Below are positions 1 to 64,000 of a stretch of 64,000 bases of DNA, one piece after another. The DNA is from Narcine bancroftii (taxonomy: Eukaryota), in assembly GCF_036971445.1 (NCBI RefSeq), contig NC_091480.1, positions 11,098,001-11,162,000 of the forward strand. Reading direction: 5' to 3'. Made by a program: the position numbers and the translations under genes. Position 1 is the first letter of the stretch. Each line of letters begins with the position of its first letter. The notes under the pieces were generated by a model. It did not search any database, was not told the DNA's origin, and was given only the letters and a program-made list of their open reading frames with translations.

Positions 1-420
1 AGACGGACTGGCCGTCGGCAGGAACGGCCTGAAGCGGCTCTTCCAGGCATTGCACCGGGCCGAGGAGAAACCTTGACCCTGTCCAGTTCAGCCTCAACGC
101 TGGTCTGTGCATTGGAGGTGGGCGATTCCAGGGCTGGCCGCGTCTCCTCGGCGCACATGGGCGAGGTGGGAACCGCCTGGGGTGCCGTTCGACGCTGGCG
201 GGGCGGGGGGCTCTTCCCCCCCTCCTCCTCCTCCAGCCTTTCGGGACAGGGTGGGTTGGAGTGGGGGGTCCCAGCGATACTTCTCCCCGCGGAGATGGTG
301 GAATCCAGATGATTTCTGTGTGCGAAAGCGCTTGAAAGCCCCGGGAAATGTAATGAGTGGACGTGCTTGATACGAGGAATCGACATAGAATGTGGTGTGG
401 CCGAGTAGCTTTGGCAGGGA
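1..420. promoter_or_regulatory. Tail of a CpG/GC-rich island (copy 1)
   Basis: High GC and many unmutated CpGs compared with the CpG-depleted remainder of the window. Confidence 0.6.
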
Positions 421-830
421 GGGGTTCTCCAAAGCAGCGGCTGTGTATTGGGAGGCTGCTGAGTTTGGGGAATGCAATTGAATTGATGGAGAGTAGAGAG
501 GCTGGAGGAGGGAGGGAGTCCAGTCCCCATCTAGAGTGGGCAAGGGCACCCTCTAGGGCTTTCTCCCTTTATTTTCCCCACTCACATCCCACCTTCAGTC
601 ATCCCTTACTAACCACAGAGCACCGATGCCATCGCTTCTCAGGAAGGTGGCATGAGTAGAAAAACAAGGTTGAGAACCACTGCGCCAGAGGATTTCCAAA
701 AGCCCAATCAAGCCAGAAGATTGAATGGGGGGGTAACCTTAGACTTTGATTTCCACGGGGCTTCTAATCACTTCATTAAGACCCATGTCGTGGCGCAAAA
801 GATTAGGGTGTATTTTTTTTAAATATAAAG

Positions 831-1170
831 GTGGAGACTGACTACAGGGAACGCTGCCGTCGGAGAGCAGCGGCAATCATCCAGGATCCACACCACCCAG
901 AACATGCTCTCTTCTTGCTCCCAACCATCACAAGACTCCCACCACCAGGTTCAAGAACAGCCCCCTCAACGACAAACTCAATCAGGGAGGGACTCATTTC
1001 AGGGCTCTTACTTGTGCACTTTACTCTTTGTATTGCATAGTTGTTTACATTGCTTGGTTTATATGGTTACCTTGAGAACAGTTTATTTTTTTTCTGTCCA
1101 CCCACAGGAAAAAGAATCTCAGGGTTGTATGTGATGTCATGTATATTCTCTGACAATACATCTGAAATCC
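831..1170 (+). mobile_element. Rex1/Babar-like LINE 3' fragment (copy at ~16309-16648)
   Basis: Translates YRERCRRRAAAIIQDPHHPEHALF, typical of the Rex1 ORF C-terminus, followed by the tail aagaatctcagggttgtatgtgatgtcatg...tgacaata. Confidence 0.75.
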
Positions 1171-1859
1171 ATTAGGTAGTCTACTATAGATCTCGGCAGA
1201 GAAGCAGAATGAGTATCAAATGTTACTGATCTTCCAACACTGATGACAAATGTGGCAAATGACCTTGCAGTAAGAGAGCACGCCTTTTAATCCACCTCCC
1301 CCCCACCCCTCCGAGTTCTGTTTAATGTAGATCAGGCTGGAAATACTCACCAGGTCAGCCAGCAAATACAAGAAATCAAAGGCATTTGGACTTGACTGCA
1401 GAAACACAAGATCTGCAGACGCTGTGAGCCAATGACGAGAAAGTGGGTAGTGGGGGAGAGACTCAGGGGGGTCTCAAGAAAGAGTCCCTATCAGAGGTTT
1501 CTCCACGTGGATGCTCACTGAGACCCACGAGCCCCTCCAGGCAACACTTTCCAGAGGAACTCAGCAGGACTAGCAACATCAGTGGGAGAAAAGGAATGAC
1601 CCCAGCCTGGCACCCAGATGGATTCCAGCATCTGCAACCTCCCCTGACCTTCTCTTCCTTTGCTCTCTTTGACTTGCCTGCAGTCTGGCTAGTTAGAGTG
1701 GACTACGCTAATGCTTTAACAAGCTGTTCTGAAATGTCATTTACCAGGAAGAGTACTAGCTCATTCCATAAGATGTTTCATGGTCTGTGAAAGTTTCTCA
1801 GTGTCAGGTCGGCTATTGTCTTATCACACACTCAACCTGCTGTCAATCCTCCCTCTTCA

Positions 1860-2211
1860 CAGTGGTTTTCAATTTATTTCTTTCCACTGTCATATCACTA
1901 AGTAATCCCTATGCCATCGGTGCTCTGTGATTGGTAAGGGATTACTTAAGGTGGGATGTGGGTGGAAAGAAAAAGGTTGAAAACCACTTTTAATTGTCCC
2001 TCATTGTAGTTTCATAACTCCAAAGGAAATGGGCCAATGACAACTTTTCTCAAGCAAAATATTTCATTAACAGTTGGGTCTAGAGCAGTGATTCTCAATC
2101 TTCCCTTCCCACTCACATCCCACTTTAAGCCATCCCTTACTAATCACAGAGCACCGATGGCAGAGGGATTACTTAAAGTGGGATGTGAGTGGGAAGAAAA
2201 AGGTTGAGAAC
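1860..2211 (-). mobile_element. Composite hAT(Charlie)-like MITE: two palindromic units plus spacer (copy at 17338-17689)
   Basis: CAGTGGTT(T/C)TCAA...TTGAGAAC-type TIRs on both subunits (1860-1990, 2086-2211). The whole element is the reverse complement of 5204-5552. Confidence 0.8.
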
Positions 2212-3078
2212 TAAATGTGTGGTTTACAGTGATTTCTCCCACAAACCCTTGCCATCCCTGCTTCTTTTCCTTCACTTGGCACAGAGGTCAACAGTATTGG
2301 TGGGGTAGTGGGGGGGTTGGGTGGGGGCTAAGGAAATAGTTGATGTTTCGGGTCAAAACCCTTCATCAAGACCCTTCAACAGTACCTTTTCTCCTAAGGA
2401 TGCAGGTCGACATGCTGAGTAATTAACAACAAGTACTTGGGGAAGTTTTCAAAATGCAATTAATTAGGAATTATCCTGGCTTTAATAGAAGGATTACAGC
2501 CTCTGAATGTAAACGCTTTTCAGATGCAGGTGCTTGAGCGAAGAATTCCTCTTGTCATCACTACAACGTTAATGATCCTAAAGCAATTTTACCTCAAGGA
2601 GATGAGCAAGTTGTCCCAAGAAGGCCAATCAATATTTATGCCTGTCATCAACATTGCTAAAACAGCACAGGTGGCCACATATAATATTGCAAAACTGATA
2701 ACACATTCAATGTTATCCAGCTTGCTGTTTACAATTTCATGGCACTGGGAATGTCCTGTGCAATTTACAAAGTATCAACTGCCTTATACTATCTGGGAAA
2801 ATAAAAGTGATCTTAAATGTAACATCTGATTTTTTAAAATTTAATTTTGGTTGTTCACCATCAATTTTAGCAATACAAGTCTCAGCTGTGGTTCAGGTCG
2901 TCAGCCCTGCTGGGTTAGGTGCTCAAATCTCAGTCCAAACTGAAAGTAAAATCTCATTTCCTACTTTAGATCGGGTCTGTGTGTGTGCTCCCTTGTTGGG
3001 TATATTATCTTTCATTGAGAAATTAAAGCAAAGCCCCATCTGCCCTCTTCAAGTGGGCATAAAGGATATCGCAAGACT

Positions 3079-3732
3079 AAGATAAGCGTATACAGAGCCG
3101 TTGTCATACCCACACTCCTGTTCGGCTCCGAATCATGGGTCCTCTACCGGCACCACCTACGGCTCCTAGAACGCTTCCACCAGCGTTGTCTCCGCTCCAT
3201 CCTCAACATCCATTGGAGCGCTTACACCCCTAACGTCGAAGTACTCGAGATGGCAGAGGTCGACAGCATCGAGTCCACGCTGCTGAAGATCCAGCTGCGC
3301 TGGATGGGTCACGTCTCCAGAATGGAGGACCATCGCCTTCCCAAGATCGTGTTATATGGCGAGCTCTCCACTGGCCACCGTGACAGAGGTGCACCAAAGA
3401 AAAGGTACAAGGACTGCCTAAAGAAATCTCTTGGTGCCTGCCACATTGACCACCGCCAGTGGGCTGATAACGCCTCAAACCGTGCATCTTGGCGCCTCAC
3501 AGTTTGGCGGGCAGCAACCTCCTTTGAAGAAGACCGCAGAGCCCACCTCACTGACAAAAGGTAAAGGAGGAAAAACCCAACACCCAACCCCAACCAACCA
3601 ATTTTCCCTTGCAACCGCTGCAATCGTGTCTGCCTGTCCCGCATCGGACTTGCCAGCCACAAACGAGCCTGCAGCTGACGTGGACTTTTTACCCCCTCCA
3701 TAAATCTTCGTCCGCGAAGCCAAGCCAAAGAA
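3079..3732 (+). mobile_element. RTE-clade LINE, 5'-truncated 3' fragment (copy at 18557-19210)
   Basis: Near-identical to the 3' part of 49228-50300. Encodes LRWMGHVSRMEDHRLPKIVLYGEL, has one premature stop (CAA>TAA), and ends cttcgtccgcgaagccaagccaaaga. Confidence 0.95.
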
Positions 3733-4335
3733 TAAGACATAGGACCAGAAGTAACTTATTCAGCCCATCAAGTCTGCCCCGCCATTTCATCATTTTCCAA
3801 CTCTGCCCCACAGCCCGGCCTTCTCCCCATAACCTTTGATCCCCTGACTGATCAAGAACCGTCTTAAATACACGGACCTCCACAACAAAAAATTCCACTG
3901 ATTTACAACCCTCTGGCTGAAGAAATTCCCCTTCGTCTCTGTTCGAAGCGGACCCCCATCAATCCTGAAGTTGTGCCCCCTTGCCCTGGACTCTCCCACC
4001 ACGGGAAACAACCTGACTATATCGATTCTGTCCACACCTTTCAACATTCGAGATGTTTCAATGAGATTCCCCACCATTCTCCTAAATTCCAAAGATTGCA
4101 GGTCAAAGGCTCCTAATCTTTCATTTCATCCCTGTAATCATCCTAGTGAACCTCCTTTTAACCCTCTTCAATGAATGTCAGCACATCTTCTCAAGTGAGG
4201 AACCCATAACTACTCCCAATACTCCAAGTGAGGTCTCACCAGTGCCTTATAAAGCCTCAACATCACATCCCTGCTCTTTATATTCTTTTCCTCTTGAAAT
4301 AAATTCCAGAATTGCATTTGCTTTCTTCACCGTTT
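3733..4335 (-). mobile_element. CR1-type LINE 3' fragment (copy at ~19211-19813)
   Basis: Minus strand encodes GNLIETSRMLKGVDRID..LFPVVGESRARGHNFRI..NFFSQRVVNQWN, the CR1 ORF2 C-terminus. Confidence 0.88.
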
Positions 4336-5203
4336 CAACATGCCACTATTATAAATGCGACTAGGACAATTACACTCTGGTCAAAATTTATTCCTCATTC
4401 TCCATCACCAGCAGTTCAGTTTGTGGATCTTACTCTGTTCAAAGAAGCAACTAAGTCTTCTACATTACAATTCTTCAAAGGCTGTTAAATGCATTTGCTC
4501 TTTATAGATCCAGGACGGCAAATGATGCTCTTTCACGATTCATTGGAATGTCAGGATGAGGATTCCATTTATCCCAGCAAACAATAAGAAACTGGAGGGA
4601 CTCGGGGGGGGGGGGGGGGGGAGATCAGGCAGCATTTATTGAGAGAATCTTTCAGACAATATTTTGGATTGGGACTCTTTCTCGGTTTCTTCTTTTCCAT
4701 TCCTCACCGCACCCCCCCCCCACTTGAATAATGAATCAAATATCAAATTGCTTTAATGTCTTTGCTGCTTCAATAACACAGTAACAAATGATTTATCTGA
4801 TCTCAATAATGTGCCAAGATTGATGCAAAATAACAAGATTGGAATAATATATTTTACAATCGTGATAATGGAACTAGATAACAGCACAAAGACACTGAGA
4901 ATGGAGTGTTTAGCATTTATTTAACCTACCAGCATATGAAAGAGAACATTACTCTTCTTTCCAATTGATCTATATAGTTTAGTAAAGCAGGAAACATCTG
5001 TCACAAACCACAAATATAATATTTATTTGGTGACACAAAGTAGTGTTTTTTTTAAACTTTCTTTGGGATGAAACTGTTGATAAACTAGTGCTCAATTCCG
5101 ACCTCAAACTAATTTTCTACCAACTTTATTTTGTCCCCATCAGTTATGACACAATCTCTGTATTGCAATCTCTGGCCTGCAATTGTAATGGGTTCACATA
5201 GGG

Positions 5204-5552
5204 CTGTGGTTCTCGACCTTTTTCTTTCCACTCACATCCCACTTGAAGTAATCCCTATGCCATTGGTGCTCTGTGATGAGTAAGGTGGGATGTGGGTGGG
5301 AAGGGAAGGTTGAGAACCACTGCTCAAGATTCAATTGTTACCGAAATATTTTGCTGGAGAAAAATTGTCATTGGCCCATTTCCTTTGGAGTTATGAAACC
5401 GATCACATAACGAGTCAATGAGGTATGATTAAAACAGTATTTTTCAAACTTTTTCTTTCTACCCACATGCCACCTTAAGAAATCCCTTACTAATCACAGA
5501 GCACCGATGGCATAGGAACTACTTAAAGTGGTATAAAGGTTGAGAACCACTG
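5204..5552 (+). mobile_element. Composite hAT(Charlie)-like MITE (copy at 20682-21030)
   Basis: Outer TIRs ctgtggttctcgacctt / aaggttgagaaccactg. Subunits at 5204-5322 and 5435-5552 flank a 112-bp spacer. Confidence 0.82.
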
Positions 5553-6799
5553 GCCTGGGGCATAGAAAAGAGACGACTCATGGAACTGATTTCCAGCATT
5601 TATTAACTCCCTTTAGAAGACAAAATAACACAGCCACTGCCTTCTGAGTTTTTTTTCCTTTTCTCCCTTAGCAAGGTAGCAAGCAGTGACTCCGTATTAT
5701 TTTCCTCATCTACATACCGATACGTTATTTTAACATTTCAATATGAACTCAACTCAGTGTACATGGTATTAGCCAAGAGCTTTTAAGATTTGCCCATGGA
5801 AACATTTTGCATTTTAACATTCTTTCAAACTATATAAAAAAACTGTAAATATACACACACACACAGTAGCACCCAGAGGGTGAGTTTAAAAAATTGCATA
5901 GAGAAATTAACTGGCCAAAATCATTTACTTAACAAGGAAAGCCTGTAGCTGTAGAAGACAAAATAACACAACCATTGCCTTCTGAGCATGCAAAATAACA
6001 GAATTTACACTGTTACATTTCAGCAAAGCTCTTGATCACATGACCAGCTAAAACACCAGTAAGATTAAAAAAACAACCTTAAAACTTACATTAATGGTAA
6101 AAACAACTGTAAAACAATAATATTAGTAATGCACAATTAGCATTAAGATTGATAACATAAATAATTCATTTTCAAGAGAAAACATTAAATTTGCCCAGCA
6201 GCTAAATCTCCCCCACCCCCCACCCCACTTACCTGGAGCAAGCAGTGTAAGAGAGAGGAATGGAGGTGGCTCAGGAGGTGCACAAGAGTTGTTCACCACC
6301 AGAAACATTATTAAAATGAGATTAAATACAAATACTTCATTGAGATAAAATTCACAAATACAGAATTAAGAATAAAAATTATTAAACCCTGTTTTTAACT
6401 CTGTTACACAATTTTACTATGGAATTGCTATTGAGGAAATATTTCATGTCAATTATCAGTGATAATATTCATTATCTGCATGCAAATGTTTTATCTGAGG
6501 CGAACACTTAGAAATTAGAATAGCGTCTGTACCGTTTGACTTGCAAGATTTTACTGGGAGTATTAATTCATACATTTTTGAACATATTTGCATAATAATA
6601 TTGCTCATGGTTATCATAAGCTGTTTTACTTTTGGTCTTTCAAACCTCTGATATAATTTCATTACTAACTCACCTCCTTAACATAATTATGTTCAACACT
6701 GAGATAATGATGAGCAGATATTCGGTTTACATTTGGTATTCTTGTATTTGCATTCTGTCTATCAGAAATACCTCGACCAACTTTCTACTAAAGTACATA

Positions 6800-7115
6800 A
6801 ACAATTTATTGACTCAAGCTGGTGCACAGAGTGGAAACCAAACTCAATTACCAGGGTCACTTTGATATCAATTATCTGGCTCCATCACGGCCTGGTATGG
6901 GAGCACCAATACGTCTGAGTGGAAAGTCCTGCAAAATGTAGTATCACAGGCAAAATTCTTCCCACCATCGAGAAAGTAAACATGGAACATTGTTGTCAGA
7001 GAGGAGAGCAATCGTTAAGGACCCACACCACCCAGGGTATAATCTCATTTTGCTGCTGCCATCAGGAAATATGTAAATATACCACATGACTCATACCACC
7101 AGGGTTAAGAACAGA
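6800..7115 (+). mobile_element. Degenerate Rex1/Babar LINE fragment
   Basis: Similar to 30800-31370 (atcacggcctggtatgg...cccaccatcgag...gctgctgccatcagg). Confidence 0.65.
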
Positions 7116-7164
7116 TGTCACTAGGGTGGCCATTCCAAAAGGAGGAAAATATATATATATTTAT

Positions 7165-7195
<31 letters not shown>

Positions 7196-7261
7196 GTGTG
7201 TTTGCATTTGTTTTTCCAATATGGTTTAAATTTTATTAATAAAATATGATTTTTGCTGCAT

Positions 7262-7603
7262 TACATTTGTGGCGAGTATACACTTAAGGCTCAAGGACAC
7301 AGCATGACTGCACTTATTAATAAAGCCTATGAGCTCTACTTTGGTCGTAAAATTGGAAAGTGAGACAAACACTGGGCTCACATGCTGTTGTGCAACATGT
7401 GCCGTTAACGTAAGAGCTTGGCTCAGAGGTACATAATGTGATTAAAATGCAAAATTCAATAAAAGTTCATTTAACGTTTCTCCCACTTCCTGCGTTATAC
7501 TGCAAATATGAAATTATTTTTGTGTTCAGCTTGAAGCTGTCTTATCATCACTCCTCATTGTTTTTCAGGAAGCAAAGCATTTGAAAAAATCTGTTGTCCA
7601 CTG
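7262..7603 (+). mobile_element. Chapaev3-like (CMC) DNA transposon deletion derivative (copy at 22748-23089)
   Basis: Translates YICGEYTLKAQGHSMTALINKAYELYFGRKIGK*DKHWA/CCATCAVNVRAWLRGT, an N-terminal Cys-rich domain. It is joined to a 3' terminus ending gttgtccactg, homologous to the reverse complement of 46321-46470. Confidence 0.75.
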
Positions 7604-7730
7604 AAATTTATCACTTGAAACAAGGTAAAGGTTCTATTATTGTCACATTTAGAATATAACATACATGAAATTCTTGTCTACTGTAAGGCAGACAGTATTG
7701 CCACTTTGTCCAGCACCCCTCACAGAAATT

Positions 7731-7804
7731 AGGCCCCCAACAAGGGACGAACTCACAATCCCTGGTGTACAAGACCAGTGTTCTAACCACTGAGCTATGG
7801 AGCC
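7731..7804 (-). pseudogene. tRNA-Thr(TGT)-derived sequence, head of a SINE-like chimera (7624-7804)
   Basis: Reverse complement GGCTCCATAGCTCAGTGGTTAGAACACTGGTCTTGTACACCAGGGATTGTGAGTTCGTCCCTTGTTGGGGGCCT matches vertebrate tRNA-Thr-TGT, with T-arm mismatches. It is fused to a LINE-type tail. Confidence 0.85.
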
Positions 7805-9949
7805 TCTAATTTTTTAAAAATAATTATTTATTTGGAGTCAGTTTTGTTTACATTTTGTTCTTTTGTAATACTTAACTTTGCTTGAGCACAACTTATGCTG
7901 CCGATAACTGCCTGGCCTGCTAGAAAAAAAGAATCTCTGGATGATATGTGATATGCCTGCACACGGACAATAAATTTCAACTTGAACTTGAACCCATTAC
8001 TACTTGTTTAGTAAATTGTGATTGCTGTCAGGGAGTTATGCAGAAGAACATGGGTATACTATGCTTGTTAACCTAGCTAACTCCATGCTGTCCAGAATTT
8101 GCGTTTGCTGCTGTTAATGTAACTGGATGGTACAATGGGTTGAGATGATTTTTACAGCCACAATAAACTTGATAGCTTATGTTTTATTTTTACTTATTCC
8201 AAAAGGTCTTTGAGAAAGACTGAAAATTCCTTTTGCATTTTTTTTTGGACAATAGTGGTCCTTAAACCGTGAACTTAAAAGTTTTTGCAATCTTTTGTGA
8301 AGGCAAAGCGGCACATTTCTTTTTGATGACTGAGGTATTAAATTTAAGACAAAGGAAGTAGTGGGAATCGAAAATGAGAGGAGTGGGGTTCCCTTCTGTT
8401 CTCATAAAGGAAATATGATAAACCTTAGAACTGTGGTTCGCTTTTGAACAAATCTGTAGAGAAAAAACTAAAAAGATTTTGCAGGTCATGTGAAGGGGGA
8501 AGGGTTGTTTTGTTTTGGTAAAGAAAAAAGGTATATGTATATATTTAATATTGGAGAATTTTCCTTTGTATATTTATGGAAAAAAGAAAAAGAAAATATT
8601 TAAAAGAAGATTTTGCAGGGCAGGTACGTCTGTGGATGAAAATGCTGGAAACATTTAGTGATCATTAGAATGAGATCATCGTCATATGCATAAGTCAGAT
8701 GTACGTGTGCATCAAAATTCTTACTTGCTGTAGCCAAAGAGGTATGTAGAGTTCTCCAGCATAATAAATTATTTCAGTATGGAAAAAATAAATAGGCCCA
8801 GTTGCAGTTAGTGCAAAGTAAAAAGTATCAATTTGATAATGTAGACAGATCTTTTTGGTGCCTGCAAGTCACATAGTAGTGACAGAAAATGAAAGAGAGT
8901 TAACATTTCAGGCTGAAGACACTTTAACTAATAATTCTGTATGTTTTTTTTTTCCCCACAAATGCAGCGTTTCCTGTACATTCTGCTTTTCAGCCTCAAC
9001 AGTTTCTTTTTTCATTTTCATCTCTGTTTATTACATGGATGGTTTTGAGAGCTTGTTTAAGTGCACGCTGAGTTTTCCATTTCCTATATTGCAACAATGG
9101 CAACATTCCTAATTTACTTCAGTGCCTGCAGAGGATACTGGATGATGACGGTTCCAAATAAATGCAAATCCCTTTTAGTTGTTGAAAATAATCAGGGATC
9201 TTTAGGTTTTTTTGTATCAACCATGGTCTTAAATTGTCTGATAATTAGATTCTGGAAAATAAAAATCCTCCCTATATCTTCAGACATGGTTTGCATGCAA
9301 ATGTAAGGCATAAACAGCCTTGAGAACTGGAGGAGGAAAAAAACATTGTACAGCTCAAGTTGTTTGCCTTTCCCCCCCCCCTCCTTCTTCGGTCTATCTC
9401 TGATTCCATCTCCGGGAATGGAAGACATTCCCAGGCAGACCTACCTGCCATGACGTCCAGCTCCACATTTCACAGCTTCTACACTAGAACGTAGAACAGG
9501 ACAACAGGAACGTGACTTTGATTGACTACGCCTACGCTGGACATGATGCCACGTTATATCCCTACTGCTTCCACATGCACCACACCCCTCTGTGGCCTGT
9601 ATGATCCATCTCCTTCCACCACTATTCCTGACAGCCCACTCCGGGGAACTATCCCTCTCTGCAAAACAATGCTTGCCCTGTTCATGTCCTTTAACTTACC
9701 TGCCTCCTCCACCACTTTATACATGCATCCTCGAGTATTTGACATTTGTACCCTGGAAAATCCCATGTCCATATTTTCGTATTTTAACTACTCCCATCCA
9801 CTCACTGAAAAGGTAATCACGTTTACAGTTTATCCCCATGGTCACCCTGGTTTCACTCATCAGAGACCACCCTCCACCCTTCCTTGCCCACTTTGCCACT
9901 AAACAAGCTGCTTTTGTTACCTTCCCAGTTCAGATGTAGGATTTTTAAT

Positions 9950-10180
9950 GTTTTAAATTTAGAGACAGCAATAATAACAGACCCTTCCGACCCATGAGCC
10001 TGCGGCACCCAAATAAACCAGCGTGGCCAATTCACCCCATATGCCTTTGGAACATGGGAGGAAACTGGAGCACTTGAACGAAGCCCTCAAGGACATGGGG
10101 AGAATTTACAAACTCCTTACGGGCAGCGGTGGATTCAAACCTGGGTTGCCGGTTCTATAATAGCATTGTGCTAACCCCTC
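9950..10180 (-). mobile_element. HE1/V-SINE-like tRNA-derived SINE (copy at ~25439-25669)
   Basis: Reverse complement matches 38992-39257 (gtaaggagtttgta..ttctcccc core). Confidence 0.7.
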
Positions 10181-10799
10181 TTTGACACAAATAGTTAGCT
10201 TCTTTTTCCAGCATTTTCAGGTTCCGCCGTGCATCCTCCAAGCTTCGGATCTGGCAAATTCTCCTCCAAAAAAAAAAATCGATCCTACTTCACCGCTAAC
10301 AAAATTTCCATCAGCAGTCCTTCTCGTAATTGGCCCACTCTAAATTACCTCCTACTATTGTAGACCAGTTTTGAAATATTGACACTTTTATTGTTTGAAG
10401 TCTTCAGATACTTATACAGTTCAGTAAGATATCTACGAATCTGTTCTTAAACATAAGAATTTCCACCTTCTCACATACCTAATCTAAGCTATCAATTTAG
10501 TTTGTCTTCACTGAAAAGTCTCCAAATCCTGGAAGCTCTTGTTATAATACTGCAATCAGGTCCTCCACGCAGAGTGGGACCAGCTCCCTGTTATTTCAAA
10601 ATCATCTCTTGAAATTTGTGTTCTATTTCTCTGGCTAGGAATCCTCCAAATCCTATTTATTTGCTTTAATCATATTATCCATTGGACTTCATTTAACCCA
10701 TTCACCAATGACTATAAAATTACCCATCTGTGTCTTATATTGCAGTCATTCAATTGTCGGCTACTTGCTGTCTTTGAAGGTGTTTTCCTCCAGTTATAA

Positions 10800-10988
10800 T
10801 AGTAAAACCCCTGTTATCCAGAATTCAAGCAAATGGACAAAACAAATTAAGGAAAATAAATAGGAAAAAAATGTGGAAGTTTAAAACCGGCACGCCTCTC
10901 GCACAACAGGCAATCTCAAGCAACTAGAAAATTCATTTATCTGGCATCTATCAAACCCCACAGGTGCTGGATACCAGGAACTTTACTG
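10800..10988. mobile_element. Tigger/pogo-type MITE (copy at 26289-26477)
   Basis: Imperfect TIRs agtaaaacccctgttatccag / ctggataccaggaactttactg, followed by TA. Confidence 0.7.
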
Positions 10989-11429
10989 TACATGGTTCTT
11001 TTATCAATCCCTGTGGTGATGAAAGGTCATTGTCACACATCATCTGAAAGTTTACGACATTTCTAGTTTCACAGATTCTCTCTGACGTGCAGAGTATTTT
11101 CAGTTTTTACTTAAGATTTGCCACACGCCCACTTGTTTCCGATCATTTACTTTTCTCGTTGATTGAACCATCCATGATTTTGAAGACCTGTATCAAATCT
11201 CATTTCAATGGTCTCCTGTGGGAAATCGCCACCATTTAGTTTAAATGTTATTGTACATTATTCCTTTCTAAAATAATCGTCATGCCTCACATTAAATCCA
11301 TTTGGTTGCTTATCATCTAAGTTCTCCAATCTATGACAGAGTGATAATTGGGCTGATGGGTGCTGAGGTGAACACCAATCAAATGAAAAGTAGGAGGAAG
11401 CCCCTCAGGCCTTCACGCCTTGATGAAGA

Positions 11430-12570
11430 TTCGAGATTCTTTTATTGTGATGTTATAAAATAGAAAATGTAATATGACACAAAACTTAGTTTACCGCAAG
11501 GCAGACAAAGATTCACCATCAGCAGATATTGCCCGGTGTTCCTTACAATTAGAAAAGAGAAGCAAAAGAGTCACTTAATGTTGTGGATTCACCTCCAGCA
11601 GTCCGCAGTCTTCAGTCCAGACCATCAGCGGCCTGAGCGCTAGATCCAAGCTTCCGACATGATCAAAAAGCCTTCAGCGCCTTCGGCACCCCCTCACATC
11701 TCGGTTCCGATATGTGGCACACCTTCAGCCAGTCACCAGCAGCCCACAGCCTGCATGGGTTTGTCGCATTGAGTCATCTACAGCCTAGCACCCGTGCTTT
11801 CTTCAGCCTCAGAGCCCCTCGCTGGTGTGCTACCATGGTCACCGCCCCGTGGGTCTGCTTCTCCTTCTCAGATGGAGGGTGGTCTCCCTGTTTTCTGGTG
11901 CCCTGCACCAGTCCTCTGCTTCCCCGGAGTCTGCAACCCCTTGAGCTGCTGCCAGATATAGGCCTCGCCAGAGTCATTGTCATGAACAGGCCACTAAATT
12001 CATTGTTTTGTGGCAGCATCCCTGTGCAAATATTTAAATAAACCACCTGGCAAAATAAAGAACATGGCCAACTAAGGCAGTGGGTATGGTTCATTGTTCA
12101 TTCTGGAATCTGATGGCAGAGGGAATAAAGCTTACCTTGTGTTGCTGAGTGCTCGTCTTCAGGTTCCTGCACCTTTTCCTGATGATAGAAGAGTGAAGAG
12201 GGCGTGACCTGTGCGATGGAGGGATTTTGAAGATAGAGACTGTGTCCTTAAGACACTGCCTCTTGTAGAGGTCCTCAATGAAGTGATGTCTGGTGCCTGT
12301 GATGTCGCAGGCCAGGTTAACAACCCTCTGGGTTTTTTTTTCCCTTTTCCTGAGCCTCTGCGATGCAACCAGACCGAATACTCTCCACGATACACCTGTA
12401 AAAGTTTGAGAGACTTCAGTGACATACCAGATCTTGGTCCCAGACCCCACGGTTGCAGGATTTTAAAATAAACCACCGTGAGCCATTTAAAGTGGAAATT
12501 GGACCCCGCAGGGGAATGCAGTGTCTCTGCTCCCTGCAGGTCCGCACCAGCAGTGGCAGTGCCATTGCAG
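11430..12570 (-). mobile_element. Non-coding retroelement with a Rex-type tail, interrupted by a Rex1 fragment (~11975-12427)
   Basis: Flanks of the insert join into a sequence colinear with 44060-44385. The insert encodes TQRVVNLACDITG..DLYKRQCLK..SFIPSAIRF (Rex1). Confidence 0.6.
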
Positions 12571-12734
12571 AAGCTCTGGCAATTCCGCCCTGAAGGGAGT
12601 AGCAACTATGAAAGATAAAGAAGGTTCTGCACTACACTGTTTAACCCATGTTAGAGCTGCCTGTGGCCTTTGTGGACCAGCCAGAGAATTGTCTGTATAG
12701 ACACCATAAGGGTAGGAACTCACATCTGTATTTA

Positions 12735-13190
12735 TTCTTTTAACAATATTTTCATTGATATTTTACAATAAAAAGTTGAACAATAAAATGTGCTACAAGA
12801 TCAGAAAAAAGTTACATTAATAATTACAAGTTCCAAAGCACACTCAAGGTGATAAAATGGTACATAACAAAAGAGAAACACAAAAAAAAAGAGAAAAAAT
12901 ACATTTCTAAACCCCTTCCCCAAGCAAGGCTGATGATTAACGTTCACAAATCCAAGTTGCACAGTCCTAGAGGGGGACCACACAATGCCAAGATTCCAGA
13001 TTAAAACTACATTTTAGGATTATGGTCGTAGTCCAAGAACAAGCCCCATAACATTTGAAATTTACTAACCGCATATCTAATTTTTTCCCCAAATTTAAAC
13101 AAGACATAATATCCCTTCCCCATTGTACGTGTGTAGGTGGAGAATTATCTTTCCACTTAATCAAAATTGCATGTCTGGCCGGTGGACCAG
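12735..13190 (-). mobile_element. L1-clade LINE 3' fragment (copy at ~28224-28679)
   Basis: Encodes ARHAILIKWKDNSPPTHVQWGRDIMSCLNL, a fish-type L1 ORF2 C-terminus, followed by an A-rich 3' end on the minus strand. Confidence 0.75.
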
Positions 13191-14623
13191 GGATCCAAAA
13201 ATAAAGTACAAGATAAAATGCAGCGTTGGATTGAAGTGAGTAACATGTCATCTTCTCAGAATGTTCCAAAAAGAAAAAGGGGTAAGTTCCAATTTTACAA
13301 CTGTATTTATAAGAATAAAGGCAGAAGCTCACATAGCATGTTTGGGGCATAAAGTGGAGCTCAACCATTACAAAAAGAGTTTCTTCCAAAATTACTAAAT
13401 ATTGTAAGGCAGCACACAGCTGCAAACTGCTTTGCACAAAATATGTGTTCACAACAACTGAGATAAGGGAGAAAAGTAGATTAGAAAAAAAAATGTAAAA
13501 CTCATGCATTTCTCAGAACAGTAGGCATTCGTCTCAGATGGATGGTTGCCCTGTTGCTATCAGCTTGCAATAAAGTTTGTTCTGAAGGTAAACGTGTGAG
13601 TTCTTCCATCAACAAACATATTTTTCCATGTATTGAAATCGTAGCTTCAACTCTGCATTGCTTTCTAACCTTAGCAACCTTTCACCTCTTGCTTATTCCA
13701 TCTACTTCTGATTTTAAAGCATTCGAACATTCTGTCTCTAAGGCACTTTAAGAAGGGAGTTCCAAAGATTCATAATTCTGGGAGAAAAGTTGTAAGCGGG
13801 TGACCTCTTTGTTTTAAAAATCTTGACCCGTAGCTTTACTTTGTTTCCCAGAGGACGCTTCGTCCCCACATCCACCTTGTGAATGCTGCCTATTTCTGCC
13901 CGACAGCCTGAACCTAATGGAAGAAATCTCTTTCTTTTTCAGAGGGAACCCACTGGCTCAGCCCCAATGTCCCTGGTTCAATTCTGACTCCGGTGCTGAC
14001 TGTATCGTTTGTCCATTCACCCCGGTGATTGCACAGCTTTTCTCCCACATCCCTAAAAAGCACGGTCGATAGGCCAATTGGCCATTGGAAATCTGTCCGA
14101 GTGTGTTGGAGAAGGGGAGAATCTGCGAGGAGATAAGGGGAAGATGGAAAAAATAAAATGGGTTGGGATAAGTTTAGTGCAAAAATGGATGATTGATGAT
14201 TGGGGCAGATGGTGTGCCAAGGGCTTGCTTCTGTGTTGTACTTCTCTGTGTCCAGAACTAGCCCTTAACTCAGGCAGAAATCCCATTTTCTGCCACTGTG
14301 GCCACTTCTTTTCTCCACGACACTTCTTTATGTTACAATCCCTTCATGTCTCACCATTTGGTGTCTCTACCATCAGATTGCATCCCATTCCTGAATATCT
14401 TCCTTTCCTGAGGGAAGTTTGCCTTTACTCTACTTTGTGCTTAACTGTATCCACAGTTTACTTTAATCTGTTCCAGTCATGCAGTTGAGTAGTTTATTTA
14501 TATAGTGCATTTAACATAACGCACATGGATCCAAAGGACTGAATGTACAATGAAGAATAAGTAGATAGTAACCAATCTAAACCAGTGGTTCTCAACCTTT
14601 TTCTTTCTACTTACATTCCACTT

Positions 14624-14823
14624 NNNNNNNNNNNNNNNNNNNNNNNNNNNNNNNNNNNNNNNNNNNNNNNNNNNNNNNNNNNNNNNNNNNNNNNNNNNNN
14701 NNNNNNNNNNNNNNNNNNNNNNNNNNNNNNNNNNNNNNNNNNNNNNNNNNNNNNNNNNNNNNNNNNNNNNNNNNNNNNNNNNNNNNNNNNNNNNNNNNNN
14801 NNNNNNNNNNNNNNNNNNNNNNN
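14624..14823. other. Assembly gap (200 N)
   Basis: Run of exactly 200 N, a fixed-size scaffolding gap. Confidence 0.99.
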
Positions 14824-14899
14824 TCCGCAAGATAGACAATAAATGATATACCTTGACAGTCTTTTCTCATCCCTAATTATATCGACATCCATGATTACA

Positions 14900-15900
14900 T
14901 TTGTTCTCGACATACACCGTCACCACTCGTGTGGCCCCTTGTCGCTCCCCCCCCCTCCCTCCACTGTCGTTTGAGGGAGTTCCCCTGGGTCCTGCGACGA
15001 CTCTCGGCTTGGACTCCAGCTGTGCCGAGCAAAGTTGCCCGGGCCAACTTTCGAAATCAAGATTCTTCATTTAAAATCCATCGAAAGACAGAGCGCGACA
15101 GGGTTGAGTCGTTTTGGAAAGGAAGGACGAGGTGGGTCGGCACCCCTCGAGGGCCGAAGGGCCTGTCCTGCTCTCTGTGCGCATTGAACCCCGGCTGCTG
15201 GCGTCCATTGGAAAGACGGGCGAGGTTTGGGGTCGCGCTGGAAGTGATGGAGAAGAGTTGGAGAAGTTGGCCTCCCGAAACACATGGGAACAGGCAGCGG
15301 CCGCGCCATGTGCTCCCTCGGTCTTTGTGCCAGCGCCTGCCTTCAGCTTTGTCGCTGAGCCCCAAGCTTTGGGAGGTTTTTTTTCGGGGGAGGGGGGTGC
15401 AAATACCAGAGAAAGTCTGGAAACGCAAGGTGTCCTGTCCTCAAACGGTGCGGAATCTGCTTGAGGCGACCGGTGGGGAGACGGACTGGCCGTCGGCAGG
15501 ATCGGCCTGAAGCGGCTCTTCCAGGCATTGCACCGGGCCGAGGAGAAACCTTGACCCTGTCCAGTTCAGCCTCAACGCTGGTCTGTGCATTGGAGGTGGG
15601 CGATTCCAGGGCTGGCCGCGTCTCCTCGGCGCACATGGGCGAGGTGGGAACCGCCTGGGGTGCCGTTCGACGCTGGCGGGGCGGGGGGCTCTTCCCCCCC
15701 TCCTCCTCCTCCAGCCTTTCGGGACAGGGTGGGTTGGAGTGGGGGGTCCCAGCGATACTTCTCCCCGCGGAGATGGTGGAATCCAGATGATTTCTGTGTG
15801 CGAAAGCGCTTGAAAGCCCCGGGAAATGTAATGAGTGGACGTGCTTGATACGAGGAATCGACATAGAATGTGGTGTGGCCGAGTAGCTTTGGCAGGGAGG
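14900..15900. promoter_or_regulatory. CpG island, probably promoter-proximal
   Basis: About 1 kb of GC-rich DNA with dense CpG and GC boxes (e.g. ggggcgggg near 15678). No convincing protein among the overlapping ORFs. Confidence 0.62.
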
Positions 15901-18556
15901 GGTTCTCCAAAGCAGCGGCTGTGTATTGGGAGGCTGCTGAGTTTGGGGAATGCAATTGAATTGATGGAGAGTAGAGAGGCTGGAGGAGGGAGGGAGTCCA
16001 GTCCCCATCTAGAGTGGGCAAGGGCACCCTCTAGGGCTTTCTCCCTTTATTTTCCCCACTCACATCCCACCTTCAGTCATCCCTTACTAACCACAGAGCA
16101 CCGATGCCATCGCTTCTCAGGAAGGTGGCATGAGTAGAAAAACAAGGTTGAGAACCACTGCGCCAGAGGATTTCCAAAAGCCCAATCAAGCCAGAAGATT
16201 GAGTGGGGGGGTAACCTTAGACTTTGATTTCCACGGGGCTTCTAATCACTTCATTAAGACCCATGTCGTGGCGCAAAAGATTAGGGTGTATTTTTTTTAA
16301 ATATAAAGGTGGAGACTGACTACAGGGAACGCTGCCGTCGGAGAGCAGCGGCAATCATCCAGGATCCACACCACCCAGAACATGCTCTCTTCTTGCTCCC
16401 AACCATCACAAGACTCCCACCACCAGGTTCAAGAACAGCCCCCTCAACGACAAACTCAATCAGGGAGGGACTCATTTCAGGGCTCTTACTTGTGCACTTT
16501 ACTCTTTGTATTGCATAGTTGTTTACATTGCTTGGTTTATATGGTTACCTTGAGAACAGTTTATTTTTTTTCTGTCCACCCACAGGAAAAAGAATCTCAG
16601 GGTTGTATGTGATGTCATGTATATTCTCTGACAATACATCTGAAATCCATTAGGTAGTCTACTATAGATCTCGGCAGAGAAGCAGAATGAGTATCAAATG
16701 TTACTGATCTTCCAACACTGATGACAAATGTGGCAAATGACCTTGCAGTAAGAGAGCACGCCTTTTAATCCACCTCCCCCCCACCCCTCCGAGTTCTGTT
16801 TAATGTAGATCAGGCTGGAAATACTCACCAGGTCAGCCAGCAAATACAAGAAATCAAAGGCATTTGGACTTGACTGCAGAAACACAAGATCTGCAGACGC
16901 TGTGAGCCAATGACGAGAAAGTGGGTAGTGGGGAAGAGACTCAGGGGGGTCTCAAGAAAGAGTCCCTATCGGAGGTTTCTCCACGTGGATGCTCACTGAG
17001 ACCCACGAGCCCCTCCAGGCAACACTTTCCAGAGGAACTCAGCAGGACTAGCAACATCAGTGGGAGAAAAGGAATGACCCCAGCCTGGCACCCAGATGGA
17101 TTCCAGCATCTGCAACCTCCCCTGACCTTCTCTTCCTTTGCTCTCTTTGACTTGCCTGCAGTCTGGCTAGTTAGAGTGGACTACGCTAATGCTTTAACAA
17201 GCTGTTCTGAAATGTCATTTACCAGGAAGAGTACTAGCTCATTCCATAAGATGTTTCATGGTCTGTGAAAGTTTCTCAGTGTCAGGTCGGCTATTGTCTT
17301 ATCACACACTCAACCTGCTGTCAATCCTCCCTCTTCACAGTGGTTTTCAATTTATTTCTTTCCACTGTCATATCACTAAGTAATCCCTATGCCATCGGTG
17401 CTCTGTGATTGGTAAGGGATTACTTAAGGTGGGATGTGGGTGGAAAGAAAAAGGTTGAAAACCACTTTTAATTGTCCCTCATTGTAGTTTCATAACTCCA
17501 AAGGAAATGGGCCAATGACAACTTTTCTCAAGCAAAATATTTCATTAACAGTTGGGTCTAGAGCAGTGATTCTCAATCTTCCCTTCCCACTCACATCCCA
17601 CTTTAAGCCATCCCTTACTAATCACAGAGCACCGATGGCAGAGGGATGGCTTAAAGTGGGATGTGAGTGGGAAGAAAAAGGTTGAGAACTAAATGTGTGG
17701 TTTACAGTGATTTCTCCCACAAACCCTTGCCATCCCTGCTTCTTTTCCTTCACTTGGCACAGAGGTCAACAGTATTGGTGGGGTAGTGGGGGGGTTGGGT
17801 GGGGGCTAAGGAAATAGTTGATGTTTCGGGTCAAAACCCTTCATCAAGACCCTTCAACAGTACCTTTTCTCCTAAGGATGCAGGTCGACCTGCTGAGTAA
17901 TTAACAACAAGTACTTGGGGAAGTTTTCAAAATGCAATTAATTAGGAATTATCCTGGCTTTAATAGAAGGATTACAGCCTCTGAATGTAAACGCTTTTCA
18001 GATGCAGGTGCTTGAGCGAAGAATTCCTCTTGTCATCACTACAACGTTAATGATCCTAAAGCAATTTTACCTCAAGGAGATGAGCAAGTTGTCCCAAGAA
18101 GGCCAATCAATATTTATGCCTGTCATCAACATTGCTAAAACAGCACAGGTGGCCACATATAATATTGCAAAACTGATAACACATTCAATGTTATCCAGCT
18201 TGCTGTTTACAATTTCATGGCACTGGGAATGTCCTGTGCAATTTACAAAGTATCAACTGCCTTATACTATCTGGGAAAATAAAAGTGATCTTAAATGTAA
18301 CATCTGATTTTTTAAAATTTAATTTTGGTTGTTCACCATCAATTTTAGCAATACAAGTCTCAGCTGTGGTTCAGGTCGTCAGCCCTGCTGGGTTAGGTGC
18401 TCAAATCTCAGTCCAAACTGAAAGTAAAATCTCATTTCCTACTTTAGATCGGGTCTGTGTGTGTGCTCCCTTGTTGGGTATATTATCTTTCATTGAGAAA
18501 TTAAAGCAAAGCCCCATCTGCCCTCTTCAAGTGGGCATAAAGGATATCGCAAGACT

Positions 18557-19210
18557 AAGATAAGCGTATACAGAGCCGTTGTCATACCCACACTCCTGTT
18601 CGGCTCCGAATCATGGGTCCTCTACCGGCACCACCTACGGCTCCTAGAACGCTTCCACCAGCGTTGTCTCCGCTCCATCCTCAACATCCATTGGAGCGCT
18701 TACACCCCTAACGTCGAAGTACTCGAGATGGCAGAGGTCGACAGCATCGAGTCCACGCTGCTGAAGATCCAGCTGCGCTGGATGGGTCACGTCTCCAGAA
18801 TGGAGGACCATCGCCTTCCCAAGATCGTGTTATATGGCGAGCTCTCCACTGGCCACCGTGACAGAGGTGCACCAAAGAAAAGGTACAAGGACTGCCTAAA
18901 GAAATCTCTTGGTGCCTGCCACATTGACCACCGCCAGTGGGCTGATAACGCCTCAAACCGTGCATCTTGGCGCCTCACAGTTTGGCGGGCAGCAACCTCC
19001 TTTGAAGAAGACCGCAGAGCCCACCTCACTGACAAAAGGTAAAGGAGGAAAAACCCAACACCCAACCCCAACCAACCAATTTTCCCTTGCAACCGCTGCA
19101 ATCGTGTCTGCCTGTCCCGCATCGGACTTGCCAGCCACAAACGAGCCTGCAGCTGACGTGGACTTTTTACCCCCTCCATAAATCTTCGTCCGCGAAGCCA
19201 AGCCAAAGAA
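18557..19210 (+). mobile_element. RTE-clade LINE 3' fragment (duplicate of 3079-3732)
   Basis: Identical ORF translation to the first copy. Confidence 0.95.
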
Positions 19211-22200
19211 TAAGACATAGGACCAGAAGTAACTTATTCAGCCCATCAAGTCTGCCCCGCCATTTCATCATTTTCCAACTCTGCCCCACAGCCCGGCCTT
19301 CTCCCCATAACCTTTGATCCCCTGACTGATCAAGAACCGTCTTAAATACACGGACCTCCACAACAAAAAATTCCACTGATTTACAACCCTCTGGCTGAAG
19401 AAATTCCCCTTCGTCTCTGTTCGAAGCGGACCCCCATCAATCCTGAAGTTGTGCCCCCTTGCCCTGGACTCTCCCACCACGGGAAACAACCTGACTATAT
19501 CGATTCTGTCCACACCTTTCAACATTCGAGATGTTTCAATGAGATTCCCCACCATTCTCCTAAATTCCAAAGATTGCAGGTCAAAGGCTCCTAATCTTTC
19601 ATTTCATCCCTGTAATCATCCTAGTGAACCTCCTTTTAACCCTCTTCAATGAATGTCAGCACATCTTCTCAAGTGAGGAACCCATAACTACTCCCAATAC
19701 TCCAAGTGAGGTCTCACCAGTGCCTTATAAAGCCTCAACATCACATCCCTGCTCTTTATATTCTTTTCCTCTTGAAATAAATTCCAGAATTGCATTTGCT
19801 TTCTTCACCGTTTCAACATGCCACTATTATAAATGCGACTAGGACAATTACACTCTGGTCAAAATTTATTCCTCATTCTCCATCACCAGCAGTTCAGTTT
19901 GTGGATCTTACTCTGTTCAAAGAAGCAACTAAGTCTTCTACATTACAATTCTTCAAAGGCTGTTAAATGCATTTGCTCTTTATAGATCCAGGACGGCAAA
20001 TGATGCTCTTTCACGATTCATTGGAATGTCAGGATGAGGATTCCATTTATCCCAGCAAACAATAAGAAACTGGAGGGACTCGGGGGGGGGGGGGGGGGGG
20101 GAGATCAGGCAGCATTTATTGAGAGAATCTTTCAGACAATATTTTGGATTGGGACTCTTTCTCGGTTTCTTCTTTTCCATTCCTCACCGCACCCCCCCCA
20201 CTTGAATAATGAATCAAATATCAAATTGCTTTAATGTCTTTGCTGCTTCAATAACACAGTAACAAATGATTTATCTGATCTCAATAATGTGCCAAGATTG
20301 ATGCAAAATAACAAGATTGGAATAATATATTTTACAATCGTGATAATGGAACTAGATAACAGCACAAAGACACTGAGAATGGAGTGTTTAGCATTTATTT
20401 AACCTACCAGCATATGAAAGAGAACATTACTCTTCTTTCCAATTGATCTATATAGTTTAGTAAAGCAGGAAACATCTGTCACAAACCACAAATATAATAT
20501 TTATTTGGTGACACAAAGTAGTGTTTTTTTTAAACTTTCTTTGGGATGAAACTGTTGATAAACTAGTGCTCAATTCCGACCTCAAACTAATTTTCTACCA
20601 ACTTTATTTTGTCCCCATCAGTTATGACACAATCTCTGTATTGCAATCTCTGGCCTGCAATTGTAATGGGTTCACATAGGGCTGTGGTTCTCGACCTTTT
20701 TCTTTCCACTCACATCCCACTTGAAGTAATCCCTATGCCATTGGTGCTCTGTGATGAGTAAGGTGGGATGTGGGTGGGAAGGGAAGGTTGAGAACCACTG
20801 CTCAAGATTCAATTGTTACTGAAATATTTTGCTGGAGAAAAATTGTCATTGGCCCATTTCCTTTGGAGTTATGAAACCGATCACATAACGAGTCAATGAG
20901 GTATGATTAAAACAGTATTTTTCAAACTTTTTCTTTCTACCCACATGCCACCTTAAGAAATCCCTTACTAATCACAGAGCACCGATGGCATAGGAACTAC
21001 TTAAAGTGGTATAAAGGTTGAGAACCACTGGCCTGGGGCATAGAAAAGAGACGACTCATGGAACTGATTTCCAGCATTTATTAACTCCCTTTAGAAGACA
21101 AAATAACACAGCCACTGCCTTCTGAGTTTTTTTTCCTTTTCTCCCTTAGCAAGGTAGCAAGCAGTGACTCCGTATTATTTTCCTCATCTACATACCGATA
21201 CGTTATTTTAACATTTCAATATGAACTCAACTCAGTGTACATGGTATTAGCCAAGAGCTTTTAAGATTTGCCCATGGAAACATTTTGCATTTTAACATTC
21301 TTTCAAACTATATAAAAAAACTGTAAATATACACACACACACAGTAGCACCCAGAGGGTGAGTTTAAAAAATTGCATAGAGAAATTAACTGGCCAAAATC
21401 ATTTACTTAACAAGGAAAGCCTGTAGCTGTGGAAGACAAAATAACACAACCATTGCCTTCTGAGCATGCAAAATAACAGAATTTACACTGTTACATTTCA
21501 GCAAAGCTCTTGATCACATGACCAGCTAAAACACCAGTAAGATTAAAAAAACAACCTTAAAACTTACATTAATGGTAAAAACAACTGTAAAACAATAATA
21601 TTAGTAATGCACAATTAGCATTAAGATTGATAACATAAATAATTCATTTCCAAGAGAAAACATTAAATTTGCCCAGCAGCTAAATCTCCCCCACCCCCCA
21701 CCCCACTTACCTGGAGCAAGCAGTGTAAGAGAGAGGAATGGAGGTGGCTCAGGAGGTGCACAAGAGTTCTTCACCACCAGAAACATTATTAAAATGAGAT
21801 TAAATACAAATACTTCATTGAGATAAAATTCACAAATACAGAATTAAGAATAAAAATTATTAAACCCTGTTTTTAACTCTGTTACACAATTTTACTATGG
21901 AATTGCTATTGAGGAAATATTTCATGTCAATTATCAGTGATAATATTCATTATCTGCATGCAAATGTTTTATCTGAGGCGAACACTTAGAAATTAGAATA
22001 GCGTCTGTACCGTTTGACTTGCAAGATTTTACTGGGAGTATTAATTCATACATTTTTGAACATATTTGCATAATAATATTGCTCATGGTTATCATAAGCT
22101 GTTTTACTTTTGGTCTTTCAAACCTCTGATATAATTTCATTACTAACTCACCTCCTTAACATAATTATGTTCAACACTGAGATAATGATGAGCAGATATT

Positions 22201-23216
22201 CGGTTTACATTTGGTATTCTTGTATTTGCATTCTGTCTATCAGAAATACCTCGACCAACTTTCTACTAAAGTACATAAACAATTTATTGACTCAAGCTGG
22301 TGCACAGAGTGGAAACCAAACTCAATTACCAGGGTCACTTTGATATCAATTATCTGGCTCCATCACGGCCTGGTATGGGAGCACCAATACGTCTGAGTGG
22401 AAAGTCCTGCAAAATGTAGTATCACAGGCAAAATTCTTCCCACCATCGAGAAAGTAAACATGGAACATTGTTGTCAGAGAGGAGAGCAATCGTTAAGGAC
22501 CCACACCACCCAGGGTATAATCTCATTTTGCTGCTGCCATCAGGAAATATGTAAATATACCACATGACTCATACCACCAGGGTTAAGAACAGATGTCACT
22601 AGGGTGGCCATTCCAAAAGGAGGTATGGTCATAGATTACAAAATATATATATATTTATACACACACACACACACACATACAGTGTGTTTGCATTTGTTTT
22701 TCCAATATGGTTTAAATTTTATTAATAAAATATGATTTTTGCTGCATTACATTTGTGGCGAGTATACACTTAAGGCTCAAGGACACAGCATGACTGCACT
22801 TATTAATAAAGCCTATGAGCTCTACTTTGGTCGTAAAATTGGAAAGTGAGACAAACACTGGGCTCACATGCTGTTGTGCAACATGTGTCGTTAACGTAAG
22901 AGCTTGGCTCAGAGGTACATAATGTGATTAAAATGCAAAATTCAATAAAAGTTCATTTAACGTTTCTCCCACTTCCTGCGTTATACTGCAAATATGAAAT
23001 TATTTTTGTGTTCAGCTTGAAGCTGTCTTATCATCACTCCTCATTGTTTTTCAGGAAGCAAAGCATTTGAAAAAATCTGTTGTCCACTGAAATTTATCAC
23101 TTGAAACAAGGTAAAGGTTCTATTATTGTCACATTTAGAATATAACATACATGAAATTCTTGTCTACTGTAAGGCAGACAGTATTGCCACTTTGTCCAGC
23201 ACCCCTCACAGAAATT

Positions 23217-23290
23217 AGGCCCCCAACAAGGGACGAACTCACAATCCCTGGTGTACAAGACCAGTGTTCTAACCACTGAGCTATGGAGCC
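23217..23290 (-). pseudogene. tRNA-Thr(TGT)-derived sequence (duplicate of 7731-7804)
   Basis: Same sequence as 7731-7804. Confidence 0.85.
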
Positions 23291-26200
23291 TCTAATTTTT
23301 TAAAAATAATTATTTATTTGGAGTCAGTTTTGTTTACATTTTGTTCTTTTGTAATACTTAACTTTGCTTGAGCACAACTTATGCTGCCGATAACTGCCTG
23401 GCCTGCTAGAAAAAAAGAATCTCTGGATGATATGTGATATGCCTGCACACGGACAATAAATTTCAACTTGAACTTGAACCCATTACTACTTGTTTAGTAA
23501 ATTGTGATTGCTGTCAGGGAGTTATGCAGAAGAACATGGGTATACTATGCTTGTTAACCTAGCTAACTCCATGCTGTCCAGAATTTGCGTTTGCTGCTGT
23601 TAATGTAACTGGATGGTACAATGGGTTGAGATGATTTTTACAGCCACAATAAACTTGATAGCTTATGTTTTATTTTTACTTATTCCAAAAGGTCTTTGAG
23701 AAAGACTGAAAATTCCTTTTGCATTTTTTTTTGGACAATAGTGGTCCTTAAACCGTGAACTTAAAAGTTTTTGCAATCTTTTGTGAAGGCAAAGCGGCAC
23801 ATTTCTTTTTGATGACTGAGGTATTAAATTTAAGACAAAGGAAGTAGTGGGAATCGAAAATGAGAGGAGTGGGGTTCCCTTCTGTTCTCATAAAGGAAAT
23901 ATGATAAACCTTAGAACTGTGGTTCGCTTTTGAACAAATCTGTAGAGAAAAAACTAAAAAGATTTTGCAGGTCATGTGAAGGGGGAAGGGTTGTTTTGTT
24001 TTGGTAAAGAAAAAAGGTATATGTATATATTTAATATTGGAGAATTTTCCTTTGTATATTTATGGAAAAAAGAAAAAGAAAATATTTAAAAGAAGATTTT
24101 GCAGGGCAGGTACGTCTGTGGATGAAAATGCTGGAAACATTTAGTGATCATTAGAATGAGATCATCGTCATATGCATAAGTCAGATGTACGTGTGCATCA
24201 AAATTCTTACTTGCTGTAGCCAAAGAGGTATGTAGAGTTCTCCAGCATAATAAATTATTTCAGTATGGAAAAAATAAATAGGCCCAGTTGCAGTTAGTGC
24301 AAAGTAAAAAGTATCAATTTGATAATGTAGACAGATCTTTTTGGTGCCTGCAAGTCACATAGTAGTGACAGAAAATGAAAGAGAGTTAACATTTCAGGCT
24401 GAAGACACTTTAACTAATAATTCTGTATGTTTTTTTTTTCCCCACAAATGCAGCGTTTCCTGTACATTCTGCTTTTCAGCCTCAACAGTTTCTTTTTTCA
24501 TTTTCATCTCTGTTTATTACATGGATGGTTTTGAGAGCTTGTTTAAGTGCACGCTGAGTTTTCCATTTCCTATATTGCAACAATGGCAACATTCCTAATT
24601 TACTTCAGTGCCTGCAGAGGATACTGGATGATGACGGTTCCAAATAAATGCAAATCCCTTTTAGTTGTTGAAAATAATCAGGGATCTTTAGGTTTTTTTG
24701 TATCAACCATGGTCTTAAATTGTCTGATAATTAGATTCTGGAAAATAAAAATCCTCCCTATATCTTCAGACATGGTTTGCATGCAAATGTAAGGCATAAA
24801 CAGCCTTGAGAACTGGAGGAGGAAAAAAACATTGTACAGCTCAAGTTGTTTGCCTTTCCCCCCCCCCCCCTCCTTCTTCGGTCTATCTCTGATTCCATCT
24901 CCGGGAATGGAAGACATTCCCAGGCAGACCTACCTGCCATGACGTCCAGCTCCACATTTCACAGCTTCTACACTAGAACGTAGAACAGGACAACAGGAAC
25001 GTGACTTTGATTGACTACGCCTACGCTGGACATGATGCCACGTTATATCCCTACTGCTTCCACATGCACCACACCCCTCTGTGGCCTGTATGATCCATCT
25101 CCTTCCACCACGATTCCTGACAGCCCACTCCGGGGAACTATCCCTCTCTGCAAAACAATGCTTGCCCTGTTCATGTCCTTTAACTTACCTGCCTCCTCCA
25201 CCACTTTATACATGCATCCTCGAGTATTTGACATTTGTACCCTGGAAAATCCCATGTCCATATTTTCGTATTTTAACTACTCCCATCCACTCACTGAAAA
25301 GGTAATCACGTTTACAGTTTATCCCCATGGTCACCCTGGTTTCACTCATCAGAGACCACCCTCCACCCTTCCTTGCCCACTTTGCCACTAAACAAGCTGC
25401 TTTTGTTACCTTCCCAGTTCAGATGTAGGATTTTTAATGTTTTAAATTTAGAGACAGCAATAATAACAGACCCTTCCGACCCATGAGCCTGCGGCACCCA
25501 AATAAACCAGCGTGGCCAATTCACCCCATATGCCTTTGGAACATGGGAGGAAACTGGAGCACTTGAACGAAGCCCTCAAGGACATGGGGAGAATTTACAA
25601 ACTCCTTACGGGCAGCGGTGGATTCAAACCTGGGTTGCCGGTTCTATAATAGCATTGTGCTAACCCCTCTTTGACACAAATAGTTAGCTTCTTTTTCCAG
25701 CATTTTCAGGTTCCGCCGTGCATCCTCCAAGCTTCGGATCTGGCAAATTCTCCTCCAAAAAAAAAAATCGATCCTACTTCACCGCTAACAAAATTTCCAT
25801 CAGCAGTCCTTCTCGTAATTGGCCCACTCTAAATTACCTCTTACTATTGTAGACCAGTTTTGAAATATTGACACTTTTATTGTTTGAAGTCTTCAGATAC
25901 TTATACAGTTCAGTAAGATATCTACGAATCTGTTCTTAAACATAAGAATTTCCACCTTCTCACATACCTAATCTAAGCTATCAATTTAGTTTGTCTTCAC
26001 TGAAAAGTCTCCAAATCCTGGAAGCTCTTGTTATAATACTGCAATCAGGTCCTCCACGCAGAGTGGGACCAGCTCCCTGTTATTTCAAAATCATCTCTTG
26101 AAATTTGTGTTCTATTTCTCTGGCTAGGAATCCTCCAAATCCTATTTATTTGCTTTAATCATATTATCCATTGGACTTCATTTAACCCATTCACCAATGA

Positions 26201-29200
26201 CTATAAAATTACCCATCTGTGTCTTATATTGCAGTCATTCAATTGTCGGCTACTTGCTGTCTTTGAAGGTGTTTTCCTCCAGTTATAATAGTAAAACCCC
26301 TGTTATCCAGAATTCAAGCAAATGGACAAAAAAAATTAAGGAAAATAAATAGGAAAAAAATGTGGAAGTTTAAAACCGGCACGCCTCTCGCACAACAGGC
26401 AATCTCAAGCAACTAGAAAATTCATTTATCTGGCATCTATCAAACCCCACAGGTGCTGGATACCAGGAACTTTACTGTACATGGTTCTTTTATCAATCCC
26501 TGTGGTGATGAAAGGTCATTGTCACACATCATCTGAAAGTTTACGACATTTCTAGTTTCACAGATTCTCTCTGACGTGCAGAGTATTTTCAGTTTTTACT
26601 TAAGATTTGCCACACGCCCACTTGTTTCCGATCATTTACTTTTCTCGTTGATTGAACCATCCATGATTTTGAAGACCTGTATCAAATCTCATTTCAATGG
26701 TCTCCTGTGGGAAATCGCCACCATTTAGTTTAAATGTTATTGTACATTATTCCTTTCTAAAATAATCGTCATGCCTCACATTAAATCCATTTGGTTGCTT
26801 ATCATCTAAGTTCTCCAATCTATGACAGAGTGATAATTGGGCTGATGGGTGCTGAGGTGAACACCAATCAAATGAAAAGTAGGAGGAAGCCCCTCAGGCC
26901 TTCACGCCTTGATGAAGATTCGAGATTCTTTTATTGTGATGTTATAAAATAGAAAATGTAATATGACACAAAACTTAGTTTACCGCAAGGCAGACAAAGA
27001 TTCACCATCAGCAGATATTGCCCGGTGTTCCTTACAATTAGAAAAGAGAAGCAAAAGAGTCACTTAATGTTGTGGATTCACCTCCAGCAGTCCGCAGTCT
27101 TCAGTCCAGACCATCAGCGGCCTGAGCTCTAGATCCAAGCTTCCGACATGATCAAAAAGCCTTCAGCGCCTTCGGCACCCCCTCACATCTCGGTTCCGAT
27201 ATGTGGCACACCTTCAGCCAGTCACCAGCAGCCCACAGCCTGCATGGGTTTGTCGCATTGAGTCATCTACAGCCTAGCACCCGTGCTTTCTTCAGCCTCA
27301 GAGCCCCTCGCTGGTGTGCTACCATGGTCACCGCCCCGTGGGTCTGCTTCTCCTTCTCAGATGGAGGGTGGTCTCCCTGTTTTCTGGTGCCCTGCACCAG
27401 TCCTCTGCTTCCCCGGAGTCTGCAACCCCTTGAGCTGCTGCCAGATATAGGCCTCGCCAGAGTCATTGTCATGAACAGGCCACTAAATTCATTGTTTTGT
27501 GGCAGCATCCCTGTGCAAATATTTAAATAAACCACCTGGCAAAATAAAGAACATGGCCAACTAAGGCAGTGGGTATGGTTCATTGTTCATTCTGGAATCT
27601 GATGGCAGAGGGAATAAAGCTTACCTTGTGTTGCTGAGTGCTCGTCTTCAGGTTCCTGCACCTTTTCCTGATGATAGAAGAGTGAAGAGGGCGTGACCTG
27701 TGCGATGGAGGGATTTTGAAGATAGAGACTGTGTCCTTAAGACACTGCCTCTTGTAGAGGTCCTCAATGAAGTGATGTCTGGTGCCTGTGATGTCGCAGG
27801 CCAGGTTAACAACCCTCTGGGTTTTTTTTTCCCTTTTCCTGAGCCTCTGCGATGCAACCAGACCGAATACTCTCCACGATACACCTGTAAAAGTTTGAGA
27901 GACTTCAGTGACATACCAGATCTTGGTCCCAGACCCCACGGTTGCAGGATTTTAAAATAAACCACCGTGAGCCATTTAAAGTGGAAATTGGACCCCGCAG
28001 GGGAATGCAGTGTCTCTGCTCCCTGCAGGTCCGCACCAGCAGTGGCAGTGCCATTGCAGAAGCTCTGGCAATTCCGCCCTGAAGGGAGTAGCAACTATGA
28101 AAGATAAAGAAGGTTCTGCACTACACTGTTTAACCCATGTTAGAGCTGCCTGTGGCCTTTGTGGACCAGCCAGAGAATTGTCTGTATAGACACCATAAGG
28201 GTAGGAACTCACATCTGTATTTATTCTTTTAACAATATTTTCATTGATATTTTACAATAAAAAGTTGAACAATAAAATGTGCTACAAGATCAGAAAAAAG
28301 TTACATTAATAATTACAAGTTCCAAAGCACACTCAAGGTGATAAAATGGTACATAACAAAAGAGAAACACAAAAAAAAAGAGAAAAAATACATTTCTAAA
28401 CCCCTTCCCCAAGCAAGGCTGATGATTAACGTTCACAAATCCAAGTTGCACAGTCCTAGAGGGGGACCACACAATGCCAAGATTCCAGATTAAAACTACA
28501 TTTTAGGATTATGGTCGTAGTCCAAGAACAAGCCCCATAACATTTGAAATTTACTAACCGCATATCTAATTTTTTCCCCAAATTTAAACAAGACATAATA
28601 TCCCTTCCCCATTGTACGTGTGTAGGTGGAGAATTATCTTTCCACTTAATCAAAATTGCATGTCTGGCCGGTGGACCAGGGATCCAAAAATAAAGTACAA
28701 GATAAAATGCAGCGTTGGATTGAAGTGAGTAACATGTCATCTTCTCAGAATGTTCCAAAAAGAAAAAGGGGTAAGTTCCAATTTTACAACTGTATTTATA
28801 AGAATAAAGGCAGAAGCTCACATAGCATGTTTGGGGCATAAAGTGGAGCTCAACCATTACAAAAAGAGTTTCTTCCAAAATTACTAAATATTGTAAGGCA
28901 GCACACAGCTGCAAACTGCTTTGCACAAAATATGTGTTCACAACAACTGAGATAAGGGAGAAAAGTAGATTAGAAAAAAAAATGTAAAACTCATGCATTT
29001 CTCAGAACAGTAGGCATTCGTCTCAGATGGATGGTTGCCCTGTTGGTATCAGCTTGCAATAAAGTTTGTTCTGAAGGTAAACGTGTGAGTTCTTCCATCA
29101 ACAAACATATTTTTCCATGTATTGAAATCGTAGCTTCAACTCTGCATTGCTTTCTAACCTTAGCAACCTTTCACCTCTTGCTTATTCCATCTACTTCTGA

Positions 29201-30117
29201 TTTTAAAGCATTCGAACATTCTGTCTCTAAGGCACTTTAAGAAGGGAGTTCCAAAGATTCATAATTCTGGGAGAAAAGTTGTAAGCGGGTGACCTCTTTG
29301 TTTTAAAAATCTTGACCCGTAGCTTTACTTTGTTTCCCAGAGGACGCTTCGTCCCCACATCCACCTTGTGAATGCTGCCTATTTCTGCCCGACAGCCTGA
29401 ACCTAATGGAAGAAATCTCTTTCTTTTTCAGAGGGAACCCACTGGCTCAGCCCCAATGTCCCTGGTTCAATTCTGACTCCGGTGCTGACTGTATCGTTTG
29501 TCCATTCACCCCGGTGATTGCACAGCTTTTCTCCCACATCCCTAAAAAGCACGGTCGATAGGCCAATTGGCCATTGGAAATCTGTCCGAGTGTGTTGGAG
29601 AAGGGGAGAATCTGCGAGGAGATAAGGGGAAGATGGAAAAAATAAAATGGGTTGGGATAAGTTTAGTGCAAAAATGGATGATTGATGATTGGGGCAGATG
29701 GTGTGCCAAGGGCTTGCTTCTGTGTTGTACTTCTCTGTGTCCAGAACTAGCCCTTAACTCAGGCAGAAATCCCATTTTCTGCCACTGTGGCCACTTCTTT
29801 TCTCCACGACACTTCTTTATGTTACAATCCCTTCATGTCTCACCATTTGGTGTCTCTACCATCAGATTGCATCCCATTCCTGAATATCTTCCTTTCCTGA
29901 GGGAAGTTTGCCTTTACTCTACTTTGTGCTTAACTGTATCCACAGTTTACTTTAATCTGTTCCAGTCATGCAGTTGAGTAGTTTATTTATATAGTGCATT
30001 TAACATAACGCACATGGATCCAAAGGACTGAATGTACAATGAAGAATAAGTAGATAGTAACCAATCTAAACCAGTGGTTCTCAACCTTTTTCTTTCTACT
30101 TACATTCCACTTTAAAT

Positions 30118-30470
30118 CATCAAAGTTCAGATTTATTGTCAGAGACATCACATACAACCCCGAGATTCTTTTACCTGAGGGCGAGGCAGAATTACCACTT
30201 ATTGGTAGTGCAAAAAAAACTGTACTCAAGAAGATACTAAATAAAGTTTGAAAAAAAAAAGATATGTGCACAGATAAACAAATAAAGAAATGTAAACAAC
30301 CCCACTGTCCAAATCAGAGAGAAAAAAATCAATAAAGTGCACAAGTAAGAGTCTGTAATTGAGTCCCTGATTGAGTTTGTTGTCGAGGAGTCTGAGGGTG
30401 GAGGGGGAGCAGCTGTTCCTGAACCTAGTGGCGCAAGTCCTGTGGCACCGACACCTCTTCCCTGATGGGA
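30118..30470 (-). mobile_element. Rex1/Babar-like LINE 3' fragment
   Basis: Reverse complement of the tail at 31040-31370 (ttcagatttattgtcagag...gttcctgaacc...cctgatgg). Confidence 0.75.
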
Positions 30471-30799
30471 ATCGATTGCCTATGATAATTTATTTTTCCC
30501 TTAGATATTATAATTTAATTTTAAATATGCATCTACTGAAAGAAAATAAAGTTATTAATCATAAAAATAAGAAAGTTTCAGAAACCACAAAGAGAAAAAC
30601 ACTATGTAATGGGAAATCATCTTTGATCAAAGATATTCACACAAAACACATCACCAACCCAAGAGGATATTAAAGTTCATCCATCTTTGGCTATTGGATG
30701 ATAGTGAGGGTTCATTCAAAGTTCATATGTTGATGAAATATCCTCTCTCATGACAAGAGACATCACAGAGAGAGGGTTCAACGTGAACAGGATTTTTAA

Positions 30800-31370
30800 T
30801 GGCCCCACACACGAATGTCATCATGAAAAAAGCATGTCAGTACCTCTACTTCCTCAGGAGTTTGTGGAGGTGGACCAATATCTCAGCGTGGAAACCCCTG
30901 CAAAAGGTAGTGGACACAGCCCAGGACATCACAGGCTAAACCCTTTCCACTATTGAGAAAATCTACATGGGAACGCGGGCATCGGAGAGCAGCAGCAATC
31001 GTCAAGGATCTACCCCAATCAGCACATGCACCATTCTCGCTGCTGCCATCAGGAAAGAGGTGTTGGTGCCTCAAGACTCACACCCACCAGTTCAGGAACA
31101 GCTCCACCATCAGACTCCTCGACAACAAACTCAATCAGAGTCTTATTTAAGGACTCTGCACATTATTTATTCATGAATATTTATTTTCTGTACTGCACAG
31201 TTTGTTTGCACTTCCCTCTTGTTTACAATTCTCTCTTTTGTTTCTTAAGCACAGGTTTTCTTGCACTACCGCTCAGTAGAAATTCTGCCTGGCCCACAGG
31301 AAAAAAGAATCTCAGGGCTGTATGTGATGTCATGTATGTCCTCTCACAATATATCTGAATAAATCTGAAC
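30800..31370 (+). mobile_element. Rex1/Babar-like LINE 3' fragment
   Basis: Encodes RRAAAIVKDLPQSAHAPFSLLPSGKRCWCLKTHTHQFRNS plus the conserved tail. Confidence 0.82.
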
Positions 31371-32359
31371 TTCGTTACTGAAGTATTCTCACTGTCTGAA
31401 ATGTATTACGCTCAATGAAATGTGATTACTGATTTGTACAACACAGAAAGAACCTATTTATCCCACTGCACATGCAGTGGAGTAACAGAGAAAATAATTA
31501 TAAAGAGAAAAGAAAGAAGGAATGAATGGATTACCTTCAAGATACAACTCGCGGGGCATTATTCACAGTTTATATTAATGACGTCATGGAAGAGATCCAG
31601 GTCATCGTGTCCATGTTTGCTGTTGATATAAGGCAGGACAGACATAATAATCATGTAAAGGACGTGCACAGATTAACGGAGATAATCCATTTAGAGGTTA
31701 TACAGCATGGAAACAGTCCCTTCAGCTCAACTTGTCCATGCAAATCATGTTGTTCACTTGAGCAAGTGCCATTTGCCTACATTTGGCTTATATCCCTCTT
31801 ATCCACGTTCTATCTCAGTGTTGTCATTTTAGAGGGATTTGAGTTAAATCACACTTAGAGGAAGAGAAGCTGAGAAACACAGAAGCTGAAGATGCTGGAA
31901 TCTTGAGCAAACAACGAGGAATTGGAGGCGAGGAATCCATGCAGGCTGTGGCCTGGTGGTGACTGCGGCTGAGGAATCACACCGGGCTGTGGCCTGCTGG
32001 TGACTGCGGCCGAGGAATCCTGCTGGATTCTGGCTCAAGACGGGCTGATGGTTTGGACTGGACTCTGTGTGGCTGCAAGGGCTGCAGGAGCACTGGAGGC
32101 AAATCCATGGACATGTGACGACGCCAAGGGGGTCTCTCTTTTGCTTCTCTTTCTCTGACTGTAAGAGGCGCTTCAAGCAATCTCTGCCAATGGTGAATCT
32201 GTCTGCCTTAAAACAGATGAAAACAGGTTTTTGTGTAATATCACGCTGTCTTCATTACATGACCATAAGTTGAATCTTGAACTCTGTTGGTCAGACAGCA
32301 ACTATGGGGTCGATAAAGGGCCATGGCCTGAATTGCCAACTGACAATTTCACATTTTTA

Positions 32360-32570
32360 AAAAATTTAGACATACAGCACGTAACAGGCCCTTTCAGCCC
32401 ACAATCCTGTTCCTACAAGACCCGAAACGTTTTGAAGGGTGGAAGGAAAGAGGAGCTCTTGGAGGAAACCCATGCAACGTACAAACTCCATCCAGACAGC
32501 GCCAGATTAGAATGCCGGTTGCTAGCACTGTAACAGCATTGTGCTAACTGCTATGTTAACCAAGCTTCCC
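32360..32570 (-). mobile_element. HE1/V-SINE-like SINE
   Basis: Same family as 38992-39257, on the minus strand. Confidence 0.65.
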
Positions 32571-33768
32571 CCACGAATCTCCCCTTAGATGCTGCCTAGC
32601 CTCCTGAGCTTCTCAAAGAAACAGAGAATATTAGTTAAACGGCATGAGGCAATCAAAAGCTGATGCTTAGAGAGACCTGTGCGCTTTTGTTTAGGAAACT
32701 GAAAGGTTGCTTTCAGGATGAGGTAAGACCACAAGAAAGAGGAAGCCTGTTCCTCCATTCAATATGGAAGTAACTGATCCAAACCCACACTTTGAATATA
32801 TTCAATGAATTCAGCACTAAGGGATAGAGAATTCCAAAGATTTAGAACCCTCCAAAAGTAGAAATTCCCCCTTCACTTCCATCTGAAAAATGGACAACCC
32901 TTTATTCTGAAACTATCCCCCAAAATTCCAGATTCCCTTTGGAATCTCACCTCTATTGTCGAATGAGTGTCGAGGCCAACCTGCTTGGCCTTCCTGCAGA
33001 CATCAACGCTTCCTGGAACATGAGGCCAAAAGCAATTTATTGGAGGTACTCAGCAGGTTTGAGCAGCACCAGTGGAGAGAAAACAAATGAACTGGCAATG
33101 TTACCGGTCGCAAGGCTTCCAATTCTTTCTTCTCCCACTGTTTCTGCTCAACCTGCGGAATTGCTCCAGCAAGTTGCCTTTTCTGTTGGCTGAAGACTCC
33201 AGATCTGTGGTGTCAATCCTGGAATATGGACTCTGATCAACTTAAATGTCTCCCACTTGTCAGCTGTAGACTTAAACAGTGGCTCCCAATTAACTCCCCA
33301 TCATCAGGTCCCTCTTAATTTAAGAGGGAATGAGATGCATCGGGCGGTTGGAGAAACTTGGGTTGTATTCTCTGGAGCATTTAAGGCTGATAGAAATTTA
33401 CAAAATTAGTCGATGCATGGATAGGTCAGGAGAAAAAATATCACACTCTCGAAGATGATACTAGTATTTAAGTGGCTTCAAGGTAGACACATGTAGGTGC
33501 AGGGAATGGAAGGACATCTATTTGGGGCAGACATCATGGCTCAAAGGGCCTGTTCCTGTTCTGTACTGTTGTTCAATCCCTGGAATCACCAAACAAATTT
33601 TCTCAGCACATAGTTCTTAAAATAAAACTGTACACAGCATTATAGATTCTGTTTCACCAGTGCATCAAAACTCCCATACCTCCCCACTCAGTACTTTTTG
33701 CAATAAAGGTCTATACTCCCACACCCTTCCTCATCACTTGCAGTACCCCCCACGCTATTTTTGTTTTC

Positions 33769-34108
33769 TGTGACAGATTATGTTATATTTTATATTATGT
33801 ATAGATATGTTTTTGGGAGAGTTAGATTGTGGGTTTTTTAGTGTAGGTCACAAACAAACACAAACACTTCAAAACAGATCTCATGTAAAATGCTCAAGCC
33901 AGATAATCCAGGCTCTGAGTGTCTTTGCAAAAACTTTGAAGAGTGCCTATAGAGACTTAACAAGTAGATGTTAATTGGACATGCTGGGGAGTAATGGATC
34001 ATTGATTTGGAAAGCAACAAATGAATGGACTCGGAAGATTGGGTCCAGTGCCACAGTCTGTCTGAATGTAGTTTTCTGTTTTAAGAGGGTCATGTGGTTT
34101 TCTCTGAA

Positions 34109-34156
<48 letters not shown>

Positions 34157-34829
34157 AGAGAGAGAGAGAGAGAATTCAGTTCTACAGTTCAGCAGCAGCA
34201 TCTGGGACTGGAACAGGACAAGCTGGCAAGTTTGTGGAAAAAGCCCATGTGAGTTCTTAGTTCAGCCTGGTCAAAGCTCTTATGGTCCAGACAAGAGGAG
34301 ATGGCTGACTGTAAACGTTTCACCTGAGATAAGAGTAACAGAAAAGGAAACTCTGTGGTGACTTGAAAGAAAGAGGTCATCATCTGGAAAACCCTGATGT
34401 GGCAAGTTTCTTTGGCAAGACACTGAAGTGGCTGATCGGAAGGAATCAGTTTGTGTCCAATGAGCAATAAATCTCTCTCTGAAAACTGACAAGAACCTTC
34501 CTGAGCAGTAACCATTTACCTTTCAAGCACCAAAGCCTGGTGAAATTCATAAATTCTATGCACAGTATAAGAATTGCCTGACACTAGTGAACTTGGAGGA
34601 GTGAGAAGTGAAATTGGACTGTGAATCAAAGAACTTTTCTGAACCTACAAATACATTACATACACGTGCACTTAGAAGGGGGTTATGTTAGGTTAAGCTA
34701 ATAGTAATGTTAGAGTTTGATCCTGTTTTCATGTTTAAAGATAATTAAAAGCAACTTTTGTTTAAGTAACCATTTGTCTTGGTAAATTTCTATTGCTGCT
34801 GGGTTTTGGGGTCCTCTGGACCCATAACA
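33769..34829. mobile_element. Probable solo LTR (~1.06 kb) containing an (AG)n tract
   Basis: Starts TGTGAC and ends ATAACA, is non-coding, and interrupts a CR1 remnant. No clean TSD seen. Confidence 0.6.
34108..34172. repeat. (AG)n microsatellite
   Basis: Interrupted dinucleotide run seen directly. Confidence 0.95.
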
Positions 34830-36204
34830 TGTGTTTCACAAACTGGAACCTCCAGATCTCTTTGTACCACAAACAAATTGTGGACGCGCTTCATTTAATT
34901 GACCATTTTCTTTTACATTTTTCCTTTCAAAGTGTCCAGTTCCCCACATTGTATTTACTCATCTGTTCTTGATTCAGCAGTAGTTCTAACTACAATATAC
35001 TCCATCCCTTCATCAGTAGCTCATTTATTATCACCTGTTCCGAAGATGCAGTGATATGAGGTTGGGTTGCAGTGATAGGTAGGTGGATAGACAGGTTGAT
35101 TGGTTGGTGGGTAGGTAGGTGGATAGACAGATAGATAGGTATCCTTTATCAAGAGCAAAGCTGTAGCTAACAACCCTTTATTTACATTGCCAATCTGAAA
35201 ATGAATCCTTTATCTTAACCCTCGTTTCCTATTAAGTTTACCACTGCCCTATTCATTTTACCCCAACTTCATTTTTTTGTTGTCCGGTGAATTCCCTTCT
35301 TGCAGCATTTTTATCAATTGCCTTCACAAAATCCAAATACACATTTACCGATTACCCTTTATTCACCCTATTTGTTACACCCTCAAAGCACTCTGGAACA
35401 TTTGTAAAGCCAAATTGCTTTTCCATTAAACCAAATTGGTCCTGCTCAATTATCTAATAATTTTCTAAATGTCCCGATTAGGTACTTAATAATGAATGCC
35501 AGTATTTTCCAAAAGACTGGTTAGGCTAAGTAGCTGGTGATTTACTTATTTACTGCCTCTCTCTTGAACAAACTCACCACCTTTGTCACTATTCCAAATG
35601 TTCCCTTTTACTGTAGAAGGAATGCCGATGTGACGAAGTCTTCTGTAGGCAGAAGAGACAGTAGATGCTGGAATCTGCAGCAGAAAACTAACTGCTGGAG
35701 AAACTCAGTGGGTCGAGAAACAGTTGCTGAGTTTCTCCAGCTGTGTGTGTTTTTTTTTGGTCAATTTTCCCCAGGCCCTTGGAGAGACACCACCTGGTTG
35801 GACATTTACTTAACCTACCAAGGTTCTACAGCAGTTTGTTATTTGTCATTTTTTGACAGGGCTGGTAACTGTTCAATATTAAGGAAGGATAAATTTACCT
35901 TGGAGATGAGTCACCAGATTGATCTCTGTGATAAAAGGGCAGCTTTGGGAGGAAAAACAATAGATTGGATGTGCACCGTCCAGAGCAAAAGGATATTATT
36001 GATTCTGAAGATCTTGACAAGGCAAATGCTGTGAAAATTAATCTTTTTATATGGAAATTCAGAATAGGAAGCAATGTTTTAGGATAAAACACGATTCTTA
36101 AGGGTGACTCATTTTAGATTGAATGAAGCAGGAATTCCTTTCCTTGTCAGTCTTTGAGTTCTCGACTGTGGAAGAGGATGACTAACATTGATTTTGAGCC
36201 ACAG

Positions 36205-36305
36205 ATTTGTCGGGATTTCTCGACTACCTCCTGGATTTGACCTTGTTTTGAACATTGCACCTGCATTAAGAGCTTTGGGAGGGGAAGAGATCATTCACTC
36301 CCTCG
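36205..36305 (+). other. Candidate spliced exon (101 nt, possibly 5' UTR) of an unidentified gene
   Basis: Branch-like GACTAAC about 20 nt upstream of cacag|, donor TCG|gtatgt, retained CpGs, unique sequence. The polypyrimidine tract is weak. Confidence 0.35.
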
Positions 36306-36559
36306 GTATGTTCCAATGTTCATGGATAAATTGTGCCTTAATTCCATTTACCTACGTTGCAGGGATGAATGCAACTTAAATGCTATGGTCGTAGCTCAAT
36401 GGTAGCCCCTTCATCTTATCTTCAGTGCGCCACGCCATCCATTCCAGCAATATTTACAAAGTAGTTATTTGTTTGGTTTTAAACCAAGTACCTGTTTAGC
36501 TCGGCAAGTGAGAATTTGTCTGCACATCCACAATGTACACGAAAAAGCTCATCATCATC

Positions 36560-37015
36560 TCGGGGTCTGTGTCCACAGGTGACTCAAAGCTGCTGACAGA
36601 CTGATAGTGTCGCTGAGAAGGCGCATGGTATGTTGGCCTTCACTAACTGTGGGATCGAGTTCAAGAGGCTTGAGGTAATGCTGCAGCTCTACAACACCTT
36701 GCTTTGACGCCACATTTGGAATATTGTGTTGAGTTCTGGTCGGGAGTGAAACCCAAAAGTCTGCAGGTGCTGTGATTTGAGTAAAATCACAGAAACGCTG
36801 GAGGAACTCAGCAGATCTCGCAGCTTCCACGGGAGGTAAAGGTATTTAACCGACATTTCAGGCCTGAGCCCTTCTTCAAGGTTCTGGTCACTTCATTACA
36901 GGGAAGAGATCGAGAGGGTGCAGAAGAGATTTACAAGGATGTTGCCTGGATTGGAGAGCATGCCTAATGAGGACAGGTTGAGTGAACTTGGTATTTTCTC
37001 CTTGGAGTGACAAGA
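36560..37015 (+). mobile_element. CR1 LINE fragment interrupted by a Penelope-derived repeat (~36742-36880)
   Basis: gtaatgctgcagctctacaa...gagagggtgcagaagagatttacaaggatgttgcctgga (ERVQKRFTRMLPGL). The segment gttctggtc is duplicated around the insert. Confidence 0.75.
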
Positions 37016-38099
37016 GATACATTTTAAAAAATTTTAAATTTAGGCATACAGATTCTTTCGGCCCACGAGCCCAATTACACCCAATTAGCCTGCAACCTGG
37101 CTACATTTTGAATAGTGGGAGGAAACTGGTGTCCCTGAGGAAAACCCATGAAGACAGAGAGAGAACATACAAACTCCTTGCAGTCAACGTGGGACTTAAG
37201 CCCCAGTCCCAACTGCTGGTGCTATTACAACATTGCGCTAACCCACTATGCTAACCTGCACCACCACAAAGTGATCTAATTCACACTTTAATTTCAACTT
37301 TCTTAAATTCATTTCTTAAGTATAAGGAACATTGGTAAAGATGGTGATTCATGCAATTGTTACCCTGCTCTCAGCTAATGCAATGTATATTGCAATGCAA
37401 ATGGGAATTTTTGCCTTGATCGATGCGATCATATAAAAAATTACACATTTAAGACCGTGAGCTATAGCCCAAGGTGAATAATGATCTGAAAGGGAAACAA
37501 AAGCTGAAAATGGGACTTTGTCTCAAAATGCAGAAAGTACACATCATTCATCTCTGCATTGCTTGGTACATCCTAAAAAGGCCAACACCAAGGCACAAAA
37601 TGCTTTCAATTTAATTCCCATGAGCAGAGAAACAGGGACCACATTCCGAAAACAGGACAAAACCCAGAAAAGTGCAGAGTAGGAACAGATCCCTCAGCCC
37701 ACAAGCCTTTGTAGAATCATTATATCTAAATCAGTCTAAAACTGCGGCTCACAATTGATAGGCATCCCTCGGAACTGGGGTTCGAATCCTGCGTTATCTG
37801 TAAGGAGTTTGTATGTTTTTGTGGGTCCATCTCGAAGCCTTTTAAATGTTATAGTTGGACCTGGTTCACCACTACCCCATTCCAGACACCTATCATTCTC
37901 TGTATAAAATGCTTGCCCCACACACCCCCCTTGAACTTCTTCCCCCACCTTACCTCTAATATACTGCCTGCTGGTGGTTCTGTAATGGAAGTGTTCACAC
38001 CAATTTCTTCCTTGTAGACTTGAGAAGAATTCGATTCTTTTCCTTTTTCCCATCACTGATCAATGCAACAAACAATGAATCATGGTGGTTGTCATGGAA

Positions 38100-38575
38100 T
38101 CACACAACATGGAACAAGCCCTTCAGCCCAACTTGACCATACTGACCAAGTTGGCATTTTGGACTTGTCCTCCATTCGGCCCATATCCTTCTAAACCCTT
38201 CTTGTCCACGTCCATATATCTGTCCAAATGTCTTTCGGATGCCAAAATTGTACCCGCATCTATGGTTTCCTCTTTCAGCTCGTTCCAATTATGAACCACC
38301 CTCTTGAGTGAAAATCTTTCCCTTCTGGTCCCTCCTAAATTTCTCCCTTCTCACCTTAAACCATGGAACATTACAGCAGAGTAAGCAGGCCTTATGGCCC
38401 TTCTACTCTGTGCCCTCCAGTTCTATAGTCATCTACCCTGGGGGGAGAAACACTGTGGGCATACACATATGATGTTATAAACCTCAGTCACATTACCCCT
38501 CAGTCTCCAACACCCAAAGGAATAAATACCCAGCCTATCTAACCTCTCTTAATAACTTGAGCAGTCCTGGCAACC
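38100..38575 (-). mobile_element. CR1 LINE 3' fragment
   Basis: ttcactcaagagggtggtt and a ..gaagggcttgttccatgttgt tail on the minus strand. Confidence 0.65.
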
Positions 38576-38991
38576 TAGTTAATATCTAATTCAGTTGGAT
38601 CGGAAGACATCTGAGATTTCTGCAAACCATGAGTTTAAGTTAAGAACCCGTGCTTTCCAGAAATTAAAGGAGATCTGAAGATAAGAGTAGTACTTCTGAA
38701 ATTAGCAAACAGGCAGATGATCAGGCCAATCAAGGTGAGGAGTGTGGCAATTGTGCGATTGAGGCTGTTGAATTCTGGATGAGGGTTGAATGGGGCACAG
38801 AAAGTTAATGAAGTGGGTGTTGGCAAAATCTTGCCTTGGTGTCAAAGACTCAAAATTTAAGCACCAATAGGTATGAGGCAATAACATAAATGAACATTAT
38901 TAATGGGCTGAAAATAAGTGGCGTTGGTGACATGCAGTGCATAAAAGTCAGGTTGGTGTTCCCTATCCCTGGATTTACCAAGCAGACTGGT

Positions 38992-39257
38992 GGGGCAGCA
39001 CAGTTGGCGTAGCGGTCAGCGCAACACCTTTACAGCGCCAGCGATCAAGGCTTGGGTTTCAATCCCGCACTGCCTGTAAGGAGTTTGTATGTTCTCCCCG
39101 TGTCTGCCTGGGTTTTTGCTGAGAGCTCCAGTTTCCTCCCACCGTTTGAAACGTACCACCAGGGGTGGGAGTGGGGTTGTAGGGTTAATTGGGTGTAAAT
39201 TGACCCAAAATGGCCTGTTATCCTGCTGTATGTCTAAAAAAATTAAAATTTAAAAAA
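38992..39257 (+). mobile_element. HE1/V-SINE-like tRNA-derived SINE
   Basis: tRNA-like head with A/B-box remnants, core gtaaggagtttgtatgttctccccgtg, tail ggcctgttatcctgctgtatgtctaaa. Many copies in the window. Confidence 0.78.
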
Positions 39258-39342
39258 TAGTGGAAATATTCAAAGGTCAAAAGGCATCTGTGGAGGGACC
39301 AACTGGTTTAATGTCTCGGACTGATGGCATACTTCAAAAAAA

Positions 39343-39490
39343 TGCTGGAGAAACTCAGCAGGTCACACCCCATCTACAGGAAGTAAAGGGTAACCAATTT
39401 TTCGGGTCTGGGCTCTTCGTCAGGTGTGTTAGCCTTTGGTTACCCTTTGCTTCCCATGGATGCATCCTGACCTGCTGAGTTTCTCCAGCA
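39343..39490. mobile_element. Penelope-derived inverted-repeat element with a hammerhead-like loop
   Basis: ~55-bp inverted arms (tgctggagaaactcagcaggtca / tgacctgctgagtttctccagca). The loop reads CTGACGA..GAAA on the minus strand. Confidence 0.65.
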
Positions 39491-39661
39491 CCTTTCTGTA
39501 TTGCCCTTGAGCCCTGCACCCGCAGAGTTATTGGTTTAACTGGTGTGATTCATCGCGGGGTTTTGCTCAGTTGCTTTGCGTTCTTTCAAAATGGACAGTA
39601 GGGAAGGGAGCTAAAAAGGGCACCCTTTGTAGCGATCGTTGGCAATGCCTGATCTGTTTAG

Positions 39662-39761
39662 GTACAGCTGCAGCAGATTTCTTTTCCTCATCCGGGATTC
39701 CGTGAAAGATCGGCAGTTGGGTAGCATGGCAAATAACAACAGGATCAACGGTTTTGGTGCA
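39662..39761 (+). other. Candidate exon (100 nt) with a possible start codon (MANNNRINGFGA)
   Basis: Acceptor ctgatctgtttag|G, donor GCA|gtgagt, Kozak-like AGCATGG at 39723-39729, retained CpGs. Confidence 0.35.
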
Positions 39762-41149
39762 GTGAGTGAAGGAAGGAGCATCAATGGCAGAAGTGGAGGA
39801 CAGTTGCTGCAATGATTTAACTGAGATGTAGGACTTGGATAGGGAATAGGCAAAAACTAAGAGAGAAACTCTGGAAAACCAGGAGCCAATGAGTGACAGT
39901 AGGGAAGGTGATGCAGATGACACATCTCACCCCTGTCACACTCTCTTCTCACCCTCTCTTTGGGCAGAAGTTGCACAAGTTTGTAAGAACACCTCCAGAT
40001 TCAGGGACAGTTTCCTGCTGTTATCAGACCCTTGAATAGACCTCCCATTAGTATAAGGTGATGTCTTGCCACCAAACCTTTCTCCTTGACACTCTACAGG
40101 GAATCAAGGGGCATCAGAGCAACTGTGGGGCAGGCAACAGTGTACCTTCGCAAAATAACCCCTATGGCAGGGACGGCCAATGAGTCAAAATAAACGGTGA
40201 CAAGGTGGTCTCGCAAGACCTGGCCTTGGTGGCCGCCATGTTGTATAATTGAGAGCGAATGCTCGGACTATGAAGGAGGACGAGTACCGGTACCAGTTGT
40301 GGAAGAAACAGGTGTGTTCCTTGTATGTCTGGAGTAGCGCTCAGCTTGGGGTGGGGGGGGGGTTTGGGCCTCCCTTCAAGTGGCACCCTGGGCACTTGCC
40401 ATTGGTGGGGGGGGGCACAATAACTCATTTGGGGGTGGGGGTGCATGGCCCACAAATGCCCCTTCCCAAAACGCCAACCTTGACACTATACCCTGCATTT
40501 TTTGTTTTCAATCTTTCCTACCTGTTGCACAATGCAGAGGTTAACTTGCCTGGATAGCACACAGGACAAAGCTTTTTGACTGTATCTTGATATGCGTGAT
40601 CATAAACAATTCAATTATTGTGTTGAGAAAACAAATGCAGGAGAATAATATAGCACCAACATGATTCAACACCCTGCAGAGAGCATGCATGAGGTTGAAG
40701 TAACTGAGAGAGTGTAGCAGTGCAAGAGAAAGGGACATAATAATACTTGTATTAATCCAATCGTCAAAGTAAACCATTAAAAATTGAAACATATAATCAA
40801 TTCCATTAGATAAAAGAGGCACTTTAAGGTTGAAAGAAATGGTTTCAGATAATGGGGTTTTTTGAAAGGAGTTAGAGCTAATTATAGGTTGACGTGTTAC
40901 CAGCTGACCCAATTAACTTCCTAGTGGAATAGTGGAGAGTAAACAAGAAACTTGGAGCCAAAAAGTTTATGTATATATCAATACCCTTATGTGATGAGAA
41001 ACCCACCAACCCCATTCCTCTTTGGAGGGTGGGAGGAATCCTGAGCACCCAGAGGAATTCCACGCAGGTCACGGGGGAATATTCAAACCTACAGACAACT
41101 GGAATTCAAATTCAAACCCAGGTTGCCAGGGCTGTAATAACATGGTAAC

Positions 41150-41825
41150 CACTTGGGAGTCACTTTCTTGGAGGATCCTTCCTCAACCCAACACACTAAT
41201 GGCATCATGAGGAAAGCATGTCAGCGCTTTTACTTCCTCAGGAGTTTGAGGAGGTTTGGTATTTCATCAGAAACCCTGGCAAATTTCTCCAGATGTGTGG
41301 TGGAAAGTGTGCCTTCTGGTATGGTCTGATCCGCAGACACCCTTACCCCTGAGCGTCAAGCCCTGAAAAATGTAGTGGACGCAGCCCAGGACATTACAGG
41401 CAAAATCCTCCCCACTAATGAGTACATCAACAGGGAACGCTGCCGTCGGAAAGCAGCCGCCATCATCAAGGATCCACATCAAGGATCCAAATCAAGGATC
41501 TGATCATCAAGGATCTGTTCTCGCTGCTGCCATCAGGAAAGAGGTGTTAGTGCCACAAGACCCGCACCACCAGGTTCAGGAACAGCTGCTCCCCCTCCAC
41601 CATCAGACTCCTCAATGACAAACTCAATCAGAGACTCATTTAAGGATTCTTACATTTTTGCACTTAACTGAACTTATTCCTCTCTGTATTGCACACATGC
41701 ACATTGTGTACAGTTTATTTTTTTTGTTGTACCAATTAGGGGTAATTCTGCTGTGCCCACAGGCAAAAGAATCTCAGGGTTGTTTGTAACGTCATGTATG
41801 TTCTCTGACAATAAACCTGAAATCT
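41150..41825 (+). mobile_element. Rex1/Babar-like LINE 3' fragment
   Basis: Colinear with 30800-31370. Contains a short internal (atcaaggatc)-type tandem repeat at 41461-41515. Confidence 0.8.
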
Positions 41826-42059
41826 ACACTAGCCGCACCATTCGAGTGAAGAGTCAAATGTAATAACTCAATTTTGCAGTCTATTCTATGTCAAATTTCT
41901 TCTGGAAATGGTGAATCCTTCAAACAATTGAAATTCCAAAGCACTTTGCAATTTTTTTTAACTTAATTTGCCGCAAGCAAAAATGAAACTAGAACTTCGC
42001 TGTTAATAAGATTAGAGAAATGGCGAGGGAATGCAAAGGTCTCCGACCTGATATTGTCA

Positions 42060-42380
42060 TGAAGCCAGTTGGTAGCCTTGTTGGCTCCGAGTCACGTTAG
42101 GTCAAATGATTAATCGAAGGTTCCCTCTGCATTTTTGGGTGGGTGTTAAATAACCCATGGCGTCATGAGTAAGAGGAGGTGCCCTGACTTAAATCAACAG
42201 CACTCAAATCCCCTCGTGATTTGATAGCTGCTGCAGTTTCTGGAAGTTGAATGTACACTAATTGGCTGCTGCACTTTCCCATGTGTTTTGCAACAACACT
42301 TCAAACATGTTTTATTGGCTACAAGCTGCTTTGGGCTGTTTCTAAGACATGTTAAGCACTATGGAAATGCAAGTCCTTTA
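42060..42380 (+). mobile_element. Old Deu-domain SINE (SacSINE1/AmnSINE-like)
   Basis: aattggctgctgcactttccc..acacttcaaa..attggctacaagctgctttggg..aaatgcaagt resembles the DeuSINE 3' region. Confidence 0.6.
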
Positions 42381-44599
42381 ATTCTGTATCATCCCTCAAG
42401 TGTCCCGCCCATGGGGTCCCTTAACAGGTCCTTTTTAATTTCCCCTCAAGGAGACGCACAGCTGGCACAGGAGAAGCAGTGTGACATTTTGAGATGTTTA
42501 TCGGAATGATACACCGAGGAATTCCTGCAACATCCTCTCTGAATCTCACACAAGTCCAATCTTGCATGGAAGGCCACAAAGAGATTTATGGCACAAAAGT
42601 GGTATCAGGTGTTGGGTTATCAGTGGCATTTCAACAAAGCATTCTTACAGATTTTACACAATTTATCCTCATTCATGAGTTTATTATTAAGATCAGAATA
42701 TGTTCAGCATACTGAAAACATCAGTGGATTGAGAAATCAGTAGAACTACAAAGATAATTGAACAAAACCTCTAGATGCGACCTAGGAAAGTTGAATTGGG
42801 TTCCGTCAGGGTTGACCAGGTCAGACCCTTTCTAACTGCTGCAATAACTGGGGCACTCACTGGGCAATTTGCCCAGTTAACCCGATTTTACATGGCAGTT
42901 TGTACATCCTGCCTGGGTTTAACTTCCCAAAATGCATTACTTCTCACTGGCCTGAGTTGACTTCCTTTTGGCTGCTTTCCCAATATTCAAGGTATTTTAT
43001 GTTTATTTCAGAGCTTGGACCAACTTCAAGATGAGTAAAATTTGCAAGGCTGGAAAAATTCCTTTCGAGGCAATTTTCGAAGCTGTGGGGAAAATTCCTT
43101 TTGTAAGATTGTGGTTTCTATATTATTAATATACTGGGAATTAGGTTGCAAGTTAACCTAACAGGATTAAAATTAGAAAGGCCCTTTTTGCCAACACATG
43201 TATAGATCAATGCCTGCTAGGAAGGTTTTGTGGCACAGCACTTTGTGTTGTCTCTCACAACATCAGGGACCCGTGCTTGTACGTTCCCTCCTTCAACCTA
43301 GAGGTGCGTGTTTTCAAGCTGGTGTATCTTCTGCCTGAAAGGAGTTGGGAAGAAGAGAGTGTTACCGGGGGAGGTAGAATTTAATTTAAGTTAGAGACAC
43401 AACAGCACGGTAACAGGCCTTTCCGGCCCATGACCCCGTGCCACTCAAATACACCCACGTCCAATTAACCCACTCACCCTGGATGCCTTTAGAATATGGG
43501 GGGGGGGATTGGTGGAATTGGAGCACCAGTGGAAACCCACACAGTCACGGGGAGAATACGTAAACTCCCCACAAACAGCGGCACCGGTTTGCAGTCCCTG
43601 AATAACAGCATGCAAACCGTGCCACCCCAAAAGGAACAAAGAGCAGTTAAAAGAGACAAAATAAAAGAGTGCTAGAGGCTGGGCATCTCCCCTCAACACT
43701 TGCAGCTCAAAAAAGTGTCCCAGTCCGCAACATTTCTCTCCAATGGATGGTTCCCTGATCTATCGAGTCCCTCCAGCCCTATGATTATTTGCTGAAGAAA
43801 ACTAATGGCACTCACGAGTATGTCACGGAAATCAATTTTGAGACAGTCAAGAAGGATTTCAAACATATGAGCACCTTTGAAACAAACCATAGTAGAGATT
43901 AAAGAACCAAGTCTGTCCGGGTCGGTAGCAGAACTTCGAGCACCATCAAGCTAAGACTGCCACACCTCAGGCCTGCCCAGTCCTGTTAATGCTGCTGATC
44001 CATGCCTGTGTGTATCCAGAGCCCCTCACTGGTCCACTGCCATGGTCAGCATGTTTGGGGTTGTCTCCTCTAATGGGGGAGGGAGGGTGTTCTCTTTTTC
44101 TGGTGCCCTAGTCCACTGCTCCCCCAGAGACTGCAATCCCTTGTGTCTGCTGCCAAAAATAAGCGCCACCATCTTGGGCCCAGACCCTATGGTCACATGG
44201 TTTTAAATAAAACACAGTCAGCTCCTTTAAGAGGCTATTTAGAGCCTGTATGGAACCATCAGCAGATGGACTGGGTGGTTGAACTCTTCGGGATAGCACT
44301 GCATCTCTGCTCCCCACTCTCCCCCGGACCAGACCAGTGGCCGCGCTGCCCTTAAAGCAGCTTGGGCAGTGCCACCATTTTTTTGGTGACTAGACTTCTA
44401 TTTCAATTTGTTACGTATCAATTTGCCTCCACATTTATGTTGTTCCAACTGCCTGTGTTGTAAAGTAATTCTTTCCTTGGTCTGTTCCTTTGTTTTCTCA
44501 ACTTGTCCCTCTTTACAACCTAAAACCCATTGGTTCCCACTCTTTCCCTGGTCCGATGAAGGTCTGTTGTCCTGAAACATTGCATCTGCTACTTAGAAT

Positions 44600-45045
44600 C
44601 ATAGAACCAAAGAACATTACAGCACCAAAACAGGCCCCTCTGACCTTCTAGTCTGTGCCCAACTATTATTTAGCCTAGTCCCACTGACTTGCACTCAGTC
44701 CATAGCCCTCCAAACCCATGTACCTGTCCAAATTCTTCTTAAACGTTAAAACTGAGTGTGCAAACACCACTTTAGCTGGCAGCTCGTTCCACACTCTCAC
44801 CGCTCTCTATGTGAAGGTTCCTCTAGTATTTCCCCTTTCACCCTTAACCCATATCCTCTGGTTTGTATCTCACTTACTCTCAGTGGAAAAAAGCCGACCT
44901 ACATTTTCTCTGTCTATACTGCTCAGAATTTTAAATACCTCTATTCCTCGTTCTTCTTCGCTCCAGGGAATAAAGTCCTAAACTGTTCTCTGCAACTCAG
45001 TTCCTGAAGTCTGAGCAACATCCTAGTAAATCTTCTCTGCCCCCA
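44600..45045 (-). mobile_element. CR1 LINE 3' fragment
   Basis: atagaaccaaagaacattacagcacc.. tail and ggcagctcgttccacactctcacc, typical of antisense CR1. Confidence 0.7.
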
Positions 45046-45313
45046 AACATTATTCCCTCATGAATACATTACTGCCTGTGGGATCTTCCTGTGTACCAAT
45101 TGGCTCTATGATTCCTGCATTACACTCCAACTAATCTACCCTGAGGCATGCTGAGCTTTGTACAGTGCTACTCAAATGTAAGTCTTGCTTATCCTGCACA
45201 CTCTCACCGACATTCACTGAGGTTTTCACAGTGAGCTGAAACCTTCTAAATCAAAGGAGATACAGTTCTGTCGAAGCCAAAAGGGTCACCTCTCTTTTTC
45301 TTTTGTCACAGTG

Positions 45314-45948
45314 TTCTCTTTCTTCTCTTTGGCTTGGCTTCGTGGACGAAGACTTATGGAGGGGTAATGTCCACGTCAGCTGCAGGCTCGTTTGTGGCTG
45401 ACAAGTCCGATGCGGGACCGGCAGACACGGTTGCAGCGGTTGCAGGGGAAAATTGGTCAGTTGGGTTTGGGTGTTGGGTTTTTCCTCCTTTGTCTTTTGT
45501 CAGTGAGGTGGGCTCTGCGGTCTTCTTCAAAGGAGGTTGCTGCCCGCCGAACTGTGAGGCGCCAAGATGCACGGTTTGAGGCGATATCAGCCCACTGGCA
45601 GTGGTCAATGTGGCAGGCACCAAGAGATTTCTTTAGGCAGTCCTTGTACCTCTTCTTTGGTACACCTCTGTCACTGTTATATTGGGATCTTGGGAAGGCG
45701 ATGGTCCTCCATTCTGGAGACGTGACCTACCCACCGCAGTTGGATCTTCAGCAGCGTGGATTCGATGCTGTCGGCCTCTGCCATCTCGAGTACTTCGATG
45801 TTCCGGATGGAGCGGAGACAACGCTGGTGGAAGCGTTCTAGGAGCCGTAGGTGATGCCGGTAGAGGACCCATGATTCGGAGCTGAACAGGAGTGTGGGTA
45901 TGACAATGGCTCTGTATATGCTAATCTTTGTGAGGTTTTTCAGTTGGT
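45314..45948 (-). mobile_element. RTE-clade LINE 3' fragment with internal deletions
   Basis: Reverse complement of ~49620-50300 with two gaps. Encodes NLTKISIYRAIVIPTLLFSSESW. Confidence 0.93.
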
Positions 45949-46320
45949 AATTATAATCAACAAGTCCCAGGATCCAGGCAAACACCAAGGAATTTGGTGA
46001 AGCTTTCTTTAGGATGGCGAAGGCACCAAGTACGCTAATTAGGATTTCCATGTCTAATGTCAAGGAAAACTCAATCCTGCATCAACAACCCCAGGTGCAT
46101 TGGAGTACACTGCAGGGAAGTCCTTGCTAACCTTGCAGCCACACAATAAAATGAGTTTGTATGCCATGCTACAACAAAGCAAGATATTCTCCACTCAATT
46201 AAATACCTGTACCACAACACACACAAGAGTGCATCATTGCCAAACATTTAAACCACAACTCCTGGAACATCTCGCACAGAAAGACAGAGCGTTCAGCCCA
46301 ATAGGCTGTGCTGGTGATAA

Positions 46321-47075
46321 CACTAGACCACAATTTTTTTCCACAAAAAGTTTGTTTCGTGAAAATAATTGGGGATTATGATAGACAACTTCAATATGAA
46401 CTCAAAGACAATTTCAGATTTTCTGTATCATATAGGAAGTTGAAGAAACATTAAGTTAGCTTTTATTGAATTTACCATGTTTAATCACATTGTGTTCGTT
46501 CAACTGACCTAATAATGTTTTACCACTGATTTTTGTTTTTACTCTGCATCTGATGCCTCTTATCTCAGTGAACAACAACAGTCGGCCAGTATTGATAGAT
46601 TCCCATTGTCCTAATACAGCTCTTCCATGGTCGCCATGTCCTGGTGAACCCTTTCATCATGTTCATTACTGACTGCATCAAGATCAGCAGGAATCTTCCT
46701 GAAGGCAATAAATACTATTGTTAAGTCCATTTACTCTGCTGTTGCCTAAAGAACACATGTATCAACATAGGTTCAATCTACATCAATGTAATGCACAGCA
46801 TCTGTATATGTGAGCTGCTTTTATGGTCTGTCTGCATCTATCCTGACGAAGCATACACAAGCCCAAGACATTTGCATAGCACCTGTACTGAGTACCTGCC
46901 CAGGAATGCTTGGACTGACCAAAACAGCTCACTTTATGGGCAATATAACAGTAGACTTAAAATATGACAGGAAAGCACAGAAATAGGTAATATCTAAAAA
47001 ACAGTACATGATAGGAAATTTTTTAAGTGATTTTCATGACGAGCTGCCCAACTTCTATAACATACACTCAAATTC
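46321..47075 (-). mobile_element. Chapaev3-like DNA transposon deletion derivative
   Basis: Terminus CACTAGACCAC at 46321. Minus strand ~46540-46700 encodes PADLDAVSNEHDERVHQDMATMEELY*..SILADCC, a decayed version of the GAVSDEHGERFHQDI transposase motif. Confidence 0.72.
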
Positions 47076-47809
47076 TTCCTTTTCTTGTGTAATGCTCCAT
47101 TCAATCCTTCACACACTTAATCTCATTCTGTCAGGTTATCCTTTCATCTTTTTCATTTTCCAAGAAACTTTCTGGCTTCCTTAAAATGAAAAGAAGCGAG
47201 GCTGTAATGTCAAAAGAAGATCAAAGAGAGAGCCTTTGGCTGCCTTGGAACACTCTCCTGACCCTTCCCTGCAGGAGGTGGTGACAAGATACTCGAGGTT
47301 GGCATCCAGCAGTCTGGCACATCTAGTAGTTGTAATTACCCGCAGCCTGGCACATCCTCATTGATGGGCTGGAGGAGAGTGAAAGATGTATCAACAGTTG
47401 ATAGGCTATTATTTATTTTACTTTTATCAACCTCAATACATTGCTTGCCCTTTGTATGTTTTTTGTATAAAAAGTTTATCAGATCATTAAGTTATTTATT
47501 TGCCCTATTGATATATAAAGTGTTCTTTATTATTCTGCCAATAACATTAGCATTTAATTTGGTGTTAGCTGGCTGTACTGATTCACCAGTTATCATAGTC
47601 AAACTGGTTTGATAAACAATTATACATCACTGGAACAAAGAATTACAAGAATCAAATCTCATGCAGAACGACCACCCACTACTCCTCTGCATTGCGATGA
47701 ACCAGGTAGTTATTTTCACATTCTCTGGCAGTAACAATTGCATGATTTCAACATCTCTAACATCTGCAGTCAAGAGAAATTCTGACAACAATCTTGGGGT
47801 TTGAGTTGT

Positions 47810-48640
47810 TCAGCCATAGTCTGCCAAGGACACCTCGTTCTTGCTCCTCCCCTCTCCATCTTCTGCAGGGACCTCTCCCTCCGTGACTCCCTCGTCCACT
47901 CTTCCCTTCTCACCCATCACCCTCTTGGCACCTACCCTTGCGATCGCAGGAGGTACTCCACCTGCGCCCCACACCTCCTCCCTCACCACCATTCGGGGCT
48001 CCAAACAGCACTTCCATGTGAAGCAATGCTTCACTTGCGAATCTGCAGGGGTCACCTACTGCAACTGGTGCTCCCATTATGGTCTCCTCTACATAGGAGA
48101 CACTGGGTGCAGACTGGGAGATCACCTTTTTGAGCACCTCGGCTCTGACTACCACAACAGCGTGAACCTCCCAGTGGCCACCTTATTTCAAATCCCCACC
48201 CCATTCCCTTGCTGACATTTCTGTTCATGGCTTCTTGCACTACCAGACTGACACCACCCATAAATAGGAGGAACAACACTTCATATTCCACCTTCCAACT
48301 GATGGCATTAACACTGAGTTCTCTGGTTTCTGTTAGCCACCCCTCTCCCACCTTTATCTGACTGTCTACCCCTTTTCCCTCTGTCTCCTTTCCCCGAGCT
48401 CTACTTCCATAGAGCCCCAAACAACCCTCAGCCAATTCTCAACTTTCCTCTCTCCTGTGTCCCATCCACATCCAATTAATCGTCTACTGGGCTGTACTCC
48501 TCCACCTGCCCATCCCTCCCCAGCCTTTTAAATTGGGTGCCTCCTGGGTTTTACTCACACCTGAAAGAAGGTCTCAGGTCTGAAATGTCGGTAATAAATC
48601 TTTATCTCCTGCGGATGCTGCAAGAGCCTGCTGAGTTTTC
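47810..48640 (+). mobile_element. Penelope-like element fragment with a decayed GIY-YIG endonuclease region
   Basis: Encodes CRDLSLRDSLVHSS..GTYPC and FHVKQCFTCESAGVTYCNWCSHYGLLYIGDTGCRLGDHLFEHL, followed by a pyrimidine-rich region and a pLTR-type tail. Confidence 0.85.
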
Positions 48641-49223
48641 ATTCAATTACCTGGGTGTTTTTTTTTAAATGCTGGGCAGATCATGAGCTTAATAAGAAAA
48701 GGTTCAAAGTGTAGAAACAAAACTTCTTAGAAAGGTTTCAATGTGAAGAAAAATTAAGCGGAATGGTTTGCTGGAAGTGAAAATGGCTGTCATGCAAAGT
48801 TAACATCTAAAGTCCTCAGGCCGGGTGGCCCAAAGTCTGACGATTTCATTCCTCCCCCCCCCCACCCCCACGGATGCTGCTCAATCTGCTGAATTTCTCC
48901 TGCAGGTTGTTTGTTTGCATGCAAAGTTATGGAATAGCCACATAGACGTCAGTCTACCTGCTGGGTGCCACATGACCTGCTGAGTTTCCCCAGCACACCT
49001 GTGGAGCACACATCCATAGGTGCACAAGCCTAGTCAAAGACCAACTGAGGGAATGTATTCTCACAGCTTTGGGGTGGGACGAGGTGGCTGAGAATCGAAA
49101 AGTACTGAGTAGCATATGAGGAGAAGAGATCGCAGGTCCACAGATCTCCTTGTAACTATTCACACCTTCCTGGCTGATAAACAAATTGTTTGGTAAAGTA
49201 ATTGCTTTTACTGTTAGACTATA

Positions 49224-50240
49224 ATGTATGGCAGTCTCTTCAATCTGAGGCGCCTGCAAGCTCACACCAAGACACAAGAGAAACTTGTCCGTGAACTACT
49301 CTTTGCAGATGATGCCGCTTTAGTTGCCCATTCAGAGCCAGCTCTTCAGCGCTTGACGTCCTGCTTTGCGGAAACTGCCAAAATGTTTGGCCTGGAAGTC
49401 AGCCTGAAGAAAACTGAGGTCCTCCATCAGCCAGCTCCCCACCATGACTACCAGCCCCCCCACATCTCCATCGGGCACACAAAACTCAAAACGGTCAACC
49501 AGTTTACCTATCTCGGCTGCACCATTTCATCAGATGCAAGGATCGACAATGAGATAGACAACAGACTCGCCAAGGCAAATAGCGCCTTTGGAAGACTACA
49601 CAAAAGAGTCTGGAAAAACAACCAACTGAAAAACCTCACAAAGATAAGCGTATACAGAGCCGTTGTCATACCCACACTCCTGTTCGGCTCCGAATCATGG
49701 GTCCTCTACCGGCACCACCTACGGCTCCTAGAACGCTTCCACCAGCGTTGTCTCCGCTCCATCCTCAACATCCATTGGAGCGCTCACACCCCTAACGTCG
49801 AGGTACTCGAGATGGCAGAGGTCGACAGCATCGAGTCCACGCTGCTGAAGATCCAGCTGCGCTGGATGGGTCACGTCTCCAGAATGGAGGACCATCGCCT
49901 TCCCAAGATCGTATTATATGGCGAGCTCTCCACTGGCCACCGTGACAGAGGTGCACCAAAGAAAAGGTACAAGGACTGCCTAAAGAAATCTCTTGGTGCC
50001 TGCCACATTGACCACCGCCAGTGGGCTGATAACGCCTCAAACCGTGCATCTTGGCGCCTCACAGTTTGGCGGGCAGCAGCCTCCTTTGAAGAAGACCGCA
50101 GAGCCCACCTCACTGACAAAAGGCAAAGGAGGAAAAACCCAACACCCAACCCCAACCAACCAATTTTCCCTTGCAACCGCTGCAATCGTGTCTGCCTGTC
50201 CCGCATCGGACTGGTCAGCCACAAACAAGCCTGCAGCTGA
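49224..50240 (+). CDS. RTE LINE ORF, C-terminal 338 aa (RT catalytic LFADD, thumb region, Cys/His tail); 5'-truncated
   Basis: Uninterrupted frame: LLFADDAAL, FTYLG, LRWMGHV, CNRCNRVCLSRIGLVSHKQAC. The ATG comes from the insertion flank, so this is not a host gene. Confidence 0.85.
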   Translation: MYGSLFNLRRLQAHTKTQEKLVRELLFADDAALVAHSEPALQRLTSCFAETAKMFGLEVSLKKTEVLHQPAPHHDYQPPHISIGHTKLKTVNQFTYLGCTISSDARIDNEIDNRLAKANSAFGRLHKRVWKNNQLKNLTKISVYRAVVIPTLLFGSESWVLYRHHLRLLERFHQRCLRSILNIHWSAHTPNVEVLEMAEVDSIESTLLKIQLRWMGHVSRMEDHRLPKIVLYGELSTGHRDRGAPKKRYKDCLKKSLGACHIDHRQWADNASNRASWRLTVWRAAASFEEDRRAHLTDKRQRRKNPTPNPNQPIFPCNRCNRVCLSRIGLVSHKQACS

Positions 50241-50300
50241 CGTGGACTTTTTTACCCCCTCCATAAATCTTCGTCCGCGAAGCCAAGCCAAAGACAAAGA
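49228..50300 (+). mobile_element. RTE-clade LINE (AviRTE-like), young 5'-truncated copy
   Basis: Open RT frame, short 3' UTR ending cttcgtccgcgaagccaagcc, and an (aaag)-like tail. Confidence 0.95.
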
Positions 50301-50744
50301 TTAATCTATAATAAAAAATATTTTAGTGTTGCTATTCTTTGACTTTTGGGCAAAGTTTTTTTTCCCCCCCTCACTGTAGCTCATAATCATCAATTTATAG
50401 ACAAGAATTCACAACATTACAGAGTGGTTTTCCAAGCAATTCAGTCCCTGCAGATTGCCTAATGTAATCCCTATCTGTCCTTGATAACTAATTTATTATA
50501 TTTCCTACAGACTACATCAGGAATGCAATGAAATTTTAAAAAAGCTAAAGCATCTTCTCCCTTTTGCTCTCCTGTCCATCTTCCCCTTTCTGTGAACAAA
50601 ACTCCCCTTCATGTTTCCCTGCTCAGGTCAGGTTCCACTCATTCGTCACCACTGAATTACCTTGTGTCTTGGTCTGAGAAAGCCCCTTACTAATTTTGTA
50701 CTCTGCTCTATCTTTACAATCCTCACAGTGTCCTCCTGAATGTC

Positions 50745-51100
50745 TGGCAGTGCATGAGACCACCCATAAATTGGAGGAACAACACCTTATCTTCCGACTG
50801 GGCACCCTCCAACCAGATTAAAATTGACTTCTCTGGTTTTCGTTAAACCCCCACCCCACCCACATCTTCCACTGTCGCCTCGCCATTCCCTGTCTCCTTT
50901 TGCACAGAATGATAAATTCCACCTTATCACATCCAATCAACACCTTCTGTTGGTCTGGATTCTATCCCCCATTGTTTGGATCCTGAGACTTTCTGATATC
51001 CTGATTTTTCCTTGAGGAAGGGTTCATACCCGAAACATCGGCAATGTATCTTTGTCTCCTAAAGATGCTGAAAAGACCGGCTGAGTTAGTTCCTCCAGTG
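50745..51100 (+). mobile_element. Penelope-like 3' fragment
   Basis: Encodes KLEEQHLIFRLGTLQP and has the tail cttgaggaagggttcatacccgaaacatcg. Confidence 0.75.
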
Positions 51101-52229
51101 TTTCAGTTTTATTTTTTCCCCTTCTGGATACTGACCCTGTCTCTCTCTCCTCTCTCTCTCCCTCAACTGCAGCGACCTACAAAATGTTTCCAGCAGTTTT
51201 TATATTTAATGCTGATTGTCATATCTGAGCCAGATTTCAATGGAAAGTATTGCAAATATGATCATCTTTAAATGCCGTGCAATGAAGGCATAACAACAAC
51301 CTGAGTCCCGACAATTGTTAGAGTCATGAATGCCCCAGCTGGTTTATTTCTCACAGTTTTTGTTCAGATCTTTGACACTCTTTTACATACCAAGCATGCA
51401 TTTTACTTAGCAGATAGAGCAAACATTTTTATTAAATGGTTTTTTTTTCACTATGAAACCTTAGTTTTGTTGTAAACTTAGCTATGTTGTTGGCAGTATG
51501 CCCCACAAATAAAAGGTGGTCATGCTGTAATTACACCTTCCTGCCAGTAGTGGCAGTGCAGCACCTTAGTCAAGTTCTTGGCATGCAGATCTCAGCCCCT
51601 TGGTGTTTGCAATGGGGAAATGTTCCCACTTCAGACAACATTACTTACTTCCATACTTCTAATTGGTCGATAATTATAAATATCACATATCAAAGTATTG
51701 AGCTGGCTGTTTCTGGGAGTTTTGCAACAGCTCAGCCAATGTTCAGTCGCGTAAGCGATAGTAAATCCCAAGTTTCTCAAGAAACATGGAATTGAGGTGT
51801 GGTGCCCAATCCTGCTGGGATTCTCCAGCATTTCAGATTCCTTGCTAGTTCTCACCTGTTGTAAGATCAGAGACACCATAGATTTCACCATAGATTTTGC
51901 AAAACGAATTTCACTTATGTTTTTTAAATTGTTTTCTTGCTGCTCTCAATTTTCTCATACTATTGAAAGAATTTTTTACATTAATTTATAATAAACTCCT
52001 GTTTATCTGTATTTATGCATCTTGAATTCTCATGCAACAGGAAAGATTTCTCAGAATATTAAGTAATTTCATATTTTTTTCAAAAAAAAACAAGTATCTA
52101 TAGCCCACTAGCTAAATTGCATTGTTGAGTGATTCCAATTTAAGTAGCAGACTTGCGTAAAAGTCAAAACTCAAAGTTCAGATTTATTATCAGAGTGCAA
52201 ACATGATATGATCTACAACCCTGAGATTC

Positions 52230-52727
52230 TTTTTCCTGCGTAATCCATGCATAGTATACCCAAGGATGAGTGTTTATAGAAACATAAAATTATGAAAGGA
52301 GTGGATAAGATAGAAACAGGGAGCTTGATTGCATTGGAAGGTGATACCAGATAATTTTTCCTGCGTAATCCATGCATAGTATACCCAAGGATGAGTGTTT
52401 ATAGAAACATAAAATTATGAAAGGAGTGGATAAGATAGAAACAGGGAGCTTGACTGCATTGGAAGGTGACACCAGATAATTTTTCCTGCGTAATCCATGC
52501 ATAGTATTCCCAAGGATGAGTGTTTATAGAAACATAAAATTATGAAAGGAGTGGATAAGATAGAAACAGGGAGCTTGATTGCATTGGAAGGTGATACCAG
52601 ATAATTTTTCCTGCGTAATCCATGCATAGTATACCCAAGGATGAGTGTTTATAGAAACATAAAATTATGAAAGGAGTGGATAAGATAGAAACAGGGAGCT
52701 TGATTGCATTGGAAGGTGATACCAGAT
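52230..52727. repeat. Tandem array, 125-bp unit x ~4
   Basis: Units start at 52230, 52355, 52480 and 52605 and are nearly identical. Confidence 0.97.
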
Positions 52728-52990
52728 CAAGGGGACATAGCCCCAAAATTTTGGGGAATAGATTTGACAAATAAAGGGGAACTGCTTGTCCTAGAGACCA
52801 GTGCATCTGAGTAATTTTCTGCCCAATGGAGGTTGTCACGTTAAACTGAAATACAGTTGGATAGATTTTTGAATGGTAGGGAAACTAAGGGTTATGGGGC
52901 AAAATGGAGCTGAGTCCCTGGCCAGACCAGCCATGATCTTAGTGAATGGTGGATCAGGCTCGACGGACCAGATGACTGACTGTTGCTCCC
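52728..52990 (+). mobile_element. CR1 LINE 3' end, continuing from the array unit
   Basis: aggggacatagccccaaaatt...gatagatttttgaat..aagggttatgggg...ccatgatcttagtgaatgg. Confidence 0.75.
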
Positions 52991-52999
52991 ATTTCTTTT

Positions 53000-53610
53000 T
53001 CTTTTCAATGTTTTTATTAACATTGAAATTTCCCATCAAAATATACGGAGGACATGAAGTCAAAAAGATACGTTACACTTAAACCATATCCCTTCATCAA
53101 AGGTTCCCGACATTCTCAATCAAATAAATTACATTGTATTAATATTTATTACATTAAAAAAAGATCTAAACCCACTACCAAAAATAAAATGAAGACAGAA
53201 TTCTTATCAGAATGATAAATGACCTCATTAGTCAACAGTTCTACCTTAACAATAAATCAAAGATTATGAAAGTAATTCAAAAAAGGTTCCCACAATGCTT
53301 GAAAATTTGAATTCAAATTGGAAATTGAGCATCTAATCCTCTCTAAATTTAAACGTGGACGTCACGCAGCCATCGAGCATGATGAGGCGGGGCAACGTCC
53401 CTCCATCTGAGCAACACCGCCCGCCTCGCTTTACGAGAAATAACAGCAGGTCATACAGATGAAATGCTGTTAAAGTTATGCCGTTCTCTCCAACAATACC
53501 AAATAAGGCAGTTAAGGGATTAGGTTTAAAATTAACTTTAAAAGATGCAGAGAGAGCTTGAAATACTTTGTCCCAATATTTATCTAGATTCTGACATGTT
53601 CAAACATATG
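53000..53610 (-). mobile_element. L1-clade LINE 3' fragment
   Basis: Minus strand encodes KARRAVLLRWRDVAPPHHARWLRDV, homologous to 12735-13190. Confidence 0.72.
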
Positions 53611-53883
53611 GTCCTAATTCTTCATTTCTATTCTTTTAAAATTGCTCATTTTTTTGGAAAATATGCTCAAACAGTGAATTTTTATTTTATGTTATACAAA
53701 ATAGATGTCAATTATAATTAGTTATTTACATTAGCAGAAACTTCTTTAAAGATTTGATACTTTAGGTGATAACGAACAGTCATTCATTTGATTTAGATTT
53801 GTTGTCATTTACATTATTTATGTTTAGACTTAAAATATAGAATTACTGTGCAAAATATTGCTATTTAAAAAAGGTAACATATA

Positions 53884-55021
53884 CAGGCAAACCTTGCTCT
53901 ACCCTACCTCAATCAACGCAAAATTCTGTTACCCTGATTTGGAAAGCTACGACCATTTCCTGTTTTACACATGTCATTATTCAGTTACCGCGAGATTGTT
54001 CTGAAAATTTCTGGAAGGCTTGAGTTACAAGTAGATGGTGTGAATGGCCCAAAATAAAATATGCGCAAATATCAGTCAGACTCAGCGTGTGCCCCCTATT
54101 AAATATGGCTAAAAGAAAATGTGGAAAAAGAATCTGACGGTGATATTAAAAGGAAAAGAAAAGCAATGACTTTAGAAGAAAAACTTGGTTATTAAACGAC
54201 ACAAAAACGGTGCCAGCAATGTGAAACTCAGACACAATCTGGGCTACAATGAGTTCACGGTGCATACAGTTTTAATTCAGAAGCATGAATATAAAGAACA
54301 AGGTCAAGATCCAACAGTTTCTCCAAGTGCAAATCTCTCAAAACAGAAGTCCATTAATGACTGAAATGGAACAGTTACTTCATCTTTGGATTGAAGATTG
54401 TAACCAAAAGTGAATGCAACAAAAAAAAAAACATTCAAACCAAAGCTTTAAGCATCTTTTTGATGCTTAAAGAAAATAAATTTCAAGGAGATACGGAAAC
54501 TTTTGCTGCAAGTTTCGGTTGGTTTGACCGCTTTAAACATTGATCAGAATTACACAGTGTAAGAATTACAGGGGAAGCTGCCAGCGCTGATAAAAATGCT
54601 GCAGCAAAACTTCCAGAAAATTCTCAAAAAGGATTTGAACTTGTTGATTTTTATCTAAATGTTGATCCTAAGCTTAGAAGTTCACAGCAATTTAGATAAA
54701 GCGATCACTACCAATAGGAAATTCTATAATGAGAGAAAAAAAACTTTGGACAAATATTTTTTCTAAGAAATAGTTTAGTTATTATGTAATTATGAAATAA
54801 ATGAAAAATATCACAATTATTTTTATTAACCTTAATAGTTTTGGCATTATATGCATCTTAAAGTTCTTTTTAAAACCCATTTTTGTAGGTCTTGATGGAC
54901 AATCTGAAAGGACAGCGATTGATTGTAATTATTCCCATTGATTCTATCAATTGTTTAACAGGAATTTGTCTTACGCAAGTAAAAATTGGGATGAATTAAT
55001 CGCGTAAAGCAGGTTTGCCTG
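53884..55021 (+). mobile_element. Tigger/pogo DNA transposon, internally deleted, with TIRs and TA TSD
   Basis: TA|CAGGCAAACCTTGCT...AGCAGGTTTGCCTG|TA. Decayed ORF from 54105: KRKRKAMTLEEKL..EMEQLLHLWIED..FAASFGWFDRFK..GEAASAD (CENP-B-type HTH). The DDE domain is missing. Confidence 0.92.
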
Positions 55022-56866
55022 TAGTTTGGTGATTTATTTAAAATGTTATGCATGGAATACAATTGTTTGATGACCAGTAATTTATTTGAGCAACGTTCCT
55101 GCAATGCTCTTCCCCAAAAAAGAACTGTGCCACTCAATTCAGCAGCTGGTAATGCTGGGGTAGGGTATGCCAGCTATCAAAGCTATTCAGCATGTTTTAG
55201 AGAGGCTTTCTCACTGTGCTACAGCATACCTAGTTACCGATCATCTGGGCCTCTCATTGACATTCAGCATCTGGGACCAGGTCGGTGGACAATGGGTTGG
55301 TGATTTTCAGTAGGGATAATGAGGTGGGGGGGGGGGTGGGGGGGAGTGAAGTGGAGTGGGGTCTCAGGCAAGTGTGATCCAGTCTCTTTTCAAGTTCAAA
55401 TTTATTGTCACGTCAATCCCAGCTAAGGGGGAAAGTTTCATTCCACAAGCTATCCAGCTAGTCAACGCTTGACGAAGAACAGTTCTAGTTTCAACTGATG
55501 TTGATTAATACATCAAATGCAGCACATTAATTAATTAACCTAAATATTGATTCATAAATATAACTTGGTCAATGTTTATTCTGGGATGGCTACAGATAAG
55601 TGAGGTGTGCGGTGCAGGGGCTAGGATGTGTGTTGCTTGGTAATGACAGCCAAGCTGAAATTCCATCGGCTCCATTACCAAGGACAGCGAGAGACTTTGG
55701 AATGAGTGTTGCCTGATAACAACTGCCCGGCTGATAAATTTCCAACATCCCAGTCTCTCCCTGGAATCACGTGACTTACAAGAACTAAGGGAACCAAAAC
55801 TGCAAAAATACATGACTCACCATTTAAGATTACAGCCATTCCTCAATTTACAAAGGGGACATCTTCCTGGAAAATATCTCTTTTCTGAGGGGAGAGGGAC
55901 ATGTCTGTGTGATTGATGCACAATCTGGTGCATCCTGTACGATGGCGTTGCACAGCTTGATGGGATAATGCTTGCTGCCTAGGACATGATAGTTTGAGAT
56001 TGGTTAATGTAAGCAGGCAATGGAGAATTTAAACCCATGCATTTGTATATTCGGGAAGCTCTTTGATCCCATATGACAGACCTCCCCACCAACCTTGTGT
56101 GAAATTAAAAGAACAGGAAATTAAAGTGACTAAGTCCTCCATTCCTTATGTTATGTTTACTAAAGAATAGAGCACTACCCTGGACCTGGACAAAATGGGA
56201 GTCAAAAAGCAGCCACTGTGGCTGATGGTGTTTGTGCTCTACGCCATCAGTTGAAATAACGAGACCACACCTGAAGTTGTCAGCCAGCAAAGAGAAGAGC
56301 ATTTATCACAGCATTATCAGGCTTAATATAGACACGTGACCTGGTCTCATAACATCTGAAGTGCTAATGACATAGCTACGTTGAGTAGGCCAGGGCTTCT
56401 CAGTAGACCTATGGGTGCTGCTGAGTCACTATGCCTCGAGGCTGTAGTAGCAAGTTGCCACTAGAGAGGAGGCACAAGGCAGGAGCTGTTAGCGCTGGTT
56501 TGCCCACTCCCTCCAAGCGAACTGCTACACCATCCACAAGTGTTACAGTAAAAAGGCCAATTAGTGCAAAGCAAGGGCAGCATCAAAACACTATTGTGAG
56601 GTTCATTCAGGAGCCTGATGGCTGCAGGGAAGTCTTGGGGCATAATTTCACGCTCTTGAGCTTTCTCCCAAACAGGAGAAGGGAGAACATTGTGTGTCTG
56701 GGGTGGGATGGATCCTTCCATATGCTGGCTGCCTCAGGAAGTATAGTAGGTGATGGAGGGGTGTGATGTTCTGAGCTGCATTCACCACCTCCTGCAGCTT
56801 CTTATCATCTTGAGCAGAGCAGCTCCTGTGATGTCACCAGTTATGATGCTTTCAATGGGGTTATTA

Positions 56867-57312
56867 ATCCAGCTGCGCTGGATGGGTCACGTCTCCAGAA
56901 TGGAGGACCATCGCCTTCCCAAGATCGTGTTATATGGCGAGCTCTCCACTGGCCACCGTGACAGAGGTGCACCAAAGAAAAGGTACAAGGACTGCCTAAA
57001 GAAATCTCTTGGTGCCTGCCACATTGACCACCGCCAGTGGGCTGATATCGCCTCAAACCGTGCATCTTGGCGCCTCACAGTTTGGCGGGCAGCAACCTCC
57101 TTTGAAGAAGACCGCAGAGCCCACCTCACTGACAAAAGGCAAAGGAGGAAAAACCCAACACCCAACCCCAACCAACCAATTTTCCCCTGCAACCTCTGCA
57201 ACCGTGTCTGCCTGTCCCGCATCGGACTTGTCAGCCACAAACGAGCCTGCAGCTGACGTGGACTTTTATCCCCTCCATAAATCTTCGTCCGCGAAGCCAA
57301 GCCAAAGAAAGA
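56867..57312 (+). mobile_element. RTE-clade LINE 3' fragment inserted in a Rex1 remnant
   Basis: Near-identical to ~49850-50300. Possible ATTAAT TSD (56863-56868 / 57313-57318). Confidence 0.95.
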
Positions 57313-58681
57313 ATTAATGGACATGGGGGACACGGAACTTCCGTTGGAAGTGAAAGCATCAGTGTGCTCTCTGAGCAGATCACTGGAAGTGTTTATTCCC
57401 AAGAACGATGCTATCTACAGTCTCCACTTTTATGGAGAAAGGGGGCTTTAAAATAATCCCTGCAAAATTATGATATTCTCAAACTCGAATGTTTTCTTCC
57501 TCTGGAGAATAATGACAGAAGCCTCATGCATTTGTCCACCACACATTATGCATTTATGATAAATAGCATCTATAAGCTTGTCAAGAAAGAAAATTTGACA
57601 TGCAGCTGGTCTGTATTGGCTTTCCACTAAGCAATGCCTTCATTTAAACATTCTGAACCCTTTCTCCACCCTCTATCTGTAACATCTCCCAGCCCTACAA
57701 TCCTGCATGTTATCTGGGCTCTTCCTCGACCCACCATTTCTGCGTCCTGTTTAAAATTAATGTATAAGGGGGATATCTTCCTGAAAAGTTTCTCTTTCTG
57801 CAAAATGTTCAAAGTCCTAAAGCATTTTGGGGTCACCTGCACTTGGAGAAAGACACAGTATTCATTCTGGAGAATATATCTTTGTAAATTGGAGACATGA
57901 GTTGCAAATCAAGATATGACTGGTACAACTATTTGGTTACTGAAATTGTAAACTTTTGAATTATGCAGTAGACAAACTTGCGGGAGAAACTCAGCTGGTC
58001 ACACAGCATCCATAGGAAGTAACAGGCAAAGTTTCGAGAATGTGTAAAATCAGGCAGAATCTTGATTCCACCTTCTTAATTTCTCCACATTTCTTTCTCT
58101 CTTCAGAACACACTTTACATCACCTCTCTTATTATCTCCTTGTACAATTGTTCATTTTTGCTAGATATCCCTCCTATGAAGAACATCATCAATCAAGGCT
58201 ACTTCATAACTCAAGATTATTGTTGTTGAGTAAAATACAAAGGTCTGTGATTGAAGTAAAAAAAACCAATGGTGGAGAAACTCAGCAGGTCAAACAGTGT
58301 CCTCGATACAGCAAAGCTAAAGATACTGAACCAACGTTTCAGGCTTAAGCAAAATATAGGCAGGCACCCAAACCAAAATACTGTGTGGAGAGGGGGATTT
58401 TAAGGAACAGGGACACACAAGAAATACAGACGGAGGCATCTTGAGTAAATAATGAGATTCAATTAGTCAGGCAGGATTCATGTGGAAAAAAAAAAGGACA
58501 GTCAATAATTCAGGGAGGGTCATTTACTGAGACCACGGTAAAAGTCAAAACTTTGTGTTTTTTGATTCTTTGTTAACTTTGTACCTGTCTCTTCAAGAGA
58601 CACTATCTTACCATTAGTGTCTCTGATGTAATATGTAGTAATATCCAGCCAGCCACTGTCCGCTTTCTCACTGTTCTACAG

Positions 58682-58695
58682 GATGTGAAGAAAGC
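58682..58695 (+). other. Candidate 14-nt microexon (GATGTGAAGAAAGC)
   Basis: Strong acceptor cgctttctcactgttctacag| and donor AGC|gtgagt in unique sequence. Confidence 0.4.
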
Positions 58696-60221
58696 GTGAG
58701 TACGAGAAATTTTTCTTTGAATTTTGGTCTCTTTAAATACTTTTTGTATCTTGTGAAATTCTTTAAAGTTTTTGTATTTCTTTAAACTAGTATCACACCA
58801 TATATATTGCCTTATATGCATAATTCATTAATTAAATGTATTGTGGTTTTTAAATTTACATAAAATACTTTTTAAAAGTCTAGTATCTCTACATATCTTT
58901 TGTATCATTATTCAGTAAATACTTTGTTATTCATAGTTATGAAAGCTATACAAAATGCTTATCTATCAACAAATTAAAACTACATAAAATAACAGCCACA
59001 GAGTTTGATTTGTTGGATTAAAGAGTCCTAAGTTCGGGATTTCGTAGCTCACACCTTGGAAGATGATACTTTAAAATTAGGATATATTAGAATAAGGAAA
59101 GTTCCGTTGATAACCACTGAGCGATTCCCTAGAAACACCAAGTTCAAGTGTCCTTTATTTGTCATTTTAAAACCAAACTGCAAATGCAGCGCACAATAAA
59201 ATAATGAGACAATGTTCCCCCAAACCATGGTACTACATAAAACAACATGAGGCTACACAAAAACAGCGCAAGACAACACAAGACTACACTATTACTATGC
59301 AAGACAAAACAAACAAAAAAACTACACTGGACGACGACCTACACAAAGCAATGTAAAATGAATAAAACAGTGCAAACAATAAAATAATTAACAAAAATAT
59401 ATACATTAGGCACAGTCGAGACAAGTTACAATATAATAGACTCTGGATATTAAAAGTCCTATAGCTTGAGTGAAGAAACCGCCACTCAGTTCACAGGAGC
59501 CCAACAGCTTTGACATCTATGACAATGGCAGCAGGAAGAAGACGACTTCGCATGAGGGTGTGTGTGGTCCCCCACGGATGCTGTCTCAATGGACACGGTG
59601 CACGATGAAAAAAATTGCCCCCGATGGCGAAAGAGAGACCCGAAGACCTCCTCAACTGACCTCACACCCACGACAGGCACACAACACAGTCACTCTTTAC
59701 ACCACGACACACCCTCCACAAAGCACGTCATGGCATCTCACCCCAGCCACAAGCGATGCTGAAGACTGGAGGCTTCGCCCCCCCCATAGCAGTCAAGGTT
59801 GTGTAGCTTCACAGCTTCTTCCCAAAAGTTTGTTATTGCTTGGCAATTTCCATATTGCAACAATGTCTCATGATGCTCTACTATCCATTTTCTTTCCAGT
59901 TAAAAATTGTGCACGGTGCATTAGTTAAAAAGTTATGGTCGCACCAGGTCTGGAGAGGTCTGCACATGCAGGAGGTGGAGAGATAGAGAGGTTTTGGATG
60001 AAAATGAAAAGTAGAGGACTTAGTTATTATTGTGAAGAGCTGAAAGAATTAGAATTAGAGGAGCCAAAATCTCAGAGGATTGTCAAACTGAAGTGGGCTC
60101 CGGGTATTGGAACGAAGGGAAACAATGGAAAAATTGCTAAACAAAGAAGAGAATTTTCTGCTTTCAAGATCTTACACCAATGAGGTTCCATTTGTAAATT
60201 TCTGCAGCCTACTTAGTGTAC

Positions 60222-60430
60222 AGCAGCACGGTCAGCGTAGCAATTAGCGCAACGCTATTTCAGCGCTGGTGACCCAGGTTCAAATCCAATGCAGTCCGTA
60301 AGGAGATCATATATTCTCCCCATGTCTCCATGGGTTTCCTCTGGTTTCCTCCCATCCTTCAAAACCATACAGGGGTGCATCTGAAGGGCGAAGGACCTGT
60401 TACCATGCTGTATGTCTAAATTAAAAAATT
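60222..60430 (+). mobile_element. HE1/V-SINE-like SINE
   Basis: Matches 38992-39257. Confidence 0.72.
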
Positions 60431-60566
60431 TATAAGAACAAGGAAAATGGGGGCAAGAGTCAACCACATGGTCTGTAGATCTTTCTCTGCCATTCAAAAA
60501 GATCACAGCTGATTAGCTCCACTTCCTGTTCTCCGAGACCAGTGATTCTCAACCCTTCTCCACCCA

Positions 60567-60811
60567 TGGTTAGCATAGTGGTTTAGGGCAACGCTGTTAC
60601 AGCGCCAGTGATCAGGACTGGTGTTTGAATCTCGTACTGTCTGTAAGGAGTATTATGTCCTCCCTATGTCTGGGTGGGTTTCCTCCGGGTGCTCTGGTTT
60701 CCTCCCACCATCAAAATGTACCGACCGGGGTATAGATTAATTGGGTGGCACAGGCTCATTGGCTGACAGGGCCTGTTACCGTGCTGAATGCATGTCCAAT
60801 GTGTGTCTAAA
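60567..60811 (+). mobile_element. HE1/V-SINE-like SINE nested in a hAT MITE
   Basis: Matches 38992-39257 and is flanked by MITE segments (cagtgattctcaacc at 60540; tttccacttacatatcacc at 60812). Confidence 0.7.
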
Positions 60812-60831
60812 TTTCCACTTACATATCACCT

Positions 60832-61273
60832 TCTTTCTTTGGCTTGGCTTCGCGGACGAATATTTAAGGAGGGGTAATGTCCACGTCAGCTGCAGGCTCG
60901 TTTGTGGCTGACAAGTCCAATGCGGGACAGGCAGACACGGTTGCAGTGGTTGCAAGGGAAAATTGGTCGGTTGGGGTTGGGTGTTGGGTTTTTCCTCCTT
61001 TGTCTTTTGTCAGTGAGGTGGGCTCTGCGGTCTTCTTCAAAGGAGGTTGCTGCCCGCCGAACTGTGAGGCGCCAAGATGCACGGTTTGAGGCGATATCAG
61101 CCCACTGGCAGTGGTCAATATGGCAGGCACCAAGAGATTTCTTTAGGCAGTCCTTGTACCTCTTCTTTGGTGGCCAGTGGAGAGCTCGCCATATAACACG
61201 ATCTTGGGAAGGCGATGGTCCTCCATTCTGGAGATGTGACCTACCCAGCGCAGTTTGATCTTCAGCAGCGTGG
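60832..61273 (-). mobile_element. RTE-clade LINE 3' fragment
   Basis: Reverse complement of the RTE 3' region, with a small deletion. Confidence 0.93.
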
Positions 61274-61929
61274 CACCTATGGCGTCCTATATTATAAGTT
61301 CTCTGTGGTTAGTAAGGGATTACTTAAGGTGTTATGTGAGTGGGAAAGAAAGATTTACACCCTTACAAACCGTAGATATATTTCCCTTGGTTGTGAATAC
61401 ATTCAGCAGTTGTACAAGGTTGAGAATTCCATAAGTTCATGATCCCACGAAAGAAGAAATTCCTCCTCTTCTCGACGTTGTGGGCTTATTCTCTTTACCA
61501 AAACTTTTGCATTGATATAACGCCCAACGATTACAAGCCAGACAGAAGTGCCAAGAAGTCCTGACAATTTATAAGATTATTAATAGGCTTTCACCCACAG
61601 ATATGAGAAAAAAAACTGTTAAATCAATAAGATTGTCATAAATTTTTGAAAATAGCTTCAGATTCAATTTTGGGTTATCTGGAATTATTGATGTAAACTT
61701 GTTTCATGAAAAACCAATTTCAAATTGCCAGTCAGATAATTCTTTAGAGATACCTGATGGGACTATATCTGGTCTGGTTTTCTTTGTCCAAGGAAGGTTG
61801 TACTTGGGATAAACTGGTCAAGATTGGTAAAGGCTCCATTAATGTCATGTAATACTACATGAAATTCTTTAACTTTCATCTAACGTAAGGCAGATAGAGA
61901 GTCGCCCCTTTGTCCAGCGCCCATCGCAG

Positions 61930-62028
61930 AAACCTACAGCACCTGGTGTTCCTCGGTGGTCTCCCCTCCAAGTGCTGACCAGTCCTGGGGCTGCTTAGCT
62001 TCTGAGATCAGACAATCCCAGGCTATTT
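61930..62028 (-). pseudogene. 5S rRNA-derived sequence, head of a SINE-like chimera (61826-62028)
   Basis: cctacagcacctggtgttcctcggtggtctcccctccaagtgctgaccagtcc..ctgcttagcttctgagatcagac is antisense to the 3' ~100 nt of 5S rRNA, including the A/IE/C internal promoter region. The 5' end is missing or diverged. Confidence 0.88.
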
Positions 62029-62329
62029 GGTGCAGTGACCTTGACCTGAGGTGAATGTGGAAAACTGTTTACATCAGTGATCAAGTTCTCTTCACCGTAA
62101 TGTTATGAAAATCATCTTAAAGCACTTATTTACTTCAATTTAATCCAAATTGATTGCTGGGATGAATGAATGGTCCCATAAGGAAAGGAAAGCAATCTGG
62201 CCCTGTGCTCCACTGAGTTGAGAAGACAGAGGTGATAAACAGTAGATAGAAGCATAGGTGGGTTGTCTAGAACCAGGCCGATAATCTCAAAAAAGCTAAA
62301 CAGGAAAGTTTCTGGGATTGAGAGTGGTG

Positions 62330-63060
62330 CAAAAAAAGTGTTGGAGAAACTCAACAGGCCATGTTGTTTAGGAAGTGAAGGGTAACCAACATTTCATGCC
62401 TGGGCAGAATATGAGCATAGAATAGGCAGGTGTCTCAATATAAAGGTGGGGTGAAGGGGGTAGTAGAGGAGGGAGGGAGGAAGGGGCAGGGAAAGGAGTG
62501 CAGGCTAACAGGTTGATACAGGTCACAGATTAGAAGAAAAGGAAAAGCTGAGGTGATTGGGGGAAGGCAGATATTTGATAGGAGAAGAAAGGGAAGGGAT
62601 GGTGAACTGGAGGAAAGGAGACAGGAGACAGAGAAGGGGATTGGAGAAGTTGGTGTTAATGGTTGTAGAGTGCCCAGTCAGAATACAAGGTATTGTTCAG
62701 TTTGGCAGTGCATGAGACCATGGATAGGCATGTCGGAGTGGGAATAGTGTGTGGAATTAACCCCGCCCCTGAGTCTCCCTCTTTCCCTATCCTTCTATCT
62801 CCTTTCCTCCAGGCCCCCACCTATCAGAGAGCTACTGTCCCCTATTATTTTTCAGGTACCCTCTCACCTGCATCCATCTGTGAATTCTTTCCTGTCAGCC
62901 TGTGCTCCTCCTTCCTCTCCCCCCTCCTTTTTGGTCTGGCCGCTGCCTGTTTTTTCCACTCGTACTGTTGACGAAGGGCACAGGCTTGAAACGCTGGTTA
63001 ACCTTTATTTCCTGAAGACGGTGCGTGACCTGCTGGGCTTCTCCAGCTCCTTTTGTGTGT
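62330..63060. mobile_element. Two Penelope-like fragments in inverted orientation (minus ~62330-62760, plus ~62760-63060)
   Basis: Purine-rich then pyrimidine-rich halves, with terminal inverted motifs ggagaaactcaacagg / cctgctgggcttctcc. Confidence 0.62.
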
Positions 63061-63346
63061 GAAGTACCATCTCAAAATAAAGAACTGGCCATTCAACACT
63101 GGGATTCTCTAGTACCCTTGGCCCAGAGGGAACTGGATCTTTGGAATTCCCTACTGAAGAAGGGTGCGAGGGCTCTGAATGTATTCAATGCAACAATAAA
63201 TAGATAGTTGGAAATGTCAGTAATTGAGGGATAATAGACAGTTCAGGAAATAGGAATGAAGTACAAGACAGCCATTGAATATCAGAGCAGGTATAAGGGG
63301 CTGAATGGCCTACATCTGCTTTTAAATCTGATACTTTCTGGCACGT

Positions 63347-63707
63347 ACCCTATATACTCGTGTAATAATCGATCGCGTGTAATATTCGACCCCACCCCCC
63401 TCCCCACTTTTTTACCTAAAAATTGTGTGTTTTCCATATGGCCCGTGTAAATGTCGATTCCCCCTATCTTTGGCCCCAACTGCCCAACCATCCAAGCTCC
63501 CAGCATCCCGACCGTGGTTCCCCGCCCCAGCCACTCACCCATCCGAGCACTTGATGCCCTGACCTACTCCTAGCACCCAGTCCTGGCCACCTGAGCTCCC
63601 GCAAGCCTTGAATGACACAGGTACTTACTGTGGTTAAAAGTGTAACAGTCGAACCCCAACCCCCCCCTCAAACTTAACCCAAAAATTTTGTCCAAAAAGC
63701 TTGACTT
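63347..63707. mobile_element. TcMar-Tc2/pogo-like non-autonomous DNA transposon, interrupted
   Basis: TA|CCCTATATACTCGTGTAATAATCGA resembles the CCGTATATACTCGAGTATAAGTCGA terminus, with repeated gt(g)taa..tcga subterminal motifs. Confidence 0.6.
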
Positions 63708-64000
63708 TGTTTGGTGTTCTGTGGAGCAGTAAGCAAACACAAAACACAAGAAGACTGTACTACAAGCTTTAATCAGCTCAAACTCCATACACACCAGTCT
63801 TAATATCTTTGTTGGCTCCATGTGTGCCTGGCTGCCCTTTGCTGGCTCCACCTGTCCGACTGACCCTGGGAGGGGCCGGCTCAAGTCTATGTACAGGCCA
63901 GTGATTGACAGCCAGCCAGGTGGGGCTCGCCTCCCAGGTTGCCATGTGCAGGTACAGTGATTGCCTCCTGCAGTAGGCTGGTAGGGATGCAGCCAGTGTA
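63708..64000 (-). mobile_element. Possible LTR (Gypsy-type), running to the window end
   Basis: Begins TGT abruptly within the Tc2-like element and has ATTAAA on the minus strand near 63770. Confidence 0.4.

Follow-up and report, generated by a model that had tools for sequence, protein, structure and literature searches.

SINEs with a 5S rRNA head and SINEs with a tRNA head have already been published on one and the same tail. In the springhare, the families Ped-1 and Ped-2, one with a 5S head and the other with a tRNA head, are described as sharing a part derived from the LINE BovB, and the salmonid families OS-SINE1, SlmI, and HpaI, again 5S- and tRNA-headed, are all paired with the LINE RSg-1, OS-SINE1 and SlmI forming such a pair on one tail (PMC3747384). 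In the coelacanth (CoeSINE4 and CoeSINE5) and in a moth (HaSE1 and HaSE3), a tRNA head in one family and a 5S head in the other are followed by a similar or shared 3' sequence (PMC5786205). A 5S head containing an internal type 1 promoter region, with a retroposon tail behind it, is also the build of the SINE3 class, whose vertebrate families use CR1-clade LINEs, and the addition of a new head by template switching has been argued (PMC4494074, PMC7245038). The chondrichthyan SINEs HE1, SacSINE1, CmiSINE, and SINE2-1_CM, whose host group is likely the same as here, have tRNA heads and LINE-type tails as well; in their published descriptions all have tRNA heads and CR1-type partners, most have V, Deu, or CORE domains, and none is 5S-headed.

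We analyzed a stretch of 64,000 nucleotides (the window) that holds a 5S-headed and a tRNA-Thr-headed copy, and we are nearly certain that these represent a real pair of dispersed, coreless SINE families on one tail. The pair differs from the described systems in several respects. Ped-1 and Ped-2 have an RTE partner and a bipartite body of 5' and 3' UTR, and the coelacanth and moth tails are likewise RTE-derived and bipartite, with a central domain in HaSE1 (PMC5786205), whereas the present tail is a single contiguous 3' end without an RTE-type ending or long target-site duplications; the coelacanth and moth pairs are set apart here by their descriptions and not by sequence. OS-SINE1 is reported to have a Deu domain and HpaI to have a CORE domain, while in the present families the head is followed by the tail with no body in between. 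Vertebrate SINE3 families use CR1-clade LINEs, whereas the terminal motif of the present tails was not seen at CR1 ends. Since head swaps are known from other animals, the pair is likely a new example of a known architecture rather than a new kind. An earlier note on this DNA, made from the sequence alone, therefore overstated the novelty of joining 5S and tRNA heads to one tail (PMC3747384, PMC5786205), and the published pairs include 5S heads on non-CR1 tails. We found no description of these two families in the literature covered, a scope outside which most subscription journals and supplements fall; judged from published descriptions, and not by sequence against Repbase, Dfam, or SINEBase, they are probably uncatalogued. 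Three features are less ordinary: the non-coding donor of the tail (element X, below), the likely 5S-to-tRNA direction of the swap, and the possible Rex1 partner.

The two tails in the window (Table 1) can be aligned end to end (61826-61932 against 7624-7728) with 72% identity over 115 columns (E 1e-10), and the heads diverge at the same breakpoint: mapped through the family consensuses, the junction TTT has its first T at 61932 in the 5S copy and at 7728 in the tRNA copy, which is the same tail position. Both observations had been made in the earlier note and stand. The end given there for the 5S copy falls about 8 bp short of the true extent (61826-62036), and the note's tail length of ~105 bp was an underestimate, as the family tail is about 125-128 bp and both window copies carry internal deletions. 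ARAGORN and Rfam agree on a tRNA-Thr(TGT) at 7732-7804 on the minus strand. The 5S rRNA match (Rfam RF00001, 61931-62037, minus strand) scores 26.7 bits, below the 38-bit gathering score, and the 5S-like head was confirmed by plain alignment to the genome's own 5S gene (L123). Compared with their family consensuses, the 5S copy is identical at 192/211 positions and the tRNA copy at 166/183.

Table 1. Positions of the SINE copies, element X, and associated features in the window.
Feature	Position	Strand	Basis
5S rRNA-derived head (box A, IE, box C region; ~11 bp lost near 5' end)	61933..62036	-	Rfam below gathering score, alignment to 5S gene L123, consensus mapping
Shared tail of 5S-headed copy, from junction TTT to ACCTTT-type repeat end; 18-bp internal deletion	61826..61932	-	alignments, consensus mapping
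Tail hairpin 1 region of 5S-headed copy (8-bp stem and 4-nt loop in consensus; decayed here)	61877..61896	-	predicted folds of both SINE-tail consensuses and X
tRNA-Thr(TGT)-derived head with short trailer remnant, tRNA-headed copy	7729..7805	-	ARAGORN, Rfam, consensus
Shared tail of tRNA-headed copy; internal deletions, G hairpin state typical of 5S family	7622..7728	-	alignments, consensus mapping
Duplicate of tRNA-headed copy, 100% identical	23106..23290	-	inside ~15.3-kb duplication, 99.7% identical
X copy, interrupted by LINE fragment; approximate 5' boundary; repeated 15.5 kb along the window	11426..12560	-	tail-profile match
3' fragment of RT-LINE family inserted in X	11975..12430	-	terminal motif at family 3' end; copy itself without Pfam match
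Further X copies	31926..32292; 44003..44322	+; -	X loci elsewhere: L135-L162, L284-L363

The copy at 23106-23290 was considered as an independent insertion and rejected: it is identical to the 7.6-kb copy because both lie in the ~15.3-kb duplication, and it was left out of the copy counts. This duplication (window 1-14623 against 15479-30112), whose unit begins ~654 bp before the window, adjoins a 200-N scaffold gap at 14624-14823. It is likely a false duplication, produced where the ends of contigs overlap, or else a tandem copy of very recent origin.

The window is 11098001-11162000 of contig C24 in an assembly of 3.33 Gb. The host is a vertebrate and presumably a cartilaginous fish, probably a ray, to judge by its 5S variant and repeat content, by a Pristis pectinata protein (at 46%) as the one named match of a LINE fragment among five hits, and by the highest Rex1 coverage being reported for rays (PMC13343379). 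Searches of this assembly with the window tails, in which the best 40 of 1,327 and the best 40 of 609 candidates were scored, revealed either head at one tail position on many contigs and in unrelated flanks among the best-scoring loci fetched. A second search used the 27-base tail end, so that copies were not chosen by head. It gave 240 exact matches for both families together and none for the reversed control. The 71 copies (70 loci on contigs C1, C5, and C8) at the top of this list comprised 26 with a 5S head, 20 with a tRNA-Thr head, and 25 without a scorable head. By eye, the headless copies are cut within the tail or at the junction, and in five of them part of a head persists, short or interrupted. 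No third type of head was seen by eye in the 110 nt upstream of these 71 copies, nor in 20 copies selected for a G in the hairpin, and no LINE sequence was seen upstream of the tail in the 71. Consensuses were built from all headed copies pooled (69 5S and 40 tRNA), setting aside 24 headless copies that scored well. They measure 243 bp for the 5S-headed and 204 bp for the tRNA-Thr(TGT)-headed SINE, with a shared tail of ~125 bp. The spacing at the junction is exact in 56/69 5S copies and 36/40 tRNA copies; it is off by 1-2 bases in four and two, and the junction is deleted in nine and two, respectively. The junction is thus fixed, and the proposal of two multi-copy coreless families, one with a type 1 Pol III head (5S) and the other with a type 2 head (tRNA), was borne out. 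The tail as a 5S spacer or tRNA-gene flank was rejected, since the real genes viewed, at 5 of the 12 5S loci and at three tRNA-Thr genes, are all followed by unrelated T-rich terminators. Target-site duplications, also proposed for checking, were not found at 8 bp or longer in any of 104 copies; at 7 bp or longer they were present in 5/104, compared with 2.1% in shuffled pairs. At six loci (L025, L027, L034, L173, L174, and L195), a second SINE copy lies within 1-2 kb of another, possibly reflecting local clustering beyond the average of ~1 per 600 kb.

At the positions that we take to be boxes A, B, and C, box A matches the gene in both heads, box C of the 5S head has T84G, and box B of the tRNA head has A58T. 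A run of at least four T is absent from both consensuses, so the terminators of the heads have been lost. Pol III transcription driven by the head is likely for both families. SINE copies were found inside longer contigs of two presumed RNA runs, and such contigs cannot show a Pol III transcript. In a second organism, contigs span the 5S-tail junction, and one contig holds both flanks of the window 5S copy; its match breaks off at 61772 and resumes at 62036, where the 5' end of the element lies. In place of the 263 letters skipped it has 89 others, and thus does not show a clean empty site. These contigs suggest that the 5S-headed family is common to the second organism and the window insertion is not.

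SINEBase defines a SINE by four criteria (PMC3531059), with which we compared both families. They are short (243 and 204 bp, where <1 kb is asked), interspersed on many contigs in unrelated flanks, and non-tandem. They are repeated, with 240 exact 27-mer matches and heads on 46/71 head-blind copies (26:20), and the exact-match count combined with the measured divergence gave an estimate of 5,600-6,800 copies (~6,000) for both families. In 60 x 10 kb sampled without regard to position there was one SINE copy, which extrapolates to ~5,500 with a very wide interval, and 969 kb of loci fetched for other reasons, this sample included, still held only that one. Where at least 60% identity to tRNA, 5S, or 7SL RNA over at least 60 nt is asked, the 5S head is identical to gene L123 at 102/116 positions and the tRNA head to tRNA-Thr gene L236 with its trailer at 75/77. 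Where extra sequence and common substitutions are asked to tell a SINE from an RNA pseudogene, the families have the 125-bp tail together with 14 (5S) and 1-2 (tRNA) common substitutions. The 14 differences of the 5S head, found relative to the top-scoring 5S array only, are common to most copies: position 84 is G in 56/62 copies and the gene's T in none. Position 58 of the tRNA head is T in 35/38. Because these common substitutions are absent from the real genes, the copies descend from master elements and are not separate pseudogenes. The 5S rDNA array on contig C15 (227.40-227.66 Mb, L121-L132) is irregularly spaced and has many variants among neighboring units. A CORE, Deu, or V central domain is absent from both consensuses; the head directly abuts the X-homologous tail, which leaves no room for one. 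Non-CpG divergence in the head-blind set is 8.8% for the 5S family (n = 26) and 8.3% for the tRNA family (n = 20; p 0.53), and thus both families are old and of similar age.

A proposed match of the tail to the 3' end of an autonomous LINE was not found in the copies and loci searched (below). Its nearest relative is a non-coding retroposon of ~850 bp, here called X, which was discovered through tail-profile matches that included the window copy at 11.4-12.6 kb. X is older than the SINEs. Its 5' start is fixed, its copies are often 5'-truncated, and it ends in a short terminal repeat, by which at least three subfamilies differ; 26 of 30 copies picked by their 5' end reach the 3' end. Copies diverge from the consensus by 16-18% (23 copies chosen by 5' end), and those of subfamily X2 by 11-13%, a value biased low since its 30 copies were chosen by score. 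The 600-kb sample contained 11 pieces of about nine elements, which extrapolates to roughly 50,000 copies. The whole SINE tail is colinear with the last ~130 bp of X, the 5S-type tail being identical to X2 at 103/127 positions (81%); the figure for X1 is 97/122. No LINE-protein match was found inside X in 20 copies. X as a SINE headed by a structured RNA was rejected, as Rfam gave nothing at gathering level in four X loci. At L269, L273, and L277, the 4-base loop of hairpin 1 is reverse-complemented within otherwise sense X copies, which suggests hairpin-driven inversion.

To ask which family came first, we compared the two tails. Their consensuses differ at two stable sites, and both track the head: the hairpin base is G in 63/69 5S copies and T in 35/40 tRNA copies, and a one-base difference in length follows head type likewise. 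As a test of this prediction, 20 copies were picked for the G hairpin, and 17 proved 5S-headed, one tRNA-headed, and two headless. At least three tRNA copies have the G state (2/40 pooled, and L381). The X2 consensus has the 5S-family state at both sites, and the tRNA junction bases equal the start of the trailer of L236, one of three real tRNA-Thr(TGT) genes found, a match of only four bases. It is very probable that one family derives from the other. The X2 states and the trailer match point to the order X-type end, 5S SINE, then tRNA head, and on this evidence, which comes down to two tail sites for the polarity, we consider the 5S-to-tRNA direction probable. Counting against it are the tRNA copies with the G state, the equal ages of the families, and the shortness of the trailer match.

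We hypothesize the following history. The 3' end of an X-lineage RNA would have been joined to 5S rRNA at a short T-run, removing the 5S terminator. During later reverse transcription of the 5S SINE, the template would have switched at the same T-run onto pre-tRNA-Thr, whose trailer starts with the four bases now at the junction. Both masters would then have amplified over the same period and decayed, copied likely by a LINE reverse transcriptase recognizing the tail hairpins. A coreless pair on one ~125-bp tail, with a fixed junction and this history, is the best overall explanation, and we give it a probability of about 0.8. The full lineage, from a headless non-coding X dependent on a Rex1-type LINE, through a 5S SINE on its 3' end, to a head swapped for pre-tRNA-Thr at the T-run, is tentative and, taken with all its steps, doubtful.

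The same two families could have arisen in the reverse order, with a tRNA-headed SINE first, its head replaced by 5S, and two derived tail changes gained later by the tRNA master. tRNA heads are the commonest origin of SINEs (PMC7245038), a few tRNA copies keep the ancestral G, and the tRNA junction matches the genomic trailer; yet the 5S tail has both outgroup states and the 5S head is further from its gene (102/116) than the tRNA head (75/77), and we regard this order as rather unlikely. Alternatively, one X-type or LINE 3' end could have captured 5S and tRNA-Thr separately, with the junctions coinciding because microhomology in the T-run, or a pause imposed by structure, fixes their position. 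The T-rich ends of both heads, overlapping the junction TTT, and the similar ages of the families would fit two such births. The tails, however, differ at two sites while both stand ~19% from the nearest X subfamily with the same gaps against X, and by eye the 25 headless copies contain no family of headless elements starting at the junction, making independent births improbable. Least credible of all is that the copies are thousands of separate chimeric pseudogenes, made by LINE template switching onto cellular 5S and tRNA in the manner of U6-L1. The nearly full-length heads and the 25/71 headless copies would be expected, but the 14 (5S) and at least one (tRNA) common substitutions are absent from the genes (with only the top-scoring 5S array compared), the tail state is linked to head type, and there is no excess of parent LINE copies, which the model requires (argument in PMC4494074). 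This explanation is already largely refuted.

To identify the LINE that could have mobilized the pair under the preferred history, we searched for an autonomous element with the SINE tail. None was present among the 71 tail-end copies, the 28+30+30+20 X copies (the first three sets selected by 3' or 5' end), the 16 perfect-hairpin matches, the matches of hairpin variants, or the 30 top PF09004 loci. A terminal motif, written post hoc after these ends had been seen, has 86 occurrences in 1.53 Mb of loci that are by design rich in SINE and X, and none after base shuffling. These occurrences comprise 64 SINE tails, 17 X ends, and five ends of one RT-LINE family (four by tblastn, one by eye); in the same 1.53 Mb, none lies at a CR1, RTE, or L1 end. 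Other copies of this RT-LINE family match RVT_1 and PF09004, and we take the family to be Rex1/Babar-like. RSg-1, the LINE partner of the salmonid SINEs, belongs to the Rex1 clade. The earlier suggestion of a Rex1/Babar-type tail gains from the motif at the five Rex1-like ends and loses from the tail profile, which gave zero matches at 14 ends of that family, and from the missing autonomous LINE. The motif without a full-profile match leaves the Rex1 guess plausible and unproven; judged by these ends, a Rex1-type partner is slightly favored.

The consensus tails and the X end are predicted to fold into two hairpins (z -2.8 for the 5S type, -1.6 for the tRNA type, which is weak, and -3.0 for the X end), while single decayed window copies fold no better than shuffles (z 0.03 for the 5S copy). 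The predicted tail hairpin is likely a LINE-recognition signal. SINEs mobilized by RTE elements have long target-site duplications. The present families lack the RTE signature: the tail matches the 3' end of X in a single contiguous block and is not bipartite, the 104 copies have no target-site duplication of at least 8 bp, and the RTE family in this genome ends differently. A young RTE-type LINE family, 88-98% identical between copies, is present in the window at 3076-3731, 45320-45948, 49218-50305, 56867-57318, and 60831-61273, and one RTE-type copy is inserted into a 5S SINE tail at L168.

The principle of a 5S/tRNA head pair is not new. The two families have nearly identical tails, are similar in age and copy number, and differ in the type of Pol III promoter, so that they form a natural pair for comparing heads against a constant tail. 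They likely also preserve a record of how a head swap ran, both its direction and its junction chemistry. If the proposed lineage is true, a SINE was born from a non-autonomous Pol II-type parasite and not from a LINE, the head changed from 5S to tRNA, opposite to the order in which such swaps are usually told, and non-coding, non-autonomous derivatives are not confined to the four LINE clades for which they have been reported (RTE, Ingi, Vingi, and R2; PMC5786205). Thousands of tRNA-Thr-like and 5S-like copies would also inflate gene counts for tRNA and 5S, as ARAGORN calls the window copies tRNA genes, and presence or absence at orthologous sites could serve as a phylogenetic marker.

Some unrelated repeats were observed along the way. 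The window contains a four-copy tandem repeat at 52224-52727 (unit ~125 bp, 98% identical) and a family of short palindromic repeats (1877-2211, 5206-5531, 61298-61355, and duplicates) with weak matches to Rfam miRNA models, probably a MITE. Among the sampled loci, L080 has a frame, repeated in the locus, that presumably resembles a T-cell receptor variable segment, and L066, from the random sample, has open-frame fragments resembling retrovirus-like gag, pol, and env.
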